A DNA stretch of 64,000 nucleotides from Myxococcales bacterium. GTDB lineage: Bacteria > Myxococcota_A > Polyangia > Palsa-1104 > SHYY01. The stretch covers positions 25,937 through 89,936 of the forward strand of contig SHYY01000003.1 in NCBI GenBank assembly GCA_009692555.1, in the 5' to 3' direction. The notes beneath the pieces are model-generated. The model did no database searches and was not told the DNA's origin. It saw nothing but the letters and a program-made list of their open reading frames with translations. Shown piece after piece: positions 1 through 64,000 of this stretch. The translations under genes were made by a program, and so were the position numbers. The first letter of the stretch is position 1. The number at the start of each line of letters is the position of its first letter.

Positions 1-52
1 CCGGGCAGCGGCGGAGGCGCGCATCGTCCAAGCGCTGACGCGGCGGTCGGGA

Positions 53-2191
53 GTGCTGAGCGCGGTGTCGATCGCCAGCGTGTTCTCGGGCGCCTTCCTG
101 CTGTTTCTCGTCGAGCCGATGGTGGCCAAGATGGCGCTGCCGCGGTTCGGCGGCAGCCCGGCGGTGTGGAACATGTGCATGCTGCTGTTCCAGGCGCTCC
201 TGCTGGCAGGGTACGGCTACAGCCACCTCCTCGGGAGACGGCTCGTTCCCCGCAGGCAGGTGGCCGTTCACGGCGTGCTGCTGATTGCGTCGCTGGCCGC
301 GCTGCCACCGGTGCTGCGCGAGGTCGGGGATCCGACGGTACACCCGGCGCCCGCCCTGCTCTTCGCGGCGGCGTCCGCCGCGGGCGTGCCGTTCTTTCTG
401 CTCGCATCGCACAGCAGCCTCGCGCAGCGCTGGTTCTCGTTGCGGACCGGACGGGAGCCCTATTTCCTGTACGGCGCGTCGAACGTGGGGGCGCTGGCGG
501 CGCTGGTCGCCTACCCGCTGCTGATCGAGCCCTACCTGGGCGCGCGGTGCCAGGGGCACCTTTGGTCGGTCGGGTATGGGGTTTTCCTGGTGCTGGTCGC
601 GGGGGTTCTGGCGAGCGCATGGAAGAGCCCGCTGCCGTCGGTGACGGGCGTAGCGGTGGGCGCGGGATGGACGCAGCGCGGGCGCTGGCTCTTTCGTTCG
701 ACGACCGGATCGTGCCTCCTGCTCGCGATCTCTCTGCGGATCACCACCGACGTCGCGTCGCTGCCGCTCCTGTGGGTGGCGCCGCTCGCGCTCTACCTCG
801 CGACGTTCGTGCTCGCCTTCTCGCCCCGGATACCCTACCCGCGGCGGTGGCTGGAGATGCTGGTGGTGTGCGGTGTGACGGTCGGGCTCGGATCGACGCC
901 GATGGCGAACTCTCCGTCGCTGTGGCAAGCCCTGGGCCTGCCGCTCGCGACCCTTTTCGCGGGCTGCTGGGTCTGTCACGCCGACCTGGTGCGGGACCGG
1001 CCGCCCGTCGAGCACCTCACCGAGTTCTACGCGTGGATCGCCGTCGGTGGACTGCTCGGTGGCGTGCTGTGCAACCTGGTGGCGCCGCTGATCTTTGACA
1101 GCGTCGCCGAGTTCCCGATCGCGCTCCTGCTGCTGGCCGTGGCGCTCGCCTTCGGCGAGGACGGGGGCACCTCCCTCCGGCGCGCGCTCGGGCGACCGAT
1201 CACGTTTGCGGCGCCGGCGGCGATGGCGGCTGCGCTCGGCGTCTGGGCGTGGCAGATCGGCGGCGATCCAACGGCGGCCCACGCGTCCTGGAACCTGATC
1301 CCGCTCCTGGTCCTGGTCGCCGGGATGGCGCTTTGGCGGGTGCCCGCGCAGTTCTGCCTGGCGAGCGCGCTCGTCGCCGGGGTGAGCCTGGGCGGGCTCT
1401 ACACCAGCGGGCGGGTGCTCGCGGCGCGACGCAGCTTCTTCGGCGTGCTGCGTGTCATGCAGCTCGGCGATGGGCGCGTGATGGTCCACGGTACGACGGT
1501 CCACGGGGCGCAGATCACGAACCCGCTGCGGCGGGAGCCGGCGACCTACTACCACCCCGATGGGCCGATGGGCACGGTGGTGGCGGAGCAGCGCGACGGT
1601 GCTCGAATCGCGGTGGTGGGCCTCGGCAGCGGCTCTCTCGCGGCGCTGCTGCGTCCGGGACAGAAGATGACCTTTTTCGAGCTCGACCCGACGGTGGAAC
1701 CGATGGCGCGCGCATGGTTCACCTTCCTCGGCGAGAGCCGCGGCGAAGTGGCCGTCGTCGCCGGCGATGCGCGGTTGACCCTGCCCCGCGAGGCGGGCAG
1801 CGCGTTCGACCTCCTGGTGCTCGATGCGTTCACGGGCGACGCGGTGCCGGTGCATCTGCTCACGGTCGAGGCATTCAACCTCTACCTCGGGAAGGTCAAG
1901 ACCGGCGGCCTGCTGCTCCTCCACATCAGCAACCGCCACCTCGATCTCGCGCGCGTGGTGCGCGGCGCGTCGGCGCGACTGGGGCTGGCGACGGTCCGCA
2001 AGCGGTTCGGACCGACGGCGCGGCAGCTCGCCGAGGGGGCGCTGGAAAGCGATGTCGTGGCGGTGGCGCGCTCGCGGACCGATCTGGCGGCGCTGGAGCG
2101 CGAGGGATGGAGGCGGCTCGACGACGGAGAAGCGGTCACGTGGACCGACGACCGGTCGAGCCTGATCGGGCTTCTCCGGCTGCCGGAGTAG
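53..2191 (+). CDS. Fused polytopic membrane domain / spermidine-synthase-like (class I methyltransferase fold) protein
   Basis: 712-aa ORF. The N-terminal ~450 aa are hydrophobic multi-TM. The C-terminal part has VVGLGSGSLAALL...DLLVLDAFTGD...GGLLLLHISN, a spermidine-synthase-type fold. It is collinear with the paralog at 51403..53550 (N-termini share FLLFxVEPMxAKMxLPxFGG). Confidence 0.8.
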   Translation: MLSAVSIASVFSGAFLLFLVEPMVAKMALPRFGGSPAVWNMCMLLFQALLLAGYGYSHLLGRRLVPRRQVAVHGVLLIASLAALPPVLREVGDPTVHPAPALLFAAASAAGVPFFLLASHSSLAQRWFSLRTGREPYFLYGASNVGALAALVAYPLLIEPYLGARCQGHLWSVGYGVFLVLVAGVLASAWKSPLPSVTGVAVGAGWTQRGRWLFRSTTGSCLLLAISLRITTDVASLPLLWVAPLALYLATFVLAFSPRIPYPRRWLEMLVVCGVTVGLGSTPMANSPSLWQALGLPLATLFAGCWVCHADLVRDRPPVEHLTEFYAWIAVGGLLGGVLCNLVAPLIFDSVAEFPIALLLLAVALAFGEDGGTSLRRALGRPITFAAPAAMAAALGVWAWQIGGDPTAAHASWNLIPLLVLVAGMALWRVPAQFCLASALVAGVSLGGLYTSGRVLAARRSFFGVLRVMQLGDGRVMVHGTTVHGAQITNPLRREPATYYHPDGPMGTVVAEQRDGARIAVVGLGSGSLAALLRPGQKMTFFELDPTVEPMARAWFTFLGESRGEVAVVAGDARLTLPREAGSAFDLLVLDAFTGDAVPVHLLTVEAFNLYLGKVKTGGLLLLHISNRHLDLARVVRGASARLGLATVRKRFGPTARQLAEGALESDVVAVARSRTDLAALEREGWRRLDDGEAVTWTDDRSSLIGLLRLPE

Positions 2192-2236
2192 GCCGGTGGA
2201 TATCGTCGCGCGAGCGGCGTACGATTCCAACACCGC

Positions 2237-2992
2237 ATGCGCCCCGGGATTCGGATGGTCGTCGCAGTCGCCGCCGGGTGCGCTGCCGGGTGCGGAATGG
2301 AGCTCGAGCACGGGCTCGATGAGCGCCAGGCGAACGAGGTGGTCGCGGCGCTCGATCGCGCCGGGATCGCGGCCGACAAGTCTGGCGACGACAAGCCCGG
2401 AACCTACCAGGTGCTCATCCCGCGGGCGGACGCGGCGCGAGCATTTCAGGTTCTCGAGACCGGCGGGCTGCCGAGACGGTCGGCCAAGGGGGTCGGCGAA
2501 GCCTTCGCCGAGAAGGGTCTCCTCCCGTCGGCGACAGCCGAACGGGCGCGGCTCCAGGCCTCCCTGGCGATCGATCTGGAGCGCACGCTGGAGGCGCTTC
2601 CGCAGGTGGCATCGGCGCGGGTCCACCTCGCGCTTCCCGAGGAGGAACCGCTCCACGCGGGCTCGGCGCGCCAGCGGCCGACAGCGTCCGTGCTCCTCCG
2701 CACGCGCGGCGCCACCGACCCGTTCGACGGTGAGGTCAAGCGGCTGGTAGCGGGCGCCGTGCACGGCCTGCAGGGGGTGGACGTCAGCGTGGTGATCTCC
2801 CAGGCGATGGCCGATCCGGCTCCGTCGGAGCTGGCGCAGGTCGGCCCGCTTCGCGTCTCACGCAGCTCGCGGGGCCTCGCCATCGGGTTCCTCACCGGCG
2901 CTCTTGGGGCGATTCTGTTGTTGTCGCTGGCGGTGATGGTCCTGGCGGCGCGCCTGGCCACGCTGCGCAAGCGTCTGCGCGAGCGCGCCTGA
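2237..2992 (+). CDS. YscJ/EscJ/HrcJ (SctJ)/FliF-family ring lipoprotein homolog
   Basis: 251 aa. Lipobox-like VAAGC near the N-terminus. LDERQANEVVAALDRAGI...ASARVHLALPEE...RPTASVLL matches the YscJ_FliF family pattern. It has a C-terminal TM helix followed by basic residues. Confidence 0.65.
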   Translation: MRPGIRMVVAVAAGCAAGCGMELEHGLDERQANEVVAALDRAGIAADKSGDDKPGTYQVLIPRADAARAFQVLETGGLPRRSAKGVGEAFAEKGLLPSATAERARLQASLAIDLERTLEALPQVASARVHLALPEEEPLHAGSARQRPTASVLLRTRGATDPFDGEVKRLVAGAVHGLQGVDVSVVISQAMADPAPSELAQVGPLRVSRSSRGLAIGFLTGALGAILLLSLAVMVLAARLATLRKRLRERA

Positions 2993-3026
2993 GCCCGGCG
3001 TCCCCTGGGTTCGGGGACTGAGCGGG

Positions 3027-5012
3027 CTACTGCGCCTGGAGCAACAGAGGGAAGGGAACTTCGTACTCCGCGTCCATCGAAGGAAAGTGCCACCGCCGGA
3101 TCGCCTGGACGAGGCACAGCCCGACCGGTTGCGTGGCCCATTGATCGGGAAGCTTGACTTTCGTGACGACGCCGGAGATTCCGACCTTCACGTCGACGTC
3201 GATGCGGGCGTTGCGTAGGGTGTTGTCGCGCTTGAGCTCGCGCTCGTAGCACGCGGTCAGGGACTGCTTGTTTTTGCGCACGACATCGGCGACCTGGCTA
3301 TCGTTGACCTGGGTCCTGGTGGTCTCCTGGCGCTCGACCTTGCTCGGAAGCTTCTCGCCGATGCTCGGGCGATCGTTGTCCTTGAACGTTTCGAGGATCG
3401 CCTTCTGATCGGCGGTCAAGCTGGGGCCTTTCGTCTTGGTAGGAACGAATTTCTTGTTCTTCGTCGGCACAACCAGCGGAAACACCTGGTTGCCAGGGGC
3501 CGGCAGCGGCGGCTGCACGACATTGGGAGGAGGAGCCTCGATGATCCGCGCCGGAACGTCGTCCACCGGTCGGCTGTTGCTGGCCACGGGCGACGGCGGC
3601 AGAAGCGGCTGCTTGTGCATGAGCAGGTAGCCGACGGTTCCCGCAAGCGCGACAATGACCCCGAGACTGCCGATGGCCGCCCACTTGATCCAGGGGGCCG
3701 CGTGTCGCGGCGCAGGCCCGGTGATGATCACCACGGGAGAGGGTGCGGCGTGGGTGTGGCCGTTGGGCGGCGACGGTGCGGCCGGCAACGGGGCCACCAC
3801 GGAGGCCTCGGTGATCAGGAGTTCGGCGCCGGGCGGAGGAGGCAGCGGCTTCGCCGCCTCCTCTGCGGAGCGCGCAGCGAGGACGGAGCCGGCGGCGGCG
3901 AGAGGCAGCGGCGGCGCGGCGGGAGCCTTGGGTGATCGCGGAGGGATGGAGGGTTTGGCGGGTGCCGGCTTGACGTGAGGAGGCGTCGGATCGGATTTCT
4001 TCTCGACGGGCTTGACCGCGGCGATCGGCTTCTCGCCGCTTCTTGCCTCCGCGGGCTTGGCTGCAATCGCCGGCGCACCCGCGACGGGGATGACCTTCGG
4101 ATCCAGAGAAGCCATCGGCTCCGGCTTCACCGCGGCCAGGGCTGGCTCCGACGCCGTCTTTTTCGCTGCGGCAGGGACCGGCGGGGGCGCCGACGGCGCG
4201 AGAGGAAGCGGCTCGACCGGCACGGGAGCCACTGCCGCTGCAGTGGCGGCACGCGCCGCCAGCGGGGCAGAGGAGGCGGCTGGAGAAACCGCTGGACGCA
4301 CTGGGGAGATCGCCGCCACCGACGGGGCCGCGCGCTCGGTCTGCGCCGCCGTGTCGGCGTGAGGCGGTGAGGGGTGGACCGCGGCGGGCGCGGCAGCGGG
4401 CTTGACCGGCTTCGGCTGCGCCGCCGGCGGCTTCGGCTCGAACCGCGCGATCGGCGTCGCCACCTTCGGCGCGGCGGGTACGGCGGGCCTGGCGATCGGT
4501 GTCGCGACCTTCACCGGCGCGGGCGCGAGCGCCGGATTGAGCAAGCGAACGATCTCCGGCACCTGCTCGACGGGGAGCCAGCGCTCGAATCCATCGCGCC
4601 AGGTGAACGACTCCTTGCCCTTTTCGACGCGGATCCGCGCGACCATCTTGTCGAGCGAGAACGGGCCTTCCTGCTGGCCATCGAAGGAGACGAACCACTC
4701 GTCCGCCGAGGGTAGGGTCGCCTTGGCCGCCGCGGTGAGCACGGCCTTCACCTGCGCCGGGCTCGACACCATTGTGTGCTCGGGCTCGAAGGAGGCGGGC
4801 CCAGCGAACGAAGCGTCGAGCGCCTTCGACAGCGCCGCCTTCACCGAGGGCACCGCAGCCGCGGCGACAGGGCCGCTGTGAGGGGCCGCGGTCTCCTCGC
4901 GCACCGTGATGATGTGGTTGCATTGCTTGCAGCGGATCTTCAGGACCTTGCCGCGCACACGTGCGTCGTCAATCGAATACTTGGTCGTGCACTGATCGCA
5001 GACGAACTTCAC
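3027..5012 (-). CDS. AgmX/GltJ-like protein (zinc ribbon + GYF_2 + Pro-rich linker + TM + AgmX/PglI TonB-C-like C-terminal domain)
   Basis: The N-terminus MKFVCDQCTTKY...IRCKQCNH is an MJ0042-type zinc ribbon. WFVSFDGQQEGPFSLDKM...WLPVEQVPEI is GYF_2-like. A long Ala/Pro-rich region and one TM follow. The C-terminal VVRKNKQSLTACYERELK...VGISG resembles the AgmX/PglI domain. The GTG start overlaps the ttcA stop (GTGA). Confidence 0.75.
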   Translation of the reverse strand: MKFVCDQCTTKYSIDDARVRGKVLKIRCKQCNHIITVREETAAPHSGPVAAAAVPSVKAALSKALDASFAGPASFEPEHTMVSSPAQVKAVLTAAAKATLPSADEWFVSFDGQQEGPFSLDKMVARIRVEKGKESFTWRDGFERWLPVEQVPEIVRLLNPALAPAPVKVATPIARPAVPAAPKVATPIARFEPKPPAAQPKPVKPAAAPAAVHPSPPHADTAAQTERAAPSVAAISPVRPAVSPAASSAPLAARAATAAAVAPVPVEPLPLAPSAPPPVPAAAKKTASEPALAAVKPEPMASLDPKVIPVAGAPAIAAKPAEARSGEKPIAAVKPVEKKSDPTPPHVKPAPAKPSIPPRSPKAPAAPPLPLAAAGSVLAARSAEEAAKPLPPPPGAELLITEASVVAPLPAAPSPPNGHTHAAPSPVVIITGPAPRHAAPWIKWAAIGSLGVIVALAGTVGYLLMHKQPLLPPSPVASNSRPVDDVPARIIEAPPPNVVQPPLPAPGNQVFPLVVPTKNKKFVPTKTKGPSLTADQKAILETFKDNDRPSIGEKLPSKVERQETTRTQVNDSQVADVVRKNKQSLTACYERELKRDNTLRNARIDVDVKVGISGVVTKVKLPDQWATQPVGLCLVQAIRRWHFPSMDAEYEVPFPLLLQAQ

Positions 5013-5980
5013 GGCGCCTCGGCGGTCGCGGTCCCGCGGGTTAGCCGACCGAGCAGCGAGCGGTCAAGAAGATGCCCAGCGCGCACGTTCTTCAGCGCCG
5101 CGAGCATCTGCGTCTTCAGGCCGGGGTGCTCCGATTCCAGCGATGACAACATGCGCTTCACGACCTGCCGCTTCTGGTCGGGGAGCCCGCAGGTGGGGCA
5201 GCCGCAGCGCACCACCGGATATTGCTTCTCTTGCGCGTAGGCGGTCAGATCGCGCTCCTCGACGTACGCCAGCGGACGGATGACGGTGTTGCGGCCGTCA
5301 TCGGAGATCAGCTTCGGCGGCATCGCGCGGAGCTGGCCGGAGTAGAACAGGTTGAGCAGCAGCGTCTCCACCGAGTCGTCGAGGTGGTGCCCGAGGGCGA
5401 TCTTGGTGGCGCCGAGCTCCACCGCCAGATTGTAGAGGACGCCGCGCCGCAGACGCGAGCAGAGCGAGCACGGCGTCGCCCCGGGCTCGAGCTTGTCCTC
5501 GACGATCGCAGCGATCTGCGAGGCGGTCACCATGCGGTACTCCACGCCGCGCCCTCGGAGGTGCTCCTCGATCCGCCCGGTCGCGTAGTCCGGCCAGCCC
5601 TGGTCGACGTTGACCGCCACGAGGTCATAGTGCACGGGTGAGCGCCGCGCGTTCAGCAGCAGCACATCAAGCAGCGCGTAGCTGTCCTTGCCGCCCGAGA
5701 GACAGACCATCACGCGGTCGCCGCTCTGGAGGAGGCCCCACTCGCCGATCGCCTCGCCGGCCTTCTGCACGATCCGCCGCTCGAGCTTCGATCCGTAGCG
5801 GAAGGCCCCAAGCTCCGTCGCGCGCAGCGGCAGGGAACTGACGGGAGGAATCTCGTGCGGTGCGCGACCAACAGCCGCGGGGGAGAGGTCCTTCAGGATG
5901 GTGAGGTGGCGGTTCAACCGAGGCTCCGTGAGCGACGTGGGACGTCCGGCGAGTATAGCGGATTCCTGGGCGACGTTCAA
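5009..5980 (-). CDS. ttcA: tRNA 2-thiocytidine(32) synthetase TtcA
   Basis: PP-loop MVCLSGGKDS. CSLCSRLRRG, ALGHHLDD and the C-terminal CGCPTCG motifs are collinear with E. coli TtcA. The listed 583-aa ORF is an upstream over-extension. The start is set at TTG 5980, downstream of the neighbouring gene's stop at 6028, and is uncertain. Confidence 0.85.
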   Translation of the reverse strand: MNVAQESAILAGRPTSLTEPRLNRHLTILKDLSPAAVGRAPHEIPPVSSLPLRATELGAFRYGSKLERRIVQKAGEAIGEWGLLQSGDRVMVCLSGGKDSYALLDVLLLNARRSPVHYDLVAVNVDQGWPDYATGRIEEHLRGRGVEYRMVTASQIAAIVEDKLEPGATPCSLCSRLRRGVLYNLAVELGATKIALGHHLDDSVETLLLNLFYSGQLRAMPPKLISDDGRNTVIRPLAYVEERDLTAYAQEKQYPVVRCGCPTCGLPDQKRQVVKRMLSSLESEHPGLKTQMLAALKNVRAGHLLDRSLLGRLTRGTATAEAP

Positions 5981-6027
5981 CCGGGCGGGAGGCGAAACGA
6001 GAGGGAAGAGACCTCCGCCGACGACGC

Positions 6028-6741
6028 TCAGGCCACGACCCTCTTGAGGTAGTCGGGGTAGGCGTCGCCGTCGGGGAGGTTGAGGTCCACCACCACCCGC
6101 CCGGGAGGCCCGCTCTCCTGCGACACGAACACCGCCGCACCGAGCCGCTGCCAGGCGGGCACGCGCTGGTACTCGAGAGCGTTTTGCCGCAGGAGCTCGA
6201 CCTTCTCCTCCGGGTCCAGCCCCTGGAGGATCATCGGCACCGCCTGGGGGTCCGACCCGTTGACCGTCAGGACCTGGGTGCAGTAGGCGGTCAGCGCCGA
6301 GGCCTGGGACTCCTGACTGCGCCAGTGGAAGTACTCCCACACCTCGTCTGCGCAGGTGAACTCGTAGAGCCGCGTCTCGAAGGTCATCACGCGCCCCATG
6401 AGGAGAGACATCTTCGCCGACGCTTCGCCGCCGATGCGCGATGCGAGCCGCCGCGCCTCGCCACCGCCGCCCACCGCGAACAGCGACATCTCGGTGCGCT
6501 CGCAGTAGCCATAGCTCGCCCCGAGCGCCGAGCAGAGGTGGGCCAGGGTCTTGAGCAGCACCTTCCCGAGGCGAGCGTCGAACGGGCGCTCGAACTCCGA
6601 TTCGAACAGCTCCTCGAAGCGGCGGCCGGTCAGCCGTGCGACGATCGGGCGGCCCTCTGTGAGCTCCTTCGCCGAGAGCACCTCGAAGGGATTGATCTTG
6701 TCCGAGAGGTCCGGCCGTGGCATGGACGCGGATTGTATCAT
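6028..6741 (-). CDS. Divergent Thg1/TLP-like (tRNA-His guanylyltransferase fold) protein, catalytic carboxylates substituted
   Basis: 237 aa. IVARLTGRRFEELF, ERTEMSLF, FETRLYEF..EVWEYFHWRSQES and LQGLDPEEKVELL are collinear with the Thg1 motifs VVRxDGxxFHxF, SDEYSF, FDxRv...YLxWRQxD and LxGxxxxEKxExL. Confidence 0.6.
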   Translation of the reverse strand: MIQSASMPRPDLSDKINPFEVLSAKELTEGRPIVARLTGRRFEELFESEFERPFDARLGKVLLKTLAHLCSALGASYGYCERTEMSLFAVGGGGEARRLASRIGGEASAKMSLLMGRVMTFETRLYEFTCADEVWEYFHWRSQESQASALTAYCTQVLTVNGSDPQAVPMILQGLDPEEKVELLRQNALEYQRVPAWQRLGAAVFVSQESGPPGRVVVDLNLPDGDAYPDYLKRVVA

Positions 6742-6817
6742 TTCGCGGTACGCCCGCCAAGCTTCGCCGAACGGCTTCGGCGAACGGCCGCAGGGCGGTC
6801 GCTACCGGCCGTCAGGT

Positions 6818-8464
6818 TCAGCGTCCGAGAAAGATCAGGATCAGCAGGACCACCGCCATCACCACCATGCAGCCGCCGACCACCACGCCGGTCGAGATCC
6901 GGCTCGGCCGGCGACGTCGGCGGCGAGCCGCCGGCGCCCGCACCATCTGGGTCGGTTCGACCGAGGCGGAGGCGCGCTCGGCCTCGCGGCGGCGTTCGCG
7001 ATCGGGCAGGCGGACCAGCGCGGTCTGCGCTTCGCCCGACGGCGGCGCTCCCTTTTGCCCGGCCTTCGGGAGGCGTACCTGCGCGGTCGGATCGCTCCCA
7101 TCGACCTCCACCTTCCGCGGCGCTCGACGGCGCTTGTCCACCATCGGAGCCGGGACCTGATCGTTGCGCACGGCCACCTGTCCTGAGGCGGCATGCGGGC
7201 GCCCGTCGTCCGGCGTCCGGCGGGTCGGCTGCACCGCGGGCTTGACGTCCACCGACGCGCGGGCCGCAGCGGCGTCGAGCGCTCCGATCGGTGTCCCATC
7301 CACCGGGGTCTGATCGTGGCGCGCCCCGGCCGGCCCATCGAGCGTGGTCATGTCGACCTCGGTGTCGCCTTCGAACCCCTCGAAGGAAGCGGTATCCTCG
7401 TCGAAGAGATCGTCGTCGTCGTCATCGGGATCGATCTCCACGTCGAGCGACGGCATGGCGCGCTCGAGGTCGAGCTCCTCGTCTCCGGTGCCTTCGGCGA
7501 ACTCGGCGCCTGGCGCGAGGCCGCGCGGCGCACGGAACAGGTCGCGCATGTAGAGCGCGATCTCACGCTTTCCCCACCCCTCCTCCTCCTCTTGAAGGTA
7601 CGTCCGCAGGTCCTGCCGCAGCGCCGAGGCGGTCTGGTAGCGCTTCGCAGGATCGCGCGCCAGGAGCCGCCCGAGAATCCGCTCGAGCGAGCGCGGGAAG
7701 TCGGGGCGCACGTCGCGCGGGCGTGGGATATCGCCCTCCAGCACCTTGCGTCGCACCGCGGCCGGCTTGCCCCGAAAGAGGCGCTTGCCGACGGTGAGCT
7801 CGTAGAGAATCACGCCCAGCGAGAACAGGTCGGCGCGCGCGTCGACCTTCTCGCCGCGGATCTGCTCGGGCGCCATGTAGTTGAACTTGCCGGCGACGCC
7901 GTCCTCCTTGCGCAGGGCGATCGCCGCGCGCGCGATGCCGAAGTCGACGATCTTGGCGGTGCCGCGGCGAGAGACCACGATGTTGCCCGGGGAGATGTCG
8001 CAGTGGACGATCGACAGGCCCGCTCCGTCGACGCCGCGGTGGGTGTGGGCGTAGGCGAGGCCGGTGGCAGCCTGGGCAACCACACCGACGGCAATCGGGC
8101 GCGGGATGAATTGCCCGGTCTCGACGCCGCGGCGGGCGATCGCCACCAGATCGTGGCCCGGGATGTACTCCATCGCGATGTAGTAGGTGCCGTCGAGCTG
8201 CCCGACGTCGAGGGTGCGGACGATGTTCGGGTGATCGAGGGTGAGGGCGATGCGCCCCTCGTCGATGAACAGCTTCACGACGTGGGTGTGGTCGAGATAG
8301 CGGCGCTGGATGCGCTTGAGAACGAGGTCGTCTTCGCTGTCACTGCGACGGGCGAGGTAGAGATCGGCCATCCCGCCGGCCGTGAGGTACCGGACGAGCT
8401 GGTACGCGCCGAAGCGTTCCGCGGGTGCTGGTACCGGTGGGGGCGACATCCCGGGGGGGATCAT
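6818..8464 (-). CDS. Ser/Thr protein kinase, membrane-anchored (C-terminal TM), HCD catalytic loop
   Basis: Hanks kinase motifs are present: LVLKRI (beta3 Lys), IVHCDISPGNIVV, IVDFGIA and YMAPEQ. An acidic/Pro-rich linker and a C-terminal TM (VVVGGCMVVMAVVLLILIFLG) follow. The start overlaps the HDAC stop (ATGA). Confidence 0.9.
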   Translation of the reverse strand: MIPPGMSPPPVPAPAERFGAYQLVRYLTAGGMADLYLARRSDSEDDLVLKRIQRRYLDHTHVVKLFIDEGRIALTLDHPNIVRTLDVGQLDGTYYIAMEYIPGHDLVAIARRGVETGQFIPRPIAVGVVAQAATGLAYAHTHRGVDGAGLSIVHCDISPGNIVVSRRGTAKIVDFGIARAAIALRKEDGVAGKFNYMAPEQIRGEKVDARADLFSLGVILYELTVGKRLFRGKPAAVRRKVLEGDIPRPRDVRPDFPRSLERILGRLLARDPAKRYQTASALRQDLRTYLQEEEEGWGKREIALYMRDLFRAPRGLAPGAEFAEGTGDEELDLERAMPSLDVEIDPDDDDDDLFDEDTASFEGFEGDTEVDMTTLDGPAGARHDQTPVDGTPIGALDAAAARASVDVKPAVQPTRRTPDDGRPHAASGQVAVRNDQVPAPMVDKRRRAPRKVEVDGSDPTAQVRLPKAGQKGAPPSGEAQTALVRLPDRERRREAERASASVEPTQMVRAPAARRRRRRPSRISTGVVVGGCMVVMAVVLLILIFLGR

Positions 8465-9507
8465 GCCGGATCGCCGAAGTGGATGCGAGCGGCGGCGGCG
8501 AGCGCCTCGCGCTCCGGGGCGGTGAGCGGGCCCGCGTTCACCGCGGGGAGGGGGTCACCGAGCAGCGCGGCGACGGTCGCCACCGCCGAGCAGCCGAGGC
8601 CGTCGAGATCGTAGCCCCCCTCAAGAACCGCTGCGATCCGACCCCCGGTGCAGGCGCGCAGCTCCTCCGTGAAGCGGGCGAACGTGGCCTCGCCGACCTG
8701 CATGGAGGCCAGTGGATCGAGGCGGTGGGCGTCGAAGCCGGCGCTGAGCAGGATCGCGTCGGGACGGAAGCGCAAGGCGGCCCGCCGGATCAGCGCGAGG
8801 GCGGCGAGGTAGGCCGCGTCGCCCGACCCCGCGGGCAGCGGGAGGTTCATCGTCGCGCCGAGCGCCGAGGGGCCGCCCACGTCGGTGAGCGCACCGGTGC
8901 CGGGGTAAAAAGGGTACTGGTGGGTGGAGGCATAGAGGACCTCCGGATCGTCCCAGAAGATCGCCTCGGTGCCGTTGCCGTGGTGGACGTCGAAGTCGAC
9001 GATCGCCACGCGAAGCCCCCGGGCGCGCAGGGCGGCGGCGGCGACCGCGATGCTGTTGATCAGGCAGAACCCCATCGCCGCATCGCGTGTGGCGTGATGA
9101 CCGGGCGGGCGAACGAAGGCGATTCCGTTGTCGAGGGTTCCGTCGGCCACGGCGAGCGCGATGTCGACCGTCGATCCAGCGGCGAGGAGCGCGGCCTGCC
9201 AGGAACCAACGGAGAAGTAGGTGTCGGGATCGAGCCAACCCGGCTCGGTGGCGCCGCCCACCACGCGCTCGAGGGCGTCGAGGTACTCCGGCGCGTGCAC
9301 GCGCTCGAGCTCCGCCCGGGTCGCCGCGCGCGCCGGGACCTGGACGCAGCGCCGTGGCAGCCCGGCTGCGTCGAGGGCGGCGTCGATCGCGTCGAGGCGC
9401 GCCGGCCGCTCCGGGTGCCCGGCGGGCGCGACGTGCTCGCGGAAGAGGCGGTTGGTGACGAGGCCGGTCCTCATCGCGAGCGCATGATAGGGCAAATCAC
9501 GGCGCAA
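8461..9507 (-). CDS. Histone deacetylase-family (class II HDAC/AcuC-like) deacetylase
   Basis: 348 aa with PPGHHA, GFCLINSIAVAA, DFDVHHGNGTE and YPGTG motifs. Confidence 0.9.
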   Translation of the reverse strand: MRRDLPYHALAMRTGLVTNRLFREHVAPAGHPERPARLDAIDAALDAAGLPRRCVQVPARAATRAELERVHAPEYLDALERVVGGATEPGWLDPDTYFSVGSWQAALLAAGSTVDIALAVADGTLDNGIAFVRPPGHHATRDAAMGFCLINSIAVAAAALRARGLRVAIVDFDVHHGNGTEAIFWDDPEVLYASTHQYPFYPGTGALTDVGGPSALGATMNLPLPAGSGDAAYLAALALIRRAALRFRPDAILLSAGFDAHRLDPLASMQVGEATFARFTEELRACTGGRIAAVLEGGYDLDGLGCSAVATVAALLGDPLPAVNAGPLTAPEREALAAAARIHFGDPA

Positions 9508-9540
9508 AGGGAGCCTCGCTACGAGGGTGCTTTCTCCAGT

Positions 9541-10362
9541 CTAGGCGCGCGGTGGAAAGAGCGGCGCCAGCGACGAGAGCACCCGGTCGTGCAGCCGGCC
9601 GTTCGAGGCGCACAGGCCGCGCGCGTGCTTCAGCGACGGGCCGAGGTAGTCGATCGGCGCCCCGGCGAGATCGCTCATGCGACCGCCCGCCTCGTCGAGG
9701 ATCACCTCCGGCGCGAGGGTGTCCCACAGCGAAGCGTGGCTCTCCGGGTTCACGTAGAGATCGCGCTCGCCGCGCGCGATCAGCCCGAGCTTGAGGCCGA
9801 CCGAGCCGATGTTCATCTCGTCGGTGACGCCGAGGGCGGCGCGCACGCGATCGATCGAAGGGCCGCGGTGGGACTTCGAGGCGACCAGCCGGATCGCCGC
9901 CAGCTCGTCGACGGTGGAGACCTGGAGCCGCGTCACCCCTCCGGCGCCATCGACCTGCTCCGCGCCCTCGCCGCGGACCGCCCGGTAGAGCACCCCCGTG
10001 GTGGGCTGGAGCACCACGCCCACCACCGGCCGCCCAGCGATCGCGAGGCCGATCATCACCGCGAAGCCCGCTCGCTCGCGCACGAAGTCGCTCGTCCCGT
10101 CGAGCGGATCGACCATCCACACCCGTTCGTGGGTGCGCCGCGAGCCATCGTCGGGCGCCTCCTCCGAGAGGATGCCATCGCCGGGGAAGGCCGCTCTCAG
10201 GCCACCCACGATCAGCGCGTCGGCCTCGCGATCCGCCTGCGTCACCGGCCCTTCACCGGGCTTGTAGTCGACCTTGATCCCGGTGCCGAAGTAGGCCGCG
10301 ATGATCGCCGCCGCCTCGCGACCCAGCCGCTCCGCGACCGCCAGTTCCCGTCGCAGATCCAT
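9541..10362 (-). CDS. Inositol monophosphatase / CysQ-family phosphatase
   Basis: 273 aa with ILSEE and WMVDPLDGTSDF motifs and a C-terminal WDxxA-like LWDTLAPEVIL. Confidence 0.85.
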   Translation of the reverse strand: MDLRRELAVAERLGREAAAIIAAYFGTGIKVDYKPGEGPVTQADREADALIVGGLRAAFPGDGILSEEAPDDGSRRTHERVWMVDPLDGTSDFVRERAGFAVMIGLAIAGRPVVGVVLQPTTGVLYRAVRGEGAEQVDGAGGVTRLQVSTVDELAAIRLVASKSHRGPSIDRVRAALGVTDEMNIGSVGLKLGLIARGERDLYVNPESHASLWDTLAPEVILDEAGGRMSDLAGAPIDYLGPSLKHARGLCASNGRLHDRVLSSLAPLFPPRA

Positions 10363-10369
10363 GGAAACG

Positions 10370-10844
10370 TCAGCCCTGTTTCTGCGACTGCATCCGGGCC
10401 AGGAGCGCGTCGTGCGCGACCTTCATCTCCTCGGGCGTCACGTCTTTCGTGTGCGACGCGAGCGTCCACTGGTTGCCCCAGCGGTCGGTGACCTGGCCCA
10501 TGCGGTCGCCCCAGAACATGTCACTGAGCGGCATCTTCACGGCGGCCCCCGCAGCGACGGCGCGCGAACGCCCGGTCGCAATCGTCGACGTACAGCCACG
10601 GCGAGAACGGCCTCGCCACGCCGCCCTGCTCGGGGAACTCGTCGTTCACGAACAGCGTCGAGTCGCCGATCCGCACCATGGCGTGCAGGATCTTTGTCCC
10701 CGACGGCTCGGTCATCCGCTGCAGCTCCTCGGCGCCGAAGGCCTCCCGGAAGAAGGCGATAGCCTCGCCACAGCCCGCGATCGTGAGGTGAGGCGTGACC
10801 GTGTGCATCCCCTCAGGGACCGCCTTGACCTTGTGCTCGTTCAT
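10370..10844 (-). pseudogene. VOC/glyoxalase-family (PhnB-like) gene interrupted by a frameshift
   Basis: The 107-aa ORF (10521..10844) carries the N-terminal VOC half and ends ...DRAFARRRCGGRREDAAQ*. A second frame continues with the expected family C-terminus AVAAGAAVKMPLSDMFWGDRMGQVTDRWGNQWTLASHTKDVTPEEMKV...* ending at 10370. The frame switch lies near 10556-10565 in a GCGCGC run. Confidence 0.6.
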
Positions 10845-10872
10845 CGCAGAGCTCCTGGTTCGTGCTCGCGGT

Positions 10873-11709
<837 letters not shown>

Positions 11710-11777
11710 GGATCGTCCTCCTGGGTGACGCGCATCCTAGTTGCGGAGCGGGGTCCGGTCAACGACGAGCGGACCCC

Positions 11778-13019
<1,242 letters not shown>

Positions 13020-13046
13020 CGGCTTCTCCTTGGCCCCGGATCAACC

Positions 13047-14615
13047 CTATACCGGCATCACGCCGTGCTTGCGCCACGGCCGCTGGACCTGCTTGTTCCA
13101 CGACAATTTGAGCCCGCGTGCGAGCACCTGACGCGTGTCGCGCGGATCGATCACATCGTCGACCAGCCCCCACCCCGCGACCTTGTAGATATCGATATGC
13201 TGCTGGATCATCGACACGATCTGCTGCTTCACCTCGGGCGGCGGCTCCACGCCCCCGAACAGCTTCTTCCCGGCGATCCCCACCATCCCCTCCGCCCCCA
13301 TCACGCTGATCTCCGCGTTCGGCCACGCCACCAGCAGGTCCGGCTCGAACGCCCGCCCCGCCATGACGTAATACCCCGCGCCATACCCCTTCCGCACCAC
13401 CACGGTGAGCTTCGGCACCGTCGCTGAGGCCATCGCATGGAGCATCTTCGCCCCGTGCCGGATGATGCCCTCGTGCTCCACCTTCGAGCCCACCATGAAA
13501 CCCGGCACGTCCATCAGGAACACCAGCGGCAGGTTGAACGCGTCGCAGAGCTGGACGAAGTGCGCCGACTTGTCCGCCGAGTCATTGGTCAAGATCCCGC
13601 CGAGATGCCGCGGATTGTTGGCGATGATCCCGCAGGGATAGCCATCGATCCGAGCAAGACAGGTGATCAGCGAACGTGCCCACTTCGGCTTGAGATCGAG
13701 GATCTTCCCATCGTCGACGATCGACTTCACGATCTTGTACATGTCGTACGACTGCCGCGCCGACTCGGGCAGCACATCGAGCAGCGCCTCGTCGCGCCGA
13801 TCCGCCGGATCGCTCCCGCGCACGATCGGCGGCTTCTCCTCGCAGTGCGACGGGAAATACGAGAGGTACTGCTTGATCACCGCGATGCACTCGTCGTCGT
13901 TCGCCACCTCGAGATCGCCCACCCCCGACACCTCGGAATGCACCTTCGAGCCACCCAACTCCTGCTCCCCGATCTCCTGCCCGGTCACCGCCTTCACCAG
14001 CGGCGGCCCGGCGAGCGCCATCGACGCGATCCCCTTCACCATCGGCACGAAGTCGGCGAGCCCCGGGATGTAGGCCGTCCCCGCCGCCCCTGGTCCCACC
14101 ATCGCAGCGACGAGCGGGATCACCCCCGACATGATCACCTCCTCGCGGAACAGGTGCCCGCTCCCCGCGAACAGCGAGATCAGATCGGTCTGCCCGCCCG
14201 CCTTCGGATCGATCCGCGCGCCCGCCGAATCGACGAACCACACCATCGGGATCCGACTCCTGAGGGCGATCTCGCGCAGCCGCGACACCTTCACCTCGCC
14301 CACCTGCCCGATCGATCCGCCCTTGACGGTGAAGTCGTATGCTGCAGCGCACACCATCCGCCCTTCGACCTCCCCGTACCCGCAGATCACCGCGTCCGCG
14401 GGCGGCTTGTCCTCGGCCTGGCTCGCGCCCTGCCCCATCTGCGTGCCGTGGATCCCGAGCTCGAACCACGCCCCACCGTCGAAGAAGCGGTCCATCCGCT
14501 CGCGCGCGGTGAGCTTGCCGCGATCGTGCTGCTTCTTGATCTTCTCCGCCCCGCCCATCTCCCGGATCAGCGCCCGCCGCCGCTCCAGCTCCGCCACCGC
14601 GTCGCGCATGCTCAC
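13047..14615 (-). CDS. Acyl-CoA carboxylase carboxyltransferase (beta) subunit / acyl-CoA decarboxylase family
   Basis: 522 aa, Carboxyl_trans family layout (GGSIG, PMVWFVDSAGARI, VVRKGYGAGYYVMAG). The GTG start overlaps the BKACE stop (GTGA). Confidence 0.9.
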   Translation of the reverse strand: MSMRDAVAELERRRALIREMGGAEKIKKQHDRGKLTARERMDRFFDGGAWFELGIHGTQMGQGASQAEDKPPADAVICGYGEVEGRMVCAAAYDFTVKGGSIGQVGEVKVSRLREIALRSRIPMVWFVDSAGARIDPKAGGQTDLISLFAGSGHLFREEVIMSGVIPLVAAMVGPGAAGTAYIPGLADFVPMVKGIASMALAGPPLVKAVTGQEIGEQELGGSKVHSEVSGVGDLEVANDDECIAVIKQYLSYFPSHCEEKPPIVRGSDPADRRDEALLDVLPESARQSYDMYKIVKSIVDDGKILDLKPKWARSLITCLARIDGYPCGIIANNPRHLGGILTNDSADKSAHFVQLCDAFNLPLVFLMDVPGFMVGSKVEHEGIIRHGAKMLHAMASATVPKLTVVVRKGYGAGYYVMAGRAFEPDLLVAWPNAEISVMGAEGMVGIAGKKLFGGVEPPPEVKQQIVSMIQQHIDIYKVAGWGLVDDVIDPRDTRQVLARGLKLSWNKQVQRPWRKHGVMPV

Positions 14616-15466
14616 GAGGCAAGCCCGAGCGCGACTCTCGTCTCCTCGACGGTGGTCGGCTCCCGCCCGACATCACGCGCCATCTTCACCGCCTGCCCCA
14701 CCAGCTCCGCGTTCGACGCGACCATCTTTCCATCCGGCAGGTAGAAGTTGTCCTCCAGCCCGATCCGCACATTGCCCCCCATCCCGAGCGCCAACGCGGT
14801 GAGCTTCCACGTCATGTGCGACACCGCCGTTGTCTTCCACACCGCCCCCTTCGGCAGGTGCGCCACCATGAAGGTGAGCATGTCCGCCGTCGCCGGCATC
14901 CCGCCCATCACCCCCATCACCAGGTTGATATCGAACGGTGGCGTGAGCAGCCCCATGTCGATCAGCGGCTCCAGCGACGCCAGGTGCCCGGTATCGAACG
15001 TCTCCATCTCCGGTCGCACCCCCACCTCGGTCATCCTCTTCAGATAAAAAATGATCTCGTCGAACGGGTTCGCGAAGACGAACTGGAACACGAACTCCTT
15101 CCGCTTCGCCGAGTACTTCGCATAGTTCATCGACCCCATGTTGAGCGCGCCGATCGCCGGCCGCGTGGTCAGCACGTGCGCGATCCGCTCCTCCTTCGAC
15201 AGCCCCACCGCCCCCGTCGAGAAGTTGATGATCACCGGGCAGCGCTTCTCGATCTCGCGCTTGTAGGCCGCGAACACCTCGGGCCGATACGAGGGCTGCC
15301 CCGAGTCCTCCCGCCCGTGCACGTGCACCACCGTCGCCCCCGCCTCCCACGCCCGCCGCGCCTCCTCGCCCATCTCCTCGGCGCTGTACGGGATCGCCGC
15401 GCACTGGCGCTTGGTGGTCACCGCGCCGGTCAGCGCGCACGTCACGATCACCTTGTCCGACATCAC
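14612..15466 (-). CDS. Beta-keto acid cleavage enzyme (BKACE/DUF849, 3-keto-5-aminohexanoate cleavage enzyme family)
   Basis: 284 aa. VIVTCALTGAVTTK...IPYSAEEMGEEARRAWEAGATVVHVHGRE...INFSTG is collinear with Kce-type enzymes. Confidence 0.85.
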   Translation of the reverse strand: MMSDKVIVTCALTGAVTTKRQCAAIPYSAEEMGEEARRAWEAGATVVHVHGREDSGQPSYRPEVFAAYKREIEKRCPVIINFSTGAVGLSKEERIAHVLTTRPAIGALNMGSMNYAKYSAKRKEFVFQFVFANPFDEIIFYLKRMTEVGVRPEMETFDTGHLASLEPLIDMGLLTPPFDINLVMGVMGGMPATADMLTFMVAHLPKGAVWKTTAVSHMTWKLTALALGMGGNVRIGLEDNFYLPDGKMVASNAELVGQAVKMARDVGREPTTVEETRVALGLAS

Positions 15467-15475
15467 TTGGCCTCC

Positions 15476-15955
15476 TTAGATCTGATTCGCGAGGCCGGTC
15501 GTCGCCCGCTTCCCAGCGACGGAGCGCGCCACGTTCCCGGCCACCTGGTTGAGGATCTCCACCAGCTTCCGCTTGTCCGCCCGCGGCAGCGCCGAGAGCG
15601 CCGCACGCAGCGTCTCCCATGGCCCCACATCGGCCCCCTCCGCCACCGCCCGCCCCTGCTCCGTGAGCGCGATCGTCCAAACACGGCGGTCGTCCGCGGA
15701 GCGCGAGCGCAAGACCAGCCCCGCCTCCTCCATCCGATCGACGATCCCGGTCACCGTCGAGTTCTGCGCCTGGATCCGTCGCGAGAGGTCGCCGAGCTTC
15801 AGGTCGCCGATCTCGCGGAGCAGCTTCAGCACCGAGAGCTGCGTCGGGGTCACGCCGTGGCGCGCCGCCACCTCGCGCGCGAGCCGCCGGCTCTCGGTCA
15901 CCAGGAAGATGATCGTCTCGACGATCCGGTCGAGCTCTGGCTTCAGCACGCCCAC
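15476..15955 (-). CDS. MarR-family transcriptional regulator
   Basis: 159 aa with a winged-HTH pattern: GVTPTQLSVLKLL...LGDLSRRIQAQNSTVTGIVDRMEEAGLV.R..S..DRR. Confidence 0.85.
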   Translation of the reverse strand: MGVLKPELDRIVETIIFLVTESRRLAREVAARHGVTPTQLSVLKLLREIGDLKLGDLSRRIQAQNSTVTGIVDRMEEAGLVLRSRSADDRRVWTIALTEQGRAVAEGADVGPWETLRAALSALPRADKRKLVEILNQVAGNVARSVAGKRATTGLANQI

Positions 15956-15973
15956 GCGCTTCTCACCCTGAAA

Positions 15974-16002
15974 GTTCGTACACTAAATATCCGTCCACGA
16001 AC
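15974..16002. promoter_or_regulatory. Candidate MarR operator (inverted repeat GTTCGT-N17-ACGAAC) in an AT-richer patch
   Basis: The palindromic arms sit ~20 bp upstream of the MarR start, in the divergent intergenic region. They are only 6 bp long, so support is weak. Confidence 0.25.
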
Positions 16003-16114
16003 CATCTGTCAATGCTTTCGTGGCCGCAAACGGCCGTGGGCAGGTGCGGCCTCCCGCCCCACCCGATCCAACAAAATCACAAATAGTTACAGCGAGCTGA
16101 AGCCCATGAATCCG

Positions 16115-16130
16115 TGGCACGCGCGCTGCT
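16115..16130 (+). promoter_or_regulatory. Sigma54-type promoter (-24/-12): TGGCAC-N5-CTGCT
   Basis: GG and GC dinucleotides have canonical spacing. GGAGG lies 13 nt downstream and the ATG is at 16155. The same element sits at the same distance upstream of the paralog (17519..17534). Confidence 0.45.
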
Positions 16131-16154
16131 CAAGCCCCCTCCCGGAGGTCGACC

Positions 16155-17438
16155 ATGCACACCCTTTCCATCGCCACCCTGATCACCGTTCTCGCCACCC
16201 CTGCCCTCGGCAACCCGAAGCCGATCACCCGCGACGAGATCCTCCAGAACGCGAAGTGCTCCGTCGGCTTCTCCTACTGGTGGGGCCACGGACGCTACAC
16301 CTGCGAGAAGGCGCAGGCCGGCTCCTGCCTCGGCAGCTGTCCGAACTGCAGCCACAACGGCAGCTACGGCGCCGACTGCTCGGGGATGGTCTCGAAGGCC
16401 TGGCAGGTCCCCGGCCCGTCGCCGCTCGACAGCGACGGCCACCCCTACTCGACGATCAACTACGACACCCAGTCGACCTTCTGGAAGACCATCCCGCGCG
16501 GCCAGGCTCAGCCCGGCGACGCCTTCGTCTACAACACCAACGGCGCCGGCCACATCTTCATCTACGAGAAGGGCGACCCGTGGGGCAGCGCGTGGGCCTA
16601 CGAGTGCAAGGGCTGCTCCTACGGCTGCGTCCACGACCTGCGCACCATCGATGGCGGCTACAAGGCGATCCGCCGCGACGACGTCATGGACGCGCCCGAC
16701 AAGGACGGCGACGGCGTCACCGACAAGGACGACAACTGCCCGAGCGACAAGAACGGCGGCCAGAACGACGAGGACAAGGACGGCAAGGGCGACGAGTGCG
16801 ACCCCGACGACGACGACGACGGCGTCCCCGACGACAAGGACAACTGCGACAAGGTCAAGAACCCCGCGCAGGCCGACCACGACCAGGACAAGCACGGCGA
16901 CGCCTGCGACGACGACGACGACGACGACGGCATCCCCGACCCGAAGGACAACTGCCCGCTGGTCGCCAACAAAACCCAGGTCGACAGCGACAAGGACGGC
17001 CAAGGCGACGTCTGCGACGACGATAGCGGAAACGGGAAGCCTGACGGTGGAAACGGAAACGGAAACGGAAACGGAAACGGAGCCGACGGCGGAACCGGAA
17101 GCGGAAGCGGAAACGGAAACGGAAACGGAAACGGAAACGGAAACGGAAACGGAAACGGAGCCGACGGCGGAACCGGAAGCGGAAACGGAAACGGAAACGG
17201 AGCCGACGGCGGGACCAAGGGCGGCAACAGCACCGACGGTGGCGTCGGAAAACCCGGCGACGGCGGCGACCACACCAACGCGGATCGCCCCGAGAACGAC
17301 CCCCATCACCCGCCCGCGGAAAGCGCCCCTTCGATGATCGGCGGCTGCACCGTCGGTGGCGCCCCCGCCACGCCAGCGCCCGCGCTCGTCGCGTGCGCGC
17401 TGATCGCCCTCACCCTCCTCCGCCGCCGCCGGGGCTGA
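16155..17438 (+). CDS. Secreted NlpC/P60-like domain + thrombospondin type 3 repeats + (GN)n low-complexity region + MYXO-CTERM-type tail
   Basis: It has a signal peptide. [12 protein letters not shown] (Cys) and GAGHIFIYE (His) are NlpC/P60-like. There are about 6 DxDxDGxxDxxDNCP repeats and three GN runs. The C-terminus is GGCTVGG...[13 protein letters not shown]. Confidence 0.85.
17049..17198 (+). repeat. Hexanucleotide microsatellite blocks (GGAAAC)5, (GGAAAC)8, (GGAAAC)3 separated by GGAGCCGACGGCGGAACCGGAAGC-type spacers
   Basis: Counted directly at 17049-17078, 17109-17156 and 17181-17198. They encode (GN)5, (GN)8 and (GN)3 inside the CDS. Confidence 0.9.
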
Positions 17439-17518
17439 TCGGTCCATCTGTGGTCTTCACCCCCACCCCGCCAGAAATAAACACGAATAATTACAGGTCA
17501 TTGAAGCTCAATCGATCG

Positions 17519-17534
17519 TGGCATGTGCGGTGCT
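17519..17534 (+). promoter_or_regulatory. Sigma54-type promoter: TGGCAT-N5-GTGCT
   Basis: Spacing is canonical. GGAGG is at 17547-17551 and the ATG at 17563. 32/50 ungapped upstream positions are identical to the 16071-16120 region. Confidence 0.45.
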
Positions 17535-17562
17535 CGTAGCCCCGATCGGAGGTTTTCCCCCC

Positions 17563-19149
17563 ATGCGCGCGCTCCGCAAGCTGCCCGTGACCGCCCTGTT
17601 CGTCGCCGCCCTCGCCGCCCCCGCCGCTGCCGCCCCGCAACCGATGACCCGCGACGCGATCATCGCCAACGCCAAATGCTCGGTCGGCTTCTCGTACTGG
17701 TGGGGCCACGGCCGCTACACCTGCGCCAACGCGCCCGCCGGCTCCTGCCTCGGAAGCTGCCCGAACTGCACCCACGGCGGCAGCTACGGCGCCGACTGCT
17801 CGGGCATGGTCGCGAAGGCGTGGCAGGTCCCCGGCCCGATCCCGCTCAGCAACGACGGCCACCCCTACTCGACGTTCCACTTCACCGACCAGTCGACCTG
17901 GTGGAGCTCGATCCCCCGCGCGAGCGCCAAGCCCGGCGACGCCTTCACCTACAACACCAAGGGCGCCGGCCACATCATGATCTACGAGAAGGGCGATCCC
18001 TGGGGCAGCTCGTGGGCCTACGAGTGCAAGGGCTGCTCGTACGGCTGCGTCCACAACCTCCGCACCGTCTACTCGAACTACGTCGCCCGTCGCCGCGACA
18101 GCGTCCTCGACGCCGCGGACAAGGACGGCGACGGGATCATCGACCCGAAGGACAACTGCGATCTGGTGAAGAACGCCAGCCAGACCGACACCGACAAGGA
18201 CGGCAAGGGCGACGCCTGCGACGACGACGACGACGGCGACGGCCTCTCCGACGCCAAGGACAACTGCGATCTGGTGAAGAACCCCACCCAGACCGACACC
18301 GACAAGGACAAGCAGGGCGACGCCTGCGACGACGACGACGACAACGACGGCGTCCCCGACGCCAAGGACAACTGCGATCTCGTCGCCAACAAGACCCAGG
18401 TCGATACCGACAAGGACGCCAAGGGCGACGACTGCGACGACGACGACGACAACGACGGCCTCCCCGACGCCAAGGACAACTGCCGCACGGTGAAGAACCC
18501 GGGCCAGGAGGACGCGAACAACAACAAGAAGGGCGACGCCTGCGAGGACGACGACGACAGCGACGGTGTCCTCGACGCCAAGGACAACTGCCGTCTGATC
18601 GTCAACCCCGATCAGGCCGACACCGATCAGGACAAGAAGGGCGACGCCTGCGACGACGACGACGACGGCGACCTCCTCCCTGACGCAAAAGACAACTGCC
18701 CGCTCGCTCCGAACGCCGATCAGGCCGACACCGACAAGGACGGCAGCGGCGACCTGTGCGACGACGATCGCGACGGCGACGGCGCGCAAAACGCGAGCGA
18801 CAACTGCCCCGAAGCGGCGAACGCCGATCAGGAGGACGCCGACGGCGACGCGATCGGCGACCGCTGCGACGACGACACCGACGGGGACGGCAAGACCAAC
18901 GCCGCCGACAACTGCCCGACCATCGCCAACCCCGATCAGGCGGATCGCGACCACGACGGCGCCGGCGACGCCTGCGAGATGGGCGACGACGGCGAGATCA
19001 CGCCGCTCGGCATCCCCGCAGCTCCGCCGGAGGACAGCGGGGCAGTAAGCGGCGGTTGTACCGTCGGGGGCGCCCCTGCCTCGGCCTCGCTGGCGCTGCT
19101 CGCCGCCGCGGCCCTCGCCCTCGCGCTGCGCCGTCGCCGCCACCCGTAG
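17563..19149 (+). CDS. Secreted NlpC/P60-like domain + ~16 thrombospondin type 3 repeats + MYXO-CTERM-type tail (paralog of 16155..17438)
   Basis: The start is set at MRALRKLPVTALFVAALAAPAAA (signal peptide), not at the listed 17518. It shares the Cys-rich N-terminal domain ([21 protein letters not shown]). The C-terminus is SGGCTVGG...ALALALRRRRHP. Confidence 0.85.
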   Translation: MRALRKLPVTALFVAALAAPAAAAPQPMTRDAIIANAKCSVGFSYWWGHGRYTCANAPAGSCLGSCPNCTHGGSYGADCSGMVAKAWQVPGPIPLSNDGHPYSTFHFTDQSTWWSSIPRASAKPGDAFTYNTKGAGHIMIYEKGDPWGSSWAYECKGCSYGCVHNLRTVYSNYVARRRDSVLDAADKDGDGIIDPKDNCDLVKNASQTDTDKDGKGDACDDDDDGDGLSDAKDNCDLVKNPTQTDTDKDKQGDACDDDDDNDGVPDAKDNCDLVANKTQVDTDKDAKGDDCDDDDDNDGLPDAKDNCRTVKNPGQEDANNNKKGDACEDDDDSDGVLDAKDNCRLIVNPDQADTDQDKKGDACDDDDDGDLLPDAKDNCPLAPNADQADTDKDGSGDLCDDDRDGDGAQNASDNCPEAANADQEDADGDAIGDRCDDDTDGDGKTNAADNCPTIANPDQADRDHDGAGDACEMGDDGEITPLGIPAAPPEDSGAVSGGCTVGGAPASASLALLAAAALALALRRRRHP

Positions 19150-19235
19150 CGCGCGCAAAAGATCCTTTCAAAAAATTAGCTCCGCTCCGCGTTCGAGCGC
19201 AAGCTCGGCGGCGTTCACGCGAGCGAGAGAGCAGA

Positions 19236-20465
19236 ATGGCGAAGCGAGAGGAGCTGATCGTCGGCCTGGACATCGGCACGACGAAGATCGCGGCGATCGT
19301 CGGTGAGCTCACGCCCGACGGCCTGGACGTGATCGGCGTGGGCACGCACCCGTCGCGCGGCCTCAAGAAGGGCGTGGTGGTCAACATCGACTCGACGGTC
19401 GCCTCGATCCGGCGCGCCATCGAGGAGGCCGAGCACATGGCCGGGGTGGAGATCACCTCGGTCTACGCGGGCATCGCCGGCGGCCACATCCAGGGTCAGA
19501 ACTCGACCGGGATGACCACCGTGAAGGACAAGGAAGTGCGCGAGGCCGATATCGCTCGGGTGATCGATGCCGCGAAGGCGGTGGCAATCCCGGCCGACCG
19601 CGAGATCATCCACGTCCTCCCGCAGGAGTACATCATAGACGGCCAGGACGGCATCAAGGACCCGCTGGGCATGGCCGGCGTACGCCTCGAAGCCAGGGTC
19701 CACCTCGTCACCGCCGCGGTCACCTCCGCGCAGAACATCGTCAAATGCTGCAACCGCTGCGGCCTCAACGTCGCCGACATCGTGCTCGAGCCGCTGGCCT
19801 CCGCCTACGCGGTCCTCGACGACGACGAGAAGGAGCTCGGCGTCGCGCTGATCGACATCGGCGGCGGCACCACCGACCTCGTCGTGTTCTACGACGGCTC
19901 GATCGTCCACACCTCGGTGCTCGCCGTCGGCGGCCACCAGCTCACCAACGACATCGCGATCGGCCTCCGCACGCCGATGAGCGACGCCGAGCGGATCAAG
20001 CATCGCTTCGGCTGCGCGATGACCTCCCTGGTGAACGAGGGCGACCTGATCGAGGTCCCGTCCGTCGGCGGCCGCAACCCCCGCGAGCTCCCGCGCAGCG
20101 TTCTGACCGAGATCATCGAGCCGCGCGTCGAGGAGATCTTCTCCCTGATCAAGCGCGAGCTGGAGAAGACGGGCTACGCCGAGCTCCTCGGCTCGGGCGT
20201 GGTGATCACCGGCGGCTCGACGATCCTCGAGGGGATGCCCGAGCTGGGCTCGCGGGTGCTCGACCTGCCGGTGCGCCGCGGCGATCCGAAGGGCATCGGC
20301 GGCCTGTCCGCGGTGGTCGGCTCGCCCATCTACGCCACCGGAGTGGGTCTCGTCCAGTACGGTGCGCGCAACGCCGCCGCCAACCACTTCCGCGCCGGCC
20401 GCGACGAGAACGTCTACTCCAAGGTCAAGAAGCGCATGCGCTCCTGGCTGGGCGAAATCTTCTAG
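19236..20465 (+). CDS. ftsA: Cell division protein FtsA
   Basis: MAKREELIVGLDIGTTKIAAIVGE..., IDIGGGTTDL and VVITGGSTILEGM are present. The C-terminus KVKKRMRSWLGEIF is a membrane-targeting amphipathic helix. The listed ORF start (18756) is an over-extension. Confidence 0.92.
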   Translation: MAKREELIVGLDIGTTKIAAIVGELTPDGLDVIGVGTHPSRGLKKGVVVNIDSTVASIRRAIEEAEHMAGVEITSVYAGIAGGHIQGQNSTGMTTVKDKEVREADIARVIDAAKAVAIPADREIIHVLPQEYIIDGQDGIKDPLGMAGVRLEARVHLVTAAVTSAQNIVKCCNRCGLNVADIVLEPLASAYAVLDDDEKELGVALIDIGGGTTDLVVFYDGSIVHTSVLAVGGHQLTNDIAIGLRTPMSDAERIKHRFGCAMTSLVNEGDLIEVPSVGGRNPRELPRSVLTEIIEPRVEEIFSLIKRELEKTGYAELLGSGVVITGGSTILEGMPELGSRVLDLPVRRGDPKGIGGLSAVVGSPIYATGVGLVQYGARNAAANHFRAGRDENVYSKVKKRMRSWLGEIF

Positions 20466-20688
20466 CCGAACGCCTCTCCTCGCCGTCTCCTCTTCCACCC
20501 TCCTCCAACCCCCGGCGCCTGTCAGTGGCTTGACATGATCGCCACCGCGGCACGCCGTCTCCTCCGTCGTCGCCCTATTCAACCATTGGATTCTAATCGG
20601 TTTATCAGTTGGCCCGCCGGATGCTTTAGGCACGCTCCGTCAGCGACTCCGGTTCAACAGGCAAACCAAACTGCCGAGGAGAATTCAG

Positions 20689-22260
20689 ATGAAAACGTCC
20701 ATGCTCCGCTCGATCACGAAGTCAGTTCTGCCCCTGGTTGCGGCCGCCCTGGTCGCGTGCGCTGGCCCGCCCGCCGAGGTCGCCGAGACGCCCGGTTCCG
20801 ATCCGCCCGCCCCGGCCGACATGAGCCCGCCGACCACGAAGGACGCCAAGCCCCCAGAGGTGATGCAGCCGAGTCCGGCGATGCTGGTCGACATCCGCAT
20901 CGATCCGGCGTTCGTCTCCATCCCGGTCGGCATCAAGCAGCAGCTCCACGCCTTCGGCCAGTACAGCGACGGAACGACCCGCGACGTGACGAAGGACGTC
21001 GAGTGGAGCTCGGCCGACCAGAACGTGGTGGCCATCAGCAACGAAGCGGGTAGCAAGGGCCTGGCGGAGGGTCTCGCTCTCGGCGAGGCGTTCATTGACG
21101 CCCGCAAGGGCGCGATCTTCTCCAAGTCGCAGCTCTACATCACCGCGCTCAGCCTGGTGTCGCTCAAGGTGTCCCCGGACGGCGTGCTGATCCCGAAGGG
21201 CCTCAAGCAGCAGTTCACCGCCGAGGGCACCTTCGACGACGGCTCGGTGAAAGACATCACCGCGTCCGTGCTGTGGGCGTCGTCCGATGAGAGCGTCCAG
21301 GTCAGCAACGAGCCCGGCGAGAGCGGCCTCGCGTACGCCAGCGGCCAGGGCGCGGCGGTGATCAGCGCCCAGCTCCTCGGCTTCGACCACGGCGTGCAGA
21401 TGATGGTCGACGCGGCGGAGCTGGTGTCGATCGCCGTGAGCCCCGATGCGGACCACGTCGCCAAGGGCCTCGCCAAGCAGTTTCGCGCCGAGGGCACCTA
21501 CACCGACGGCTCGACCCAGGACCTCACCCTCCAGGTGATCTGGTCGACCTCGGACGAGAGCGCTCTGTCGATCAGCAACGAAGAGACCACCCAGGGCCTC
21601 GCGCAGGGACTCTCCGAGGGCGAGGCGATCGTCACGGCCACCTACCAGCATCTCAACGCGTCGGCGGCGATGGTGGTCAGCCCGCACGAGCTCGCCTCCC
21701 TCGCGATTTGCCCCGAGGAGCAGTACGTCGAGGTGGGCGGCTCGGTCCAGTTCAGCGCGACCGGCATCTACAGCGACGGCGAGACCGAGGACATGACGGC
21801 GGCGGTGGTGTGGTCGTCGGCGGACGAGAACGTCGCTACGGTTGGCAACGAGCGCGACGGCGGTGAGGCGGGCAAGGCGCAGGCCGCCGCCCCCGGCGAC
21901 ATCGATATCGTCGCCACGATGGGTGACCTGAGCGCGAAGGTCAGCCTCCACGTCGCGGTGCCGGAGCTGGTCGACATCACCGTCCTCCCGGGCAACGCGA
22001 GCATCCAGATGAACCACGATGAGCAGTTCCAGGCGGTGGGCACCTACTCGGACGGCTCGACGCTGGACCTGAGCGCCTTTGTCACCTGGTCGTCGAGCAA
22101 CGAGAGCGTCTGCCTGATCAGCAGCAACGAGGGCTCGATGGGCCTGCTGAGCGGTCTCTCGCACGGCGAGTGCATCATCACCGCGACGCTGTCAGGCGTC
22201 ATCGGCACCACGAAGCTCGCGGTCATCGACCCGGAGCACGAGGAGGATCCGGCCCCGTAA
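20689..22260 (+). CDS. Lipoprotein with ~5 tandem Big_2 (bacterial Ig-like group 2) domains
   Basis: Signal peptide with lipobox LVAC. The unit V.SI.VSP....I.KG...QF.A.GTYSDGST.D.T..V.WSSSD..V..I.N......G.A....G...I.A is repeated. Confidence 0.85.
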   Translation: MKTSMLRSITKSVLPLVAAALVACAGPPAEVAETPGSDPPAPADMSPPTTKDAKPPEVMQPSPAMLVDIRIDPAFVSIPVGIKQQLHAFGQYSDGTTRDVTKDVEWSSADQNVVAISNEAGSKGLAEGLALGEAFIDARKGAIFSKSQLYITALSLVSLKVSPDGVLIPKGLKQQFTAEGTFDDGSVKDITASVLWASSDESVQVSNEPGESGLAYASGQGAAVISAQLLGFDHGVQMMVDAAELVSIAVSPDADHVAKGLAKQFRAEGTYTDGSTQDLTLQVIWSTSDESALSISNEETTQGLAQGLSEGEAIVTATYQHLNASAAMVVSPHELASLAICPEEQYVEVGGSVQFSATGIYSDGETEDMTAAVVWSSADENVATVGNERDGGEAGKAQAAAPGDIDIVATMGDLSAKVSLHVAVPELVDITVLPGNASIQMNHDEQFQAVGTYSDGSTLDLSAFVTWSSSNESVCLISSNEGSMGLLSGLSHGECIITATLSGVIGTTKLAVIDPEHEEDPAP

Positions 22261-22299
22261 CCCGGCCGAACACTAGCTTCTCCTTCGGCTTCTGAGAGC

Positions 22300-22332
22300 G
22301 GGTCGCCCATACCGGGCGGCCCGTTTTTTTTT
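22300..22332 (+). terminator. Intrinsic (Rho-independent) terminator
   Basis: GGGUCGCCC-AUACC-GGGCGGCCC forms a 9-bp stem (one G-U pair), followed by G and nine consecutive T (22324-22332). This is exceptional in such GC-rich DNA. Confidence 0.75.
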
Positions 22333-22753
22333 GTGTGCCCAGCATGAGACTCGGCTTGGAGGTGGAAGTCCTTCGGGGAAGCTGGTCGCAGCGACCCCAA
22401 GCAAACCGCAAGGCGTCCGGCCGCGAGGCCGGCGCTGAAAGAAGCGGGGAGCGAAACCGCGCGTCGACGAACAGAAACCGGATACGAGGCGGCGTCGAGC
22501 AGGGCGAGCGGGCAGATGACCGCGAAGCTCTCGCGACCAAGGCTCGACGACGTAGATCCGGCGACGGTGCGGGGAAGGTCGATGCTCTTACCTGGGGAGA
22601 TCTCGCCTTGCGCTTGAAAGAGCGACGCCCGTCGAAGGACGACGCGTCGTCGACGTGGACCTCGAACAGTTTTTCGATCGGGTGAACCACGACGTGCTGA
22701 TGGGGAAGCTGGCGGCGCGGATCATGGACAAGCGGATGCTGGGGCTGATCCGT
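22333..22753 (+). mobile_element. Degraded group II intron remnant (5' GUGUG + fragments of the intron-encoded reverse transcriptase)
   Basis: It begins GTGTG directly after the terminator T-tract. One frame (22518-22634) gives DREALATKARRRRSGDGAGKVDALTWGDLALRLKERRPS, like the RT-0 region sRENLlaAlkRVrrNkGAaGVDGmT...L..yLke.WP. A shifted frame (22640-22753) gives [39 protein letters not shown], the DxxxFFDxVxHdxLm motif. The intervening RT domains and everything 3' are missing. Confidence 0.6.
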
Positions 22754-22845
22754 CACCCCCTATCCCGATTCGCCAGATCCCCTGCCTCCCCCGCCGCTTC
22801 TCCTCCGACTGCTCACCCGTACAGCGAAAAAGTGGGGCAAAAAAA

Positions 22846-22873
22846 TTGACCCGCCCGTTCCCCGACGGAGAAT
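22846..22873 (+). promoter_or_regulatory. Candidate sigma70-type promoter for ftsZ (TTGACC-N16-GAGAAT) with upstream A-tract
   Basis: GGGGCAAAAAAATTGACC precedes a 16-nt spacer and GAGAAT. GGAGGG is at ~22883 and the ATG at 22896. Confidence 0.35.
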
Positions 22874-22895
22874 GGGCGAGCGGAGGGTACCTTAC

Positions 22896-24176
<1,281 letters not shown>

Positions 24177-24228
24177 CCTCACCAGTCCCCGCACCACGCC
24201 CCCGCTGGAGGCGGCTATACTCCCTGCC

Positions 24229-24873
24229 ATGATGCTCTCCCTCCCCTCCCTGGCGCTGCCTCTCGCGCTCTGCGCCTCCCTGCTCATCGGCTGCCTCGGC
24301 AGGAAGGACGCGGGCGGGGCGGGAGGTGGCGAAGACACGGCGCTGAAGGCGCTCCAGGGACTCCGCGTGGTGCGGCCGGTGGACGCGCGCGACGCCGGGG
24401 GGCGCACGACGTTCTCGATCGGCGACCTGAGCGGCACGCTGCCCGCCGGGTGGAGCGCGCTGACCATGGGCGGCCAGACCACCTACCGCTCGGCGGATTT
24501 CCAGGAGACGATGCGGGTGTTCGGCTACCGCAGCGAGACGCCTCTCGATGCCGAGCGGCAGCGCGCGGTCCTGGGCTCGCTCACCGATCTCGGCGGCAGG
24601 GCGGAGCGGGTGCTCGGGATGCTCGGGATGTCGCCCAAGGTGTCGCCGCCCCAGGTCGGACGCGCCGCGTGGGGCGCAAGCTCCACCTTCACCGCGATGG
24701 GGCCGCTCAACCGGATCGCGTTTCACTACGCCACCGTCGGCCCGCGCGAGGCGATCATGATCCAGCTCGACGGCAACACAGAAACGCAGGCGCCCGCGCA
24801 CGCCCTCGCGGTGATCCAGAGCCTGCGTCACCAGGCGGACCCGGCGGCCGACGCGGTACCGGCGACGAAGTAG
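24229..24873 (+). CDS. Hypothetical lipoprotein
   Basis: MMLSLPSLALPLALCASLLIGC is a signal peptide with lipobox. Codon usage is GC3-rich and I recognise no family. Confidence 0.55.
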   Translation: MMLSLPSLALPLALCASLLIGCLGRKDAGGAGGGEDTALKALQGLRVVRPVDARDAGGRTTFSIGDLSGTLPAGWSALTMGGQTTYRSADFQETMRVFGYRSETPLDAERQRAVLGSLTDLGGRAERVLGMLGMSPKVSPPQVGRAAWGASSTFTAMGPLNRIAFHYATVGPREAIMIQLDGNTETQAPAHALAVIQSLRHQADPAADAVPATK

Positions 24874-24882
24874 CGCCGCGGC

Positions 24883-25455
24883 GTGCTGTTCCTCGAGGAC
24901 CACGCGCGGTGGCTGCTGGTCGTCCACGGCATCGCGGCGGCGACGCTCGTCGCGGCCAGCACGCATCACCTCCTGTGGTGCCGCCACTACCTGCATGGAC
25001 GCTTCGGGCGCGCGCGCGCCGAGCAGCGGTTCGCGCTGATCGCGACGGGGGCCTTCGTCGGCACATTCTTCCTCGGGAACCTCCTCTATCCGACCTACAA
25101 GGTGCGCGTGCGGGCCGAGTACTTCGACTCCCCCGAGGCGGTGGCGGCGGAGGTGCAGCAGCGACGAGAGGCAGCGGCGCGGGTCGACGATCCGGCGCCG
25201 CGCGGCGGCGGGCACGGGAGGATTGGCCTCGCCTGGGTGGCGCGGTTGTTCGATATCAAGGAGCACTGGGTGGCGCTCGGGTGCGCGTCGTCGCTGCTGC
25301 TCCTGCTGTTGTCACGGCGCGCCCACCCGAAGGACGACCTGCGCGTGCTGCCGCTCTACCTCGGTTTGTCGGTGGTGGTGTGCGGGACGGCGTGGGCGGG
25401 CGCGGTGATCGGTCTCCTGACGGTCAGCTTCCGCGCCGTCGGTGGAGCGACGTGA
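24883..25455 (+). CDS. Hypothetical membrane protein (about 4 TM)
   Basis: 190-aa ORF with hydrophobic helices, His/Trp-rich in the first TM region. Its stop overlaps the next start (GTGA). Confidence 0.45.
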   Translation: MLFLEDHARWLLVVHGIAAATLVAASTHHLLWCRHYLHGRFGRARAEQRFALIATGAFVGTFFLGNLLYPTYKVRVRAEYFDSPEAVAAEVQQRREAAARVDDPAPRGGGHGRIGLAWVARLFDIKEHWVALGCASSLLLLLLSRRAHPKDDLRVLPLYLGLSVVVCGTAWAGAVIGLLTVSFRAVGGAT

Positions 25456-25778
25456 GCCCGCGCGCCTATCTCGCCGCCTGCGCGGCGGCGGTGGGCTTCG
25501 CGCTCGGCTATGCGCTGCCAGTCTATGCCCACCTGCAGAACCTCTACTACGATCCGATCGCGCGCCAGCTCCTCGTCGGTGCTTGGCCGGGTCCGGTGCC
25601 GATGGGCTACCTCGGTCAGATCCTGTACGGCCTCGGTGCCGCGCTGATCGCGGTCGGGATCATCCGCGTGGTCGTGCGGCGGGCGCCGTCAGCGACGGTG
25701 ATCGCGCTCGCGGGCGCGTGGGCGCTGACCGCGATAGTGCTCGTCGGCGCCTACTTCACCTGGAACAACTGGCCCTGA
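25452..25778 (+). CDS. Hypothetical small membrane protein (3 TM)
   Basis: A GTG start overlaps the upstream stop. The product VSPRAYLAACAAAVGFALGY...AYFTWNNWP is strongly hydrophobic. It is embedded in a longer spurious listed ORF (24450..25778). Confidence 0.4.
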   Translation: MSPRAYLAACAAAVGFALGYALPVYAHLQNLYYDPIARQLLVGAWPGPVPMGYLGQILYGLGAALIAVGIIRVVVRRAPSATVIALAGAWALTAIVLVGAYFTWNNWP

Positions 25779-25934
25779 TCGATCGGGCAGAAATCGCCGG
25801 ATCGCCAGAGCTCGGGCGACCTGATCGAGGCCGTGTCGGAGCGCGTCCACGCGATGCTCACCGAGGCGGTAAAGCGGGCGAAGGAGAACGGACGCGCCAC
25901 GGTCCGCCCGTACGACCTGTCATAGCCAGCCGCG

Positions 25935-26783
25935 CTACGGAGCGATCTCGAGCGTCGTGCCCTCCGCCGCGGCGAGGGTCTTCATCCCCGGGGCGTGCTC
26001 GCGTGCCCACGCGGCCGAGTCGGCGGCGATCCGGTCGAGCGCGTCGTCGTCGCGGTCGGGGTCGTGGTGGTGCAGCGCGAGGGCGCGGGCCTCGGCCTTT
26101 TGACCGAGCGCGAGCACGTCAGCGACGAGGGAGTGCCCCCAGCCGTGCTTGTGCGGCATGTCGGTGGGGAGGTACTGCGAGTCGTGGATGATCAGGCCCG
26201 CCGATGCGGCGAAGCGCGCCAGATCGTCGGAGGAGGTGGTGCAAGGCCCGGGCGGGGCGAGCTCGTTGTCGGTCAGGTAGCAGACCGAGGAGCCGTCGGC
26301 GTCGTCGATCCGGAAGCCGTCCGCGCCCCCCGGGTGATTGAGCTGGATCTGCTTCACCGTCGCCGAGCCGATGCGCACCGAGGAGCCGACGAAGGGCGGG
26401 CGCTCGACGTGGGCCGGGATGTCCTGCGCCCGCACCGGAAAGTGCTCACCGTCGAAGAGCACGTTCTTCGAGAGCCGCTGGTGCGCGCGCTGGGAGAGCG
26501 CGTGGAGCACCACGTGGGCGTCGCGGCGCCACAGCGGCGCGAAGAACGGCGCGCCGATGATGTGGTCCCAGTGGGCGTGGGTGACGAAGATGTGGATCGG
26601 GTCGGGCAGCGGCGCGCGGATGAGCTGCTTGCCGAGCTCGCGCACTCCCGTCCCGAGGTCGAGGACGATCAGCGAGCCGTCGACCGTGCGGACCTCGACG
26701 CATACCGTGTTGCCGCCGTAGCGGATGGTGGCCGGCCCCGGGGTGGCGACGGAGCCGCGGACACCGTGGAAGGTGACCCGCAT
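25935..26783 (-). CDS. MBL-fold metallo-hydrolase
   Basis: 282 aa with the THAHWDHI motif and downstream His/Asp ligands (HPGG, HDSQY, HGWGH). Confidence 0.85.
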   Translation of the reverse strand: MRVTFHGVRGSVATPGPATIRYGGNTVCVEVRTVDGSLIVLDLGTGVRELGKQLIRAPLPDPIHIFVTHAHWDHIIGAPFFAPLWRRDAHVVLHALSQRAHQRLSKNVLFDGEHFPVRAQDIPAHVERPPFVGSSVRIGSATVKQIQLNHPGGADGFRIDDADGSSVCYLTDNELAPPGPCTTSSDDLARFAASAGLIIHDSQYLPTDMPHKHGWGHSLVADVLALGQKAEARALALHHHDPDRDDDALDRIAADSAAWAREHAPGMKTLAAAEGTTLEIAP

Positions 26784-26786
26784 CGG

Positions 26787-27203
26787 CTACTTGAACTTCG
26801 CGTGGCAGGCCTTGCAGGTCGCCTTGGCCGATGCCAGGGCGGCCGATGACTTCACGGCGTCCTTCGCCGTCGCTGCGTCCGCCAGCTCACCGGCATTCGC
26901 CGCGAGCTGATCGGCGAACGCGTTGAACTCGGGCCCCTTCGAGAAGGTCTCCTTGGCGCGCGCGGTGGTCAGCTTCAGGCGCGCTCCGGCGGCGATGAAG
27001 GCGGCGTAGTCCTCGTCGGTGTAGGTGGCGCGACCGATCTTCTTGAACTGCGGATCCATCACCTGCGCCTGCGCCCACATCACGTCGTCGAGCTCCGCCA
27101 TCTTGGGGACGTCGGCGTCGCTGTAGACGATCTTCGGGGCGCAGGAGCCGGCGAGGAGGAGGAGCGGGCAGAGGAGGAGAGCCTTCGTTGGGCGCACGAG
27201 CAT
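26787..27203 (-). CDS. Class II (cytochrome c-prime / c556-like) four-helix monoheme cytochrome, lipoprotein
   Basis: 138 aa. It has a signal peptide plus LLAGSC lipobox, is helical and Ala-rich, and has a single CXXCH at the extreme C-terminus (CKACHAKFK). Confidence 0.7.
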   Translation of the reverse strand: MLVRPTKALLLCPLLLLAGSCAPKIVYSDADVPKMAELDDVMWAQAQVMDPQFKKIGRATYTDEDYAAFIAAGARLKLTTARAKETFSKGPEFNAFADQLAANAGELADAATAKDAVKSSAALASAKATCKACHAKFK

Positions 27204-27241
27204 GGCGCGGATATTACATCATTCGCAGGAGATCGACTCGC

Positions 27242-28609
27242 CTACGCGGCGAAGCGCAGGACGAGATCGTGGAGCACGTTCACGCCCCAGCGCAGACCCT
27301 CGACGTGGATCCGCTCGTCGTGGCCGTGGAACATGTCGGCGAAGCGCGGGGCGTCGGGAGGAAAGCGGTTCGGGCAGAAGCCGTAGCAGCGCGCGCCGAG
27401 GCGCGACCAGTGCTTGGCGTCGGTGTAGCCGGGCATCAGGATCGGGATGGCGATCGCGCCGGGGTGGCGCGCGCCGAGGGTGGCGACGATCGCATCCCAG
27501 AGGGGCGACGGGCCCTCCGTCTCAACGGGAGGGAGGTCGCGGATCACCTGGATCTCGATGTCGGGGCCGACCACGGCGCGTACCTCCGCGACCAGATCGG
27601 CGGCGCTCTGGCCGGGCAGGGACCGCCCGTCGACCTCTGCCTCGGCCTCGCCGGGGATGACGTTGGTCTTGTCGCCCGCGCGGAGCACCGTCGGGACCGC
27701 GGTGTTGGAGAGCCCGGCGGCGAGCGCCATCGCGATCCCGCGGTCGGGGATCATCTTCAGCACCCAGCCCGACAGCGACGGGCGCTTGAGCTGACCGAGC
27801 AGGAGCGACTTCGGGAAGCCCTGGGTGGCGGCGAGGGCCTCAAGGTAGCGCGCCGTCGACGCGGTGAGGTGCTGGGGCAGCCGCGTGCGCCCGAGCCTCG
27901 CCACCGCTTCGGCGAGCCGCACCGTGGCGTTGTCGTCGCGCGGGAGCGAGCCGTGGCCGGGCGTGCCGCGCGCCTTCAGCTTCATCCACACCACGCCCTT
28001 CTCGGCGATCTGGACCGGGTAGATCGCGCGCCCGCCCAGGTGAATCGTGAAGCCGCCGTTCTCGCCGAGCGCGTACTCGGCGCGCACGAGGTCCGGGTGC
28101 TGGTCGACGAGAAACTTCGATCCGTGATCGCAGCCCGCCTCCTCGTCAGCGACGGCGGCGAAGATCAGATCGCGGGCGAGGCGCCTCCCCTCGCGACGCA
28201 GGCGCGCCATCACCAGCGCGGACATCACCACCATGTGCTTCATGTCGATCGCGCCGCGGCCCCACAGGTAGCCGTCGTGGATCTCGCCGCCGAACGGCGG
28301 GTGCTTCCAGGCCGCGGCGTCGGCGGTCACCACGTCGAGGTGGCCATGGAGGAGCAGCGGCGGACGTTCGCCCGTGCCGGCGAGGCGGGTCACCACCGAC
28401 TGCCGCGAGGGGGTGGGGCCGAGCAGCGTCGGGGAGAGCCCGGCGTCGCTGAGGAGCGCGGCGACGTACTCGGCCGCCTCGGTCTCGTTCCCGGGCGGGT
28501 TGGTGGTGTCGATGCGAAGGAGGGCCTGGAGGTGCCTGACCGCGTCGTCGCCGAGCTGCGGGTCGTCGCTTGTTGCTCCCGGCGGCAAGGTCACCCGGAC
28601 CGCCGTCAC
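27242..28609 (-). CDS. M20-family metallopeptidase/deacylase
   Basis: LLLHGHLDVV, RGAIDMKH, AVADEEAG and HGHDERI motifs are present. The GTG start overlaps the GMC stop (GTGA). The listed 953-aa ORF is a same-frame over-extension. Confidence 0.85.
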   Translation of the reverse strand: MTAVRVTLPPGATSDDPQLGDDAVRHLQALLRIDTTNPPGNETEAAEYVAALLSDAGLSPTLLGPTPSRQSVVTRLAGTGERPPLLLHGHLDVVTADAAAWKHPPFGGEIHDGYLWGRGAIDMKHMVVMSALVMARLRREGRRLARDLIFAAVADEEAGCDHGSKFLVDQHPDLVRAEYALGENGGFTIHLGGRAIYPVQIAEKGVVWMKLKARGTPGHGSLPRDDNATVRLAEAVARLGRTRLPQHLTASTARYLEALAATQGFPKSLLLGQLKRPSLSGWVLKMIPDRGIAMALAAGLSNTAVPTVLRAGDKTNVIPGEAEAEVDGRSLPGQSAADLVAEVRAVVGPDIEIQVIRDLPPVETEGPSPLWDAIVATLGARHPGAIAIPILMPGYTDAKHWSRLGARCYGFCPNRFPPDAPRFADMFHGHDERIHVEGLRWGVNVLHDLVLRFAA

Positions 28610-30171
28610 CCGCTTTGGCCCCAGGAGGCGTGGAGTCGCGTCGCGGTGAGGTGGGCGAGCCCGTAGATGCTCTCCTGCGGGTTGACGCCGAGCGAGGTGG
28701 GAAAAACGGAGCCATCCACGACGTGCAGGTTCTCGACGCTGTGATGGCGGAGATCCTCGGGGCGCACCACCGCGGTCTTCGGGTCGGGGCCCATCGCGCA
28801 GCCGCCCATCTGGTGCGCGCTGAACACCGACACCCGGCCGACGTCGTAGGCGGCGGCGTCGATCTTCGCGAGGTCGGCGACGGAGCGGACCTCGATCGAG
28901 GGATCGTGGCCGGTGCGCACCACGTCGGCGCCGGCGGCGAGATCGATCTCTGCGAGCTTGCGCAGGCCGAAGCGGAAGGCCTCCCAGATCCGAGGCGGGA
29001 TCGGGTAGTCGACGAGCGCCGCGCCCGAGGGACGGAGGGTCACGGTGCCGCCCGGCTCGTCGGGCGAGAAGCCATCGATCGCCAGCGCGATGTGCGCGGC
29101 GGTGTTCGGCAGCTCGATCATTCCCCGCCGGTGAGCGTCGCCGAAGCCGGGCAGGGCGGTCGAGGCGATCACCGGGTGGATCGGCGCGGCCTCGAGGAAC
29201 AGGCCCACGTCGGCGCCGCGGTGGGCGAGGGCGTGGCTGGCGATCGACTGCGGCGCGCCGTAGTAGGGCTCGACGAGATCCTTGTAGTGCCCGGTGATGC
29301 CGACGACGGGGTGCAGGAAGGTGCGTCGGCCGATCGGCGTGTCCGCGCCGCCGAGGCCGGAGCGGAGCAGGAGCGCCGGCGAGTTGATCGCGCCGGCGCT
29401 GACGAGGAACCGCTTCGCCTCGATCACCACCACCTCGCCCGTCGGTGTGCGACCGCTTGGACCGCCAAGGACCTGACCGCGCGCGCGGACCACGCGGCCC
29501 CCTTCGATCTCGAGCCGTTCGATGCGGCAGCGGTAGAGCACGGTCGCCCCGCGCGCCACCGCGTCGGGCAGGTAGGTGATGAGCATCGACTGCTTGGCGT
29601 CGACGGGGCAGCCCATCCCGCAGTAGCCCGACTTCATGCACTGCTTGACGTTGCGCTTGGTGGGCGTGGCCTCCAGGCCGAGCGCCTTGCAGCCGTCGTA
29701 CAGGAGGCGGTTGTTGCGATTCGAGTCGGCGAGCGGGATCTCGGCGATCGAGAGGCGCTCCTCGACCGCGGCGAAGTGCGGTGCGAGGTCGGCGGAGGTG
29801 AGGCCGCGCACGCCGTGGCGGTCGCGCCAGTGATCGAGCACCGGGTCGGGGGTGCGGAAGCAGGTGGTCCAGTTGACGACGGTGGTGCCACCGACGGTGC
29901 GCCCCTGGAGGAGGGTGATCCCGAGGTCCTTGGTGGCGCGGGTGGCGCCCTCCTGGTAGAGCTGCGCGAAGGCGACGTCCTCGCGCATGTTGAAGTCCTT
30001 GCGCGTGCGGTGGCCGCCCTCCTCGACCACCAGGACGTCGTGGCCCGCGGCGGTGAGCAGCGCGGCCGATACGGCGCCGCCCGCGCCGGAGCCGATGATG
30101 CACACCTCGGGGGTGTATTTCTTGCCGGTGCCGACGGTACCGGCGTCGACGAATCCGCCGGGCGCGCTCAT
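28606..30171 (-). CDS. GMC-family FAD-dependent oxidoreductase (large subunit)
   Basis: VCIIGSGAGGAVSAALLTAAGHDVLVVEEG is a Rossmann FAD motif. The C-terminus has the GMC signature ...HQMGGCAMG...VVDGSVFPTSLGVNP. The ATG overlaps the upstream stop (ATGA). Confidence 0.9.
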   Translation of the reverse strand: MSAPGGFVDAGTVGTGKKYTPEVCIIGSGAGGAVSAALLTAAGHDVLVVEEGGHRTRKDFNMREDVAFAQLYQEGATRATKDLGITLLQGRTVGGTTVVNWTTCFRTPDPVLDHWRDRHGVRGLTSADLAPHFAAVEERLSIAEIPLADSNRNNRLLYDGCKALGLEATPTKRNVKQCMKSGYCGMGCPVDAKQSMLITYLPDAVARGATVLYRCRIERLEIEGGRVVRARGQVLGGPSGRTPTGEVVVIEAKRFLVSAGAINSPALLLRSGLGGADTPIGRRTFLHPVVGITGHYKDLVEPYYGAPQSIASHALAHRGADVGLFLEAAPIHPVIASTALPGFGDAHRRGMIELPNTAAHIALAIDGFSPDEPGGTVTLRPSGAALVDYPIPPRIWEAFRFGLRKLAEIDLAAGADVVRTGHDPSIEVRSVADLAKIDAAAYDVGRVSVFSAHQMGGCAMGPDPKTAVVRPEDLRHHSVENLHVVDGSVFPTSLGVNPQESIYGLAHLTATRLHASWGQSG

Positions 30172-30680
30172 GTGGGCACCGAGATCGAAGGCGGGCCCGG
30201 GTAGCCGAGGCCGGCCCAGGTGGAGATGTTGGAGTAGTAGGCCGCGGCGGTGAGCCTGCGGAGCGCGTGGTAGCCCGAGCGGCGGAGGGCGAGGCGGGAG
30301 TCGCGGAAGGCGAGCAGCGCGGCGTCCTGGGCCTCGGGCGGGAGGCGGGTGAAGGGCCGCGGGCGGAGGTCGAGGAGCATGCCGGCGAAGCCGTTCTCGA
30401 GGAGGCGGAGGAGCTTCTTGAAGTCGTCCTGCGACTCGGGGGCGCCGAAGCGGACCGCCTCCTCCACGCGGTGAGCGAGCTCGATCGGATCGGCGTCGGG
30501 CTGCGTCACCACCCGCGCGGCGACTGCGGCGAGCACGGCGAACTCCATCTCGTCGAGCAGCTCGAGCTTGCGGCGCGGCGCGTGCCGGAGGAGCGCCGGC
30601 CACATCCCGAGTCCGACGCTCGACAGCGCGAGCAGGCCGCCGCCGAGCAGGCCCAACCGGAGAAAGCCGCGGCGCCGCAT
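30168..30680 (-). CDS. Gluconate 2-dehydrogenase subunit 3-family small subunit with Tat signal
   Basis: MRRRGFLRLGLLGGG carries a twin-arginine motif. Its size and position upstream of the GMC subunit are typical of three-subunit flavoprotein dehydrogenases. Confidence 0.7.
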   Translation of the reverse strand: MRRRGFLRLGLLGGGLLALSSVGLGMWPALLRHAPRRKLELLDEMEFAVLAAVAARVVTQPDADPIELAHRVEEAVRFGAPESQDDFKKLLRLLENGFAGMLLDLRPRPFTRLPPEAQDAALLAFRDSRLALRRSGYHALRRLTAAAYYSNISTWAGLGYPGPPSISVPT

Positions 30681-30806
30681 CGGGATCACCCTACAAGGCA
30701 GAGGCCGCCATCGCAAGCGCAGGGGCGGAGGCGGAGCCGGAGCGGGAGCGGAGAGGGAGCGGAGAGGGCGCAGGGTGGCGGAGTGCGGCCACGCTGCGGT
30801 GCCGGC

Positions 30807-32492
30807 TCACTGCAGCAGGGCCGTCACGCGAGCGGCGGCGGAGGAGAGGCGGGGATCGCCGAGCTGGGCACGAACCGTGGTCACGAACTCCGATCCGGCG
30901 CCGAGGCGAGCGGCGGCTTCCCGGAGCGTCTGCGCGGCTCCTTCGTCCTGCGGGTTGGCGACGATGGCCTCGACGAGGATGCGCGCCGCGGCAGCCTCGC
31001 TCTTGCGCTCGAGCAGGCCGATCGCCAGGATGCGCGCCGACACGGGATCACCGGGGTGTAGCCGCTGTGCGCGCTCGGCAGCGACGAAGGCTTCGCCGCG
31101 GCGGCCGTTCAGCATGAGAAAATGCGCGGCCTGCGACCACGCGGTGTCGCTCCATGGATCGAGCTGGGCAGCGCGGAGGGCGTGGCCGCCCGCCTGCTCG
31201 GTCCGGCCCGCGGACTGCTCGACGCGGATCAGCAGCAGGTGCCCGGCCGGGTCGGCGGGGTGATCGCGCACCATCGCCGTCGCCAGCCCGCGCTGGTCGT
31301 GCCAGTCGTCGCCGGCGGCGAAGGTCTGAACGGCCAGCAGCCCGATGAGCAGCGCGCCAGCGACGGCGAGCGCGCGGCGGAGCTGCTCGCGGAGGCGGGG
31401 AACGACCCGCTGCTCGACGGCGACCGCCAGCGCCAGCGCGAGCATCGGCGCGGACGGGTAGAGATAGCGCCCCCATCCGATGTACCCGCGCATGTAGGTG
31501 AGCAGAGCGACCGGCGCGGTCACCATCAGGAACGTGGCGATGGCCCACGCCTCGATGCGGCGACCGCGCCAAAAGCAGAGGGCGGCGCAGGCGAGCAGGG
31601 CGAGCACCACCAGGACGCCGGTGATCACGGCGCCCGGCGAGACCGCGCGATAGCGGAACTCGAGGGTCATCGGACTCTCTGCCGCCGGCAGCAGGAGGGC
31701 CATGAGCGCGTCGCCGAGGACGACTGGCAGGCGGCGCAGCGCGTACCCCACGTGCTGGGATCCGTCGGACACACCGCTGTGCCGCAGCGCCCCAACGCGG
31801 AGCGCCGCCCCGAGAACCGCCCCGGCGAGCCACGGTGCGAGCGCGATCACCGCCGGTCGTGCAGGTCCGCGGCGGTGCGGCAGGAGGAGGACGATCGGCG
31901 GGATCAGCACGAACGCCGTCTCCTTGCTCAGCGACGAGAGCAGCACCAGCACGACGACGGGGATCGTCCGCCCGCGCAGCCATGCCAGCAGCGCGCCGAG
32001 GAAGAAAACGACGCACAGCGGGTCCGATCGCCCGTTGACCCAGTAGACCGCCTCTGCGATCGCCGGGTGCGCGGCGAACACCAGGGCGGCGAACAGCGCG
32101 GCGCGCAGCGAGGCACCGAGGGCGCGACCCAAGAGGAGCAGAAGGAGCGCCGCGGTGAGATGGAGGAGGACGCTGTCGACGTGGAACAGCGCGGGCCGCC
32201 GTCCCACCAGGTTCTCCTCGATGAAGAACGTCGCGAGCGGGAGCGGTCGGTAGGTGTCGAGACCTGCCCGCGCATCGAGGCCGACCACGTAGACCGCGTT
32301 GTGCGCGAACAGGGCCACCATCCCGCCCAGGTCGGCCGGGAGGCGGCGATCGACGATCACGCGGTGATCGTCCCACACGAAGCCGGCCCACGGAGCGCGC
32401 GCGTACGACGCCGCGCCGACCAGCACGACGAGAAGCATGGCGATCCGCAGGTCGCGCGCCTGCGCCGGCTGCGGGGCCTTGGGAGGGACCAT
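30807..32492 (-). CDS. TMTC-like GT-C-fold membrane protein with C-terminal TPR repeats
   Basis: 561 aa. There are about 10 TM helices, and the first loop has GFVWDD followed by TYRPL. The C-terminal ~150 aa are TPR-like. Confidence 0.65.
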   Translation of the reverse strand: MVPPKAPQPAQARDLRIAMLLVVLVGAASYARAPWAGFVWDDHRVIVDRRLPADLGGMVALFAHNAVYVVGLDARAGLDTYRPLPLATFFIEENLVGRRPALFHVDSVLLHLTAALLLLLLGRALGASLRAALFAALVFAAHPAIAEAVYWVNGRSDPLCVVFFLGALLAWLRGRTIPVVVLVLLSSLSKETAFVLIPPIVLLLPHRRGPARPAVIALAPWLAGAVLGAALRVGALRHSGVSDGSQHVGYALRRLPVVLGDALMALLLPAAESPMTLEFRYRAVSPGAVITGVLVVLALLACAALCFWRGRRIEAWAIATFLMVTAPVALLTYMRGYIGWGRYLYPSAPMLALALAVAVEQRVVPRLREQLRRALAVAGALLIGLLAVQTFAAGDDWHDQRGLATAMVRDHPADPAGHLLLIRVEQSAGRTEQAGGHALRAAQLDPWSDTAWSQAAHFLMLNGRRGEAFVAAERAQRLHPGDPVSARILAIGLLERKSEAAAARILVEAIVANPQDEGAAQTLREAAARLGAGSEFVTTVRAQLGDPRLSSAAARVTALLQ

Positions 32493-32583
32493 GAGCCCGC
32501 TGACTCTATCACGCGGGAATCGCCCTCTCCGTCGGTGGCGGTCGGTCGATGAGGCTCAGCCGCCTCCGGCGGGTTCTTGAGGC

Positions 32584-34152
32584 TCAGTCCCCTCTCGATC
32601 GGGCGGACAGCGACGAGAGGGCGGCCGCGCAGCGCTCCTGGGCGACCGCGCAGTCTCGATAGAAATGGAGAGCCAGGGCGTGCTCCCCGCGCCCCTCGTA
32701 GCAGCGGCCCGCCGCGAGCGAAAACAGGCCGGGTTGGGCCAGCACGCTCCGGTGAGCCTGCGCGAGACGCACCGCCTCGTCGCAGTGGCCGGTCTGGGCG
32801 CGCGTCACCGCGAGGTAGAGTCCCACCTCGTCAGCGCGCGCACCGAGGGCGAGAGCGCGCTCCAGGCAGCTGGCCGCCTCCTCCGGCCGTCCGGCGTTGA
32901 GCAACGCCACGCCGAGCTGCTGCAGCGGCCACGGCTGCTCGGGCTGCTCGTCGACCATGGTCGTGAACAGACGCAGATCGTTTCGCCACACCGGGATCGT
33001 CCGCTCCGTCTGGAGGACGAGCGCAGCGATGGCGAGTGCCCATGCGGCGGTCCGCCTGCGCGACGACAGATGGACCGCGATCCCGCCGTGGATCGCCAGC
33101 GCCAGCCCCGGCATCCCGACGTAGAGCCAGCGGGAGAAGCCGGGCCAGTCCAGCAGCGCCAGCGCCGCGACGGGAAAAAGCGCCATGAGCCACCAGGAGA
33201 GGCCCAGCACTACCAGGAACTTCCCGCGCCTTGCGTAGAGCCCGCCGAGGGCCAGCAGCGCCGAGACGGCCACGACGTCGGCCACGCGCTCCACGGTGGA
33301 GAGCGCGCGTAGCCACGGTCCGACGAGCCCGATCGATCGATCGAGGGGGAAGATCGCCGCCTCCAGCGAATGCACCCACACCGCTGGCAGCGCGGCCAGG
33401 AGCGTGAGCCAGCGATCGGAGGAGAGCGCCGTTCCACCGTCGAGTGCGTGGTGTCGCAGCAGGGCGTAGGCGGCCACCGCCCCGGCGGCACCCAGGGCCG
33501 CGGGCAGGGCGCGGCGGATGGCAAGGCCGGGACCCGTCCCGGTTGGGTCGCGCGCGGCGACGAGGAGGACCAGCGGCACGAACACCACGCCGGTCTCCTT
33601 TCCGAGCATCGCCAGGAGCAGCAACAGGCCGATCGCCAGGGAGCGCAGACCGCGCGCCTTCCTTCCCGCCGTGAGCATCGCGGCCGCTCCGAAGAGCAGC
33701 GCGAACAGCTCCGAGCGCCCGTTGATCCAGACCGCGGCCTCGACCACCGTCGGATGAAGGCCGCAAAGCAGCGCGAGGGCGAAGGCCTGCCGCTGGCTGC
33801 CGGTGAGGCGGCACAGGAGCGCGAATACCGCGAGCTGCGCCAGCAGGTGGAGCACCAGGCTGGTCAGGTGGTAGCCGGCGGGGTTCATCCCCCACATCTG
33901 GTGATCCAGCACGAAGCTGGCGAGCGCGAGCGGGCGGTAGGTGCCGAGCCCCTGCTGGGGCAGCTCGGCCGACCACATCGCCGGGCGACGGAAGACCTCG
34001 AACGCGGCGCTCCAGTGGTGCAGCCGCGGGCTGATCACCAGGTTGTTCAGGTCGTCCCACGCGAAACCGTTCCACAGCGCCGGCAGCAGCGCCGCTGCGA
34101 GGAGCAGGAGCAGCAGACCGCCCAGCTTTTGCGCCTTGGTGGGAGCGATCAT
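32584..34152 (-). CDS. TMTC-like GT-C-fold membrane protein with C-terminal TPR repeats (paralog)
   Basis: 522 aa with GFAWDD...TYRPLALASF in the first loop. It is multi-TM with a C-terminal TPR-like region. Confidence 0.65.
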   Translation of the reverse strand: MIAPTKAQKLGGLLLLLLAAALLPALWNGFAWDDLNNLVISPRLHHWSAAFEVFRRPAMWSAELPQQGLGTYRPLALASFVLDHQMWGMNPAGYHLTSLVLHLLAQLAVFALLCRLTGSQRQAFALALLCGLHPTVVEAAVWINGRSELFALLFGAAAMLTAGRKARGLRSLAIGLLLLLAMLGKETGVVFVPLVLLVAARDPTGTGPGLAIRRALPAALGAAGAVAAYALLRHHALDGGTALSSDRWLTLLAALPAVWVHSLEAAIFPLDRSIGLVGPWLRALSTVERVADVVAVSALLALGGLYARRGKFLVVLGLSWWLMALFPVAALALLDWPGFSRWLYVGMPGLALAIHGGIAVHLSSRRRTAAWALAIAALVLQTERTIPVWRNDLRLFTTMVDEQPEQPWPLQQLGVALLNAGRPEEAASCLERALALGARADEVGLYLAVTRAQTGHCDEAVRLAQAHRSVLAQPGLFSLAAGRCYEGRGEHALALHFYRDCAVAQERCAAALSSLSARSRGD

Positions 34153-34174
34153 CGCGCGCCGGTCGTGGGCCCGC

Positions 34175-36127
34175 TCACGGGCCGATGGCGTCGAGCAGGC
34201 TCTTCACCTGGCGGTCGGCCCGCTGCGACGTTGGAGAGCCGTCGAGGGAGTTCAGGTTCTCCTGCGCGAGATCCGACTTGAGGGCGAACGCGACGCGGTG
34301 CAGCTCCGCGACCAGGCGGCGCGCTCCCTGCTGCGGACTCTCGCCGGGCTCGGGCTTCACCGTCGCGCACTGGATGACCTCGTGGCTCGCCCCGAGGAGG
34401 CAGGCGCTCGGCTGGGCGCCGCTCGCGAGCACGATTCCGAAGCGCCCACCGTCGGTGCGGAAGCGGGGCGAGGCCTCGATCAGCGCGGCCGCCGCACCCT
34501 GCAGCTCACCGCCCGTGCTCTCGACGCGCACCGGCAGCCGGATGCCGAGGCGGCGAAACACGCCGGGGTCCTGCTGCAGCGCGATCGCGAAGCGCGCCGA
34601 GGAGGTGGCCTCGTCGCCGCGCCGCCGCGCCGCCTCGCCGGCGATCGCGGCGATTCGCCCGCGCAGGAGCGCCTCGGCGTGAGGCAGCGTGGCCAGCGCG
34701 CGATCGGCCAGGGAGAGCGCGCGATCGTCGTCGCCGCGCGCGAAGTGGGCCTCGGCCTCGAAAGCATCGAAGAACGCCGCCGCTCCAGGCAGCGATTCGG
34801 CCGCGCGCGCGCGCGCCAGCGCCTGGAGCGCCACGCCGGACCCGACCGTCGCGACCACCTCGCTGCACAGCCACGGTGGGACATCGATCCCGCCGACGTA
34901 GTAGGGCCGGAGCGAGCGCTCGAGGAAATCCTGGTCGGCCAGCATGACCGCCGCGCGCCGCCGTTCGCGCCACGACGCCACGCGCTCCGCCAGCGCCCGC
35001 GCCCGCAGGTTCAGCCCGGCGGCCAGCGTCGCCACCGCGGCCTCCTCGCGGTGCCGCTCCGACAGCTCGCGCAGCGCCACCGACAGGCCCAGCGCCGCCG
35101 CCGCCCGCGCCTGCCGCTCGGTCCCCGAGGTGACGCCCATCCGATCCGGGCGGTCGACGGCGCGCCGCGCGATCTGCGCCGCCCGCTCGGTGAGACCGGC
35201 GACGAGCAGGAGCTGCGCGAGCGTCTGGTCGAGCCGCGCCTGCCCGTGCTGGTCGAGCCACGCCGCGCGGCGGAGGCGCAGCTCCTGGCCGCCCTTCAGC
35301 GCGCCCACGGCCTCGGGGATGCGCCCCTCGGAGACCAGCAGCATCCCGAGGTGCTGGTAGGGGTTGCCCCAGGAGTCCGGCACCGCGCGCTTGGTGGCCT
35401 CGCCGAGGAACCGCTCCGCCTCGTCGTACTTCAGCACCGACAGGGCCGCCTCGGAGGCGTTGGAGAACTCGACCATCCCGCCGTGGTCGACCAGGCGATG
35501 CTCGGTGAGCGCGTCGGTGCAGGCCCGGTAGGCCCGCTCGCGGCTGCCCGCCTCGCACTCGGCCGCGCAGAGGTCCGAGCGCGCGATCACCTTCTGCTCG
35601 CGGATCCCCGTTGCCACCGCCGCCCGGGCCGCCTGGCGCGCCTCCTCGTAGCGGCGCAGCTTCATGAGCGGCCACACGCGCTGGGCCAGCCGCTTCGGCT
35701 CGTAGAGCTGGTCGAAGGTGTCGAACAGCACCACCTCCTCGGCGGCCCGGTCCATCTCGCCGTAGGTGTAGGCGAGCTCCTTCAGCGCCGCCTCGTGCCA
35801 GCGCCACGGGCGCGCCGCCTGGGGCACGCCGGCGAAGCGCGCGTCGTACGCGCGGATCGCGAGGTCGAGGTGGAAGGCGGCCCGCGCGAGGTCGCCCTCG
35901 CCGTAGTGCATCGCCATGCCGAAGACGTAGTGCCCGGCGAAGGCGTCGGGGCGCTCGCGCAGCAGCTTGCGGCCGATCTCGCCGGCGCCGATCCACTTTC
36001 CATCTTCGCAGGCGGCAAAGCCCGCCAGCTCGTCGGGGGTCCCCGAGAGCGCGTCGGCGCGCGAAGGCTCGGCCGCCGCCCGCCCGCACAGCGCCGCGAG
36101 GAGCGCCAGGGTGCCTGCCCGCCTCAT
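34175..36127 (-). CDS. Secreted helical-repeat (TPR-like) protein, function unknown
   Basis: The start is set at MRRAGTLALLAALCGRAAA (signal peptide), whose ATG overlaps the MoxR stop (ATGA). The body is Ala/Arg/Leu-rich and helical. Confidence 0.55.
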   Translation of the reverse strand: MRRAGTLALLAALCGRAAAEPSRADALSGTPDELAGFAACEDGKWIGAGEIGRKLLRERPDAFAGHYVFGMAMHYGEGDLARAAFHLDLAIRAYDARFAGVPQAARPWRWHEAALKELAYTYGEMDRAAEEVVLFDTFDQLYEPKRLAQRVWPLMKLRRYEEARQAARAAVATGIREQKVIARSDLCAAECEAGSRERAYRACTDALTEHRLVDHGGMVEFSNASEAALSVLKYDEAERFLGEATKRAVPDSWGNPYQHLGMLLVSEGRIPEAVGALKGGQELRLRRAAWLDQHGQARLDQTLAQLLLVAGLTERAAQIARRAVDRPDRMGVTSGTERQARAAAALGLSVALRELSERHREEAAVATLAAGLNLRARALAERVASWRERRRAAVMLADQDFLERSLRPYYVGGIDVPPWLCSEVVATVGSGVALQALARARAAESLPGAAAFFDAFEAEAHFARGDDDRALSLADRALATLPHAEALLRGRIAAIAGEAARRRGDEATSSARFAIALQQDPGVFRRLGIRLPVRVESTGGELQGAAAALIEASPRFRTDGGRFGIVLASGAQPSACLLGASHEVIQCATVKPEPGESPQQGARRLVAELHRVAFALKSDLAQENLNSLDGSPTSQRADRQVKSLLDAIGP

Positions 36128-37113
36128 CCCGCGGCCCGCTGGAGCGAGAGCCGCGCCATGCGCTCGAGCAGCGGAGCTCCGCACTCGCGGATCACCGGCG
36201 CGGCGTCTTCCACCCCGGGCGCGAGCTCGAGGCGGTGTCCGAAGATCGGGCCGAGCAGCGCATCGACGTCGTCGGGGGCGACGTGATCCCGGCCGCGGAT
36301 CATCGCGCGCGCCTGGAGCGCCGGCAGCGCCATCACCAGCGAGCGCGTCGACGCGCCTTGCAGCACCCGGCGATCGGCGCGCAGGGCCCGCGCGATGTCG
36401 ACCAGCGCCTCGTGCACCGCCGGCGTCACGTGAACCAGCTCGTGGCAGGCGTGGCGCGCTGCCACCACCTCGGCCCGGCCCACCCGCGGCAGCGACTCGG
36501 GCACTCCGCTCCGACGCTCCTTCGCGGTGAGGAGCACGTCGAGCTCGGCCTCGCGCGACACGTCCTGCATGCGGATCTTGAAGAGGAAGCGGTCGAGCTG
36601 GGCGACCGGGAGGGGGTAGGTGCCGGCGAGATCGAGCGGGTTCTGGGTCGCCACCACGAAGAACAGCGCGTCGAGCTTGTGGGTGGTGTTGTCCACGGTG
36701 ACCTGCTTCTCCGCCATCGCCTCGAGCAGCGCCGACTGCACCTTCGGCGAGGTGCGGTTGATCTCGTCGGCGAGCACGACGTAGGCGAACACCGGGCCGC
36801 GCCGGAAGGAGAAGGCGGTGGTCGCCGCGTCGAACACCGTCACGCCGGTGACGTCCGACGGCAGGAGATCGGGGGTGAACTGGATGCGCCGGAACCCGGG
36901 GATGTCGTCGTCGGGCTGGTCGTCGATGATCGAGTCGCCGAGGGTCTTGGCGAGCAGCGTCTTGCCCGATCCGGGGTAGTCCTCGAGCAGCACGTGCCCG
37001 TCGGCGAGCAGGGCGATCAGCACCAGCTCGATCACGTCGTCGCGCCCCTTGACGGCGGCGGCGAGGCGAGCGCGCAGGCGGAGGACAACCTGCTGTGCGG
37101 CGGCGAGATCCAT
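36124..37113 (-). CDS. MoxR-family AAA+ ATPase
   Basis: 329 aa with HVLLEDYPGSGKT (Walker A), VVLADEINR (Walker B) and the FFVVATQNP motif. Confidence 0.9.
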   Translation of the reverse strand: MDLAAAQQVVLRLRARLAAAVKGRDDVIELVLIALLADGHVLLEDYPGSGKTLLAKTLGDSIIDDQPDDDIPGFRRIQFTPDLLPSDVTGVTVFDAATTAFSFRRGPVFAYVVLADEINRTSPKVQSALLEAMAEKQVTVDNTTHKLDALFFVVATQNPLDLAGTYPLPVAQLDRFLFKIRMQDVSREAELDVLLTAKERRSGVPESLPRVGRAEVVAARHACHELVHVTPAVHEALVDIARALRADRRVLQGASTRSLVMALPALQARAMIRGRDHVAPDDVDALLGPIFGHRLELAPGVEDAAPVIRECGAPLLERMARLSLQRAAG

Positions 37114-37366
37114 GGGGCGGTCTTCTACTTTCGCTCGCGCGGCGGGCCGCGACGAGAGGCTAGAGCATCGACCAGTTTACCCGGACCGAGCCCGCCGAGG
37201 GCCATTTCGGGTCCGGCGAGGCGCGAGGAGGGAGCAGGCTGGCGGCCTGTGACCGACGAGCAACGAAGTCGGGCGCGAAATGGGACCGGCCGGCGACGGG
37301 AGCGGTAGACTGATCGGTGCTCCAGGGGCGGGGCGGGAGCCAGGCCCGATTGTACGACGGCGGCGA

Positions 37367-39571
37367 TCATCGCGTCCGCAGCCATGACGTCGGATCGAGC
37401 GCGCCGAGCAGCCGCAGCCAGAAGGGCGCCGCCTGCCTCGCCTCGCGGGTCGAGGTCCTGGCGAGCCGCAACATCTCCTCGGGCGGCGCCAGAAGGGTCG
37501 AGCCGAAGGCGCGACCGATGTGCTCGCGGGTCAGCTCGCCGAGCGCCGGGGCGACCGCCCCGAGCCGCGCCGCGAACCGCTCGCGTGTCTCGCCCGGGGC
37601 GCGCCGCCAGCCCAGCTCGGCGAGCCGATCGAGCGCCGCGCGATAGGCGACGCGGTGGACATGGCGGGTGCCCGCCAGCGACGGTACGGCGAGCCGCCAC
37701 AGCTTCACCGCGTAGAGCAGCGCGAGCAGCCCGAGCAGCCCGAGCGCGGCCCACCGGCCGATCCGGCCGAGATCGAGGCCGCTCCCGGGGCGCGGCGGGA
37801 GCTTGCCCGCCCTCGGATCGCCGCGCGCCAGCTCGCCGAGCATCCGCTGGAGGTCGGGATCGGGAGGGGTGTCCGGGGGATCGAGCGAGCGCTCGGGCGC
37901 CACGTCGACGATGATCCAGCCGAAGCCGTCGAGGTACAGCTCCGCCCAGGCGTGCGCGTCCTTCTGGCGCAGCAGCAGCGTCGAGCCGGAGCCGCGCCGC
38001 CCCTCGTCGGCGACGTAGCCGGCGGCGATCCGCGTCGGGAGCCCGCGGGCGCGCAGGAGGAAGGCCGCGGCGTGGGAGAAGTGCACGCAGTAGCCGGTGC
38101 GGTCGCCGAACAGGAAGTCGGCGGTGGGATCGCCGGCGCCGGCGTGCTGCGAGCGGGTGCTGTAGATGCCGTTCTTGCCCAGCCACGACGAGATCGCGAT
38201 CGCCTGGGCGAACGGGTCGTTGCGATGCTCCGGGCGCAGCGTGGTCTGCACGATCCGGTCGGCCAGCTCGCGGTAGCGCGGATCGTCGGGCAGGCCGGTG
38301 TAGGCCGCGGCGGCGCCGGCGGTCCAGCGGGACGAGCGGCGGCCGAGGAGATCCTCGTAGCGCAGCGCCAGCGACGAGGAGGTGACGTCGTACAGGCGCT
38401 GGAACCGGCCCGCGTCCGGTGAATCGCGGGGCACGAACTCGGTCGGCGACTCGAGGCCGAACGGGCGTGCGTGCTCGGCCAGGAGCGCGACGGTGGTGTG
38501 GACGACCGTCCGCTCGCGGCTCTCACCGCCCTCGGGCGCATCGGGGACGGCGATCCGACCGGTCGGGAACTCGGTGAGGATGTCGCGATCGATGTCGTCG
38601 CGCGTGCGGGCGACGAGGCGCCGGCCGTTGTACTGGCTGAAGGCGGTCTGGCGGAAGTAGTAGTAGCCGAGCGGCGGCGAGTAGTCGTCGTGCAGGATCA
38701 CCACGGCGACCGGGGAGTCCTGCGACTTCGACGAGTAGTCGTCCTGGAATTCGAGCTGCGTGAGCTGGTCGCCGCCGCGTGCAGCACCGCGCTCGCCGCC
38801 TCCGTTCCGGGCGCCCTTCACCCGCGCCTCGCTCTCCTTTGCGCCCTGCCCGATGCCGCCTCCCCGCGGGTGCGGCGGTCCGAGGACGCGAAACAGGAGC
38901 AGCAGCAGGGCGGCGAGCACCGCCGCCGACCCGAGGTGCAGGAGCACGCGCCCCCCGCGGCCGCGTCGCTCCCGGAGCAGCGCCAGCACGAGCAGGACCA
39001 GCGTCCCAGCGCCGAAGGCGAGCAGCAGGTGCTGCGGATCCCGGCCGGTCGAGAGCGCCCAGTCGGAGAGCCAGCGCGGATGATTGATCGCCCCGTCGCG
39101 GTGGGCCGCGGTGACGCCCGCCAGCGCCAGCGCGACCGCGATCAGCTCCCCGACGGCGAACACCGGATAGCGCACCGCCGTGGTGCGCAGGACCAGCACC
39201 GCGCCCATCCCGAGCACGCCGTAGCGGACCAGATCGGCGCCCTCCAGTGCGACGCGTGGACCGATCCAGGCGGCCGCGTTGCCGTCGACCAGCCAGCCCG
39301 CCACGAGGATTCCGAGCCAGCTCGCGATCAGGGAGCCGGCCCACACCACGAACAGGCGGACCCGGCTCCGGGCGAGCCGACCCGCCGCCAGCGCCGCGAG
39401 CACGGTTCCAACCACCGCGCCGAGCCATCCCGCCGTCAGCGCGATATCGAGCACTGCCGCGCCCGCCGCCGCCGCGAACACCAGCGTCCGCACGGCAGCG
39501 ACGAGCCGGGACTCGGGCGCGGGGTCGATTTGCGCGATCACTTCATCCCCGCGGCGGCGCGACCCATCCAC
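37367..39571 (-). CDS. Transglutaminase-like membrane protein (TgpA-like: N-terminal TMs + transglutaminase core + DUF4129-like tail)
   Basis: GDRTGYCVHFSHAAAFLLRARGLPTRIAAGY...DAHAWAELYLDGFGWIIVD supplies the Cys-His-Asp core. It has about 6 N-terminal TM helices and a late TM. Confidence 0.85.
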   Translation of the reverse strand: MDGSRRRGDEVIAQIDPAPESRLVAAVRTLVFAAAAGAAVLDIALTAGWLGAVVGTVLAALAAGRLARSRVRLFVVWAGSLIASWLGILVAGWLVDGNAAAWIGPRVALEGADLVRYGVLGMGAVLVLRTTAVRYPVFAVGELIAVALALAGVTAAHRDGAINHPRWLSDWALSTGRDPQHLLLAFGAGTLVLLVLALLRERRGRGGRVLLHLGSAAVLAALLLLLFRVLGPPHPRGGGIGQGAKESEARVKGARNGGGERGAARGGDQLTQLEFQDDYSSKSQDSPVAVVILHDDYSPPLGYYYFRQTAFSQYNGRRLVARTRDDIDRDILTEFPTGRIAVPDAPEGGESRERTVVHTTVALLAEHARPFGLESPTEFVPRDSPDAGRFQRLYDVTSSSLALRYEDLLGRRSSRWTAGAAAAYTGLPDDPRYRELADRIVQTTLRPEHRNDPFAQAIAISSWLGKNGIYSTRSQHAGAGDPTADFLFGDRTGYCVHFSHAAAFLLRARGLPTRIAAGYVADEGRRGSGSTLLLRQKDAHAWAELYLDGFGWIIVDVAPERSLDPPDTPPDPDLQRMLGELARGDPRAGKLPPRPGSGLDLGRIGRWAALGLLGLLALLYAVKLWRLAVPSLAGTRHVHRVAYRAALDRLAELGWRRAPGETRERFAARLGAVAPALGELTREHIGRAFGSTLLAPPEEMLRLARTSTREARQAAPFWLRLLGALDPTSWLRTR

Positions 39572-39592
39572 GCAGGGTAGCGCATGCGCCGC

Positions 39593-40915
39593 CTAACCGC
39601 CGCCATAGCGCCCCCCCGTTGCACTCCCGCCGTACGCTCGCGGCGAGAAATTCCGGTGGACCTTGCCGCTCGGCCGCTCGATTGCGGTCACCGTCGCCCC
39701 GACGGCGGCAAGCTCGGCGGCGATTGCCTCCAGCTCGGAGAGCCGCGCCTCGTCGGGGCGCTCCTGTGGGCGCGCGAGCAGCCAGCCGCCGCGGCGCGGC
39801 CGGTCAGCGATGGCATCGCAGCCAAGCAGCACCTCGACCGGGACCCCCAGCGCCCGCAGCTGCGCCACGGCTGTTGGCAGCCACGGCCCGCGCCGGGCCG
39901 GCGCGAAGAGGACGAGGCGGCCCCCCAGGCTGCGCGCCCGGCCCGCGAAGGCGGCCAGGCCCTCGGCGCCCCGCTCCCGCGCGCTCCGCGACCGGACGAT
40001 CAGCCGCAAGGCGGCGTCGAGATCGCGCGCGCACTCGTCGGAGCCGGCAGCGCCGAACCACCACTCGGCGCCGAGGGCTCCCGACTCGAGCGCCAGACGC
40101 GCCAGCCCGGCGGGCGGCTCGTCCCCCTCGCCAGCGACGAGAAACCCGAACGTGCGGCGCGCCGGGGAGACCGCGCGCTCGGGCACCCTGACCATGAGCG
40201 TGCGGTTGCGCGCGTAGGCCTTCCAGAGCACCAGCTTGATCGGATCCCCGGGCGTGTAGCGGCGCATCTCGATGCGATCCCCGTCGGGCGGCGGCGCGGG
40301 GTGCGAGAAATGGTCGCCCCCGATCAGTGCGCGCATGAGCGGGGCGGTGGGCGGCCTTCCGCGCGCCGGCAGCACGGTGCGCATCGCCGGCTCGCAGAGG
40401 CGTAGCCGGACGCGCGCCAGGCCGAGGACGTCCTCGACCACCAGCTGGCGGACGGTCCGCTGGTGCTCGCCCCGCTCGCCGTGCACCACCACCTCGTGCT
40501 GTCGCCCTCGCCTCTCGACCACCGACACCGCGACTCGTTGCGGATCGAGCCACTCCCATCGGGTGGAGATCAGGGGCAGCCAGCGGAGCCCGGCGAGCGA
40601 GAACCCGGTCTCGACCGCCACCCCTGCGTCGAGCCGCTCCTCGCGTGGAGTGGCCGGCCGGAAGGAGAGGCGAAGCCCGAGCGCGCAGAGGGAAACCAGC
40701 GCGGCCGAGAGCACGCAAAGGCCCATCACGCCGTAGCCTGCGACGTAAAGGATGAGGTCCTGGCGCTCGCTCCCGTAGGCGAAGACGGCGAGGGCGCCAG
40801 CGACGGAGAGCAGCAGGCCGGAGGGGGTCGGCGGGAGGAGATCGAGGCCCCGCTTGACGACGTTCAACAGGGCGCGGGGAGAACGACTTGGCCCGACGGC
40901 GGGCAGGGGAACCAT
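39593..40915 (-). CDS. DUF58-family protein
   Basis: IEMRRYTPGDPIKLVLWKAYARNRTLMVRVPE matches the DUF58 signature (R.Y.pGD....I.WkasAr). It has two N-terminal TM helices. Confidence 0.8.
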   Translation of the reverse strand: MVPLPAVGPSRSPRALLNVVKRGLDLLPPTPSGLLLSVAGALAVFAYGSERQDLILYVAGYGVMGLCVLSAALVSLCALGLRLSFRPATPREERLDAGVAVETGFSLAGLRWLPLISTRWEWLDPQRVAVSVVERRGRQHEVVVHGERGEHQRTVRQLVVEDVLGLARVRLRLCEPAMRTVLPARGRPPTAPLMRALIGGDHFSHPAPPPDGDRIEMRRYTPGDPIKLVLWKAYARNRTLMVRVPERAVSPARRTFGFLVAGEGDEPPAGLARLALESGALGAEWWFGAAGSDECARDLDAALRLIVRSRSARERGAEGLAAFAGRARSLGGRLVLFAPARRGPWLPTAVAQLRALGVPVEVLLGCDAIADRPRRGGWLLARPQERPDEARLSELEAIAAELAAVGATVTAIERPSGKVHRNFSPRAYGGSATGGRYGGG

Positions 40916-41018
40916 CTCGTCATGGTAGCGTGCCTTGGAGCGGCGCGCCGGGACGGTTGGGAGGAGGGAGGAGAAGCGGAAGGGGGAGAGTGGTGCGGGG
41001 GACTTCGTGGAGCCGGAG

Positions 41019-41570
41019 CTACTCGATGTCGCTGATGACGAAGAGGCCCGAGCCGCCCTTGAGCGAGAGGTCGGCCTGGACGGTGGCGGTGCGCTCGTAG
41101 TGCGAGACGGTGGCGTCGCAGTTCAGGTTGCCGTTGGCATACAGACGCGAGATGTGGCCACCCAAGTTGCCAAGGGCGTTGGCGGTCGTGCTGTACCAGA
41201 AATAGTGCGGGTCATCGACCGAGAAGTTGAGCGCCTGCCACGTCGCCCCCTGCCACTGCGAGGTGTTGGGCTGGCACTTGTTACCCACCTGGCCGCAGCA
41301 GGCGTTGAGGGCCGGCGTAAACCCCTGCGAGGACGGGAACATGCGCTGGACGATGTTGCCCGCGCTGTCGGCGTGCTCGGCGACGTGGTAGGTGACCGTC
41401 GAGTCGTACATCTTGCGGATGTTGAGGGCCGCCTCGGTGGTCTTGGAACGCCGGATGTACTTGATGAACGCCGGGATCGCGACCGCCGCCAGAATGCCGA
41501 TGATGGCGACGACGATCATGAGCTCGACCAGGGTGAAGCCTCGAACCAGAGAACGCAGTTTCCGCGACAT
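41019..41570 (-). CDS. Type IV pilin-like protein (prepilin N-terminal cleavage/methylation domain)
   Basis: [11 protein letters not shown]|[36 protein letters not shown] has Gly-1, Phe+1 and Glu+5. The C-terminal globular part carries conserved Cys residues. Confidence 0.85.
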
Positions 41571-41621
41571 GAAAGCCTCCTAGAGAAGTGGTTGGGGTTG
41601 GGTGGGCAGTCGGGCGGCTAT

Positions 41622-41637
41622 CCAAGTTGTGTGCCAG
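41622..41637 (-). promoter_or_regulatory. Sigma54-like promoter CCTGGCAC-N5-TTGGA upstream of the pilin gene
   Basis: The -24 element is perfect. The -12 element reads TTGG instead of TTGC. It lies ~50 nt upstream of the ATG, which is preceded by GGAGGC. Confidence 0.35.
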
Positions 41638-41731
41638 GGAAGGAAGGCCGCACTGGCGGGGGGATCGTACCTCGAAGGCCTTGGATTGTGACCTTTTTTG
41701 TCACCGCGGGGACCTTTTCCGGCAGCGGCCG

Positions 41732-42298
41732 CTAATCGTTTTCGCTGATCATGAGGAGGGCTCCGCCGCCACGGATCTGGACCTCGCCATCGAGGGTGAG
41801 GGTGCGCTGGAAGAACGAGGTCGCGCCGTCGCAGTTGAGGTCCCCCATCGCCTGGACCTGGGAGAAGTCACCGACCTTGCTGCCAGCACCGAGGGCGTGC
41901 ACGGTCTGGTAGGAGAAGTAGAACGGCTCGTCGACGCTGAAGTTCAAGGCCTGCCAGGTGGGGGTCCGCCAGTGGGCGGGGTTTGGGGCGCACTTGAATC
42001 CGGGCGAGCCGCAGCAGGTGCCGAGGGCGGGACTGATGGACTGTGCGTCGGTGAACTGGAACGCGAGGACCTTGCCGGCGGCATCCGCGTGGATGGTGTG
42101 GTGGTAGGCGATCGCGGAGTCGTAGATGACCCGGATGTTCATCGTCGCCTCTACGGTCTTCGAGCGGCGGACGTAATGGATGAAGGAGGGGATGGCGATC
42201 GCCGCGAGGACGCCGATCACGGCGACGACGATCATCAGCTCGACCAGGGTGAAGCCGGCCGGGAAGGGCGTGGATGAGGCTCCGGGGCGCCGGTTCAT
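41732..42298 (-). CDS. Type IV pilin-like protein (paralog)
   Basis: MNRRPGASSTPFPAG|[36 protein letters not shown]. It shares [13 protein letters not shown] and NCD motifs with the neighbouring pilin. The start is set at ATG 42298; the listed ORF extends spuriously through the repeat. Confidence 0.85.
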   Translation of the reverse strand: MNRRPGASSTPFPAGFTLVELMIVVAVIGVLAAIAIPSFIHYVRRSKTVEATMNIRVIYDSAIAYHHTIHADAAGKVLAFQFTDAQSISPALGTCCGSPGFKCAPNPAHWRTPTWQALNFSVDEPFYFSYQTVHALGAGSKVGDFSQVQAMGDLNCDGATSFFQRTLTLDGEVQIRGGGALLMISEND

Positions 42299-42311
42299 GC
42301 GCGCCCGCCAC

Positions 42312-42327
42312 CCAAGAGCCGTGCCAG
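42312..42327 (-). promoter_or_regulatory. Sigma54-like promoter CCTGGCAC-N5-TTGGG abutting the 57-bp repeat
   Basis: The motif architecture matches 41622..41637, but the -12 element is only ~14 nt from the ATG. This implies a nearly leaderless transcript or a non-functional site. Confidence 0.3.
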
Positions 42328-42448
42328 GCTCAGTCCCCGAAGACCCAGGGGACGCTTTGGAGCCGCCTGCGGCGGGTCGGTGAGGCTCAGTCCCCGAAGA
42401 CCCAGGGGACGCTTTGGAGCCGCCTGCGGCGGGTCGGTGAGGCTCAGT
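42327..42448. repeat. Perfect 57-bp tandem repeat x2 plus an 8-bp third partial copy
   Basis: 42327-42383 and 42384-42440 are identical (GGCTCAGTCCCCGAAGACCCAGGGGACGCTTTGGAGCCGCCTGCGGCGGGTCGGTGA). 42441-42448 repeats GGCTCAGT, which contains the cytochrome stop codon. Confidence 0.95.
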
Positions 42449-44684
42449 GGGCATGCCAGCCCAGGGCGGAGTGGCAATCGGCGCAGCTCCAGCCGCGGAA
42501 CATGTGGTTGGGGTTCTGGGGGCGGTCCTTGGCGTGGCAGGTGACGCACTCGGTGCGGAGGCCGGTCCACTGGTTGTTCTTGTGGCAGTCGGCACACGGG
42601 GTGACGAAGTGGCGGCCGCGCAGGGGGAACTCGCTGCGGTCGTGATCGAAGCGCACCAGGAGCCAGCGATCGGGCTTGTGGCAATCGGCGCATTCGCGGC
42701 CCAGGGCGCCGCGGTGGGGGTCGCCGTGGCAGCTCTGGCAGGCGGGGTCGAGGCGGGCGCCGCGGGCCGTGTCGTGGCAGGTGAGGCACTTCACGGCGGC
42801 GTGGCGGCGCTCGAGGGGGAAGCCGGTCTTCTCGGCGTGCGCGAAGGGCGGGACGTCGGCGAAGCGGGTGGGCTGGTGGCAGCTCGTGCATTCCTTGCCG
42901 AACTGCGCGCCGTGGACCGCGGTGTGGCAGGTGGCGCAGGTGATCGGGCGCGCGACCTTGCTCAGGCGCTCGCGATCGGCGCCGTGGCAGGAGGCGCAGG
43001 CGCGCTTCGCGTGGGCGCCTGAGAGGGCGAAGCCGGTGGCGGCGGCGTGGTCGAAGTTCACGACCTCGTTGAAGCTGGTCTCGGTGTGGCAGCGACGGCA
43101 GTCGGTGCCGAAGCGGGCGCCGTGGGCGTCGGTGTGGCAGGAGGCGCAGGCGGTGGGTGTGCCGACGAACTTGCCGCCGGTGTGGCAGCGCGCGCACGCG
43201 ACCTTCTCGTGCGCCGCGCGGAGCGGGAAGGCGAACTTCGCGTGCTCGGCGAGGCCGATCGTCGAGGGCTTCCACGAGGTTCCGGTGTGGCAGTCGCGGC
43301 ACGACCAGCGCGGCGAGACGGCGTGGGCTCCGTCGTCCGGGGCGAGGTGGGCGCGCGCTTGCGAAGGCGCAGGCAGCGACGGTGATGCGGCTTTCCGCGG
43401 AGCCTTGAACTGGCCCTCGTGCGGGTCGCCGTGGCAGAGAACGCAGGCGTTCGGGCCGGGGACGAAGGCGCCCTTGGCAAAGCGGGTGTGGCAGGTCTGG
43501 CAGGCCACCGGGGAGTGCGCGCCGTCGAGCGGGAAGCGGGTGGTGTCGTGCGAGAAGCGCGCGGGGGTGAAGCCCTTGGTGTCGTGGCAGGCGGCGCAGG
43601 GGCCGAAGTCGCCGTGCTTGGGGGCCTTCGGGCCGGTCAGGAGGTGGCAGCTCTCGCACTTCGTCGGCGCGCCCTTGAAGATGCCGGGCCTGGTGTGGCA
43701 GCTCTCGCAGCCGACGGTGAGGTGCATCCCTTCGAGGGGGAAGCCGACAACTTTCTTGTTGTGGTCGAAGGTCTTCTTTTTCCAGGAGAGCGCGGAGTGG
43801 CAGCGCGCGCAGGCGCCGAGGTCCTCGTGCTTGAGATCTTTCTTGTGGCAGGAGGCGCACTCGAAGGGCGTGGGCTCGAACTTGTAGGCGGGGTGGCAGG
43901 AGAGGCAGGGCGCGGTCTGGTGCTTGCCCGGGAGGATGCAGGCGCAGAAGTCGTGGGCGTGGGTGGCCTTCTTCCAGTCGAGCGGGGTGTGGCAGGTGTC
44001 GCACGCGGCCTTGGTGCCGCCGTGCTTCTGCTCGTGGCAGTCGCCGCAGCTGGCCTTCGCGACGTAGTGGGTGCCGTTCTTGTGGCAGGTGGCGCAGATC
44101 AGGCCCTGGTGGCCGCCGATCATCGGGACCTTGTGATCGGCGGCGGTGCGCGTCGGGGGGACCCAGGCGGCGCTGCTGTGGCACTGCTGGCACTTCGGGC
44201 CGAGCGAGCCCTTGTGGTGGGTGTCGGCGTGGCAGCCGACGCAGGTGGTGGGGATTCCGGCCCATTTCGGGCCGTGTCCACCGTCGGGGTGGCAGCTCTG
44301 GCAGAGGGCCGGCTGGTGGGCGCCGGTGAGGACGACGCCGGTGACCTTGTGATCGAAGGTCTTCGGATCGATCGGCGGGGTGAGGCGGAAGTCCCGGCCC
44401 TTGTGATCGCCGTGGCAGGCGCTGCACTTCTGCTTGGCGAGCGGGCCGTGGAAGCCCTTGCCGGAGCGGACCTGGGCGGCGGTGTGCTCGTGGCAGGAGA
44501 GGCAGTTGGCCTGCGGGATGCCCTGGAAGGGGACGTGGCATTTGTCGCACTTGCCGTCGAGGGCGGCGTGCGGGGCGGCGAGCGGGCCAGGAGTGACGAG
44601 CCCGCGGAAGTCGGCGCGCGCGGATCTGGAGAGCAGCCCGAGAAGGGCGGCGACGGCGACGAGTGGGAGGGCGCGGCGGATCAC
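42444..44684 (-). CDS. Multiheme cytochrome c, 30 CXXCH motifs in 746 aa
   Basis: A GTG start overlaps the upstream stop (GTGA). The signal peptide is VIRRALPLVAVAALLGLLSRSARA. I counted 30 CXXCH motifs, about one per 25 residues, with many extra His residues as distal ligands (c3/c7-type density). Confidence 0.9.
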   Translation of the reverse strand: MIRRALPLVAVAALLGLLSRSARADFRGLVTPGPLAAPHAALDGKCDKCHVPFQGIPQANCLSCHEHTAAQVRSGKGFHGPLAKQKCSACHGDHKGRDFRLTPPIDPKTFDHKVTGVVLTGAHQPALCQSCHPDGGHGPKWAGIPTTCVGCHADTHHKGSLGPKCQQCHSSAAWVPPTRTAADHKVPMIGGHQGLICATCHKNGTHYVAKASCGDCHEQKHGGTKAACDTCHTPLDWKKATHAHDFCACILPGKHQTAPCLSCHPAYKFEPTPFECASCHKKDLKHEDLGACARCHSALSWKKKTFDHNKKVVGFPLEGMHLTVGCESCHTRPGIFKGAPTKCESCHLLTGPKAPKHGDFGPCAACHDTKGFTPARFSHDTTRFPLDGAHSPVACQTCHTRFAKGAFVPGPNACVLCHGDPHEGQFKAPRKAASPSLPAPSQARAHLAPDDGAHAVSPRWSCRDCHTGTSWKPSTIGLAEHAKFAFPLRAAHEKVACARCHTGGKFVGTPTACASCHTDAHGARFGTDCRRCHTETSFNEVVNFDHAAATGFALSGAHAKRACASCHGADRERLSKVARPITCATCHTAVHGAQFGKECTSCHQPTRFADVPPFAHAEKTGFPLERRHAAVKCLTCHDTARGARLDPACQSCHGDPHRGALGRECADCHKPDRWLLVRFDHDRSEFPLRGRHFVTPCADCHKNNQWTGLRTECVTCHAKDRPQNPNHMFRGWSCADCHSALGWHAH

Positions 44685-46120
44685 AGCGCGTACCCCAGCT
44701 GGACCAGCGTCCGGAGCTGCTTCCCGTCGAGGGCCAGCTCGGCGTCGAGGCCGGCGAAGAAGTCGCGCCAGAGCGCGAACAGGCGGAGGTAGGCGATCCG
44801 CTGCGCGCCCAGGACGAGCGGGAAGAGCTCGCTCGTCGGGCCGGCGTCCATGGCTTGCTTGGCGTGATTCGAGAAGGCGAGCCCGGTGCCGATCGCGTCG
44901 GTGTAAAGCACGCCGACGCGCGCGTCGAGCCAGGGGCGGAGGAACGATAGGCCGCCGGTGACGACGAGGTTGCCGCGCGGCTTCTTGCACTCCAGCGGCT
45001 TGGCGGGGTCGCACTCGATGCGGTCGACCTGGTAGACGTCGCCGCCGACGGTGGCGAAGGCGCCGAAGCCGGCGAGCAGGTTCTCCGCGTCGACCTGGCC
45101 CTCGAAGCGGTGGATGACGTCGGTGTTCTCGCGGAAGCGCAGACGGTAGCGCGCACCGACGCGGAGGGCGCGCCAGATCCGCACCCCGGCCTTCAGGGTG
45201 TGATCCTCGAACGAGCCGCCAGCCGCGGCGATCGCGTTGTTGAGCGGCTGCACCGGGACGAGCAGGCGCACGCGCTGGAAATCGAAGGCGTAGGAGAGGC
45301 GGAGGCGCTTTTGCGGCCGCCACTCACCGACGGCGTAGGCCATGAGCGATCCGATCGGCTGGCTGTCGACGGTCGGGACGTCGGTGAAGTGGCCGGCCTG
45401 CGACGAGTAGGTGACCAGGTAGCGCGAGCCAAGCGTCAGGCCGCCCGCGAGCATCACGTCGGCGTGGGGGAGGACGAGGAGCTGGGCGTCGAGGAAGTTC
45501 TCGTTGGTCTGACGGCTGGCCGGCGTCGCCTCGGCCGCGCCGCGCTGGAACTCGAGGAGATCGTCGGTGCGGGTGAAGAACAGCGAGGCGCGGACCACCG
45601 GATGGTCGACGGCGGCGCCGGCGCCGTAGAGGGGGAGAAGGTGGCCGCGGAAGGTGGCGTCGGCGCGACCGCCGGTGAAGGCGCGGACGCCGCCGTAGGC
45701 TTGCAGCGAGAGGGGGCCCAGGCGGAGGGTGGCCGCGCCGCCGTCGTTGATCAGCCAGAATCCGCCGCCGACCGGGAAGCGACCGACGGTGAGGTCGAGC
45801 CGCCCGAACAGGTCGTTGACCCGCAGGGAGAGGTTGTGGAGCTGGTGGCGCGACTGCTTGCTGTTGTAGCCGAGCGATGAGTCGGCGGCGAGGAACGACT
45901 CGCGATCGCGGTAGTCGAGGCGGAGATCGAAGCGCTTGCCGAGGCGGCGGAGATCGGCGCGCAGCGCGAAGCCGAGGTCGAGGTTGGCCGGGCTGCCGGT
46001 GCCGGGCTGGTTGACGCCGAAGAGATCGATCCCGCCGAGGAGGTGCAGATCGGCAGCGCGGGAGGCCCCGGGGGCAGCCGCGACGAGGGCCGCGGCGGCG
46101 ATCGCCAGGAGGCGTCTCAC
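44681..46120 (-). CDS. Putative outer-membrane beta-barrel protein
   Basis: The GTG start overlaps the upstream stop (GTGA). The signal peptide is VRRLLAIAAAALVAAAPGASRA. Alternating amphipathic strand patterns occur (RLDLTVGRF, LRLSYAFDF, VGARYRLRF) and the sequence is Gly/Asp/Arg-rich with no long hydrophobic helix. The C-terminus is ...VQLGYAL. No family was recognised. Confidence 0.5.
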   Translation of the reverse strand: MRRLLAIAAAALVAAAPGASRAADLHLLGGIDLFGVNQPGTGSPANLDLGFALRADLRRLGKRFDLRLDYRDRESFLAADSSLGYNSKQSRHQLHNLSLRVNDLFGRLDLTVGRFPVGGGFWLINDGGAATLRLGPLSLQAYGGVRAFTGGRADATFRGHLLPLYGAGAAVDHPVVRASLFFTRTDDLLEFQRGAAEATPASRQTNENFLDAQLLVLPHADVMLAGGLTLGSRYLVTYSSQAGHFTDVPTVDSQPIGSLMAYAVGEWRPQKRLRLSYAFDFQRVRLLVPVQPLNNAIAAAGGSFEDHTLKAGVRIWRALRVGARYRLRFRENTDVIHRFEGQVDAENLLAGFGAFATVGGDVYQVDRIECDPAKPLECKKPRGNLVVTGGLSFLRPWLDARVGVLYTDAIGTGLAFSNHAKQAMDAGPTSELFPLVLGAQRIAYLRLFALWRDFFAGLDAELALDGKQLRTLVQLGYAL

Positions 46121-47019
46121 CCGGTCATTCCTGCGCTGTAAATGTAGTGGCCGAGGACGTGGAGAATGGTCGCGCCGAGGAGGATGAAGGTCAGCGGCTT
46201 GTGCAGGATCGTCCAGCCACGGAAGAGGCGCTCGGCCGCGTTGAAGGTGGCGAGGCGGCGGGCGAGCATCACCCGGCGGCGGGTGGCGGCGACGAAGGCT
46301 TCGAGCTTCTCGCGATCCTCCCGCTCGCTGTGCAGCGCGAGGAGCTGGGTCTGACGATCGGCCAGGGCGCGCTCGAGCTGGCGCAGGGCGCGCCGGGCGC
46401 GGAGGTCTTCGCCGAGGATGCGCAGAAGAGGAACCCGGCCGGTCAGCGTCGGCGCGTCCTGCTCGCACGCCGCGATGGCCGCCGCCACCTCGGGGGTGGG
46501 GACATGGCCGCCGACTCCCTTCAGGTCCGCGAGCTCGGCCTCGATCTGCTTCGCGTTGAGGCGATCGCCCGCGAGTGACTTCGGGATGAGCGCGTACAGG
46601 TAGCGCCCGAACAGCCCCGAGGCGACCACGATCGCGACGCACAGGATGTTGAGGCCCTGGATGCTCTTCGCCTGGTGGAGGTGCAGGCTGTGGTAGGTGA
46701 CGAAGAGCGCCCCCTGGAGGCCGAGGAAGATGTGGAGGTGGAGCCAGGAGCGCAGCCTTCCGAGGCCACGCATCGCCTTCAGCCGGCGGCGCAGCGAGTA
46801 GATGTGCATCAGCACCATGGAGGCGGTGCCGGCCCAGCCGAGGAGGTAGCTGTAGCGGCCGGAGCCCGACTGCTCGGGGGCCAGAACGGCGAGGGCCACC
46901 AGCGCGGCTACCTCGGCCAGAAGCAGCGCGTAATAGGCGGCCGGCAGCACCACCTCGGCGGGGGGCGCCGCTTTTTTGTTGATCCCGGTGACCGGCGCAG
47001 CCTGGCTCTCCGTCGTCAC
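46117..47019 (-). CDS. Polytopic inner-membrane protein with two intramembrane His pairs (candidate di-heme b-type/ferric-reductase-like domain) and a cytoplasmic coiled-coil insert
   Basis: 300 aa with 5 predicted TM helices. His96/His110 lie in one TM (WLHLHIFLGLQGALFVTYH) and His273/His287 in the last TM (ILHKPLTFILLGATILH), each pair 14 residues apart. An LRRR...G...W..LH pattern resembles ferric-reductase-type domains. Confidence 0.5.
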   Translation of the reverse strand: MTTESQAAPVTGINKKAAPPAEVVLPAAYYALLLAEVAALVALAVLAPEQSGSGRYSYLLGWAGTASMVLMHIYSLRRRLKAMRGLGRLRSWLHLHIFLGLQGALFVTYHSLHLHQAKSIQGLNILCVAIVVASGLFGRYLYALIPKSLAGDRLNAKQIEAELADLKGVGGHVPTPEVAAAIAACEQDAPTLTGRVPLLRILGEDLRARRALRQLERALADRQTQLLALHSEREDREKLEAFVAATRRRVMLARRLATFNAAERLFRGWTILHKPLTFILLGATILHVLGHYIYSAGMTG

Positions 47020-47135
47020 GGCCCCTTGCGCCTGAAGGTCATACGGGAGGCGCCCGGGGTGGACGTTAGTCGGGGGCCGGGCGGGGTGTCAAGGATTCAG
47101 GATGACAGGATGCAGGGGCGTGGTAGCGTCCGCGG

Positions 47136-49262
47136 GTGTCCGACGTCCGCGACCCTCCACCGCCGGCGAGGACGCTCGTCGTCGGGCTGGGGCTGATCGC
47201 GCTCCTGGCCGTCGCCTTCGGGACCCGGTTCGTCGCGACCTGGGGCGGGGCGCGGCTCGACGGTCAGTACGTCCTCTCCGCCGACAGCGACCCCTACTAC
47301 CACTTCCACCGTCTCACCTACCTCTACCACCAGCACGCGCCTCTGGTGGTGGACTACCACGCGGCCGCCCCGGCGCGCTTCGAGTGCGTATGGCCCGTGG
47401 CGCTCGAGTACATCGCTCTCTTGCTGGACCGCGCGGTCTTCGGCGCCGAGCGGGACCTCGAGTCGCTGCTGCTGATCGCCGGTTTCGTGCCGGTGCTGTT
47501 CGGGCTGGCGGCGATCCTGGCGGCGTTCGCCGCGTCGCTGCGGGCCACATCGCCGGGGGCCGCCCTTGCCGGCGCGGCCGCGCTCGCCATTGTGCCGGGA
47601 GCGATTCACGTCAGCTCGTTCTCGCTGTTCGACCATCATTGCGTCGAGCTGCTGATCGTTGTCGCGCTGCCCGCGATCGCCGCGCGCGCGCTGCTGGCGC
47701 ACCCCGCCGCGGCGGCGACCGGCGGGTTCGTCAGCCTCGGCCTGTCTGTTCTTGCGGCGGACGCGACCTACCTGGTCATGGCGAGCTTCGGGGCGAGCGC
47801 GTTGCTGCTCGCCCTGCGCGGCGGGGCGAACCCGGAGAGGGACCGCGGGCTGGCACCGTTTCTCGTCGGTGGGCTGGGCGGAGTGGTGAGTGCGTCCGCG
47901 CTCGAGGTGGCCCTCGGGCTGCCGCGGCTGCTCCCGCACGGCGGGAGGATCGGGCTGATGCTGGCCGTCGTCGGGGCGGGGCTGCTGGTCGGGGCGCGGG
48001 TCGGGCGACGCATCGCAGGGATCGCCTGCCTGCTGGTCGCAGCGCCGCTCACACTGCCTACCGTTCTGACCGCCGTCCGGTATCTCACGGCGACCGCCGA
48101 CGCGATCAGTCCGAACATCGCCGAGGCGATTCCGATCTGGCGGAACGTTCCTGCACCGCGGATCGCGGTCTACTGCGGCCTCGCGCTTCTCACAATCGTC
48201 CAGGCGTGGCGGCGGCGAGGCGACGCCAGAGAGGCATTTCCGTCGCTGGCGGCGGCTGGTGCCGCGGTGATCGGGCTGGTCCAGCGGAAGTACCTGTTCC
48301 TCCTCGGGGCGGCCGTGGCGTGGGCCATTTCGCGCACGGTCCACGATCTCGTGCCGGCCGCACCCGGGCGACGGCGACTGGCGGCGCAGTGCGCGATCGC
48401 GGTCGTTCTTTGCGGCGTGGTCGTCGAGCGGACGGGGCATGCCGTCGCCATCGCACCGTCGGACGTCTCGCCCGGCGACGTCGCCTTCGCCCGGCTTGCA
48501 CGCCTGATCGACCAGCGCCTCCCGCCGCAGACGCCGTTCGTTCCCGGATCGCGCCCGGCGTGGGCGATCGCGGTCGAGCCCTCGCTGGGACCGAGGGCGC
48601 TCCACCTCGGCGGGAGGGCGGTCACGGCGCTCCCGTTCTGGGGCACCCCCGAGCTGGCAGGACAGTTCCAGCGCACGCTCCTGGCCCTTCTGGCCGGCGA
48701 CGAGGCCGAGGCGCATCGCCTGCTCGATGGGCTGTCGGCCCGCTTTGTGTTGATTTCTGATCTCGAGCCGCTGCTCCCCTTCGTGATCGCCGCGACGGGG
48801 CGCCCCCCGGCCTCCTTCACCCGCCCGGAGGACGAGCGCGCCGCGATCCGCGGGGCCCTGTGGTACCGCCTCCACCACCTGCGGGGCGCAGCCTCCGAGG
48901 ACGGCGTCCCCGCGCTCGGTCGCTTCCGACTGGTCGCTTCGGCGGGCCATGGCACCGACGGTCTGGCGCTGTTCGAGCGGGTGCCCGGAGCGGAGATCGC
49001 GGGTACCGCTCCCCCCGGCGCGAGGGTGCTCCTGTTCGCCCGGATCCATTCTCCCGATGGCGAGGACTTCACGTGGGTCGCGACGGCTCCCACCGATGCC
49101 GCGGGCCGATTCGCGCTGCGAGTGCCCTATGCCACAGAGGAGGTCGGCGGGCGCGCCCACGCGGTGGAGCTTCGCGTGCGCTGCCCCGGGCGTGAGTTCG
49201 CCCTCGCCGTCCCCGAGAGCGCGGTGGCCAGCGGCTGGCGCGTCGCGGCAGACTGCTCGTGA
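47136..49262 (+). CDS. Large GT-C-like membrane protein, possibly STT3/AglB-related
   Basis: 708 aa. The N-terminal ~480 aa are multi-TM, with SADSDPYYHFHRL after TM1, resembling the DxD..YYH.R first-loop motif of STT3-type enzymes. The C-terminal part is a soluble domain. I could not find a WWDYG motif. Confidence 0.45.
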   Translation: MSDVRDPPPPARTLVVGLGLIALLAVAFGTRFVATWGGARLDGQYVLSADSDPYYHFHRLTYLYHQHAPLVVDYHAAAPARFECVWPVALEYIALLLDRAVFGAERDLESLLLIAGFVPVLFGLAAILAAFAASLRATSPGAALAGAAALAIVPGAIHVSSFSLFDHHCVELLIVVALPAIAARALLAHPAAAATGGFVSLGLSVLAADATYLVMASFGASALLLALRGGANPERDRGLAPFLVGGLGGVVSASALEVALGLPRLLPHGGRIGLMLAVVGAGLLVGARVGRRIAGIACLLVAAPLTLPTVLTAVRYLTATADAISPNIAEAIPIWRNVPAPRIAVYCGLALLTIVQAWRRRGDAREAFPSLAAAGAAVIGLVQRKYLFLLGAAVAWAISRTVHDLVPAAPGRRRLAAQCAIAVVLCGVVVERTGHAVAIAPSDVSPGDVAFARLARLIDQRLPPQTPFVPGSRPAWAIAVEPSLGPRALHLGGRAVTALPFWGTPELAGQFQRTLLALLAGDEAEAHRLLDGLSARFVLISDLEPLLPFVIAATGRPPASFTRPEDERAAIRGALWYRLHHLRGAASEDGVPALGRFRLVASAGHGTDGLALFERVPGAEIAGTAPPGARVLLFARIHSPDGEDFTWVATAPTDAAGRFALRVPYATEEVGGRAHAVELRVRCPGREFALAVPESAVASGWRVAADCS

Positions 49263-49313
49263 CCACCCACCGCGGGCACACGATGGCTGGCCCTGCGACG
49301 CGGGCTCAACCCG

Positions 49314-51308
49314 GTGGCGGTTGACAGCGGCATGTCGTCCGCGGAGCGTCAGCGCAGTTCCCGTCAGGCTCCAAGGGGTGCGGCGGTCGGGTGGCGCGGA
49401 ATCGCCGCGTGGGCGGGGCTGATCGTCGTCGGCGCGCTCGCGCTCTACGCGCCCTCCGTCGGCCACCCGTTCGTGATCGACGACTTCGCCTACATCGCGG
49501 AGAACCAGGCGGTGACCTCGGGCGCTCCGCTGCGCGACTACTTCCTCGAGCGCGCTACCACCGCTGGCGACGCCCACCTCGCGACTCAGTCCTACCGGCC
49601 CCTGCGAACGCTCGCGTTCCGGGCGGTGGTGCGCACCTTCGGGCTGCGCCCGGTGGCTTTCGGGTGGGCGAATCGGGCTCTCTACGCGCTGTCGATCATC
49701 GGAGTGCTCCTGGTAGCGCTGCGGGTCACCCGTGACGCCGCGGCTTCGCTCGTCGCCACGGCTCTCTGGGCCCTCGCGCCGGTCCATGTCGAACCGGTCC
49801 TCTATGCCTCGTCTCTCGGAGACCACCTGTCCCTGCTGCTCGAGCTCGGCGCCCTCGCGAGCGGTGCGTTCGTGATCGGTGGCGGCGCGCTGGCCAGGCC
49901 AGGGCACCCTCTGGCGCGGCCGGCAGGGGTACACACGGCGGCCCTGCTCGGGGCGGCGGCGCTGTCACTCGTGCTCGCTGCCCTGGCGATGCTGGCGAAG
50001 GAGATGGCGGTGACGGCGTGCGCACTGCTGGCGGCGTGGGCGCTCCGGGACGGCCCGCGCGCGCTCGTCCGACTGCGCACGGGGCTCCTGCTGATGGCCC
50101 ATGGGGCGTTGGCGATCGCCTGTGTGGGCGCGGGCGTGGCCGTCCGCGGCACCCCGCTCGGCCACGCGCCAATCGACGCCGCCAGCCTCGGGCACGGCGT
50201 GCGGCAGGCGCCGGTACTCCTGCTCGAATACGCCCGGCTGTACGTCGTCCCGCTCGGCCATCATCCCGGCTATGTGCTGCCCGAGCCATCGGTCGCCGTC
50301 TCGCTCGCTGCGCTCGCCGTTGTCGTTGCCCTGGCGCTGGCCACGTGGAGGGCGCGGCTCCCGGGGCTCGCCCTGGGCCTCGCCGGCTACGCGATCGCGC
50401 TCCTGCCGGTGCTGCAGCTCGTCCCGATCCTCGCCGATCTTGCGGACCGGTTCGCGCTGGTACCGTCGGTGGGCCTGGCACTGGCGACGGCAGCGCTGAT
50501 CACCGCGGCCCCGGATCGCCTCCGGGGCCTCGCGCTCGTGCCGTGCGCCTTCGCGCTCCTGCTTTTTGCCGCGGGCACCCTGGTCGAGCAGCGTGCGTGG
50601 TCGAGCGAGGAGGCGCTCTGGGCGCACTCCGTGGAGCTCGCCCCGGAGTCGGCGCAAGCCCATGCCAACCTGGGGGTGGTGCGGCTGGCCTCCGGGCAGG
50701 CCAGGGAGGCACTGGCGGAGCTCGATCGCGCGCGGGCGCTGGGCCGGCGGGCGGCGCCGCTCGAGTTCCGACGGGCGGTCGCCCTCCATGACCTTGGGCG
50801 CTTCGAGGAGGCGGCGCGGGCCGTCGAGGAGGCGCTCGCGCTCGATCCCCTCCACGGCGCGGCCCATGCGCTGAAGGGCGACCTGTCTCGTCGGCGGGGG
50901 CAGCTCGTGGAGGCGGCCACGGAGCTCGATCGGGCGCGCACGCTGTCTCCGCTTCATCCGTCGATCACGCTGCTCGCCGCGAACCTCGCCGAGGCGAATG
51001 GGCGCCCCCAAGACTCCGCGCGCGAGCTCTCGGAGCTGGTCGGGCGCTCCCCGGAAGTTCCGCGCTTCCAGTATCTCCTCGGTCGTGCCGCGCTGCTCGC
51101 CGGCGACGCCGGCCTGGCGCTCCGGGCGGCGGACGCCTGTCTCGCGCTCGACCACGCGCAGCCCCAGTGCCGCTGCATCCGGGGGCGCGCTCTGACGGTC
51201 ACCGGGCGGGTCGACGAGGCGCGCGTCGCGCTGGATCAGGCGCTCGCGGCTCTCGACGACGGTCCCGAACGTGCGGCGTGCGAGGAGGCGCGGCGTCGGC
51301 TGCCATGA
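49314..51308 (+). CDS. TMTC-like GT-C-fold membrane protein with C-terminal TPR repeats
   Basis: 664 aa with HPFVIDD...SYRPLRTLAF in the first loop. It has about 10 TM helices and at least 6 clear TPR-like repeats at the C-terminus. The start may be the ATG at 49332. Confidence 0.7.
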   Translation: MAVDSGMSSAERQRSSRQAPRGAAVGWRGIAAWAGLIVVGALALYAPSVGHPFVIDDFAYIAENQAVTSGAPLRDYFLERATTAGDAHLATQSYRPLRTLAFRAVVRTFGLRPVAFGWANRALYALSIIGVLLVALRVTRDAAASLVATALWALAPVHVEPVLYASSLGDHLSLLLELGALASGAFVIGGGALARPGHPLARPAGVHTAALLGAAALSLVLAALAMLAKEMAVTACALLAAWALRDGPRALVRLRTGLLLMAHGALAIACVGAGVAVRGTPLGHAPIDAASLGHGVRQAPVLLLEYARLYVVPLGHHPGYVLPEPSVAVSLAALAVVVALALATWRARLPGLALGLAGYAIALLPVLQLVPILADLADRFALVPSVGLALATAALITAAPDRLRGLALVPCAFALLLFAAGTLVEQRAWSSEEALWAHSVELAPESAQAHANLGVVRLASGQAREALAELDRARALGRRAAPLEFRRAVALHDLGRFEEAARAVEEALALDPLHGAAHALKGDLSRRRGQLVEAATELDRARTLSPLHPSITLLAANLAEANGRPQDSARELSELVGRSPEVPRFQYLLGRAALLAGDAGLALRAADACLALDHAQPQCRCIRGRALTVTGRVDEARVALDQALAALDDGPERAACEEARRRLP

Positions 51309-51402
51309 GCGTGCTCGCGGGGCTCGCCGGCAATCGCCGGCGTGCAGCAAGCTCGGAGCGCAACGGTCCAGGAGTCACTCGCCACCCCGCTCGCCGGGAG
51401 GC

Positions 51403-53550
51403 TTATTCCAGGAAGACTGCGAGGAGGCTCGATCGGTCGTCGGTCCACTCGACGGCCGGGTGATCGCCGAGCGGGCTCCATCCGTCTTCGAGGAGCGCGG
51501 CGATCGGCGCGGCGGCGGGCGACAGAGCGACCACCGTGTTCGGCGCCACCCCCTGCTTTTCCAGTGCCTCGTCCGGAACGAACCGCCTGAGCGCGGCGTG
51601 TAGACCGAGTCGGCGCGCGGTCGCGCGGAGCACGCGCGCGAGATCGAGGTAGCGGTTGCTGACGTGGACCAGCAGCACGCCGTCCGGGGCGAGCCTCGCG
51701 ACGTAGAGCGCGACCGCCTCGACCGTGAGGAGGTGCAGGGGCACCGCATCCCCGCTGAAGGCGTCGACCACCAGCAGGTCGGAGGAGGTGGCCGGCGCCC
51801 GCTTCAGCGTCAGGCGCGCATCGCCCACCACCACGTCGACCGTGCCGCGGCTGTCGCGGAGGAAGGTGAACCAGCGCCGCGCCATCTCCTCGACCAGCGG
51901 ATCGATCTCGTAGTAGGTCATGCTCTGGCCGGGAGAGAGCAGGGCGGCGAGGGCGCCCGTGCCGAGGCCGACGACGGCGATCCGGGCGCCCGGCCGCTGG
52001 CGAAGCACCGCCGCTCCCATCGGCGTTCGCGGGTGGTAGTAGCTCCCCGGCGTGCTGCTCGGCGGGTCGATCATCTGGACGCCGTGCTCGGTCATGCCAT
52101 GCATCAGCCGCCGCTGGGTCTTTCCTTCGGCGACCCGCAGCACGCCAAAGAAGCTCCGGCGGGCCTCGAGGATCCGCACCTCGTGATGCAGCCCCAGCAC
52201 GGCGAAGAGCCCGACCAGCGCGCACGCGAACAGGAAGCGCTCGGGCCGCTTCCACGCCAGCAGCCCGGCCAACAGGACCACGAGCGGAAGCATCTCACCG
52301 ACGGCGCGAGCGTCGGCATCGGCGGTCCGGATGAGGAGGAGGGCGACGGCGAGGACGGCTGCCATGGCGGCCGGCGCGAGGTAGCTCGTGCGGCGCCGGA
52401 GTGCGCCGAGAAGCGCCGCGCCGCGATCCTCCTTCAACGCGAGCACCACGGCGACCAGCACCAGCGCCAGCGGGTACTCGAGGAGATCGTCGAACACGAG
52501 CGGCGCGGCGAGGCTGCCGAGTAGACCGCCCAGGACTCCGCCGAGCGCGACCCACAGGTAGAACTCGGTCAGCCGGTCGGGCGGCGGGCGATCGCGCGCC
52601 AGGTCGGCGTGGCAGATCCAGCAGCCGAGGAAGAGCGCCCCGAGCGGCGGCATCAACTCGCGAAACAGCGAACCCGCGAGCAGCCAGGGCCACGGCACGA
52701 TCGCGAGGGTGATGAACATCATCGCGAAGGGCTCGATCTTCGCGCGCGGGTAGGGGAGCCACGCGAGGAAGGCGAGGATGAAGCTGAGCAGGTAGAGCCC
52801 GAGCGGGACGGTCCACAGGAGCGGAACGGGAGCGAGATCGGTGGTGATCCGCTGCGAGACGGCGAGCAGCAGCAGCGACGGCACGGCCGGGAGGAGCAGC
52901 CAGCGAAGGCGGCGCGACCAGGCGATCGATGCGCTCGGCGCCGCGCGTGGGATCGCTGATCGTTTTCCGGCCAGGGCGGCCACCATCGCGAGCACGGTGA
53001 TCGCGACGAAGCCCAGGTAGCCGACGGTGAAGAGCCGCCGCTGCCACGCGAGGCCGATCAGCGGCTCGATCACGAAGGGATAGGCGAGCAGCGCGACGAG
53101 CGAGCCGGCGTTCGAGGCCGCGTAGAGGAAGTAGGGCTCGCGGCCCGAGCGAAGCGCGTACCAGCGCTGGACAAGGCTGCTGTTGGCCGAGAGCACGAGG
53201 AACGGGGGGCCGATCGCCGCCCCGAGGGCCGCGAGGAGCGGGAGAACTGGCCACTCGCCGGGACCGGGCAGGAAGCGCTCCGAGAGCGCCAGCGGGAGGG
53301 CGAGCAGCGACCCGAGGAGGAGGACGAGATGGAGCGCCATCTGCGTGCGCGTGCCGAGGAGGCTCCCACCGTGGCTGTAGGCGTATCCGCACAGGAGGAG
53401 CGCCTGGAAGAACAGGAGGCAGGTGTTCCAGATCGCCGGGCCCCCGCCGAACCACGGGAGGATCATCTTCGCGATCATCGGCTCGACGGTGAAGAGCAGG
53501 AACGAGCTGACGAGGATCGCGCCGGCCAGGACCGCGGAGGCGAAGCGCAC
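51403..53550 (-). CDS. Fused polytopic membrane domain / spermidine-synthase-like protein (paralog of 53..2191)
   Basis: 715 aa, collinear with the window-start gene. It shares FLLFTVEPMIAKMILPWFGG, CWICHADLARDRPP and VVGLGTGALAALL...DLLVVDAFSGD...GVLLVHVSN. Confidence 0.8.
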   Translation of the reverse strand: MRFASAVLAGAILVSSFLLFTVEPMIAKMILPWFGGGPAIWNTCLLFFQALLLCGYAYSHGGSLLGTRTQMALHLVLLLGSLLALPLALSERFLPGPGEWPVLPLLAALGAAIGPPFLVLSANSSLVQRWYALRSGREPYFLYAASNAGSLVALLAYPFVIEPLIGLAWQRRLFTVGYLGFVAITVLAMVAALAGKRSAIPRAAPSASIAWSRRLRWLLLPAVPSLLLLAVSQRITTDLAPVPLLWTVPLGLYLLSFILAFLAWLPYPRAKIEPFAMMFITLAIVPWPWLLAGSLFRELMPPLGALFLGCWICHADLARDRPPPDRLTEFYLWVALGGVLGGLLGSLAAPLVFDDLLEYPLALVLVAVVLALKEDRGAALLGALRRRTSYLAPAAMAAVLAVALLLIRTADADARAVGEMLPLVVLLAGLLAWKRPERFLFACALVGLFAVLGLHHEVRILEARRSFFGVLRVAEGKTQRRLMHGMTEHGVQMIDPPSSTPGSYYHPRTPMGAAVLRQRPGARIAVVGLGTGALAALLSPGQSMTYYEIDPLVEEMARRWFTFLRDSRGTVDVVVGDARLTLKRAPATSSDLLVVDAFSGDAVPLHLLTVEAVALYVARLAPDGVLLVHVSNRYLDLARVLRATARRLGLHAALRRFVPDEALEKQGVAPNTVVALSPAAAPIAALLEDGWSPLGDHPAVEWTDDRSSLLAVFLE

Positions 53551-53623
53551 GCGCGAATCCTACCATGGTGGGCGAGGGCCGCCCGCTTGCCGCCTCCGTC
53601 GGGGACATGCTAGAAAACGGCTC

Positions 53624-55063
53624 TTGGCGCACGAGAAACGGTGGCCCGGGGCGTGGGCGGCGGGGCGGTGTGCCGCTCTCCTGGGCGTGGTGCTGGTCGT
53701 CTCGGTGTGCCGGATCGTCGAGCACGACACGCCGTGGCTGCTGCGGGCGGGCGAGGAGATCCTGCGCACCCGGTCGCTGCCGCGTCTCGATCCGTTCTCC
53801 TACACCTCGCAGCAGGAGTGGCTGAACCACGAGTGGCTGGCCGAGGTGCTGCTGGCGGCGACGCACCGGCTGGGCGGGCTGCTCGGCCTCGGGCTGCTCC
53901 AGGGAATCGTGTGCGCGGCGACGGTCGGCCTGCTGGTGTGGGCCCGCCCACGCGGCGACGAGAATCGCGATCCACTCGCCGGGTTTGCGCCGGTCGCCTT
54001 CGCGGCGGCGGCGGCGATCCTGCGCGAGGCCGCCTCGCCGCGCGCCCAGCTGTTCGCTAATTTGCTGTTTGCCGCCACGTTGGCGGTTGCCCTTCGCTCG
54101 GCCAGGGCACGCCAGGGTGGTGGTTCCGCGCGCATGGCCGCGGCGCTGGCGATCGGGCTCGCCCTCACCCAGGTCCACGGAGGAAACCCGAACGTGGCCA
54201 TCCTCTTCGGCCTGCTATTTCTCTCCGCTCCGTCGCTGCGGAACGCCCTGATGGCGCTCGCGGCCGCGGCGCTGACGTGCGCCGGGCCCTACGGCTACCA
54301 CGTCCACGAGCACTTCCTGCGCGGACAGGACACCCTGCCGGTGTTCCACGAGTGGCGCCCGCTCTCGTTTGCGGTGAGCGAGGGCTCGCCGATCCTGATC
54401 GGCTTCCTGGTGCTGGACCTCGCGGCGTTCGGCGCGCTCCTCCATCGCCACCGACGGGGCGAGAACATCCGCTTCGAGGCGCTGGCGCTGCTCTTCTTCA
54501 GCGCGGCGGCGGCGCGCTACGTGCGGTTCTCGTCGGAGGCGTCGATGGTCGCGGCGGTGGTGCTCGCCCCGGCCCTGGCGCGGATCCGCCCCGGGCGCGC
54601 CGGCATCCTCGGGCTCGCCGCCGCCCTCGCGCTCCTCGTCGCTGTGCTGCCGCTGTCGGCGCGCGGGATCGGGATCGGCTTCGAGGCGGATCGATTTCCG
54701 ATCGCCGCGGTCGAGTTCCTGCGCGCGCAGCACCCGCCAGGGCCGATGTTCAACAGCTACGGCTATGGCGGCTACCTCATGTGGGCATGGCCCGAAGAGC
54801 GGGTTTTCATCGACGGGCGCGCCTTCACGGTCTACCCGGCCGATCGCATCGGCGATCTGCTCGCGGTGTACGACGATCCTCCGCGCTTTCGTGAGCTCGA
54901 ACGCCGCTTCGGATTTCGTCTCGCCGTGCTGCAACGCAGCGGTCGCGGCGCCGCGCTCGTCGAGGAGCTGCGGAAGCGCGCCGACTGGCGGATCGTCCAC
55001 GAGGACGCGGTGGCGACGGTGCTGGTGCGCGACGCAGGACCCGCGGACCCGCCTGCCCGATGA
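53624..55063 (+). CDS. Polytopic membrane protein, GT-C-like (family not resolved)
   Basis: The long ORF frame from 53423 overlaps the divergent gene, so the start is tentatively moved to TTG 53624, before a basic stretch and the first TM. It has about 11 TM helices. The C-terminal soluble tail is FNSYGYGGYLMWAWPEERVFIDGR... Confidence 0.45.
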   Translation: MAHEKRWPGAWAAGRCAALLGVVLVVSVCRIVEHDTPWLLRAGEEILRTRSLPRLDPFSYTSQQEWLNHEWLAEVLLAATHRLGGLLGLGLLQGIVCAATVGLLVWARPRGDENRDPLAGFAPVAFAAAAAILREAASPRAQLFANLLFAATLAVALRSARARQGGGSARMAAALAIGLALTQVHGGNPNVAILFGLLFLSAPSLRNALMALAAAALTCAGPYGYHVHEHFLRGQDTLPVFHEWRPLSFAVSEGSPILIGFLVLDLAAFGALLHRHRRGENIRFEALALLFFSAAAARYVRFSSEASMVAAVVLAPALARIRPGRAGILGLAAALALLVAVLPLSARGIGIGFEADRFPIAAVEFLRAQHPPGPMFNSYGYGGYLMWAWPEERVFIDGRAFTVYPADRIGDLLAVYDDPPRFRELERRFGFRLAVLQRSGRGAALVEELRKRADWRIVHEDAVATVLVRDAGPADPPAR

Positions 55064-55281
55064 TGCACCAGACATTTCCGCGCCGCGGCATTTCCGCGCG
55101 GCGAACTCGACAGCCGACCGGCGCTTGAAGTAGCCTCCCGACCATGGGGGATCGACGACCTCCTCGCCGCTCCGGCGAACTGTGCCATCCACGATGTGCC
55201 CCCGCCCGCCGCCGCGGCACCATCGACGACGGAGATCTCGCCCGGGCGCCCCGGGCGTGGACGGTTGTGGCAGCCTGACGC

Positions 55282-56370
55282 ATGCGCCCCGCTGTCCGCT
55301 CGGCCGCAATCGACGCGCTGCGAGGGGTGGCGATCCTGCTCGTGCTTGGCCGGCACATTCCGGAGGTGTTGCAGCTCCCGGCCGTGGTGCACACTGCCCT
55401 GGCCGAGTGGCGGCGGTTCGGCTGGATTGGGGTGGACCTGTTCTTCGTGCTGAGCGGGTTCCTGGTGAGCGGGCTGCTGTTCCGGGAGCATCAGCGGCAC
55501 GGCCGCCTCTTCGCCGGACGTTTTCTGATCCGGCGCGGCTTCAAGATCTACCCCGGATTCTACCTCCTGCTCTTTGCCACCTGGCTGGTTCTCGGCCGAT
55601 GGCTGCCTCCGCACGCGCTGCTCTCGGAGGGGCTGTTCGTGCAGAACTACTGGCTGAGCGCGTGGGCCCACACCTAGTCCCTCGCCATCGAGGAGCACTT
55701 TTACCTCGTGCTGGTCGCGCTGTGCGCGCTGCTGGCTCGGGCGCGCGGGTCGTCCGGCGATCCGTTCCGGGTGATCCCGCGCCTGTTCGTCGTGGTCGGC
55801 GTCTTCGTGCTGCTCCTGCGCGTCGCCAACTACGCCATCGTTCCCTATTCACACACGACGCACCTGATACCGACCCACCTCCGGATCGACGGGCTTCTGT
55901 TCGGCGTGGCCCTCTGCTACGGGTGGACCTACCATCGGGCGTCCGTCGAGGCGCGGCTGCATCGTCGCGGCGCCCTCCTCGCGGCATCCATCGCGCTGCT
56001 GCTGCCGAGTCTGCTACTCGATATCGAGCGGGACTGGGCAGTCAGCACCGTCGGCCTGACCCTCAACTACCTGGGCTTCGGCGGGATCCTGCTGCTCGCG
56101 ATCAGCGCGCCCCCGTCGAGCGGAACGCTGCGGAGGCATCTGGTCGCCGTGGTGGCGCGGATCGGCTTCTACTCCTACTCGATCTACCTGTGGCACCTCC
56201 TGATGCTGGTGTTTGCCGAGATGGTGCGTCGGCACCTGGGCGATGTCGCCACGCTCGGCCTCTACCTCCTCCTCAGCGTCGCCGGCGGCATGGTCCTCGG
56301 CAGGGTGATCGAGGGTCCGTTCCTGGCGCTGCGCGACCGTCTCTTTCCGTCGCGGTCGGGGGTGGATTGA
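55282..56370 (+). pseudogene. Acyltransferase-3 (OafA/YrhL-like) family gene with an in-frame TAG
   Basis: The 55282..55677 ORF ends ...LSAWAHT*. The same frame continues SLAIEEHFYLVLVAL... to 56370. The family motif at this point is H-x-W-S-L-x-x-E-E-x-F-Y, so TAG (55675-55677) replaces the conserved Trp codon TGG. Confidence 0.75.
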
Positions 56371-56494
56371 CGCCCGCTACCGCAGGTGGCCGGGGGCGAC
56401 GATCGGGCCACCACGGCGATCGGGCCAGGGTTATGATTCGGCCGGCCGGCGGGTGCTTGACAGCGGAGGGGGCCCTCTTGCTGGCTCTTGCTCG

Positions 56495-56779
56495 TCACGT
56501 AGTCGTAGTCGTAGTCGTAGTCGTAGTCGTAGTCGTCCCGTCCGCGGCGACGGCAATCGAACTTCCTCCCGCAACAAATTCCTCCTGCCAACCGACCCCC
56601 CTGGCCACAAAGGAGGATGCCCATGCTGGCCTACCAGAAGCTCGACGTCACAGGCCATGGAGTTGCTGACCCGCATCGTGGAGATGCTCACGCGCATGTG
56701 CCGGGGAGGTGATCCCCCGCGCGCGAGTGCCCCTGAATCGACTACGACTACGACTACGACTACGACTACGACTACGTGA
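56495..56779. repeat. Perfect ~40-bp inverted repeat built from hexamers, (GTAGTC)6 ... (GACTAC)6, enclosing a 203-nt loop
   Basis: The left arm 56495-56535 is exactly complementary to the right arm 56739-56779. The loop contains AGGAGG-N6-ATG and a broken four-helix-bundle-protein-like reading frame. Confidence 0.9.
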
Positions 56780-56876
56780 GCGGAGGGACCCCCTTCGCCG
56801 TTAAGCACCCCCGGCCGCCCGGCCGGCTGCCGGGCCGGCTCGACAGGCGCGGTGCGGTTGAGGTAGCCTCTCGGCC

Positions 56877-58211
56877 ATGGGGGACCCCCTGACCCTCGTC
56901 GCGGCCGCCATCGGTGCCCTGCTGGTCGTCGGTGGCGTGTGGTATTTCTGGTCGTCGGCGAAGCGCGCCAAGCGGCACCAGAAGGTGTGGGACCGCACGC
57001 AGCGCCTGGGCCTCACCGAGCCGGTGTCGCTGCATCCGAAGATCCGCGAGGACGTCTGCATCTGCACCGGCGCCTGCGTCGAGGTCTGTCCCGAGAAGGA
57101 CGTCCTCGGGATGATCGATGGCAAGCCGAAGCTGATCAACCCGACGGCGTGCATCGGCCACGGCGAGTGCCTGCGCGCCTGCCCCGTCGAGGCGATCGAC
57201 CTGGTGATCGGCACCGAGAAGCGCGGCGTCGACATCCCGCTGCTCGCCGATCCCGGGTTCCAGACCAATGTCCCGGGGCTCTACATCGCCGGTGAGCTGG
57301 GCGGGATGGGCCTCATCCATAACGCGATCAACCAGGGGCAGCAGGCGATGCGCGCGATCGCGAAATCGAATCCGCCGCGGACGCCGGGGATCCACCAGGT
57401 GCTGATCGTCGGCGCCGGACCGGCGGGGATCGCGGGCGCGCTGCAGGCGAAGGAGGCGGGGCTCGACTTCGCCGTCGTCGACCAGGAGCAGATGGGCGGC
57501 GCGCTGCGCTCCTACCCGCGGCAGAAGGTGGTGATGACCGCCCACGCGCACCTGCCGCTGTTCGGCAAGGTGAAGCTCACGCGCACCACCAAGGAGGCGT
57601 TGCTCGAGCTGTGGGAGTCGGTGTCGAAGAACACCGGGCTGACCGTCGAGGAGGGGGTGAAGGTGCAGGAGATCAAGCGCGAGGAGGACGGGACGTTCAG
57701 CATCGCGACCTCGACGGGGGCGCGGCGCAGCCAGCGGGTGCTGCTGGCGATCGGGCGGCGGGGCTCGCCGCGCAAGCTCGGCGTCCCGGGCGAGGAGCTC
57801 CCCAAGGTCACCTACCGGCTGCTCGAGCCGGAGCAGTACCGCGGAGCACGCTGCCTGGTCGTCGGCGGTGGCGACAGCGCGATCGAGACGGCACTGGCGC
57901 TCTCCCGCGAGCCGGGCACCCCGGTGACGCTGTGCTACCGCGGCGAGAAGTTCGACCGGATCAAGCCGGCGAACCACGATCTGATCGAGGAGGCGCGCGG
58001 GGCGGGGAAGGTCGATGTGCGGATGAAGACCACCCCGACGGTGATCACCGCGGCCGACGTGACGCTCGGTGGCGCGGGCGAGGGGACGATCGCGAACGAG
58101 TGGGTCTTCGTGTGCATCGGCGGCGAGCTGCCGACGGCGTGGCTGGCCAAGATGGGCGTGGCGGTGAAGCGGATGCACGGCGAGGCCCACCCGGCCCTGG
58201 GAGGGCGATGA
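56877..58211 (+). CDS. Membrane-anchored ferredoxin-domain + FAD/NAD(P)-dependent pyridine nucleotide-disulfide oxidoreductase-family protein
   Basis: It has an N-terminal TM (LVAAAIGALLVVGGVWYFW). Two Fe-S-type motifs follow: CICTGACVEVCP and CIGHGECLRACP. Then come VLIVGAGPAGIAGAL and CLVVGGGDSAIE Rossmann motifs. Confidence 0.85.
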   Translation: MGDPLTLVAAAIGALLVVGGVWYFWSSAKRAKRHQKVWDRTQRLGLTEPVSLHPKIREDVCICTGACVEVCPEKDVLGMIDGKPKLINPTACIGHGECLRACPVEAIDLVIGTEKRGVDIPLLADPGFQTNVPGLYIAGELGGMGLIHNAINQGQQAMRAIAKSNPPRTPGIHQVLIVGAGPAGIAGALQAKEAGLDFAVVDQEQMGGALRSYPRQKVVMTAHAHLPLFGKVKLTRTTKEALLELWESVSKNTGLTVEEGVKVQEIKREEDGTFSIATSTGARRSQRVLLAIGRRGSPRKLGVPGEELPKVTYRLLEPEQYRGARCLVVGGGDSAIETALALSREPGTPVTLCYRGEKFDRIKPANHDLIEEARGAGKVDVRMKTTPTVITAADVTLGGAGEGTIANEWVFVCIGGELPTAWLAKMGVAVKRMHGEAHPALGGR

Positions 58212-58993
58212 TGCGCGCGCTCCTCGCGATGTGGTGCGCGGCGCTCTGCGCGGCACTCTTTGCGGTCGGGGTCGGCGCGGGGGATGCCAGCGCCGATAGC
58301 GCCGGGAAGACCGGCGCCTCGGGGATGGGGGGCCTGCTCTGCACCGACTGCCACGGCGGCGGCAAGGCGCCGACGGTGAAGCTCACCGGTGCGGAGTCCG
58401 TGATGGCCGGCTCGACCAGCACCTACACGATCATCATCACCAGCGCGACGCCGAAGGGGCAGAAGTTCGGGGGCGTCGACGTGGCGACCAGCGGCGGCAC
58501 GCTCCAGGCGATGCAGGCCGACACGAAGGTGAGCGGCGGCGAGCTGGTCCACTCCAAGATCCTCGGTCCCGGCGACCCGATCCAGGTCCAGTTCCAGCTC
58601 CTCGCCCCGTCGCAGGCGGGGACGATCACGCTGTTTTCCGACGTGCTCTCGTCCGACGGATCGAACTCGCCGGCGGGCGACAACAGCGCCACGGCGAAGC
58701 TGGCGGTGCAGGTGGTGGTGCCCCCCGATCTGGCGATGCCGCGGCCCGACTTCGCGGGCTTGGATCTCCTGGGGATCGATCTCGCGGAGCCCCCGCCGCC
58801 GCCCGATCTGGCGATGCCGGTGGACCTGGCCTTCGTCCAGCCACCCGACTTCGCCACCGCGCCTCCGCCGAAAAAGGATGAGCCGCGCTGGGGCTGCGGC
58901 TGCCGGGTCGGCCCCCCGGGCGGCGGCCGATCAGCGACGATGGCCGTGCTGCTTTTCGCTCTTGTCTTCGCTCTCCGGCGACGGACGAGCTGA
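58208..58993 (+). CDS. Secreted monoheme (single CXXCH) protein with Ig-like body, PPDLAMP repeats and MYXO-CTERM-type tail
   Basis: The ATG overlaps the upstream stop (ATGA). It has a signal peptide and LLCTDCHGGG. The middle is beta-rich. PPDLAMP occurs twice. The C-terminus is WGCGCRVG...MAVLLFALVFALRRRTS. Confidence 0.7.
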   Translation: MMRALLAMWCAALCAALFAVGVGAGDASADSAGKTGASGMGGLLCTDCHGGGKAPTVKLTGAESVMAGSTSTYTIIITSATPKGQKFGGVDVATSGGTLQAMQADTKVSGGELVHSKILGPGDPIQVQFQLLAPSQAGTITLFSDVLSSDGSNSPAGDNSATAKLAVQVVVPPDLAMPRPDFAGLDLLGIDLAEPPPPPDLAMPVDLAFVQPPDFATAPPPKKDEPRWGCGCRVGPPGGGRSATMAVLLFALVFALRRRTS

Positions 58994-58999
58994 GCGGAT

Positions 59000-60010
59000 C
59001 TACACCCCGGACAGCTCGACCGTGCACAGCGTGGAGGGCTTCTCGGCGTCCTCCGGATCGATCACGATGAAGGCGCTCTTGTCGCTGGTCACCGCGATCC
59101 CCTCGGCCTTGCGCAGCGACGGAGATCCGTCGCGCTCGACCACCACGGAGTAGCGCGCCGAGCCATCGGGATCGATCACCCCGAGGCAGGTGCCGAGGCA
59201 CTCCCCGTCGACGTCCGCGTCCTCGGACCGCTCGGCGCATGCGATGTAGACGATCCGCCCATCTTCGAGCGTCGCCGCGTCGGTGAAGGTGAAGGGCACG
59301 CCGCCGATCTCGTCGAGGTCGTAGCGACGCACGTTCGAGAAGTCGGTCCCGAGCGTCGACGCGGGGTCGCGCTTGCAGCGGTCGAGGTAGCCGAGCAGCG
59401 CGTCGAGCCGGATGTCCACCGTCGCGTTGAGGCGCTGCCCATCGCCGCGCGCCTTCCCGTTGGCGCGGTGGAACAGCCGCACGCCGTCGCGACCGTCCAT
59501 CGCCTTCGGCAGGAGCGCCACGCCCTCGATGTTGAGGGTGGTGGTGGCGAACTCGGCGATCTCCTCGAGCCCCTGGTAGAACTTCGGCGTCTCGACCACC
59601 CCCAGCTCGGTGTCGCCGCCACCGAGGCGAACCCGTGCGATCCCGCGCCGCGACGCGGACGATCCGGAGCCGAACGCGAGGATGAAATCGCCGCGCCAGT
59701 CGCGCGCCGAGAGCACCGCCTCGAGCTGCAGGTGACCGCCCGCCTTGTCCTTGCCGCCGCTCGGCGAGCGCAGCCGGAAGCCCGCCGCGCCGCCGCCCGC
59801 CGCGCCATCGATCACCGCGATGTAGTCGGCGTCGTCCTGGATGACGAAGATCTTCTCACCCGACCACGCGAGGCCCGAGCCGGCGCGGACGTGGTGCGGG
59901 CGATCCGCCGGGGCCAGCTCGCTGCCGCCCTCGTAGCTCAGTGTGCGTTCGGACAGGATGCGCGCACGCAGCTTCGGGTCGCGCTTGGCGGTGAACACGG
60001 GGGCAGGCAT
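59000..60010 (-). CDS. Hypothetical protein (no signal peptide recognised; beta-rich)
   Basis: 336-aa ORF with genome-typical codon bias and no overlapping better candidate. I recognise no family. Confidence 0.5.
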   Translation of the reverse strand: MPAPVFTAKRDPKLRARILSERTLSYEGGSELAPADRPHHVRAGSGLAWSGEKIFVIQDDADYIAVIDGAAGGGAAGFRLRSPSGGKDKAGGHLQLEAVLSARDWRGDFILAFGSGSSASRRGIARVRLGGGDTELGVVETPKFYQGLEEIAEFATTTLNIEGVALLPKAMDGRDGVRLFHRANGKARGDGQRLNATVDIRLDALLGYLDRCKRDPASTLGTDFSNVRRYDLDEIGGVPFTFTDAATLEDGRIVYIACAERSEDADVDGECLGTCLGVIDPDGSARYSVVVERDGSPSLRKAEGIAVTSDKSAFIVIDPEDAEKPSTLCTVELSGV

Positions 60011-60065
60011 GGCGGGAATACTAGCGCACCGGGGGCGCGCGGCGGAAGAGCGGGGACGGGAGCTG

Positions 60066-62480
<2,415 letters not shown>

Positions 62481-62522
62481 GGTAGCCGACCGGCGGCGTT
62501 AGTTCAACGTCCTTGCGCGGGT

Positions 62523-63140
62523 TTATCGGCGGGCGGCGACGCGGGCGGCGAGGTCGGCGAGGTCCTCCGGAAGGGGTGCGCCGGCATCCAGTTGGGCGAG
62601 CAGGAGCGCCAGCGCGGAGCGCGCCACCGACGCGACGAGATCGGCGATCGGCGCGGGAGCTTCTGCTGCCGGCGCGGGTACCGGTGCGGGAGCCGCGGCG
62701 CCGCCGAGCGCCTCGAGGACGTCGGTGGCGTGCTTCATCACGTCGACGCGCGGGTAGATCTTCTGGACGATCCCCTTCTCGTCGAGGAGGAAGGTCATCC
62801 GGCCGACGCCCTGCCCGCGCCAGGCGCCCCACTCTTCGCACACCACGTGGCCCTGATCGGCCAGCAGCGGGAAGTTCAGGTTGAATTTGCCGGCGAAGGC
62901 CGCCTGGTCGGGCTGGGTGTCGGCGGAGATCCCGACCACGTTGATCCCGCGCGCGCGAAACTCGTCCATCGCGTCGCGGAAGCCGCAGGCCTCCATGGTG
63001 CAGCCGGGGGTGTCGGCGGCGGGGAAGAAGTAGACCACCGTCGCGCGGCCGGTCTCGAGCAGGCGGCCGAGCTTGATGTAGTTGCCCTCCTGATCGGGCA
63101 GGGCGAAATCGGGGGCGAGGGAGCCGACGTCGAGCGCCAT
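62523..63140 (-). CDS. bcp: Peroxiredoxin, Bcp type, with ~55-aa Ala/Pro-rich and helical C-terminal extension
   Basis: MALDVGSLAPDFALPDQEG...VVYFFPAADTPGCTMEAC has the TxxC active site and a CxxxxC resolving Cys. The start is set at ATG 63140. Confidence 0.85.
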   Translation of the reverse strand: MALDVGSLAPDFALPDQEGNYIKLGRLLETGRATVVYFFPAADTPGCTMEACGFRDAMDEFRARGINVVGISADTQPDQAAFAGKFNLNFPLLADQGHVVCEEWGAWRGQGVGRMTFLLDEKGIVQKIYPRVDVMKHATDVLEALGGAAAPAPVPAPAAEAPAPIADLVASVARSALALLLAQLDAGAPLPEDLADLAARVAARR

Positions 63141-63262
63141 GGGTGTCCTCCGGTCGGGGTTCGGGAGCGGCGGATTGTGGCACGGGGGCGTGCGGGCGGG
63201 GCAAAGATCGAGCGGCGCGCGGTGGAGTGCCGCGCTTCGGACTCCGGTGACGTGAAGCCCGG

Positions 63263-63697
63263 CTACACCGAGCGTCCGCGCACCTCGAGCCACCGCTCGA
63301 TGTCGGCGACAAACGCCTCGATGTCGTCGAGGCGGCCGAGGCCAGCGTGCACCTTCCGCAGATCCACCTTGGCGTAGTCGTGCACCAGCGCGGTTCGGAA
63401 GCCCGCCAGGCCCGCCAGCCGCCGCGCCGTCTCGGGAGCAATCACACCGAGCGCGGCGAGACGCGGAGGGATCTCCCGGTACTCATCGACAGCCTCCCGG
63501 AACTCGCCGGCGAGGATGTGTGCCCCCGCGTCGAACAGCGACTCCGCGGCGATCTGCAGGCCGCGCTCGACGGCCCACTGGACCATCAGGTCCTGCTCCA
63601 GCCGCTCGACGGTGAGCGGCTGCCACGACTGGATTCGCGCGACCGCCTGCGGGATCTCCAGCAGCTTGCGCCGCACGACCTCAATCTTGATCGTCAC
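63263..63697 (-). CDS. hepT: HepT-like (DUF86) toxin of a HepT/MntA type VII toxin-antitoxin pair
   Basis: GFRTALVHDY matches the Rx4HxY motif. It is ~144 aa and helical. The GTG start overlaps the upstream nucleotidyltransferase gene by 17 nt. Confidence 0.8.
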   Translation of the reverse strand: MTIKIEVVRRKLLEIPQAVARIQSWQPLTVERLEQDLMVQWAVERGLQIAAESLFDAGAHILAGEFREAVDEYREIPPRLAALGVIAPETARRLAGLAGFRTALVHDYAKVDLRKVHAGLGRLDDIEAFVADIERWLEVRGRSV

Positions 63698-64000
63698 GTT
63701 GCGCCTCCACCCGCCCGCGCAGGTAGGCATATTGCAACTCGCGAAGGTGGCGCGTGTCGAGGTAGCGCATGATCGCGGACAGCTCGAAGCCGGCCTGCTC
63801 GTCCTCGGCACGACACAGCAGCACCACGCCCTCGCGAATGATTTCGCGACACAGGAGCGGAGGCGCCTCGCCGAGCAGGACGAGGTCGACCGACCGGCCG
63901 GCCGCGGACGAAAGGGTCTCGCGGAGGCGCATCTCGGCGTCGCAGCCGAGCGCGGGCGCCAGCACGGCGACATCGAGGTCACTGCGCGCAGTCGCCTCGC
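63681..64000 (-). CDS. mntA: MntA-like minimal nucleotidyltransferase antitoxin (5' end outside the window)
   Basis: ...ATARSDLDVAVLAP...SVDLVLL... matches the GSxARG-x-SDxDxxV nucleotidyltransferase pattern. The reading frame is still open at the window edge. Confidence 0.75.
   Translation of the reverse strand, partial: EATARSDLDVAVLAPALGCDAEMRLRETLSSAAGRSVDLVLLGEAPPLLCREIIREGVVLLCRAEDEQAGFELSAIMRYLDTRHLRELQYAYLRGRVEAQRDDQD

Follow-up and report, generated by a model that had tools for sequence, protein, structure and literature searches.

Between a gene for a protein with Big_2 domains and the cell division gene ftsZ, the stretch of DNA analysed here (the window, 64 kb) contains a fossil group IIC intron at a canonical IIC insertion site. 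The whole remnant is 437 nt long (22333..22769, + strand); it retains both intron termini and lacks two internal blocks, and with them the catalytic part of the ribozyme. It is very likely that a full-length IIC intron homed past the terminator of the Big_2 gene and then decayed by two internal deletions. An earlier note on this DNA had proposed a decayed class C-type insertion past an intrinsic terminator, and lineage, IIC ribozyme features, target site and exon pairing all agree with that proposal.

Ribozyme, reverse transcriptase fragment and termini

The first part of the remnant corresponds to intron nt 1-295 (22333..22627, +), and it comprises the GTGTG 5' end, a complete domain I and one short GAAA-capped hairpin. 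When the window was scanned with all Rfam families, RF02001 (group-II-D1D4-3) was the sole family reaching threshold, with a full-model match at 22417-22586 (118 bits, gathering score 32, E 3e-25). Both the GUGYG 5' end and the domain I covariance-model match expected of a group II ribozyme are thus present. In the minimum free energy (MFE) fold, nt 6-10 and nt 267-271 form the helix that closes domain I. With an MFE z-score of only -1.49 for the domain I segment, folding energy was set aside as uninformative stand-alone evidence at a GC content of 66%. In a blastn search against 72,556 plasmids, 183 records matched, and in almost all of them 22333-22627 is collinear with the first ~293 intron nt; identity to intron nt 1-293 of two of the copies (L001 and L162) is 80%. 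An intact copy is found in Burkholderia vietnamiensis pBVIE01 (L002), where the intron starts past a terminator and encodes a 436-aa RT/maturase from nt 471.

The other part expected of a group II ribozyme, a catalytic domain V with a domain VI carrying the branch-point A, is missing from the window copy. No match to RF00029 was obtained for domain V even at E <= 10, and RF01998, which comes just after RF02001 in L001 and L003, is absent from the remnant. As domain V is unmatched and domain VI is reduced to its last 13 nt, the element is a remnant and not an intact member of the family. Further intron pieces were not found elsewhere in the window. The view that most of the ribozyme had been deleted holds for domains II, III and V and half of domain VI, which are gone, but not for domain I, the largest, which is whole. 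Similarly, the element is strongly shortened as had been claimed (about 420 nt left of roughly 2 kb), but the correct figures are 437 nt of about 1,800-1,950, with the end at 22769 and not at 22753.

Following the ribozyme part, 41 codons of the intron-encoded protein (IEP) remain without a stop (22631..22753, +). From our general knowledge of group II RTs, we take them to represent RT motif 3 (RT3, motif A with the catalytic Asp) and the start of the RT3a insertion. The fragment matches the group II RT/maturase profile TIGR04416 (E 4.2e-11, profile positions 123-160) and, in the PDB, residues 132-169 of the GsI-IIC RT (E 2e-11), followed by 5HHL, 5HHJ and 7UIM, so that the PDB matches are to IIC RTs only; against Pfam RVT_1 it reaches only E 0.0023. 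It is 66% identical to residues 155-192 of an intact IEP, and at the nucleotide level 22634-22754 matches nt 932-1055 of L162, nt 933-1046 of L002 and nt 946-1052 of L126 with 72-79% identity. A protein search with the 42-aa fragment yielded nothing beyond nine short fragments of 44-73 aa, a full-length IEP not being among them.

Two RT fragments had originally been described. The label RT-3/4-like was fair for the one above. The peptide GDGAGKVDALTWGDLALRLKERRP (about 22560-22631), on the other hand, had been called RT-0-like, and this identity was rejected, as the peptide is translated domain I ribozyme DNA. Its DNA lies within domain I, partly inside the RF02001 match, and aligns to nt ~226-293 of the related introns, at least ~170 nt upstream of the IEP start codon; the same ribozyme DNA in L092 yields a similar open frame. 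In annotation, neither of the ORFs 22335-22685 and 22655-22849 should count as a gene, and intron remnant is the proper label for what lies between the terminator of the Big_2 gene and the ftsZ promoter.

The 3' terminus of the intron, CCCCTATCCCGAT, is found at 22757..22769 (+), four nt past the end of the RT fragment. It is the 3' strand of domain VI with its bulged A, and ends in AT. The reference for this end is the intact L002 intron, whose end ...GCCCCTATCCCGAT coincides with the last base of a match to RF00029 (domain V-VI). The 13-mer is identical to the end of L002 and occurs with at most two mismatches at the ends of 23 full-length family copies, which span 1,801-2,039 nt, and of nine ORF-less copies; in these relatives it forms the domain VI 3' strand and adjoins a domain V with the CGC triad. 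In the window it is unique, and 0.03 occurrences would be expected by chance even with one mismatch. Two 3' ends that had been picked up by regular expression in L103 and L119 were discarded as they are RYADD codons instead. Once the terminal 13-mer of the family had been located at 22757-22769, a reading of the element as truncated at its 3' side was dropped, and the end placed at 22753 in the earlier note had to be moved to 22769. Since the 3' terminus was kept, a full-length intron would have been inserted and would later have lost two internal blocks.

Mapping by blastn and tblastn to L162, L126, L002 and L001 places the junction of the first deletion at 22628..22630 (+). Here ~635 nt (reference intron nt ~296-930) are missing, covering domains II and III, the 5' part of domain IV, the start of the IEP and RT0-RT2a. 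The junction of the second deletion is at 22754..22756 (+), as indicated by mapping to the relatives and by the lack of an RF00029 match; there ~805 nt (reference nt ~1055-1860) were lost, with RT4-7, thumb/X, the DNA-binding (D) domain, domain V and the 5' strand of domain VI. The window originates from a freshwater metagenome, and both junctions are crossed without a single difference by contigs from three runs of two studies, which cover 22101-23300, 22318-23300 and 22190-22820 at the depth of the flanks (3.6-7.4x). Related contigs continue as intact ribozyme exactly past 22627 (...GGAGCGAGAAGTCAGCAGAG), and related metagenome introns carry the missing RT codons just before 22652. Other introns of the same IIC family are present in the same freshwater samples at 30-68x (runs X1-X4, measured on 22437-22712); they are 86-88% identical to the remnant, the contig of which has a depth of ~6x. 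No metagenome contig shows an empty site.

Class C assignment and target site

The assignment to class C relies on the RT, the ribozyme and the location. The 436-aa IEP of L002 matches the GsI-IIC RT (6AR1) with 523 bits (E 5e-156), its next best PDB matches are 7UIM, 5HHJ and 5HHL, all of them IIC, and it reaches 151 bits against LtrA (IIA) and 120 bits against the IIB maturase RT 6ME0, which we take to be TeI4h. The window fragment with its exclusively IIC matches agrees with a class C IEP, for which the absence of the En domain was judged in the relatives. Domain V in all full-length and ORF-less relatives reads ACCGCC... and has the CGC triad and a distal stem of 3-4 bp; a shortened domain V with the CGC triad is known from IIC introns (PMC1702495, PMC4424553). 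In the window itself a putative IIC-type epsilon-prime bulge, GCTGAAAGAAG, is found at 22434..22444 (+), aligned to the Rfam consensus UCUGAAGGAAG. An epsilon-prime bulge of 11 nt that contains AGGAA has been described as a IIC-specific feature (PMC1702495), and the AAGAA of the window (22439-22443) is one substitution away from it, while L001 and L002 (GAAGGAAG) as well as L003 (GGAGGAAG) all have AGGAA. Class D (RmInt1-like) had been suspected from the many Sinorhizobium matches and was rejected by the match to the GsI-IIC RT and the terminator context of the relatives.

IIC introns are inserted in sense orientation just downstream of a terminator or another stem-loop, 3-11 nt past the stem (PMC1702495). 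The stem-loop replaces IBS2, IBS1 is only 3-4 bp, and EBS2 is lacking (PMC1702495, PMC4424553). In location, orientation and length of IBS1 the window agrees with this. A terminator scan and the sequence itself identify an intrinsic terminator at 22294..22332 (+), with a 9-bp stem (22300-22308/22314-22322; eight G-C pairs and one G.T), the 5-nt loop ATACC (22309-22313), a G and then T9 at 22324-22332. The stem ends at 22322/22323, and the intron begins in sense orientation with GTGTG at 22333, directly adjoining the T tract. The description of hairpin, T9 and GTGTG in the earlier note was exact. The terminator lies 39 nt past the stop codon of the Big_2 gene, and its proposed assignment to that gene is reasonable.

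EBS1 (AGA, 22514..22516, +) is situated in a loop at 22512-22519 (GC-NNNNN-A) and was recognised from the family-wide covariation of the loop with the exon: 3.41 consecutive pairs were observed on average compared to 1.25 after permutation, and the observed value was not attained in any of 5,000 permutations. Examples of EBS1/IBS1 in the family are ACGC/GCGT in L001 and ACATC/GATGT in L003. In the window, AGA pairs with TTT at 22330-22332 (IBS1) as A-U, G.U and A-U, which gives three consecutive pairs (four of five overall) and thus the short pairing typical of IIC introns; with 3 bp and one wobble, it is at the low end of the family. Like most relatives, the window copy has a T at the start of the 3' exon.

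The rules of targeting were compiled from 120 metagenome stretches sharing the 5'-end pattern together with the plasmid copies and the window, in total 82 distinct insertion sites. Directly upstream of the intron, 52 of the 82 sites have a hairpin with a minimum of 7 bp and four G-C pairs, mostly along with a T-rich tract of 5-8 nt, whereas such a hairpin is present in 27 of 272 control segments. The distance from stem to intron peaks at 5-8 nt, and the last nine bases of the 5' exon are T-rich. Eleven sites (L089, L094, L124, L155, L132, L115, L128, L196, L139, L171 and L200) share a conserved hairpin, CCGCG-N-GCGG, followed by TT(C/T)(A/C)GT(T/C) and often preceded by CAGCGTCCG; this recurring target motif may represent a repeat element or else a homing site specific to a lineage. 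At three further sites (L107, L184 and L148), the last bases of the 5' exon are those of another copy's domain VI 3' terminus (...CCTATGCCGATT, ...CCTACCCGA), and judged by these ends the three are tandem insertions for which the domain VI hairpin of another intron presumably served as the target. The intron of L087 follows a truncated 5' intron piece.

The locus, the proposed history and its rivals

The gene upstream of the remnant (20689..22260, +) encodes a secreted protein or lipoprotein with five Big_2 domains (Pfam Big_2, five stretches, E 8.8e-39) and a lipobox-like LVAC at the N-terminus. It ends with a TAA stop codon, and its GC3 of 0.93 resembles that of ftsA and ftsZ. Among 5.8 billion proteins no ortholog was found, and the best match beyond the window's own protein has 43% identity, at the level of a paralog. 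Downstream, ftsZ (22896..24176, +) shows up to 73-77% identity to FtsZ of Myxococcota metagenome-assembled genomes (MAGs). The spacer between ftsA and ftsZ is ~90-110 nt in most Myxococcota relatives and 0.8-1.8 kb with unrelated genes in some, and neither the Big_2 gene nor the intron was found near ftsZ in Myxococcota relatives (GTDB genome scan by FtsZ, the closest at 73-77% identity). When the segment 20466-22895 was compared with the related loci (L004-L043), ftsA was not nearby in L004 and L005, where an unrelated secreted protein or lipoprotein gene precedes ftsZ. Just upstream of ftsA in the window, the ORF 17518-19149 (+) encodes a secreted protein in which Asp-rich DxDxDGxxDxxD repeats are numerous. 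These resemble thrombospondin type 3 calcium-binding repeats, and the protein has a possible C-terminal sorting tail; the ORF is another non-division gene adjoining ftsA in the neighbourhood of the division genes.

The DNA from the intron end to ftsZ (22770..22895, +) is the 3' exon, native DNA between the terminator and ftsZ, with the ribosome binding site GGAGGG. A promoter scan identified in it a promoter-like block (22827..22873, +) consisting of an A-tract, TTGACC (22846-22851), 16 nt and GAGAAT (22868-22873). The same block is conserved upstream of ftsZ in the intron-less L004 (~6940-6990) and L005 (3573-3627), and its conservation extends, with GAGAAT or GACAAT as the last element, to Myxococcota MAGs whose FtsZ identity is only 66-73%. 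As the block is native 3' exon DNA, at least 58 nt past the end of the intron, the scar adds only distal DNA upstream of ftsZ, and this DNA is probably untranscribed. The suggestion that the scar supplies part of the ftsZ upstream region therefore stands for the distal DNA but not for the promoter-like block, which is native and common to intron-less relatives.

The most probable history is the following. A full-length class C intron of about 1.85-1.95 kb would have retrohomed in sense orientation just downstream of the Big_2 terminator by the rules of IIC introns: the stem-loop of the terminator would have been recognised, EBS1 would have paired over 3 bp with IBS1 at the end of the T tract, and T would have stood at +1. 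The allele before insertion would have read ...CCCGTTTTTTTTT|TCGCCAGATCC... with no insert. Two later internal deletions of ~635 nt and ~805 nt would then have left the 437 nt with the intact domain I, the 41-codon RT3/3a piece and the last 13 nt. As domain V and a complete IEP are lacking, the remnant should be capable of neither splicing nor mobility, and it would be an inert spacer between the terminator and the native ftsZ promoter. Since the closest FtsZ is at 73-77% identity and there is neither a Big_2 ortholog nor an empty-site allele, the pre-insertion state is reconstructed and not observed. A parent copy was likewise not found among the relatives, the closest of which are at ~80% (L001 and L162) and, in the same metagenomes, at ~86-88%.

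The same structure could have come about if the deletions arose already at insertion, through template switching of the RT on the reverse-spliced intron RNA, in which case the copy would have been dead on arrival. Precise termini on both sides and an RT piece of 41 codons without a stop would fit such an origin, and in the family, internal deletion with both ends kept is frequent (17 of the 40 copies with a verified 3' end). Still, neither junction shows clear microhomology, judged by eye, and deletion after insertion accounts for truncated bacterial introns more simply and is better documented (PMC4424553); we consider template switching rather unlikely, although it is the rival to be taken most seriously. 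Another scenario is that a broken fragment, or a block of terminator plus intron, arrived with the Big_2 gene by recombination or horizontal transfer, without homing at this locus. The Big_2 gene is indeed lineage-specific and resides in the ftsA-ftsZ spacer, which varies from ~90 nt to 1.8 kb in the relatives. However, the two termini adjoin a canonical site of hairpin and T tract to which the EBS1 of this very copy fits, the 3' exon has the T preferred by the family as its first base, and the GC3 of the Big_2 gene is host-like; even with joint arrival the intron would still have homed past the same terminator, only earlier. Joint arrival is thus improbable.

The intactness and good folding of domain I, the existence of ORF-less relatives of ~610-650 nt with complete ribozymes, and the position of the remnant ~75 nt upstream of the -35 box of ftsZ could be taken to indicate an ORF-less intron that still functions, or a structured RNA co-opted to influence the expression of ftsZ. 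Catalysis would be impossible, however, given that domains II, III and V are missing along with the 5' strand of domain VI; a strong terminator precedes the element, the promoter block that follows it is conserved where relatives lack the intron, and there are no orthologs showing conservation of the remnant. This reading is hardly credible, and the related idea that the intact domain I was retained to affect ftsZ expression, be it as a structured spacer, an insulator or a read-through RNA, is only slightly less improbable. An artefact of metagenome assembly, a chimeric collapse of a repeated intron, might be suspected from the much greater depth of the related introns in the same samples compared to the contig of the remnant. 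Against this, independent contigs (X1, X2 and X3; two studies) span the junctions and flanks with zero mismatches at flank depth, and the relatives present at high depth are 12-14% different and have no long exact words in common with the remnant across the junctions, which makes such an artefact extremely improbable.

Related introns and meaning

In addition to the full-length introns, the family contains ORF-less IIC copies of 609-650 nt, present at nine of the 82 sites (L100, L106, L108, L125, L127, L129, L146, L158 and L173). In all nine, domains I-III, a domain V with the CGC triad and domain VI are intact; six of them are collinear over the full length with 71-97% identity, each with a different terminator. 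The sequences suggest that these copies are a non-autonomous lineage mobilised in trans. ORF-less bacterial introns have been described as rare (PMC4424553). An internally deleted IIC copy of 477 nt with both ends kept is found in the E. coli plasmid NZ_LR890336.1 (L003:3001-3477). It has partly lost the 5' strand of domain V and follows a hairpin downstream of a phage holin gene, and the plasmid also has phage tail-fibre genes. In total 45 E. coli plasmid records matched the remnant query by blastn, and the detail given here is from this one plasmid.

The remnant resembles the known IIC introns B.h.I1 (Bacillus halodurans), GsI-IIC (Geobacillus stearothermophilus) and O.i.I1 (Oceanobacillus iheyensis) in its GUGYG start and compact domain I. 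It shares with bacterial IIC introns the short EBS1-IBS1 pairing and the sense insertion a few nt past a terminator stem-loop and T tract, its putative epsilon-prime bulge is one substitution away from their (A)GGAA, and its IEP fragment is closest to the GsI-IIC RT. Its relatives share the En-less IEP of ~436 aa and the domain V with the CGC triad. In contrast to intact IIC introns, it lacks domains II, III, V and half of VI and retains only 41 codons of the IEP, i.e., it is a fossil, and its host, unlike those of the known introns, is an uncultured freshwater member of the Myxococcota. The ORF-less mini-introns (L100, L106, L146, L158, L173, L129 and others) are similar to the remnant in family, type of target site, retention of both ends and internal loss of the ORF. 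They have, however, kept domains I-III, V and VI and could probably splice or move with a helper IEP, whereas in the remnant the catalytic domains are gone and part of the ORF survives.

Bacterial group II copies are mostly truncated or inactivated (PMC4424553), and in this respect the finding is an ordinary one. The remnant is like those copies, for which being non-functional and outside genes is the commonest state (Zimmerly & Semper 2015, PMC4424553), but differs from simple end truncation in that both termini were kept and two internal blocks lost. The 82 target sites, the EBS1 covariation and the ORF-less copies of ~640 nt may be of more interest than the scar itself. The scar shows that an uncultured freshwater member of the Myxococcota once had an active IIC intron. 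Its terminator hairpin, T tract, 3-bp IBS1 and T at +1 make it a clean textbook example of how IIC introns are targeted, and internal deletion is very likely the way in which it then decayed.

What the first reader, a model, noticed from the sequence alone, without database searches (positions are those of the whole stretch)
41019..47019. Candidate trans-envelope electron conduit: His-pair membrane protein, beta-barrel and 30-heme cytochrome, followed by two pilin genes
**Seen in the sequence**
- Three minus-strand genes are chained by GTGA start/stop overlaps at 46117-46120 and 44681-44684. They should therefore be co-translated in fixed stoichiometry.
- Gene 1 (300 aa) has 5 predicted TM helices. 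Two His pairs sit 14 residues apart inside TMs (H96/H110, H273/H287). A ~115-aa coiled-coil-like insert separates TM4 from TM5.
- Gene 2 (479 aa) has a Sec signal and amphipathic-strand character and no recognisable family.
- Gene 3 (746 aa) has a Sec signal and 30 CXXCH motifs.
- Downstream on the same strand lie a perfect 57-bp tandem repeat and two paralogous prepilin genes with sigma54-like promoters.

**Established background**
- i/i+13-14 His pairs in two helices ligate two b hemes in ferric-reductase/NOX/MsrQ-type domains.
- Porin-cytochrome modules (Geobacter Pcc, Shewanella MtrCAB) move electrons across the outer membrane.
- Polymeric c7-type cytochromes reach this heme density.

**Inference**
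- The locus may encode a self-contained quinol-to-cell-surface conduit. Its inner-membrane entry module differs from CymA, CbcL or ImcH, and its barrel protein looks unrelated to described porins.
- The pilin pair might serve secretion or display of the cytochrome rather than motility.
Basis: partly seen in the sequence, partly recalled or inferred. Interest (0 to 1): 0.85.

Follow-up and report, generated by a model that had tools for sequence, protein, structure and literature searches.

The report
Myxobacterial PCC3-like envelope electron conduit
[quoted passage not shown] Its conserved partner genes suggest it is fed by cytoplasmic NAD(P)H rather than by quinol, and the two pilin genes are only neighbours.

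Summary

- **What is there.** Three minus-strand genes are joined by GTGA overlaps. They encode a 300-aa membrane protein with four invariant His, a 479-aa protein that models as a 22-strand outer-membrane barrel, and a 746-aa cytochrome with 30 CXXCH arranged as ten c7-like trihaem modules.
- **The inner-membrane module is not new.** It carries the exact signature of the PCC3/PCC4 inner-membrane protein (IMP) described by He et al. 2017: 5 TM helices, SGxxG, and two WX3HX13H motifs. It aligns with a canonical PCC3 IMP at 27% identity (E = 3e-22). The cytochrome is homologous to the PCC3 periplasmic cytochrome (E about 1e-93).
- **How it differs from PCC3.** There is no second, extracellular cytochrome. 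The barrel is compact and belongs to a rare unannotated family.
- **Conserved partners.** Across 22 related loci the IMP is almost always next to a membrane-anchored 2x[4Fe-4S] + TrxR/YpdA-type NAD(P)H flavoprotein. In the closer Myxococcota loci there is also a monohaem MYXO-CTERM surface protein. Both genes lie in this window at 56.9-59.0 kb.
- **Reading.** I read this as an NAD(P)H-to-cell-surface electron export system. That step is inferred, not shown.
- **Pilins.** They have their own sigma54-like promoters and are absent from most related loci.

Verdict: a new variant of a known, predicted kind.

The parts
46117..47019 (-). Gene 1: PCC3/PCC4-type inner-membrane protein (IMP), 300 aa. 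It has 5 TM helices and a cytoplasmic helical insert of about 115 aa. It is a predicted dihaem-b transmembrane electron relay, with motifs W92-x3-H96-x13-H110, S134-G135-x-x-G138 and W269-x3-H273-x13-H287.
   Evidence: His positions. H96, H110, H273, H287, W92, W269, S134, G135 and G138 are invariant in 29 homologues. AF2 model has pLDDT 86.5. The motif set matches He et al. 2017. BLASTP to a canonical PCC3 IMP gives 27% identity over 246 aa, E = 3e-22. No haem was measured, so haem binding is inferred.
44681..46120 (-). Gene 2: outer-membrane beta-barrel, 479 aa, with a Sec signal and about 22 strands. It belongs to a rare unannotated family.
   Evidence: AF2 model has pLDDT 75, pTM 0.73 and 22 strands. 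All top-50 Foldseek PDB hits are outer-membrane barrels (FimD usher, TonB-dependent receptors, AlgE, porins), E about 1e-7 to 1e-8, TM-score 0.3-0.48. No Pfam, NCBIfam or PDB sequence hit. Only 13 close homologues and 103 cluster representatives among 1.84 billion.
42444..44684 (-). Gene 3: 30-haem c-type cytochrome, 746 aa, with a Sec signal. It consists of ten tandem c7-like trihaem modules, at about 24 residues per haem.
   Evidence: 30 CXXCH. Pfam Cytochrome_C7 E = 2.4e-38 in 7 stretches. Module alignment, 39 non-motif His and 3 internal Met. phmmer to PCC3 periplasmic cytochromes gives E = 1e-91 to 1e-93.
46117..46120 (-). GTGA start/stop overlap between gene 1 and gene 2 (translational coupling).
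   Evidence: The same overlap is seen in relatives.
44681..44684 (-). GTGA start/stop overlap between gene 2 and gene 3.
56877..58211 (+). Partner flavoprotein, 444 aa. Domains: N-terminal TM anchor, 2x[4Fe-4S] ferredoxin domain, and a TrxR/YpdA-type FAD + NAD(P)H domain with no redox-active CxxC. It is annotated in GenBank as 'FAD-binding protein' MSP58985.1.
   Evidence: tblastn with the neighbours of IMP genes from other loci. Pfam Pyr_redox_3 E = 5.6e-40 and Fer4_10 E = 6.7e-8. PDB profile hits to YpdA/Bdr (E = 1e-44) and to TrxR-type ferredoxin-NADP reductases. Six invariant Cys and both GxGxxG/A motifs are conserved. A homologue is found beside or in the same cluster as the IMP gene in 19 of 22 related loci.
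58208..58993 (+). Monohaem c-type protein, 261 aa, with a choice-of-anchor V domain and a MYXO-CTERM sorting signal. It is the predicted cell-surface end of the chain. Its start overlaps the flavoprotein stop (ATGA).
   Evidence: Sequence and overlap. NCBIfam choice_anch_V scores 104 bits against a cut-off of 42, and MYXO-CTERM 25.8 against 20. One CXXCH is conserved in homologues next to the flavoprotein gene in L001, L002, L005-L008 and L010-L013.

Best explanation
The window encodes a five-component electron-export system that spans the whole cell envelope.

**Proposed path**
1. A flavoprotein anchored to the cytoplasmic face of the inner membrane oxidises NAD(P)H at FAD.
2. It passes single electrons through its two [4Fe-4S] clusters.
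3. The 5-TM protein (gene 1) holds two bis-His b haems, one near each membrane face (H96+H273 on the cytoplasmic side, H110+H287 on the periplasmic side). These carry the electrons across the inner membrane, as the ferric-reductase domain of NOX/FRE does.
4. The 30-haem cytochrome (gene 3), a chain of ten c7-type trihaem modules roughly 25-30 nm long, takes the electrons across the periplasm and into the 22-strand barrel (gene 2).
5. At the cell surface the electrons reach the MYXO-CTERM-anchored monohaem cytochrome and/or external acceptors such as Fe(III), Mn(IV), humics or O2.

**Classification**
The triad is a reduced Myxococcota variant of the predicted PCC3 porin-cytochrome complex of He et al. 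2017.

**Shown here**
- Gene structure, motif conservation, barrel fold and the modular haem architecture.
- Homology of two of the three triad components to PCC3.
- Conserved gene linkage to the flavoprotein.

**Inferred**
- Haem b binding, protein contacts, NAD(P)H as donor, outward direction, and the acceptor.
- Because an electron leaves the cytoplasm and a proton stays behind, the path would dissipate rather than build proton-motive force. It would therefore serve as an electron sink or assimilatory/extracellular reductase rather than an energy-conserving respiration.
For: **IMP (gene 1)**
- W-x3-H-x13-H (twice) and SGxxG are invariant in 29 homologues and match the PCC3/PCC4 IMP signature.
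- Loop charges are counted. I read them, by the positive-inside rule, as placing the insert in the cytoplasm and the His pairs at matched depths.
- It is homologous to canonical PCC3 IMPs.

**Cytochrome (gene 3)**
- It is homologous to the PCC3 periplasmic cytochrome.
- It has ten trihaem modules and enough extra His for bis-His ligation of all haems.

**Barrel (gene 2)**
- The model has 22 strands, and every listed Foldseek hit is an outer-membrane barrel.

**Triad synteny**
- The triad is syntenic with conserved 4-nt overlaps in L001, L002, L004-L008, L011-L013 and L020. L003 and L010 are cut by contig ends.

**Flavoprotein link**
- A flavoprotein homologue is found beside or in the same cluster as the IMP gene in 19 of 22 related loci, 16 of them independent.
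- The link survives three different gene arrangements: divergent, co-directional right after the IMP, and after the cytochrome.
- It extends to MAGs labelled Aminicenantes and Clostridia and to an unassigned contig (GC 0.39-0.60), which use a different barrel and split cytochromes.
- Pairwise identities of IMP and flavoprotein correlate at r = 0.88.
- The flavoprotein has an N-terminal TM helix followed by a KR-rich stretch, six invariant Fe-S cysteines, FAD and NAD(P)H GxGxxG/A motifs, and no CxxC.
- Its nearest solved relatives are all NADPH enzymes: YpdA/Bdr at 1e-44, then TrxR-type ferredoxin-NADP reductases.

**Surface monohaem protein**
- It has choice-of-anchor V and MYXO-CTERM domains and is translationally coupled to the flavoprotein gene.

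**Precedent**
- He et al. 2017 list cytochrome + IMP + 'other redox protein' clusters. In PCC4 subgroup II an Fe-S protein gene sits directly upstream of the IMP gene.
Against: - Nothing is biochemical. No haem, FAD or Fe-S content, no localisation and no activity has been measured for any member, and every host found in the scan of species-representative genomes is an uncultured MAG.
- Canonical proteobacterial PCC3 loci (L021, L024, L025) have no flavoprotein gene within 10 kb; L022 is a short contig with only 1.5 kb upstream. The IMP family can therefore work without it, which fits the quinone-linked model of He et al.
- In this window the flavoprotein gene pair lies 10 kb from the triad. 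L004 has no flavoprotein gene within about 9 kb.
- The reciprocal test, whether the flavoprotein family is always next to an IMP, could not be run.
- The IMP shows no significant sequence or fold match to FRD/NOX/MsrQ or cytochrome b561. The NOX analogy is therefore functional only.
- Haem-pocket geometry could not be checked because no model coordinates were available.
- Gene linkage and correlated divergence are partly explained by shared ancestry.
Confidence: 0.5

Rival explanations
1. Quinol-fed conduit. The IMP is a quinone-active cytochrome b that oxidises (mena)quinol and passes electrons to the 30-haem cytochrome and out through the barrel. The flavoprotein is a neighbour with a separate or accessory role, such as repair or regulation.
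For: - He et al. 2017 proposed a quinone-active cytochrome b for the same IMP class.
- Canonical PCC3 loci lack the flavoprotein gene.
- In this window the flavoprotein gene is 10 kb away.
Against: - No quinone-site motif or homology to any quinol dehydrogenase was found.
- The IMP-flavoprotein linkage survives three gene orders and appears outside Myxococcota, in MAGs labelled Aminicenantes and Clostridia.
- The conserved cytoplasmic helical insert of the IMP is unexplained by a pure quinol oxidase.
Confidence: 0.25
2. Inward electron uptake. As proposed for PCC3 in iron-oxidising bacteria, the barrel and cytochrome take electrons from extracellular Fe(II), minerals or partner cells. The IMP delivers them to the quinone pool or to the flavoprotein.
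For: PCC3 is enriched in Fe(II) oxidisers and is expressed there, and the IMP of one copy is upregulated in iron-oxidising cells.
Against: - From established redox potentials (background knowledge), reducing NAD(P)+ from Fe(II)-range donors is strongly uphill, and inward electron movement works against the membrane potential.
- The haems look all bis-His, with only 3 internal Met. From memory, bis-His c haems are usually low-potential.
- The hosts are Myxococcota MAGs, which I know as heterotrophs. No carbon-fixation or iron-oxidation genes turned up in the neighbourhoods that were annotated, but only part of the window was annotated.
Confidence: 0.12
3. Periplasmic electron store or transmembrane redox complex that never crosses the outer membrane. 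This would resemble the Hmc/Tmc complexes of sulfate reducers. The barrel would be an ordinary porin that happens to be co-transcribed.
For: - Hmc-type complexes also join a many-haem c3-type periplasmic cytochrome, a membrane cytochrome b and a cytoplasmic Fe-S protein (from memory).
- There is a weak NCBIfam hit to HmcA, E = 0.0036.
- He et al. Table S6 lists IMP + cytochrome + redox-protein clusters without a porin.
Against: - The barrel gene overlaps both neighbours by 4 nt and co-occurs with them in every Myxococcota locus with enough flank.
- IMP and barrel divergence correlate at r = 0.87.
- More distant versions also place a barrel gene between two cytochrome genes.
- A surface-sorted monohaem cytochrome is co-encoded.
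Confidence: 0.08
4. The pilin pair is a functional part of the system, serving secretion or display of the cytochrome or forming a conductive filament partner.
For: The pilin genes lie immediately downstream on the same strand. A pilin gene also lies a few genes downstream in the closest relatives.
Against: - Each pilin gene has its own sigma54-like promoter motif.
- No pilin gene is detected in L004-L020.
- In L001-L003 an MFS transporter gene separates the cytochrome gene from the pilin gene.
- The pilin travels with the downstream DUF58/transglutaminase/MoxR block, not with the triad.
- No pilus assembly genes were seen near by.
Confidence: 0.03

Closest known systems
PCC3 porin-cytochrome gene cluster (He et al. 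2017, Front Microbiol 8:1584; Hoover et al. 2023). Predicted from genomes and functionally unverified.
   Same: - The IMP has the same size, 5 TM helices, SGxxG on TM4, two WX3HX13H motifs and the helical insert. It is directly homologous (27% identity, E = 3e-22).
- The periplasmic many-haem cytochrome is homologous (E about 1e-93) and equally haem-dense.
- A barrel gene sits in the same operon.
   Different: - There is no extracellular giant cytochrome (only one multihaem gene in 64 kb).
- The barrel is 479 aa rather than about 740 aa, and shares only a weak 14-bit local similarity with the PCC3 porin.
- Gene order is IMP-barrel-cytochrome, whereas PCC3 runs DUF6502-DUF5666-IMP-cytochrome-cytochrome-porin-ccm.
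- This variant is linked to an Fe-S flavoprotein and a surface monohaem protein, which canonical PCC3 loci lack.
- The hosts are Myxococcota rather than Proteobacteria.
PCC4 clusters and the 'cytochrome + IMP + other redox protein' clusters of He et al. 2017 (Table S6)
   Same: They share an IMP with two HX13H motifs, encoded next to a cytoplasmic-type redox protein. In PCC4 subgroup II this is an Fe-S protein gene directly upstream of the IMP gene.
   Different: - Their IMPs belong to a different sequence family according to the authors.
- Their cytochromes have 4-10 or 7-18 haems.
- The identity of their redox proteins could not be compared with this flavoprotein.
Eukaryotic NOX/FRE ferric-reductase-domain enzymes and bacterial MsrQ (Pfam PF01794)
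   Same: The logic is the same: NAD(P)H, then flavin, then two stacked bis-His b haems on two helices with i/i+14 His spacing, then an acceptor on the far side of the membrane.
   Different: - There is no detectable homology. Pfam gives 11.1 bits against a cut-off of 28, hhalign to MsrQ gives probability 0.1%, and there is no fold hit.
- The IMP has 5 TM helices rather than 6.
- The dehydrogenase is a separate TrxR-type flavoprotein with Fe-S clusters rather than a fused plant-type FNR domain.
MtrCAB / MtoAB / PioAB and Geobacter Pcc (OmbB-OmaB-OmcB) porin-cytochrome complexes
   Same: A multihaem cytochrome is presumed to insert into an outer-membrane barrel to carry electrons across the outer membrane.
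   Different: - No family-level match was found. The DmsE/MtrA decahaem model scores 17.9 bits against a cut-off of 192, no MtrB-type Pfam hit was found for gene 2, and MtrB is not among the top 50 fold hits.
- Those systems are fed by quinol dehydrogenases (CymA, ImcH, CbcL).
- A single 30-haem protein replaces their periplasmic carriers.
Polymeric c7-type cytochromes of Geobacter (GSU1996 12-haem, GSU2210 27-haem; from memory)
   Same: They also have tandem trihaem c7-like modules. Pfam Cytochrome_C7 matches gene 3 at E = 2.4e-38 in 7 stretches, and ten modules are visible.
   Different: - Gene 3 has almost no Met, so probably all haems are bis-His.
- It is encoded in an operon with an IMP and a barrel.
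- No close sequence relative has a solved structure.
Flavin-based extracellular electron transfer of Listeria (dedicated Ndh2; Light et al. 2018, from memory) and the Hmc/Tmc transmembrane complexes of sulfate reducers (from memory)
   Same: In both, a dedicated cytoplasmic dehydrogenase or Fe-S protein is tied to an export route for electrons, and a membrane cytochrome b links cytoplasmic Fe-S centres to periplasmic multihaem cytochromes.
   Different: The components are unrelated. Listeria uses a quinone and has no outer membrane. Hmc/Tmc have no outer-membrane barrel or flavoprotein of this type.

Membership tests
PCC3 porin-cytochrome cluster (He et al. 2017) | IMP of about 300 aa with 5 TM helices, SGXXG on TM4 and WX3HX13H on TM3 and TM5 | tested here: met
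   W92/H96/H110, S134-G135-x-x-G138 and W269/H273/H287 are all invariant in 29 homologues. The model has 5 TM helices.
PCC3 porin-cytochrome cluster (He et al. 2017) | IMP sequence homologous to IMPs of canonical PCC3 loci | tested here: met
   BLASTP to the L024 IMP gives 27% identity over 246 aa, E = 3e-22. The IMP-family profile scores about 200 bits against IMPs from loci with PCC3 gene order.
PCC3 porin-cytochrome cluster (He et al. 2017) | Periplasmic multihaem cytochrome with 21-27 or more haems and a low residue-to-haem ratio | tested here: met
   30 haems at about 24 aa per haem. phmmer E = 1e-91 to 1e-93 against PCC3 periplasmic cytochromes with 24-27 haems.
PCC3 porin-cytochrome cluster (He et al. 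2017) | Outer-membrane beta-barrel porin encoded in the cluster | tested here: met
   22-strand model with outer-membrane barrel fold hits. Homology to the 740-aa PCC3 porin is only suggestive: 14 bits over HMM positions 59-171.
PCC3 porin-cytochrome cluster (He et al. 2017) | Second, extracellular multihaem cytochrome (10-63 haems) in the cluster | tested here: not met
   Only one ORF in the 64-kb window has more than one CXXCH. The related Myxococcota loci L001-L013 also show a single 29-30-haem gene.
Ferric reductase transmembrane domain (Pfam PF01794; NOX/FRE/MsrQ) | Match to the family profile above the curated cut-off | tested here: not met
   11.1 bits against a cut-off of 28, E = 0.44. 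hhalign to E. coli MsrQ gives probability 0.1%. No PDB fold hit below E = 0.28.
Ferric reductase transmembrane domain (Pfam PF01794; NOX/FRE/MsrQ) | Two His pairs 13-14 residues apart on two TM helices that ligate two b haems | tested here: inconclusive
   The spacing and its invariance are met. Haem binding and pocket geometry could not be tested because no coordinates or biochemistry were available.
MtrAB/MtoAB/PioAB | DmsE/MtrA-family decahaem cytochrome plus an MtrB/PioB-family barrel | tested here: not met
   TIGR03508 scores 17.9 bits against a cut-off of 192.2. Gene 2 has no Pfam hit at all.
Cytochrome c7-type polymer (Pfam PF14522) | Repeated c7-like trihaem domains above the Pfam cut-off | tested here: met
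   130.2 bits against a cut-off of 24.8, in 7 stretches. Ten aligned trihaem modules.
YpdA/Bdr bacillithiol-disulfide reductase (TIGR04018), considered for the partner flavoprotein | Whole-protein score above the equivalog cut-off | tested here: not met
   150.9 bits against a cut-off of 339.9. The protein also carries an extra TM anchor and a Fer4 dicluster domain. It is related to this family (PDB 7a7b, E = 1e-44) but is not a member.
TrxR-like two-dinucleotide-binding flavoproteins (Pfam Pyr_redox_3 / Pyr_redox_2), considered for the partner flavoprotein | Domain match above cut-off, with FAD and NAD(P)H Rossmann motifs | tested here: met
   Pyr_redox_3 scores 137.9 bits against 30, and Pyr_redox_2 92.1 against 26.1. 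GAGPAG and GGGDSA are invariant.
Type IV pilin / pseudopilin, considered for the two downstream genes | Prepilin N-terminal cleavage/methylation motif G|FTLVE | tested here: met
   TIGR02532 and PF07963 score above their cut-offs for the genes tested. The PilA_Myxo equivalog is not met (58-65 bits against 400). Both genes are pilins but are not part of the conduit.
MYXO-CTERM / choice-of-anchor V surface proteins, considered for the monohaem protein | choice_anch_V domain and MYXO-CTERM sorting domain above their cut-offs | tested here: met
   NF041895 scores 104 bits against 42, and TIGR03901 25.8 against 20. The MXAN_6652 equivalog is not met (117.8 against 200).

The most novel reading that the evidence does not exclude
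The PCC3-type IMP is not a quinol oxidase but the membrane core of a split, bacterial NOX/FRE-like machine. A dedicated membrane-anchored NADPH:Fe-S flavoprotein would feed two transmembrane b haems, which hand electrons directly to a 30-haem wire running through an outer-membrane barrel to a surface cytochrome. That would be a quinone-independent NAD(P)H:extracellular-acceptor oxidoreductase spanning both membranes of a diderm bacterium. It might serve iron acquisition, redox balancing or extracellular superoxide production in Myxococcota. It would also assign a function to the unexplained IMP of PCC3/PCC4 in iron-cycling bacteria.
Probability: 0.4. Interest if true: 0.8.

Novelty: new variant of a known kind. 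Interest (0 to 1): 0.6.

Why it matters
- **An untested system.** PCC3-type clusters are widespread in iron-cycling bacteria, but no component has a demonstrated function. The role of the conserved inner-membrane protein is an open question.
- **A compact version.** This Myxococcota variant has one cytochrome, one small barrel and one IMP.
- **A clue to the donor.** The tight and repeatedly rearranged linkage to an Fe-S/FAD/NAD(P)H oxidoreductase gives a concrete, testable hypothesis for where the electrons come from. They would come from cytoplasmic NAD(P)H rather than from the quinone pool.
- **If correct.** It would be a new way for diderm bacteria to move electrons across the inner membrane for extracellular electron transfer. 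It would extend that capacity to Myxococcota, which as far as I know are mostly aerobic soil bacteria, and it would give a minimal parts list for engineering.
- **If wrong.** The locus is still a useful new branch of PCC3, with a previously unannotated barrel family.

Tried and rejected
1. **Pilins as part of the system: rejected.** They have their own sigma54-like promoters and are absent from most related loci.
2. **The 57-bp tandem repeat as a structured or dispersed element: rejected.** It has no other copy in the window and folds no better than shuffled sequence (z = 0.33). It looks like a local duplication spanning the gene 3 stop codon and the pilin-2 promoter.
3. **Gene 1 as a member of FRD/NOX/MsrQ or cytochrome b561: no support.** Pfam is below cut-off, hhalign to E. 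coli MsrQ and YodB finds nothing, and neither PDB sequence nor fold searches give a hit.
4. **PDB sequence searches found nothing** for gene 2, gene 3 or the monohaem protein.
6. **Barrel relationships remain weak.**
   - Gene 2 matches the PCC3 porin with only a 14-bit local match.
   - It links to the barrels of L009 and L019 only through two intermediate proteins.
7. **Literature searches found no description of this variant.**
   - Queries covered Myxococcota electron-export systems, choice-of-anchor/MYXO-CTERM cytochromes, FRD-multihaem links and the HX13H motif.
   - Only He et al. 2017 and later PCC3 papers turned up.
   - The library is open-access only, so absence there is not proof.

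Full report
**1. The observation**

The window is 66-75% G+C. Gene 1 is identical to GenBank MSP58978.1 from a 'Myxococcales bacterium' MAG.

The three minus-strand genes are exactly as described:
- Gene 1 is at 46117-47019 (300 aa).
- Gene 2 is at 44681-46120 (479 aa).
- Gene 3 is at 42444-44684 (746 aa).
- GTGA start/stop overlaps sit at both junctions.

Gene 3 has 30 CXXCH, 69 His and 3 internal Met. Gene 1 has His at 96, 110, 273 and 287.

The features downstream of gene 3 also hold:
- The 57-bp repeat is perfect, has 2.2 copies, and lies at 42326-42448, across the gene 3 stop codon.
- The two prepilin genes (41732-42298 and 41019-41570) are 53% identical.
- Each is preceded by TGGCAC-N5-TTGG. 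This motif occurs only at those two places in 64 kb, against a chance expectation of 0.08.

**2. The three proteins**

*Gene 1.*
- It has no family assignment.
- It has 76 direct homologues.
- In an alignment of 29 of them, W92, H96, H110, S134, G135, G138, W269, H273 and H287 are invariant.
- The AlphaFold2 model (pLDDT 86.5) has four TM helices, a helical insert at about 144-260, and a fifth TM helix.
- Loop charges are counted. By the positive-inside rule I place the N-terminus and the insert in the cytoplasm.
- That topology puts H96/H273 near the cytoplasmic face and H110/H287 near the periplasmic face. This is the arrangement expected for two stacked bis-His b haems (inference).

*Gene 2.*
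- It has no Pfam, NCBIfam or PDB sequence hit.
- It has only 13 close homologues and 103 cluster representatives among 1.84 billion proteins.
- Its model (pLDDT 75, pTM 0.73) has 22 strands.
- All of the top 50 Foldseek hits are outer-membrane barrels (ushers, TonB-dependent receptors, AlgE, porins). E-values are 1e-7 to 1e-8 and TM-scores 0.3-0.48, and none stands out.

*Gene 3.*
- It is ten tandem c7-like trihaem modules (Pfam Cytochrome_C7, E = 2.4e-38; module alignment).
- Each module has about three extra conserved His, enough for bis-His ligation of all haems.
- It carries about 24 residues per haem.
- From memory, the 12-haem GSU1996 is about 12 nm long. Thirty haems could then reach 25-30 nm, enough to span the periplasm and the outer membrane (inference).

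**3. Synteny and the two missed components**

The IMP-barrel-cytochrome triad recurs with the same overlaps in L001, L002, L004-L008, L011-L013 and L020. L003 and L010 are cut by contig ends.

In most of these loci a divergent gene pair sits directly upstream. It encodes a 435-470-aa Fer4 + Pyr_redox protein and a 230-255-aa protein.

tblastn shows both genes are present in this window, at 56877-58211 and 58208-58993 on the plus strand. They are joined by an ATGA overlap.

*The first protein of the pair (the flavoprotein):*
- It has an N-terminal TM helix followed by a KR-rich stretch, which implies that its body is cytoplasmic.
- It has a 2x[4Fe-4S] domain with six invariant Cys.
- It has a TrxR/YpdA-type FAD + NAD(P)H module with both Rossmann motifs and no redox-active CxxC.
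- Its nearest solved relatives are NADPH enzymes: YpdA/Bdr at E = 1e-44, then TrxR-type ferredoxin-NADP reductases.

*The second protein of the pair (the monohaem protein):*
- It is a monohaem c protein with a choice-of-anchor V domain and a MYXO-CTERM sorting signal.
- From memory, that signal targets proteins to the myxobacterial cell surface.

*Co-occurrence scan.* A scripted scan over 20 loci (extended) gave these results:

| Feature | Where found |
|---|---|
| Flavoprotein gene | Beside the IMP gene in L001, L002, L005-L019 (17 loci); after the cytochrome gene in L020; 10 kb away in this window; not found in L004. L003 lacks upstream flank. |
| Multihaem cytochrome genes | Present in all loci: one gene of 27-30 CXXCH, or two genes (14+16, 12+23 or 15+23). 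In L016 and L017 only a 16-CXXCH gene was detected. |
| Gene-2-type barrel | Detectable in L001-L008, L010-L015 and L020 |
| Pilin gene | Only in L001-L003; one also lies a few genes downstream in the P0010 locus |

- L009, L018 and L019 have GC of 0.39-0.60. L018 and L019 are labelled Aminicenantes and Clostridia MAGs, and L009 is an unassigned metagenome contig.
- In these three loci the order is IMP then flavoprotein, co-directional.
- On the opposite strand lies a 23-haem cytochrome gene, a 441-491-aa barrel-like gene, and a 12-15-haem cytochrome gene.
- Pairwise identities of IMP and flavoprotein correlate at r = 0.88. IMP and barrel give r = 0.87. Both figures are partly explained by shared phylogeny.

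**4. Comparison with what is known**

He et al. 2017 (PMC5566968) defined two putative porin-cytochrome clusters, PCC3 and PCC4.
- Their conserved IMP of about 300 aa has five TM helices, SGXXG on TM4, and WX3HX13H on TM3 and TM5.
- The authors likened it to the ferric-reductase domain and proposed a quinone-active dihaem cytochrome b.

Gene 1 has this exact signature.
- A profile search with the gene 1 family reaches 708 proteins. These include IMPs of about 300-360 aa, one of them from Aquincola.
- The four loci of these more distant IMPs that I examined show the PCC3 layout: DUF6502, DUF5666, IMP, a 24-27-haem cytochrome, a 34-49-haem cytochrome, a 740-aa porin, then ccm genes.

Homology to canonical PCC3 components:

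| Comparison | Result |
|---|---|
| Gene 1 vs PCC3 IMP | 27% identity over 246 aa, E = 3e-22 |
| Gene 3 vs PCC3 periplasmic cytochrome | E = 1e-91 to 1e-93 |
| Gene 2 profile vs PCC3 porin | 14-bit local match only |

- L021, L024 and L025 have no flavoprotein gene within 10 kb. L022 is a short contig with only 1.5 kb upstream.
- Later papers still call PCC3 functionally unverified.
- He et al. also list cytochrome + IMP + 'other redox protein' clusters. [quoted passage not shown]

The locus is therefore a reduced PCC3 variant. It has one cytochrome instead of two, a compact barrel of a different or very divergent family, and two added partner genes. It fails one defining PCC3 feature, the extracellular multihaem cytochrome.

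Membership in FRD/NOX/MsrQ, cytochrome b561 or Mtr is not supported.

**5. Mechanism**

I favour, at 0.5 confidence, this chain: NAD(P)H, FAD, 2x[4Fe-4S] in the membrane-anchored flavoprotein, two transmembrane b haems in the IMP, the 30-haem wire, the barrel, then the surface monohaem protein or an external acceptor.

*Shown here:*
- Architecture, conservation, homology and gene linkage.

*Inferred:*
- Cofactors, contacts, donor, direction and acceptor.

Such a path exports electrons and leaves protons inside. It would dissipate proton-motive force, which suits an electron sink or an assimilatory/extracellular reductase rather than an energy-conserving respiration (inference).

The rivals are:
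- A quinol-fed conduit (0.25).
- Inward electron uptake, as proposed for iron oxidisers (0.12).
- A periplasm-only, Hmc-like complex (0.08).
- Involvement of the pilins (0.03).

**6. Limits**
- There is no biochemistry for any member.
- Every genome found in the scan of species-representative genomes is a MAG. That scan used one narrow peptide pattern, so the taxonomic breadth is a lower bound.
- The reciprocal census of the flavoprotein family failed with a tool error.
- Haem-pocket geometry and protein-protein interfaces could not be modelled.

**7. Verdict**

The inner-membrane module was already described, the quinol entry point is unsupported, and the pilins are bystanders.

The added value is the conserved Fe-S flavoprotein and surface-cytochrome partnership. 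It turns the unexplained PCC3-type IMP into a testable NAD(P)H-driven, possibly quinone-independent, electron exporter.

Novelty: new variant of a known (predicted) kind. Interest: 0.6.

Noticed in passing
window 55282-56370 (+), stop codon at 55675-55677: An Acyl_transf_3 acyltransferase gene is split by a single in-frame TAG. The stop appears to fall where I recall a conserved Trp of the family's W-S-L-A-x-E-E-x-F-Y motif (here H-T-*-S-L-A-I-E-E-H-F-Y). This looks like a TGG-to-TAG nonsense mutation, a pseudogene, or an assembly error.
   Followed up: partly
window 47136-56370: A block of about 9 kb of envelope and glycosylation-type genes separates the triad from its flavoprotein and monohaem partners, which are adjacent to the triad in most relatives. 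The block holds an STT3/AglB-like oligosaccharyltransferase gene (47136-49262), a TPR membrane protein gene (49314-51308), an MFS/spermidine-synthase-like gene (51403-53550, minus), an unknown 546-aa ORF, and the split acyltransferase. It looks like an insertion or rearrangement within the system.
   Followed up: partly
window 36124-40915 (-): A MoxR AAA ATPase, transglutaminase/DUF4129 and DUF58-like cluster lies downstream of the pilins. The same block, with a pilin gene, follows the triad in L001, L002 and the P0010 locus. L004 has the block without a pilin gene. It is conserved neighbourhood of unknown relevance.
   Followed up: partly
window 42326-42448: A perfect 57-bp tandem duplication (2.2 copies) spans the gene 3 stop codon and ends at the sigma54-like promoter motif of the upstream pilin gene. 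It has no other copy in the window and no excess RNA structure.
   Followed up: yes
window 59000-62480 (-): A DUF6929/DUF6910 protein gene and a Ser/Thr kinase gene with a PEGA domain flank the flavoprotein gene pair. The same two gene types lie a few kb upstream of the barrel and cytochrome genes in the P0010 locus.
   Followed up: no
window 16000-20000: A strong positive AT skew (+0.32 to +0.34) and lower GC (about 0.67-0.68) set this stretch apart from the rest of the window in the composition profile. The cause was not examined.
   Followed up: no
L009 11602-15045; L018 12540-16725; L019 12073-16405: In non-Myxococcota relatives the IMP and flavoprotein genes are accompanied by a different layout: a 23-haem cytochrome gene, a 441-491-aa barrel-like gene (C-terminus ...FFVRL[IM][IV]RK), and a 12-15-haem cytochrome gene. 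The barrel links to the gene 2 family only through two intermediate proteins (P0163, P0188).
   Followed up: partly
L021, L022, L024, L025 (upstream of the IMP gene): [quoted passage not shown] L024 also has a ccm haem-maturation operon directly downstream of the porin gene. These genes are absent from the Myxococcota variant.
   Followed up: no

Follow-up and report, generated by a model that had tools for sequence, protein, structure and literature searches.

Small dispersed repeats that end on the codons of their neighbours or fold into hairpins have been described in two forms that come close to the element reported here. MIRUs are units of 40-100 bp that occupy 41 loci in H37Rv and vary in tandem copy number (PMC2734929); they insert at start codons and have little effect on expression (PMC12548453). 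REPs are short GC-rich stem-loops that are present in tens to thousands of copies, are specific to a species or genus and lie mostly outside genes, with few copies inside ORFs (PMC3733652). [quoted passage not shown] CGTC REPs, which have no dedicated transposase, consist of an unpaired CGTC tag, a stem of 8-9 bp, a loop of 4-5 nt and a 3-nt tail, and are mostly arranged as head-to-head dimers (PMC3733652). Repeat termini that serve as stop codons and changes in tandem copy number are already known from REPs and MIRUs; what the element described below shows within small dispersed hairpin repeats of this REP/MIRU-like kind is a stop-codon-replacing insertion pattern together with a species-specific burst.

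The element was found in a window of 64,000 nucleotides (the whole stretch of DNA that was analysed) from the metagenome-assembled genome (MAG) of an uncultured Myxococcales bacterium. The genome has 6.1 Mb on 283 contigs, is 80% complete, has a GC content of 70% and was binned from a short-read metagenome; the sequencing runs that hold the window are freshwater metagenomes. Two identical copies of the 57-bp unit lie in the window, between the gene of a multihaem cytochrome c and a pilin-like gene. With a probability of roughly 85%, this doublet represents two units, arrayed locally, of a dispersed repeat that is lineage-specific, non-coding and non-autonomous and that has recently multiplied in one uncultured Myxococcales species. 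The unit is a REP/MIRU-like small hairpin repeat and selfish DNA, and no dedicated function is needed to explain the presence of the doublet. Since the species has at least 125 sites with this element, often placed exactly on TGA stop codons, the doublet is not a regulatory site made specifically for the pilin promoter.

Tandem Repeats Finder reports positions 42326-42448 with a period of 57, 2.2 copies, 100% matches and 0 indels, which confirms the perfect 57-bp tandem duplication noted in a preliminary description of the window. All features of the locus are on the minus strand. Read in this direction, the end of the cytochrome gene (...CAT GCC CAC) is followed by the first unit, TGAGCCTCACCGACCCGCCGCAGGCGGCTCCAAAGCGTCCCCTGGGTCTTCGGGGAC (42446-42390), by an identical 57 nt (42389-42333) and by a trailing partial copy, TGAGCCT (42332-42326, read from the sequence), after which the DNA continues with GGCAC. 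Unit 1 (42390..42446) matches the family profile and the covariance model over positions 1-57, and unit 2 (42333..42389) equals unit 1, including two private variants at positions 10 and 33. The trailing TGAGCCT and the AC that precedes it form a 9-bp direct repeat, ACTGAGCCT, that bounds each of the two units; the final T of the trailing copy doubles as the first T of the TGGCAC box that belongs to the pilin promoter.

The cytochrome gene (42444..45323, 959 codons as listed) is of the cytochrome c7/c3 type and takes its stop codon from the element: the TGA at 42446-42444 is the first triplet of unit 1. The 30 haems ascribed to this protein agree with a count of exactly 30 CXXCH motifs. Because the 57-nt unit begins with TGA, the cytochrome frame meets a TGA every 19 codons (42446-42444, 42389-42387 and 42332-42330), and all three TGAs previously placed at 42444, 42387 and 42330 are present on the minus strand. 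The period of 19 codons with TGAs in frame is thus correct for the focal locus, but it is not a conserved property of the family, as subfamilies with units of 54-56 nt exist.

Each unit contains the two hairpins of the preliminary description (CCGCC-GCA-GGCGG and GTCCCC-N9-GGGGAC). Hairpin 1 of unit 1 (42420..42432) starts 11 nt past the cytochrome stop codon and has a predicted RNA folding energy of -7.7 kcal/mol; its copy in unit 2 is at 42363-42375. Hairpin 2 of unit 1 (GTCCCC-TGGGTCTTC-GGGGAC, 42390..42410) has a predicted energy of -10.9 kcal/mol and its copy in unit 2 is at 42333-42353, and the whole 57-nt unit as RNA has a predicted fold of -19.1 kcal/mol. Rfam has no match in the repeat; a permissive scan of positions 41500-43000 gave two hits elsewhere, both at chance level (E = 4.9 and 8.9). 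Four of the unit's six reading frames are open.

The preliminary description had missed that the unit is dispersed. The genome search for the 57-mer that it proposed finds about 125 sites in the same genome, and this dispersal changes the meaning of every other point made there. Using a 64-nt query, BLAST identified at least 49 matches on ~40 contigs of the own genome with 88-100% identity; blastn-short found 116 matches on 74 contigs, and an nhmmer profile built from 43 full-length copies found 140 matches, which were grouped into 125 sites. Altogether, the genome has ~130-140 units at ~125 sites on ~100 contigs, with the consensus TGAGCCTCATCGACCCGCCGCAGGCGGCTCCACAGCGTCCCCTGGGTCTTCGGGGAC, and word depth in the source metagenome rises ~100-fold from the flanks to the repeat.

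Outside this species the element is rare. Among 30 related genomes, clear relatives were identified by BLAST only in a genome of the same genus, G001 (the sister species; four copies with 83-87% identity), next to one short match of 29 nt in a same-family genome; when G001 was searched with its own variant of the unit, seven diverged copies were found. When 42 genomes of the order were searched with a covariance model of both hairpins, the own genome had 130 matches, G001 seven and the other 40 none, and these counts point to a genus-restricted family with a burst in a single species. The 23-mer core of the element was not found in the GTDB species genomes and the 24-mer core was not found in the JGI metagenome contigs; a 26-mer of the promoter flank, used as a probe for strains with other copy numbers, likewise had no match in the JGI metagenome contigs. 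For annotation, the ~125 intergenic sites in this genome and the seven in the sister species are one element and, being one element, they should not be read as locus-specific regulators.

The ends of the unit can be defined by comparing the sites. The 5' boundary is sharp (C^TGAGCC, with ^ marking the junction): the flanks are unrelated to each other up to the C at position -1, and the base before the element is a C at 91 of 99 sites. At the 3' boundary, GGGGAC^T(GA), the bases that follow GGGGAC match the unit's own start in a graded manner: from a total of 79 sites, 59 continue with T, 37 with TG, 28 with TGA, 14 with TGAG and seven with TGAGCC. A graded match of this kind in the 3' flank is at odds with a fixed target duplication and equally with a strict target site. 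The unit lacks terminal inverted repeats, the two ends not being inverted copies of each other, and no fixed-length duplication of a variable target sequence was found, as the flanks show only the C at -1 and the T(GA) at +1. Target duplications are also absent from composites of two units: in the nested composites on contigs C209 and C221 a unit of subfamily B lies inside another unit after position 28, and a related composite on C195 has a subfamily-B unit fused to the 3' portion of a second unit.

Both hairpins are fully paired in most of the 103 unique copies: hairpin 1 (CCGCC-NNN-GGCGG) in 83 and hairpin 2 (GTCCCC-N7-9-GGGGAC) in 80. The stems are kept when the loops change, with GCA or GAA in hairpin 1 and TGGGTCTTC, TGGGTCCTC, TGGGCCC, TGGGTTC, CTGATGC or CGGATGC in hairpin 2. 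Compensatory pairs are found in the stems of both hairpins: in hairpin 2, ATCCCC/GGGGAT in both genomes and GCCCCC/GGGGGC in G001; in hairpin 1, the (C)GCGCC/GGCGC(G) of G001. The support from covariation is modest because the stems vary little within the burst, and most of it is carried by the comparison of the two species.

The coincidence with a stop codon is a feature of the family. To assign a coding strand and frame to the flanks, we used GC periodicity in windows of 240 nt, a measure that is crude but exact for the frame at 70% GC. At 40 of 79 same-strand sites, the TGA of the unit is the stop codon of a coding-like upstream ORF. In a stricter test that was based on ORFs validated by GC3 periodicity, the TGA coincides with the upstream stop at 41 of 118 sites, compared to four in control frame +1 and six in control frame +2. 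A second TGA directly after the element is present at 22 of 30 stop-codon sites, compared to 12 of 60 (Fisher p = 1.6e-6).

For five genes that end on the element, we searched the C-termini in G001. The Smr protein ends with AVYVLLRR, PIMT with GPARA and ClpB with EAA in both species, in each case directly followed by the stop codon, and the G001 orthologues of these three genes have a TGA stop with no element behind; the orthologues of the other two, a STAS protein and an aminotransferase, differ by one codon. The identical protein ends in the sister species indicate that the TGA of the element sits on the ancestral stop codon and that the proteins have remained unchanged. The units of G001 itself are found behind unrelated genes.

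In co-directional gaps the element is more often in sense orientation (51 versus 22, p = 9e-4), but this bias is largely caused by the stop-codon sites, and apart from these both orientations are about equally common. The distribution over co-directional, convergent and divergent gaps is no different from that of 1004 element-free gaps (p = 0.33-0.53), and with the same gaps as baseline the enrichment in 3'-end gaps over divergent gaps is not significant. Thus, there is no statistical sign of a function at 3' ends beyond the stop-codon coincidence. The 3' end of the element has no consistent relation to downstream start codons, in a test that is uninformative in a high-GC genome, and only four of 42 antisense cases could supply an in-frame ATG.

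More than one unit is present at 12 of the 125 sites, with 1.4 to ~3 units that are head-to-tail in all cases. Five of these doublets have private variants that are common to both of their units: those on contigs C87 (CACCCC and GGGTATTC), C64 (the AAAGATCCGCCGGAGGCGAC version), C132 and C229, and the focal site (C241). The units are identical on C132 and at the focal site and identical or nearly so on C229, and there are small differences between the tandem units at C87, C113 and C64. The focal units depart from the consensus at positions 10 (C) and 33 (A); both changes are present in both units and no other copy in the genome has this combination. Private variants common to the units within a site indicate that doublets arise repeatedly by duplication in place, which resembles MIRU-VNTR loci (PMC2734929). 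At the focal site, the two variants found together nowhere else support the recent duplication that had been proposed from the zero divergence of the copies, and an origin in place.

Identical units can also be produced by an assembler, and a real locus with one unit has to be considered: there is 100% identity between the units, the 283 contigs of the genome were binned from a short-read metagenome, and the repeat, with more than 100 copies, breaks contigs built with k=31. The Logan contigs of the source runs do break inside the repeat, as expected from this k and copy number. However, a 49-nt Logan unitig from run X1 corresponds exactly to positions 42362-42410, with a depth of 6.5, and the single-copy flanks have depths of 5.6 and 8.4. 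This unitig runs from the end of one unit into the next and carries the private CAC variant of the focal site, which no other tandem site in the genome has at the junction. The tandem junction is present in the reads and the depth fits two units. The exact copy number at the focal site is taken from the assembly and this one k=31 unitig, and a junction at single-copy depth is evidence for exactly two units rather than an assembly artefact. Moreover, the small differences between the units of doublets at other sites (C87, C113, C229 and C64) mark doublets as a real feature of the family. We therefore consider it very unlikely that the second unit is an artefact.

These data suggest how the element may have spread. 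We infer that integration takes place at the junction of a C and a T, more readily at C^TGA and where the target matches more of the element's own 5' end. On a TGA stop codon, the first three bases of the inserted element would become the stop and the old stop would move to the 3' flank; the protein would be unchanged and the insertion would survive. Insertions at most other CTGA sites would fall within genes and be purged, and purifying selection would leave only the intergenic and the stop-codon insertions. At the cytochrome locus, the element would have landed on the stop codon, and one unit would then have been duplicated in place, with the 9-bp direct repeats ACTGAGCCT on either side of it as the substrate of slippage or unequal exchange. 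As a result, 114 bp of hairpin DNA would part the cytochrome stop from the sigma54-type pilin promoter.

Mobility of the element is suggested by its distribution and by the empty sites. In the own genome (MAG, 80% complete), a search for the Y1_Tnp/RAYT transposase (PF01797) gave 0 matches under conditions in which control genomes responded, and neither TnpA nor another partner transposase was identified; no copy of the element that carries an ORF, and could be autonomous, was found. Split copies were considered as a possible autonomous version and rejected: these are units interrupted by another small element with terminal inverted repeats, or 5' halves beside unrelated genes.

A far more specific scheme can be drawn up, in which the family is a hairpin element that is transposase-less or differently mobilised, is guided to C^TGA by microhomology to its own 5' end, puts its own stop codon in the place of the host's and grows head-to-tail arrays. 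Copying (by template switching or via a single-strand circle intermediate) would then differ from that of both REPIN/RAYT and DDE MITEs. The doubling at the focal site to 114 bp (~10.9 helical turns, versus 5.4 for one unit) would have been favoured in this scheme because it brings the sigma54 pilin promoter back into helical phase with a displaced activator site that lies in the 3' end of the cytochrome gene. As a whole, we consider this scheme improbable.

The family shares several traits with MIRUs: these are also units of 40-100 bp spread over tens of intergenic loci of a high-GC genome (here 57 bp at ~125 loci), they also form head-to-tail arrays of variable copy number (here more than one unit at 12 of 125 loci, a variation between sites), and their ends also lie on stop or start codons of neighbouring genes that are barely disturbed (PMC2734929, PMC12548453; here on the stop codon at 41 of 118 sites). 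The differences are equally clear. Sequence and phylum are unrelated; MIRUs carry a short ORF that is coupled to the downstream start codon, whereas the TGA frame of the element has no start codon; and the element consists of two conserved hairpins and is mostly found at single-unit sites.

With REPs the element has in common the high copy number (~125 sites), the restriction to a species or genus, the mostly extragenic location and the conserved stem-loops, two per element, but these are two different hairpins and not one palindrome. Like the termini of GTAG REPs, its end often serves as the stop codon of the ORF beside it. CGTC REPs differ further: the stems of the element have 5-6 bp and its loops have 3 nt and 7-9 nt, and the CGTC found at the base of hairpin 2 is mostly part of the stem (GTC is paired) instead of forming an unpaired tag. 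Membership in the GTAG- or CGTC-tagged REPs was rejected, as the element does not fit the published definitions (PMC3733652). Head-to-head or tail-to-tail pairs resembling REPINs were not found, and no neighbouring sites on opposite strands lie within 400 bp of each other. The REPIN/RAYT system has a cognate RAYT gene that the repeats flank; for the element, no RAYT was found in the 80%-complete genome, and CGTC REPs likewise have no transposase of their own.

Like MITEs (Correia/NEMIS) and derivatives of IS200/IS605, the element is small, non-autonomous, hairpin-bearing and present in high copy number. It differs from MITEs by the absence of terminal inverted repeats and of a fixed-length target duplication. 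The likeness to IS200/IS605 derivatives extends to the subterminal hairpins, the absence of a duplication of variable target sequence and a short junction preference (C^T, favouring C^TGA), but this preference is graded and is not a strict tetranucleotide. Integron attC sites (59-base elements) were rejected by inspection: the sites are spread over ~100 contigs and not arranged in cassette arrays, and have neither inverse-core nor core sites. Rickettsia palindromic elements (RPE) are small palindromic repeats too and are able to sit in frame within coding regions, whereas most copies of the element are intergenic or at stop codons. At about nine sites a coding-like frame does run through the element; these candidate in-frame cases include the N-terminus of a kinase on C229, whose orthologue was not found in the sister species. 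With its empty sites in the sister species, its exact coincidence with stop codons and its head-to-tail doublets, the family represents a clean, recent and species-restricted burst, and is useful material for studying how elements of the REP/MIRU type spread without a RAYT.

On its 3' side, the focal repeat adjoins a sigma54-like -24/-12 box, TGGCACGGCTCTTGG (TGGCAC-N5-TTGG, 42312..42326), which is followed by pilin-like gene 1 (41732..42298; MNRRPGASSTPFPAG/FTLVELM..., PF07963 N_methyl). The ATG of this gene, at 42298, is only 14 nt past the box and has no Shine-Dalgarno sequence. TGGCAC-N5-TTGG has two matches in the window, compared to 0.16 expected by chance, and each of the two precedes one of two paralogous pilin genes; the motif TGGCAC-N5-TTG[CG] occurs just 12 times genome-wide. 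Because of these numbers, the sigma54-type promoter of the pilin gene is probably real. A 287-codon open frame, which begins at 42595, crosses the repeats and enters the pilin gene, was rejected as an artefact of high GC content because there is no start codon between 42595 and the ATG of the pilin.

The second pilin gene, which is adjacent, has the same promoter type with no unit upstream, and has instead a GTGAC-N7-GTCAC palindrome ~60 nt upstream of its -24 box, as well as a good Shine-Dalgarno sequence. This bears on the suggestion of the preliminary description that the repeats could be tandem binding sites for an enhancer-binding protein. In this reading, the pilin promoter would be driven by a PilR-like sigma54 activator bound to the two units as its upstream activating sequence, a kind of site regularly found about 80-150 bp upstream of -24/-12 promoters. 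The units are positioned at about -27 to -140 relative to a box whose type is probably real, given its two copies before pilin paralogues in the window, and a repeat could be recruited secondarily. Some REP/BIME clusters bind IHF. However, the focal site is the only one of the 125 that has the motif TGGCAC-N5-TTG[CG] within 250 nt, and with 124 sites lacking it the enhancer-binding site fails as a property of the family. The palindrome of the second pilin promoter was not found upstream of pilin gene 1, the element takes either orientation and is found in every class of intergenic gap, and the sister-species unit lies behind unrelated genes; a role as activator site is thus hardly credible.

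The doublet may alternatively have been domesticated, as a REP-like element, and be kept as a terminator, attenuator, insulator or stabiliser of the mRNA 3' end that separates cytochrome from pilin expression. Its four GC-rich hairpins are in sense orientation after the stop codon, the first only 11 nt past it, the stems are conserved and covary, and directly past the array the pilin gene has its own promoter. REPs have been reported as targets of, and barriers to, 3' exonucleases (PMC12320835); they have also been proposed to act in termination and in the stabilisation of mRNA (PMC3733652). An intrinsic (Rho-independent) terminator is not apparent, though: none was scored within 42326-42448, where hairpin 2 is followed by UGAGCC and not by a U-tract, and the focal region as a whole folds no better than shuffled sequence (z = +1.2). 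The family, moreover, does not prefer 3'-end over divergent gaps, and outside the stop-codon sites its two orientations are about equal. With stems that are conserved and covary, and by analogy with REPs, a barrier at the mRNA 3' end is plausible, and on the cytochrome mRNA the hairpins may stop 3' exonucleases or may slow down termination and read-through; that the doublet is maintained for such a role is possible but, on balance, doubtful. The preferred reading remains that of a local array of a dispersed selfish repeat.

As a member of this dispersed family, the repeat at the focal locus is an insert that now parts the -24 box from its former upstream DNA, the cytochrome coding region. With 114 bp inserted directly upstream of the -24 box, any activator site of pilin gene 1 must be either within the insert or in the cytochrome coding region, and the position of the insert therefore matters for dissecting the regulation of the putative cytochrome-pilin electron-conduit cluster. 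No orthologue of the cytochrome C-terminus (query of 251 aa) turned up in the three genomes closest to this one. Among named relatives, those nearest to the cytochrome come from MAGs labelled "Myxococcales bacterium" and have 53% identity; these more distant orthologues end with TAG and have no pilin gene downstream, so they provide no empty site for the focal locus. In G001, the closest homologue of the pilin has a different upstream region.

At nine sites in the genome of origin, among them C277:15524, C154:7335, C203:6511 and C132:6081, a stop-free frame runs through the 57-bp element, a dispersed repeat with two hairpins, and GC3 is high on both sides. These nine copies could be in-frame insertions within genes, which would liken them to the Rickettsia palindromic elements, small repeats that can sit in-frame in coding regions. 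Alternatively, the open frames could be artefacts, long spurious ORFs in a genome of 70% GC.

A second doublet of the 57-bp element, located outside the window in antisense orientation (C229:37413-37526), lies immediately 3' of an ATG that overlaps the stop codon of the upstream gene (TGATG). This doublet is in frame with a Ser/Thr kinase ORF of 531 amino acids and would thus add 2 x 19 residues (SPKTQGTLWSRLRRVDEA-P/Q) behind the kinase methionine. The sister species was searched for an orthologue of this kinase as an empty site and none was found. The focal doublet, situated between the cytochrome stop codon and pilin gene 1, is also crossed by an open frame: 287 codons on the minus strand (window 41732-42595) run from a GTG within the cytochrome gene through the two units of the repeat and on into the pilin gene. 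We considered this frame as an extended pilin and rejected it; it looks more like a high-GC artefact, because the stretch from 42595 to the pilin ATG (42298) lacks a start codon.

Several copies of the element are nested or composite. On C209 (621-788) and C221 (25350-25460), a standard unit holds a unit of subfamily B, the variant with CTGATGC as loop of hairpin 2 (TGAGTTTGTTGACC...GTCCCC-CTGATGC-GGGGAC), inserted after position 28 (GGCGGC^TCC); the junction is again C^T and there is no target duplication. On C195 (35587-35664), a subfamily B unit is directly followed by the 3' part of a standard unit, from about position 27. Other copies are interrupted by a larger element: at C155:7003-7653 a 57-bp unit is split by an element of about 600 bp with terminal inverted repeats (GGGTGCTTAACGGAG.../...CTCCGCTGTTAAGCACCC). 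This larger element has arrays of two hexamers, (GACTAC)n and (GTAGTC)n, and its opposite strand carries an ORF; its 8-bp duplication, CAGGCGGC, is made of sequence from the split unit. The same inverted-repeat end cuts off another 57-bp unit on C15 (near 72573), and a related end is found on C184 upstream of a pilin paralogue.

At pilin gene 1 (window 42298-42326, minus strand), the ATG comes only 14 nt downstream of the TTGG and there is no Shine-Dalgarno sequence, so that the transcript would have almost no leader. In the second pilin gene, the ATG (41570, minus strand) follows a leader of 52 nt, with the Shine-Dalgarno sequence AGGAGG, and a second sigma54-like box (TGGCACACAACTTGG, window 41622-41636, minus strand) lies upstream. 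The -24 box of this gene is preceded, at a distance of about 60 nt, by a perfect palindrome, GTGAC-N7-GTCAC (window 41688-41704, minus strand), which is a candidate activator site.

Follow-up and report, generated by a model that had tools for sequence, protein, structure and literature searches.

Several described systems are the closest counterparts of the locus considered here. The functional hallmark of STT3 enzymes is the WWDYG motif, which reads the N-X-S/T sequon by binding its +2 Ser/Thr. All TMTCs match the Pfam domain DUF1736, located in the TM7–TM8 loop. TfpW of Pseudomonas aeruginosa is a GT-C arabinosyltransferase encoded beside the pilin that it glycosylates. In SpeE, the aspartate of the GGGDG loop selects decarboxylated SAM. 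The TMTC motifs comprise DD in EL1, SYRP, KE(T/Q)xxT and ERxxY (PMC7801869); the same source cites R426 of 3WAJ as the donor pyrophosphate-binding Arg. AglB glycosylates archaeal pilins (PMC5131992).

The window (the whole 64-kb stretch of DNA that was analysed) comes from a freshwater, Polyangia-like myxobacterium. Two GT-C genes (g1 and g4), a putative third one (g2), a membrane enzyme with a spermidine-synthase (SpdS) fold (g3) and an O-acyltransferase pseudogene lie side by side, g1–g4 being packed into 8 kb. GC3 analysis supports every gene of the cluster, as does gene calling carried out independently on two further assemblies, and all genes of the original prediction are present where it placed them. 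The features discussed are as follows.

47136..49262, + strand: g1, AglB-type STT3 (GT66-like) homologue, 708 aa (Pfam, profile against PDB, motif tables).
49332 (or 49314)..51308, + strand: g2, TMTC-like protein with a putative GT-C/PMT-clan membrane domain of about 430 aa and a C-terminal TPR domain.
51403..53550, − strand: g3, polytopic domain of ~455 aa fused to a spermidine-synthase-fold domain, 715 aa (NF037959, 3gjy, AF2, Foldseek).
53624..55063, + strand: g4, short STT3-related GT-C protein, which has 479 aa when translation begins at TTG 53624; the start was called at 53687 (AF2, Foldseek, hhalign).
55282..56370, + strand: Acyl_transf_3 O-acyltransferase pseudogene (Pfam matches to both halves, read-through translation).
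30807–32492 and 32584–34152 (30807..34152), − strand: pair of TPR-membrane (PMT_2/TMTC-like) paralogues (BLAST, profile matches).
41019–41570 and 41735–42292 (41019..42292), − strand: two type IV pilin-like genes (N_methyl matches).
53..2191, + strand: g3-type fusion paralogue (P0008), 51% identical to g3 (blastp).

We read the region as a lineage-specific neighbourhood of envelope-modifying enzymes, neither a conserved operon nor a complete pathway, and assign this reading a probability of roughly 55%. Homology, fold and motif conservation are observed features of the region, as is the lack of co-conservation, and the individual genes are best considered in turn.

By its sequence, g1 is a true STT3/AglB homologue. 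Its score of 29.6 bits for the Pfam STT3 model (PF02516) exceeds the cut-off of 24.5, and an AglB_L1 domain occupies its C-terminus (residues 618–700, 3.9e-11). A family profile, built from 28 relatives for comparison with the PDB, matches A. fulgidus AglB (5gmy/3waj) over the full length at E=2e-92 and STT3A at 3.5e-28. The STT3-like protein without WWDYG foreseen in the original prediction is thus confirmed, with SADSDPYYHFHRL after TM1. The catalytic residues D52, D73, D166-H167-H168 and E330 are kept. Among 115 relatives, D52 and D166 are invariant (115/115 each) and H168 is found in 113. D52, in the first external loop, and the D166 region, which holds the second D-x-D/D-x-H metal site, align to DPWY and DHH of AfAglB. 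NIAE represents the TIXE/SVSE motif of EL5: E330 falls on the Glu of TIAE in AfAglB, and 111/115 relatives have Glu there. The LLO-phosphate Arg position is occupied by K385; Lys is found in all 12 clade members and Arg in 98/115 relatives, so that charge is conserved. At the position aligned to WWDYG, g1 has EPSLG (481–485), and a replacement of this type occurs in 12/12 members of its clade. None of the 12 has Trp at the first or the second position, whereas second-position Trp is found in 94 of the 103 wider relatives. These more distant proteins are mostly unnamed, and the wider set is itself mostly non-canonical: literal WWDYG occurs in only 9/115. As g1 has lost the WWD motif that reads Ser/Thr(+2), it would have to follow an acceptor rule other than N-X-S/T. 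g1 would be an AglB-derived STT3 enzyme whose predicted metal and donor site (D52, D166, H168, E330, K385) is intact, and its bacterial clade conserves this predicted catalytic and donor site as a whole, without a trace of WWDYG.

A reading of g1 as the relic of an STT3 enzyme, catalytically dead or turned to another use such as that of a scaffold or a lectin-like protein, and adjoining other GT-C genes by chance in a paralogue-rich genome, is very unlikely. The complete loss of WWDYG and the Lys in place of the phosphate-binding Arg are compatible with such a relic, as are the very small clade (1.84 billion proteins yield 14 representatives with E below 1e-30) and the presence in the window of at least five GT-C-like genes and two g3 copies. 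Two clade members have Gln for E330, so that some members may be inactive. However, D52, D73, D166, H167, H168 and most instances of E330 are kept down to about 26–36% identity within the clade, as would be expected if the active site were under selection.

g4 is probably a shortened STT3 relative that has the same core residues as g1. Translation from TTG 53624 restores TM1 and agrees with the homologue consensus; the start at 53423 proposed earlier is too early and overlaps g3. The protein has no Pfam or NCBIfam match, and its homology to STT3 emerged only from comparing profiles with profiles. Its AF2 model (pLDDT 94.8) has a predicted GT-C fold: the best 25 Foldseek PDB matches are all GT-C proteins (STT3, DPY19, AftA, AglB, PglB, AftD), with TMq 0.33–0.60, mostly 0.5–0.6, and AftB and EmbA are also matched. 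Aligned to the STT3-like profile with hhalign, the C-terminal half scores 97.6% (E=3.6e-12) and the N-terminal half 88.6%. The conserved first-loop residues D14 and D35 (P0126 numbering) align to D52 and D73 of g1, and NSYGYGG stands at the position of the absent WWDYG. Modelled fold and conserved aspartates together bear out the earlier view of g4 as GT-C-like. This candidate half-sized STT3 relative lacks a database family. Taken with the g1 clade, it indicates that the oligosaccharyltransferase superfamily includes acceptor specificities as yet uncharted.

g2 is a putative TMTC/PMT-clan enzyme. It was described beforehand as TMTC-like with an FVIDD motif and at least six TPRs, and FVIDD is indeed found in the first loop, with about 6–7 TPRs within residues 430–664 (Pfam: TPR_19 three times plus other TPR families, with matches over residues 435–649). 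Seven orthologues share invariant F47-D50-D51, Y88-R89-P90, P150-H152-E154, K223-E224..T228 and D372-R373-F374. K223-E224-M-A-V-T228 matches the TMTC KE(T/Q)xxT motif; D372-R373-F374 stands for ERxxY (E to D, Y to L). g2 thereby carries motifs M1, M2, M4 and M7 as defined in PMC7801869. Its membrane domain has no Pfam match even at E<=1 and no PDB match in profile searches, and DUF1736 is matched neither by g2 nor by 13 relatives. PMT_2 is matched by 4/13 distant relatives (best 1.1e-5), and hhalign against the STT3-like profile (47–68%) provides a weak link to solved GT-Cs. A protein acceptor is probably bound by the TPR domain of g2. The two further TMTC-like genes announced at 30807..34152 are paralogous TPR-membrane proteins, 31% identical to one another, with weak PMT_2, DUF2079 and AZOBR_p60025 matches.

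The fifth gene of the cluster is the 'broken O-acyltransferase' of the earlier description. It is one Acyl_transf_3 gene cut by one in-frame TAG (55675–55677), which replaces the conserved Trp codon of HTWSLAIEEHFY and recurs unchanged in contigs from each of three metagenome runs on freshwater. Its product would be inactive. The gene is of a glycan-decorating kind, and it bears on a rather unlikely alternative, in which the GT-Cs would work like ArnT or the Emb/Aft enzymes and modify, instead of proteins, acceptors such as lipid A or LPS core, exopolysaccharide or some other glycopolymer. Loss of the peptide-reading WWD motif from g1, the AftA, AftD, AftB and EmbA matches of g4, and the description of AZOBR_p60025, weakly matched by the 30807 paralogue, as 'cell surface glycopolymer formation' point in the same direction. 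Against this, the TPR domains of g2 and the paralogues suggest that these proteins have protein partners, the periplasmic part of g1 retains the complete AglB architecture with AglB_L1, and polysaccharide biosynthesis or export genes were not found near the cluster.

The predicted 715-aa fusion of a membrane domain to an aminopropyl/methyl-transferase fold was recovered in g3. Its model (AF2 pLDDT 92) has about 15 helices followed by the spermidine-synthase fold, in which strands 459–501 form an N-terminal beta-hairpin domain ahead of the Rossmann fold. All of the 50 best Foldseek matches listed are aminopropyltransferases (3gjy TMt 0.63); by sequence, 3gjy is matched at 3.2e-5. g3 scores 59.2 bits against NF037959 (cut-off 40), aligned only over model positions 245–400 of 480, the SpdS part. 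G528-L-G-T-G532 (family consensus GLGAG) replaces GGGDG, and E548, D577 and D596 are conserved; use of SAM would be likelier than use of decarboxylated SAM. PTR2 is matched by 5/55 family members, a weak hint of MFS character. The family exceeds 2852 members, in many phyla and in unrelated gene contexts, and literature searches gave no functional description of the widespread membrane/SpdS-fold fusion. The SAM-type domain is predicted to be cytoplasmic and would not act on the periplasmic face. g3 would then be a separate, widespread membrane enzyme, and the part given to it in a periplasmic pathway is not supported, its family being huge and independent.

That pathway was proposed from the clustering: g1–g4 were taken as a single periplasmic protein- or glycan-modification route, with the SpdS-fold enzyme decorating a lipid-linked or polymer substrate. 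In the form weighed here, the GT-Cs would act in sequence. We consider it improbable. Four genes do lie within 8 kb; 52–70 nt separate g1 from g2, both on the same strand, and a 73-nt spacer lies between the divergent g3 and g4. A g3 homologue shares a syntenic block with pilins and a kinase in the relative L021, and a dense group of GT-C genes is also present in L013. Co-conservation, the check that the original prediction had itself set, nevertheless came out against a dedicated pathway: g1–g4 are not co-conserved, and the orthologues of each gene have different neighbours. (i) g1 orthologues adjoin methyltransferase, sigma54 regulator and pilin genes. (ii) Six g2 orthologues have unrelated neighbours, save one beside pilins. 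(iii) g4 orthologues are paired with other TPR-membrane proteins. Donor-synthesis, flippase and priming-transferase genes are absent from the 64-kb window, the transferase domain of g3 needs a cytoplasmic cofactor, and its family is phylogenetically independent. This negative result is of value, since clustering by itself is insufficient to call g1–g4 a pathway.

In the favoured reading of a lineage-specific neighbourhood, donor type, topology, acceptors and activity are what we infer. By analogy with their families, g1, g2 and g4 would be periplasmic-face transferases of sugars carried on polyprenyl phosphate, and these donors would be the product of genes in another part of the genome. Exported proteins would be the most plausible acceptors, the type IV pilin-like proteins encoded nearby being the first to consider.

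The evidence from relatives hints that pilins may be acceptors in this lineage. The pilin-like proteins of the window are 55–57% identical to pilB of L002, L005, L013 and L021, and they are candidate acceptors because their orthologues in related genomes flank STT3-like, TMTC-like or g3-like genes. The block MTase-STT3like-RR54-pilA-pilB-u288-kinase is present in L002 and L005, where the STT3-like gene immediately precedes those for the sigma54 regulator and pilA/pilB. L013 keeps the block from MTase to kinase without the STT3-like gene, and its copies of these pilins are flanked by TMTC-like and PMT_2 genes; L021 keeps it from RR54 onward. The pilA proteins of L002 and L005 have tandem NAT sequons (GNATxNAT) and Ser/Thr-rich tails, and the tandem sequons are gone from the L013 pilins. 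The window is without the pilA-type pilin, sigma54 regulator and methyltransferase of the block. The linkage is confined to close relatives, being absent from a 36%-identical member of the g1 clade, and may therefore be inherited synteny only. A bolder proposal, to which we give little credence, is that in this Polyangia lineage AglB-derived STT3 enzymes lacking the WWD sequon reader and TMTC/PMT-like GT-Cs can stand in for one another as cassettes that glycosylate two type IV pilin-like proteins under PilR-type regulation. If true, a bacterium would glycosylate its pilins with an enzyme of archaeal descent that recognises its acceptor in a new way. Identification of acceptors, pilins for instance, could extend bacterial protein glycosylation and the tools of glyco-engineering.

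Compared with known systems, g3 lies above the cut-off of the 'fused MFS/spermidine synthase' family NF037959 through its SpdS part, and its 455-aa membrane domain does not align to the N-terminal part of that model. The probable spermidine synthase 3GJY of C. glutamicum is its best sequence and fold match, and the GGGDG aspartate is missing in both. As at the TfpW locus, a GT-C gene adjoins type IV pilin genes in L002, L005 and L013; in the window the link is looser, with 5 kb and an unrelated operon between the GT-C cluster and the pilins. To our knowledge, TfpW has no detectable sequence relationship to the GT-Cs of the cluster. g2 resembles the eukaryotic O-mannosyltransferases TMTC1–4 (PMC7801869) in having a membrane domain followed by TPRs, and shares with them DD in EL1, SYRP, HxxE after TM3, KExxxT and (D/E)RF in a late loop. 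It differs in its bacterial host and in lacking DUF1736 or any other Pfam match to the membrane domain. Campylobacter lari PglB (PDB 3RCE/5OGL), a single-subunit bacterial enzyme, belongs to the same superfamily as g1 and is a distant, partial match (E about 7e-6); PglB has WWDYG and the MI motif, whereas the periplasmic domain of g1 is AglB-like. Against TIGR04154 g1 scores 103.8, far below 450. From A. fulgidus AglB-L (PDB 3WAJ/5GMY; STT3/GT66) it differs in its bacterial host, in EPSLG for WWDYG (no Trp, no Asp) and in Lys for Arg at 385. The two proteins are homologous over their full length. Both have the EL1 Asp, DHH and the Glu of TIXE, both end in an AglB_L1 peripheral domain, and their phosphate sites (QxR/KF) align, with Lys in g1.

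Three enzymes of GT-C type lie in the window: an AglB-type STT3 homologue (g1) and a short STT3-related protein (g4), both firmly established, and a TMTC-like membrane protein with TPRs (g2), assigned by its motifs. These enzymes, a widespread membrane enzyme of spermidine-synthase (SpdS) fold (g3) and a pseudogene sit in a non-conserved neighbourhood. The G+C content of the window is ~71%, and real genes were sorted from spurious ORFs by third-position GC (GC3). Gene calls were cross-checked on two independent assemblies with an identical g1 protein. By GC3 analysis and these calls, every element named in the original prediction exists. The GC3 filter missed the second of two pilin-like genes. 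By annotation, close homologues come from MAGs of Polyangia or Myxococcales, and the window DNA is present in freshwater metagenomes of two studies.

Features of the window (coordinates, strand, description)
53-2191, (+), membrane/spermidine-synthase-fold fusion, paralogue of g3 (51% identity)
36124-37113, (-), MoxR AAA+ ATPase
37367-39571, (-), transglutaminase-like membrane protein with DUF4129
in 34175-40915, (-), two proteins without family, 669 aa and 440 aa
41019-41570 and 41735-42292, (-), two type IV pilin-like genes with prepilin site (G/...) and conserved ALNFSVD sequon
in 42444-47019, (-), multihaem cytochrome (Cytochrome_C7 x6)
in 42444-47019, (-), 479-aa protein with signal peptide and the look of an outer-membrane barrel
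in 42444-47019, (-), 300-aa membrane protein
47136-49262, (+), g1
49332-51308 (alternative start 49314), (+), g2
51403-53550, (-), g3
53624 (TTG) to 55063, (+), g4, 479 aa
55282-56370, Acyl_transf_3 pseudogene, TAG at 55675-55677

Starting g4 at its TTG codon restores the 34 residues that precede the first invariant Asp in homologues. Two other starts were rejected: the one first predicted, 53423, would make the gene overlap with g3, and the automatically called 53687 removes TM1. An O-acyltransferase had been described as broken. Its reading frame is indeed interrupted, and it is one Acyl_transf_3 gene with a single TAG, which takes the place of the Trp codon in the conserved stretch HTWSLAIEEHFY. 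Three freshwater metagenome runs, belonging to two studies, yield contigs with the same base; assembly error is thereby rejected, and the TAG is therefore a real, fixed nonsense allele. Two genes at 30807-34152, taken at first for TMTC-like, do encode paralogous TPR-membrane proteins; their PMT_2/DUF2079 signals are weak.

The clustering of g1 to g4 had been read as a periplasmic protein- or glycan-modification pathway, an interpretation that is partly supported. Co-conservation fails: orthologues of each gene have other neighbours. In three related loci (L002, L005 and L006) an overlapping class-I methyltransferase gene directly precedes the g1 orthologue, and g2, g3 and g4 are not found downstream of it; in L002 and L005 the genes after it encode a sigma54 response regulator, two pilin-like proteins and a protein of 288 aa. 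A g1-clade member at 36% identity has unrelated neighbours. The g2 orthologues of six MAGs have no common neighbours, with one exception, g4 orthologues adjoin other TPR-membrane proteins, and the contexts of g3 homologues are unrelated. A 751-aa neighbour in locus L008 and a 648-aa neighbour in L010 were rejected on comparison as g3 or g2 orthologues. No GT2, priming transferase, flippase or sugar-nucleotide genes were found within the 64-kb window. A search for RNA runs bearing on co-expression yielded none.

Linkage of GT-C genes to pilin-like genes emerged from a sample of four or five related genomes. The lineage block, represented by L002 and L005, comprises MTase, STT3-like, sigma54 regulator, pilA, pilB, u288, PEGA kinase, u228 and OmpA genes. 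The window pilin-like proteins, which match pilB, have orthologues 55-57% identical. In locus L021 a g3 homologue lies between the OmpA and PEMT genes of the pilin block. Locus L013 has the same pilins but lacks the STT3-like gene of the block; around these pilins lie a g2 orthologue, a TPR-membrane paralogue, a PMT_2 protein and one more TPR-membrane protein, and there seems to be turnover of GT-C genes at this locus. The PMT_2 GT-C of L013 (35.8 bits, above cut-off) adjoins the methyltransferase, and the conserved pilin block of L013 contains an IS200-like transposase; the coordinates noted for these two features are 6719-7399 and 15400-16779. Tandem NAT sequons occur in pilA of L002 and L005 and are absent in L013; one NFS is common to all pilB copies. 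According to PMC5131992, archaeal pilins are glycosylated by AglB. Gene linkage, the pilA sequons and this action of AglB suggest pilins as acceptors of these glycosyltransferases. Inherited synteny would explain the linkage adequately as well, because the sample is so small a set of related genomes, the window has lost the pilA, sigma54 regulator and methyltransferase genes of the block, and a cytochrome operon lies between its pilins and g1.

A perfect 57-bp tandem repeat (42326-42448; 2.2 copies) with a GTCCCC...GGGGAC hairpin separates the stop codon of the cytochrome gene from the first pilin gene. The three genes of 42444-47019, divergent from g1, resemble a porin-cytochrome electron conduit. 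A MoxR/TgpA-type cluster (34175-40915, (-)) lies between the TPR-membrane paralogues and the pilins. Genes for thrombospondin type-3 repeat proteins, a Big_2 protein and ftsZ (16155-22260 and 22872-24176, both (+)) are ordinary context, unrelated to the GT-C finding.

The g3 family gives more than 2852 matches, in Myxococcota, Planctomycetota, Verrucomicrobiota, Acidobacteriota and others. The g3 paralogue adjoins a YscJ/FliF-family gene (2237-2992). The g3 model (pLDDT 92) has about 15 helices, then a beta-hairpin domain and a Rossmann fold, and the best 50 Foldseek matches listed are all aminopropyltransferases, headed by 3GJY. Invariant in the family are E548 (the SAM-ribose Glu), D577 and D596 (the catalytic-position Asp). 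The Asp of the GGGDG loop of spermidine synthases selects decarboxylated SAM. Because this Asp is missing from g3, where the loop reads GLGTG, we infer that the enzyme probably transfers methyl or other alkyl groups and is not a true spermidine synthase. Conservation of the membrane domain is strong, its likeness to MFS faint (PTR2 matches 5 of 55 members). A literature search on the function of fused MFS/spermidine synthase returned nothing relevant.

As a single sequence, g4 has zero matches in Pfam, NCBIfam or PDB. About 40 close and about 60 distant homologues exist, TPR fusions among them. A confident AlphaFold model from 62 sequences (pLDDT 94.8) bears out the predicted GT-C fold: the best 25 PDB matches by Foldseek are all GT-C (STT3, DPY19, AftA, AglB, PglB, AftD, AftB and EmbA). 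When the g4 profile is compared with that of the STT3-like alignment, the probability is 97.6% (E=3.6e-12, 227 columns); E222 (IREW) pairs with the TIXE Glu and R280 with the position that binds phosphate. In the small periplasmic domain, which aligns to the STT3 core, NSYGYGG takes the WWDYG place. The N-terminal halves alone give 88.6%, and D14 and D35 pair with D52 and D73 of g1. Model matches and profile alignment together make g4 a short relative of STT3 that has no database family.

In g1 the Pfam STT3 N-terminal domain scores above threshold and is accompanied by the archaeal AglB_L1 peripheral domain. As a single-sequence query against PDB it had no match, but family profiles did work. 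A profile built from 28 relatives aligns with the whole length of Archaeoglobus fulgidus AglB-L (E=2e-92), and it also matches eukaryotic STT3 at about 1e-28 and PglB weakly. A word-indexed search found four relatives only, and an exhaustive profile search found 1286; with no more than 14 representatives below 1e-30, the immediate clade is small. Scanning metagenomes with the g1 alignment yielded a single locus, one already known. Across 115 aligned relatives D52 and D166 are invariant and D73, H167, H168 and E330 nearly so; NIAE (E330) aligns with TIAE of AglB. The donor-phosphate Arg position is Lys in the g1 clade. EPSLG occupies the WWDYG position, and both the first- and the second-position Trp are absent in 12 of 12 clade members. 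Profile matches, conserved residues and EPSLG mark g1 as an STT3 superfamily member whose catalytic and donor site, judged from sequence, appears intact but which lacks the defining acceptor-recognition feature. Among the full-length AglB-like relatives outside the clade (alignment A7), the second Trp is kept in 94/103, the Asp in 32/103 and literal WWDYG in 9/103. Most of these 103 are unnamed, and together they make up a large set of non-canonical STT3 homologues; one wider relative carries the name Omnitrophota. Euryarchaea are held to be the source of the few STT3 genes known in bacteria (PMC4973528), and a literature search found nothing on STT3 in myxobacteria. What is new is the WWD-less AglB-like clade of g1 and the unannotated mini-STT3 family of g4.

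Six full-length orthologues of g2, at 43-47% identity, occur in Myxococcota MAGs, and TPRs fill the C-terminal 235 residues. The membrane domain matches no Pfam (including DUF1736) or NCBIfam model, and g2 profiles retrieve from PDB nothing but TPR proteins, so that this domain matches no solved structure by sequence. Ties to the GT-C world are indirect: of 13 relatives at greater distance, 4 match PMT_2, and comparison with the STT3-like profile by hhalign yields 47-68%. With no family or structure match and with these indirect links, the putative assignment as a TMTC-like GT-C is well motivated but not proven. The TMTC motifs defined by Eisenhaber et al. (PMC7801869) are reproduced by invariant residues of g2: the DD of the first loop (D50-D51), SYRP as Y88-R89-P90, HxxE after TM3, KExxxT as K223-E224..T228, and the late-loop motif (D/E)RF as D372-R373-F374.
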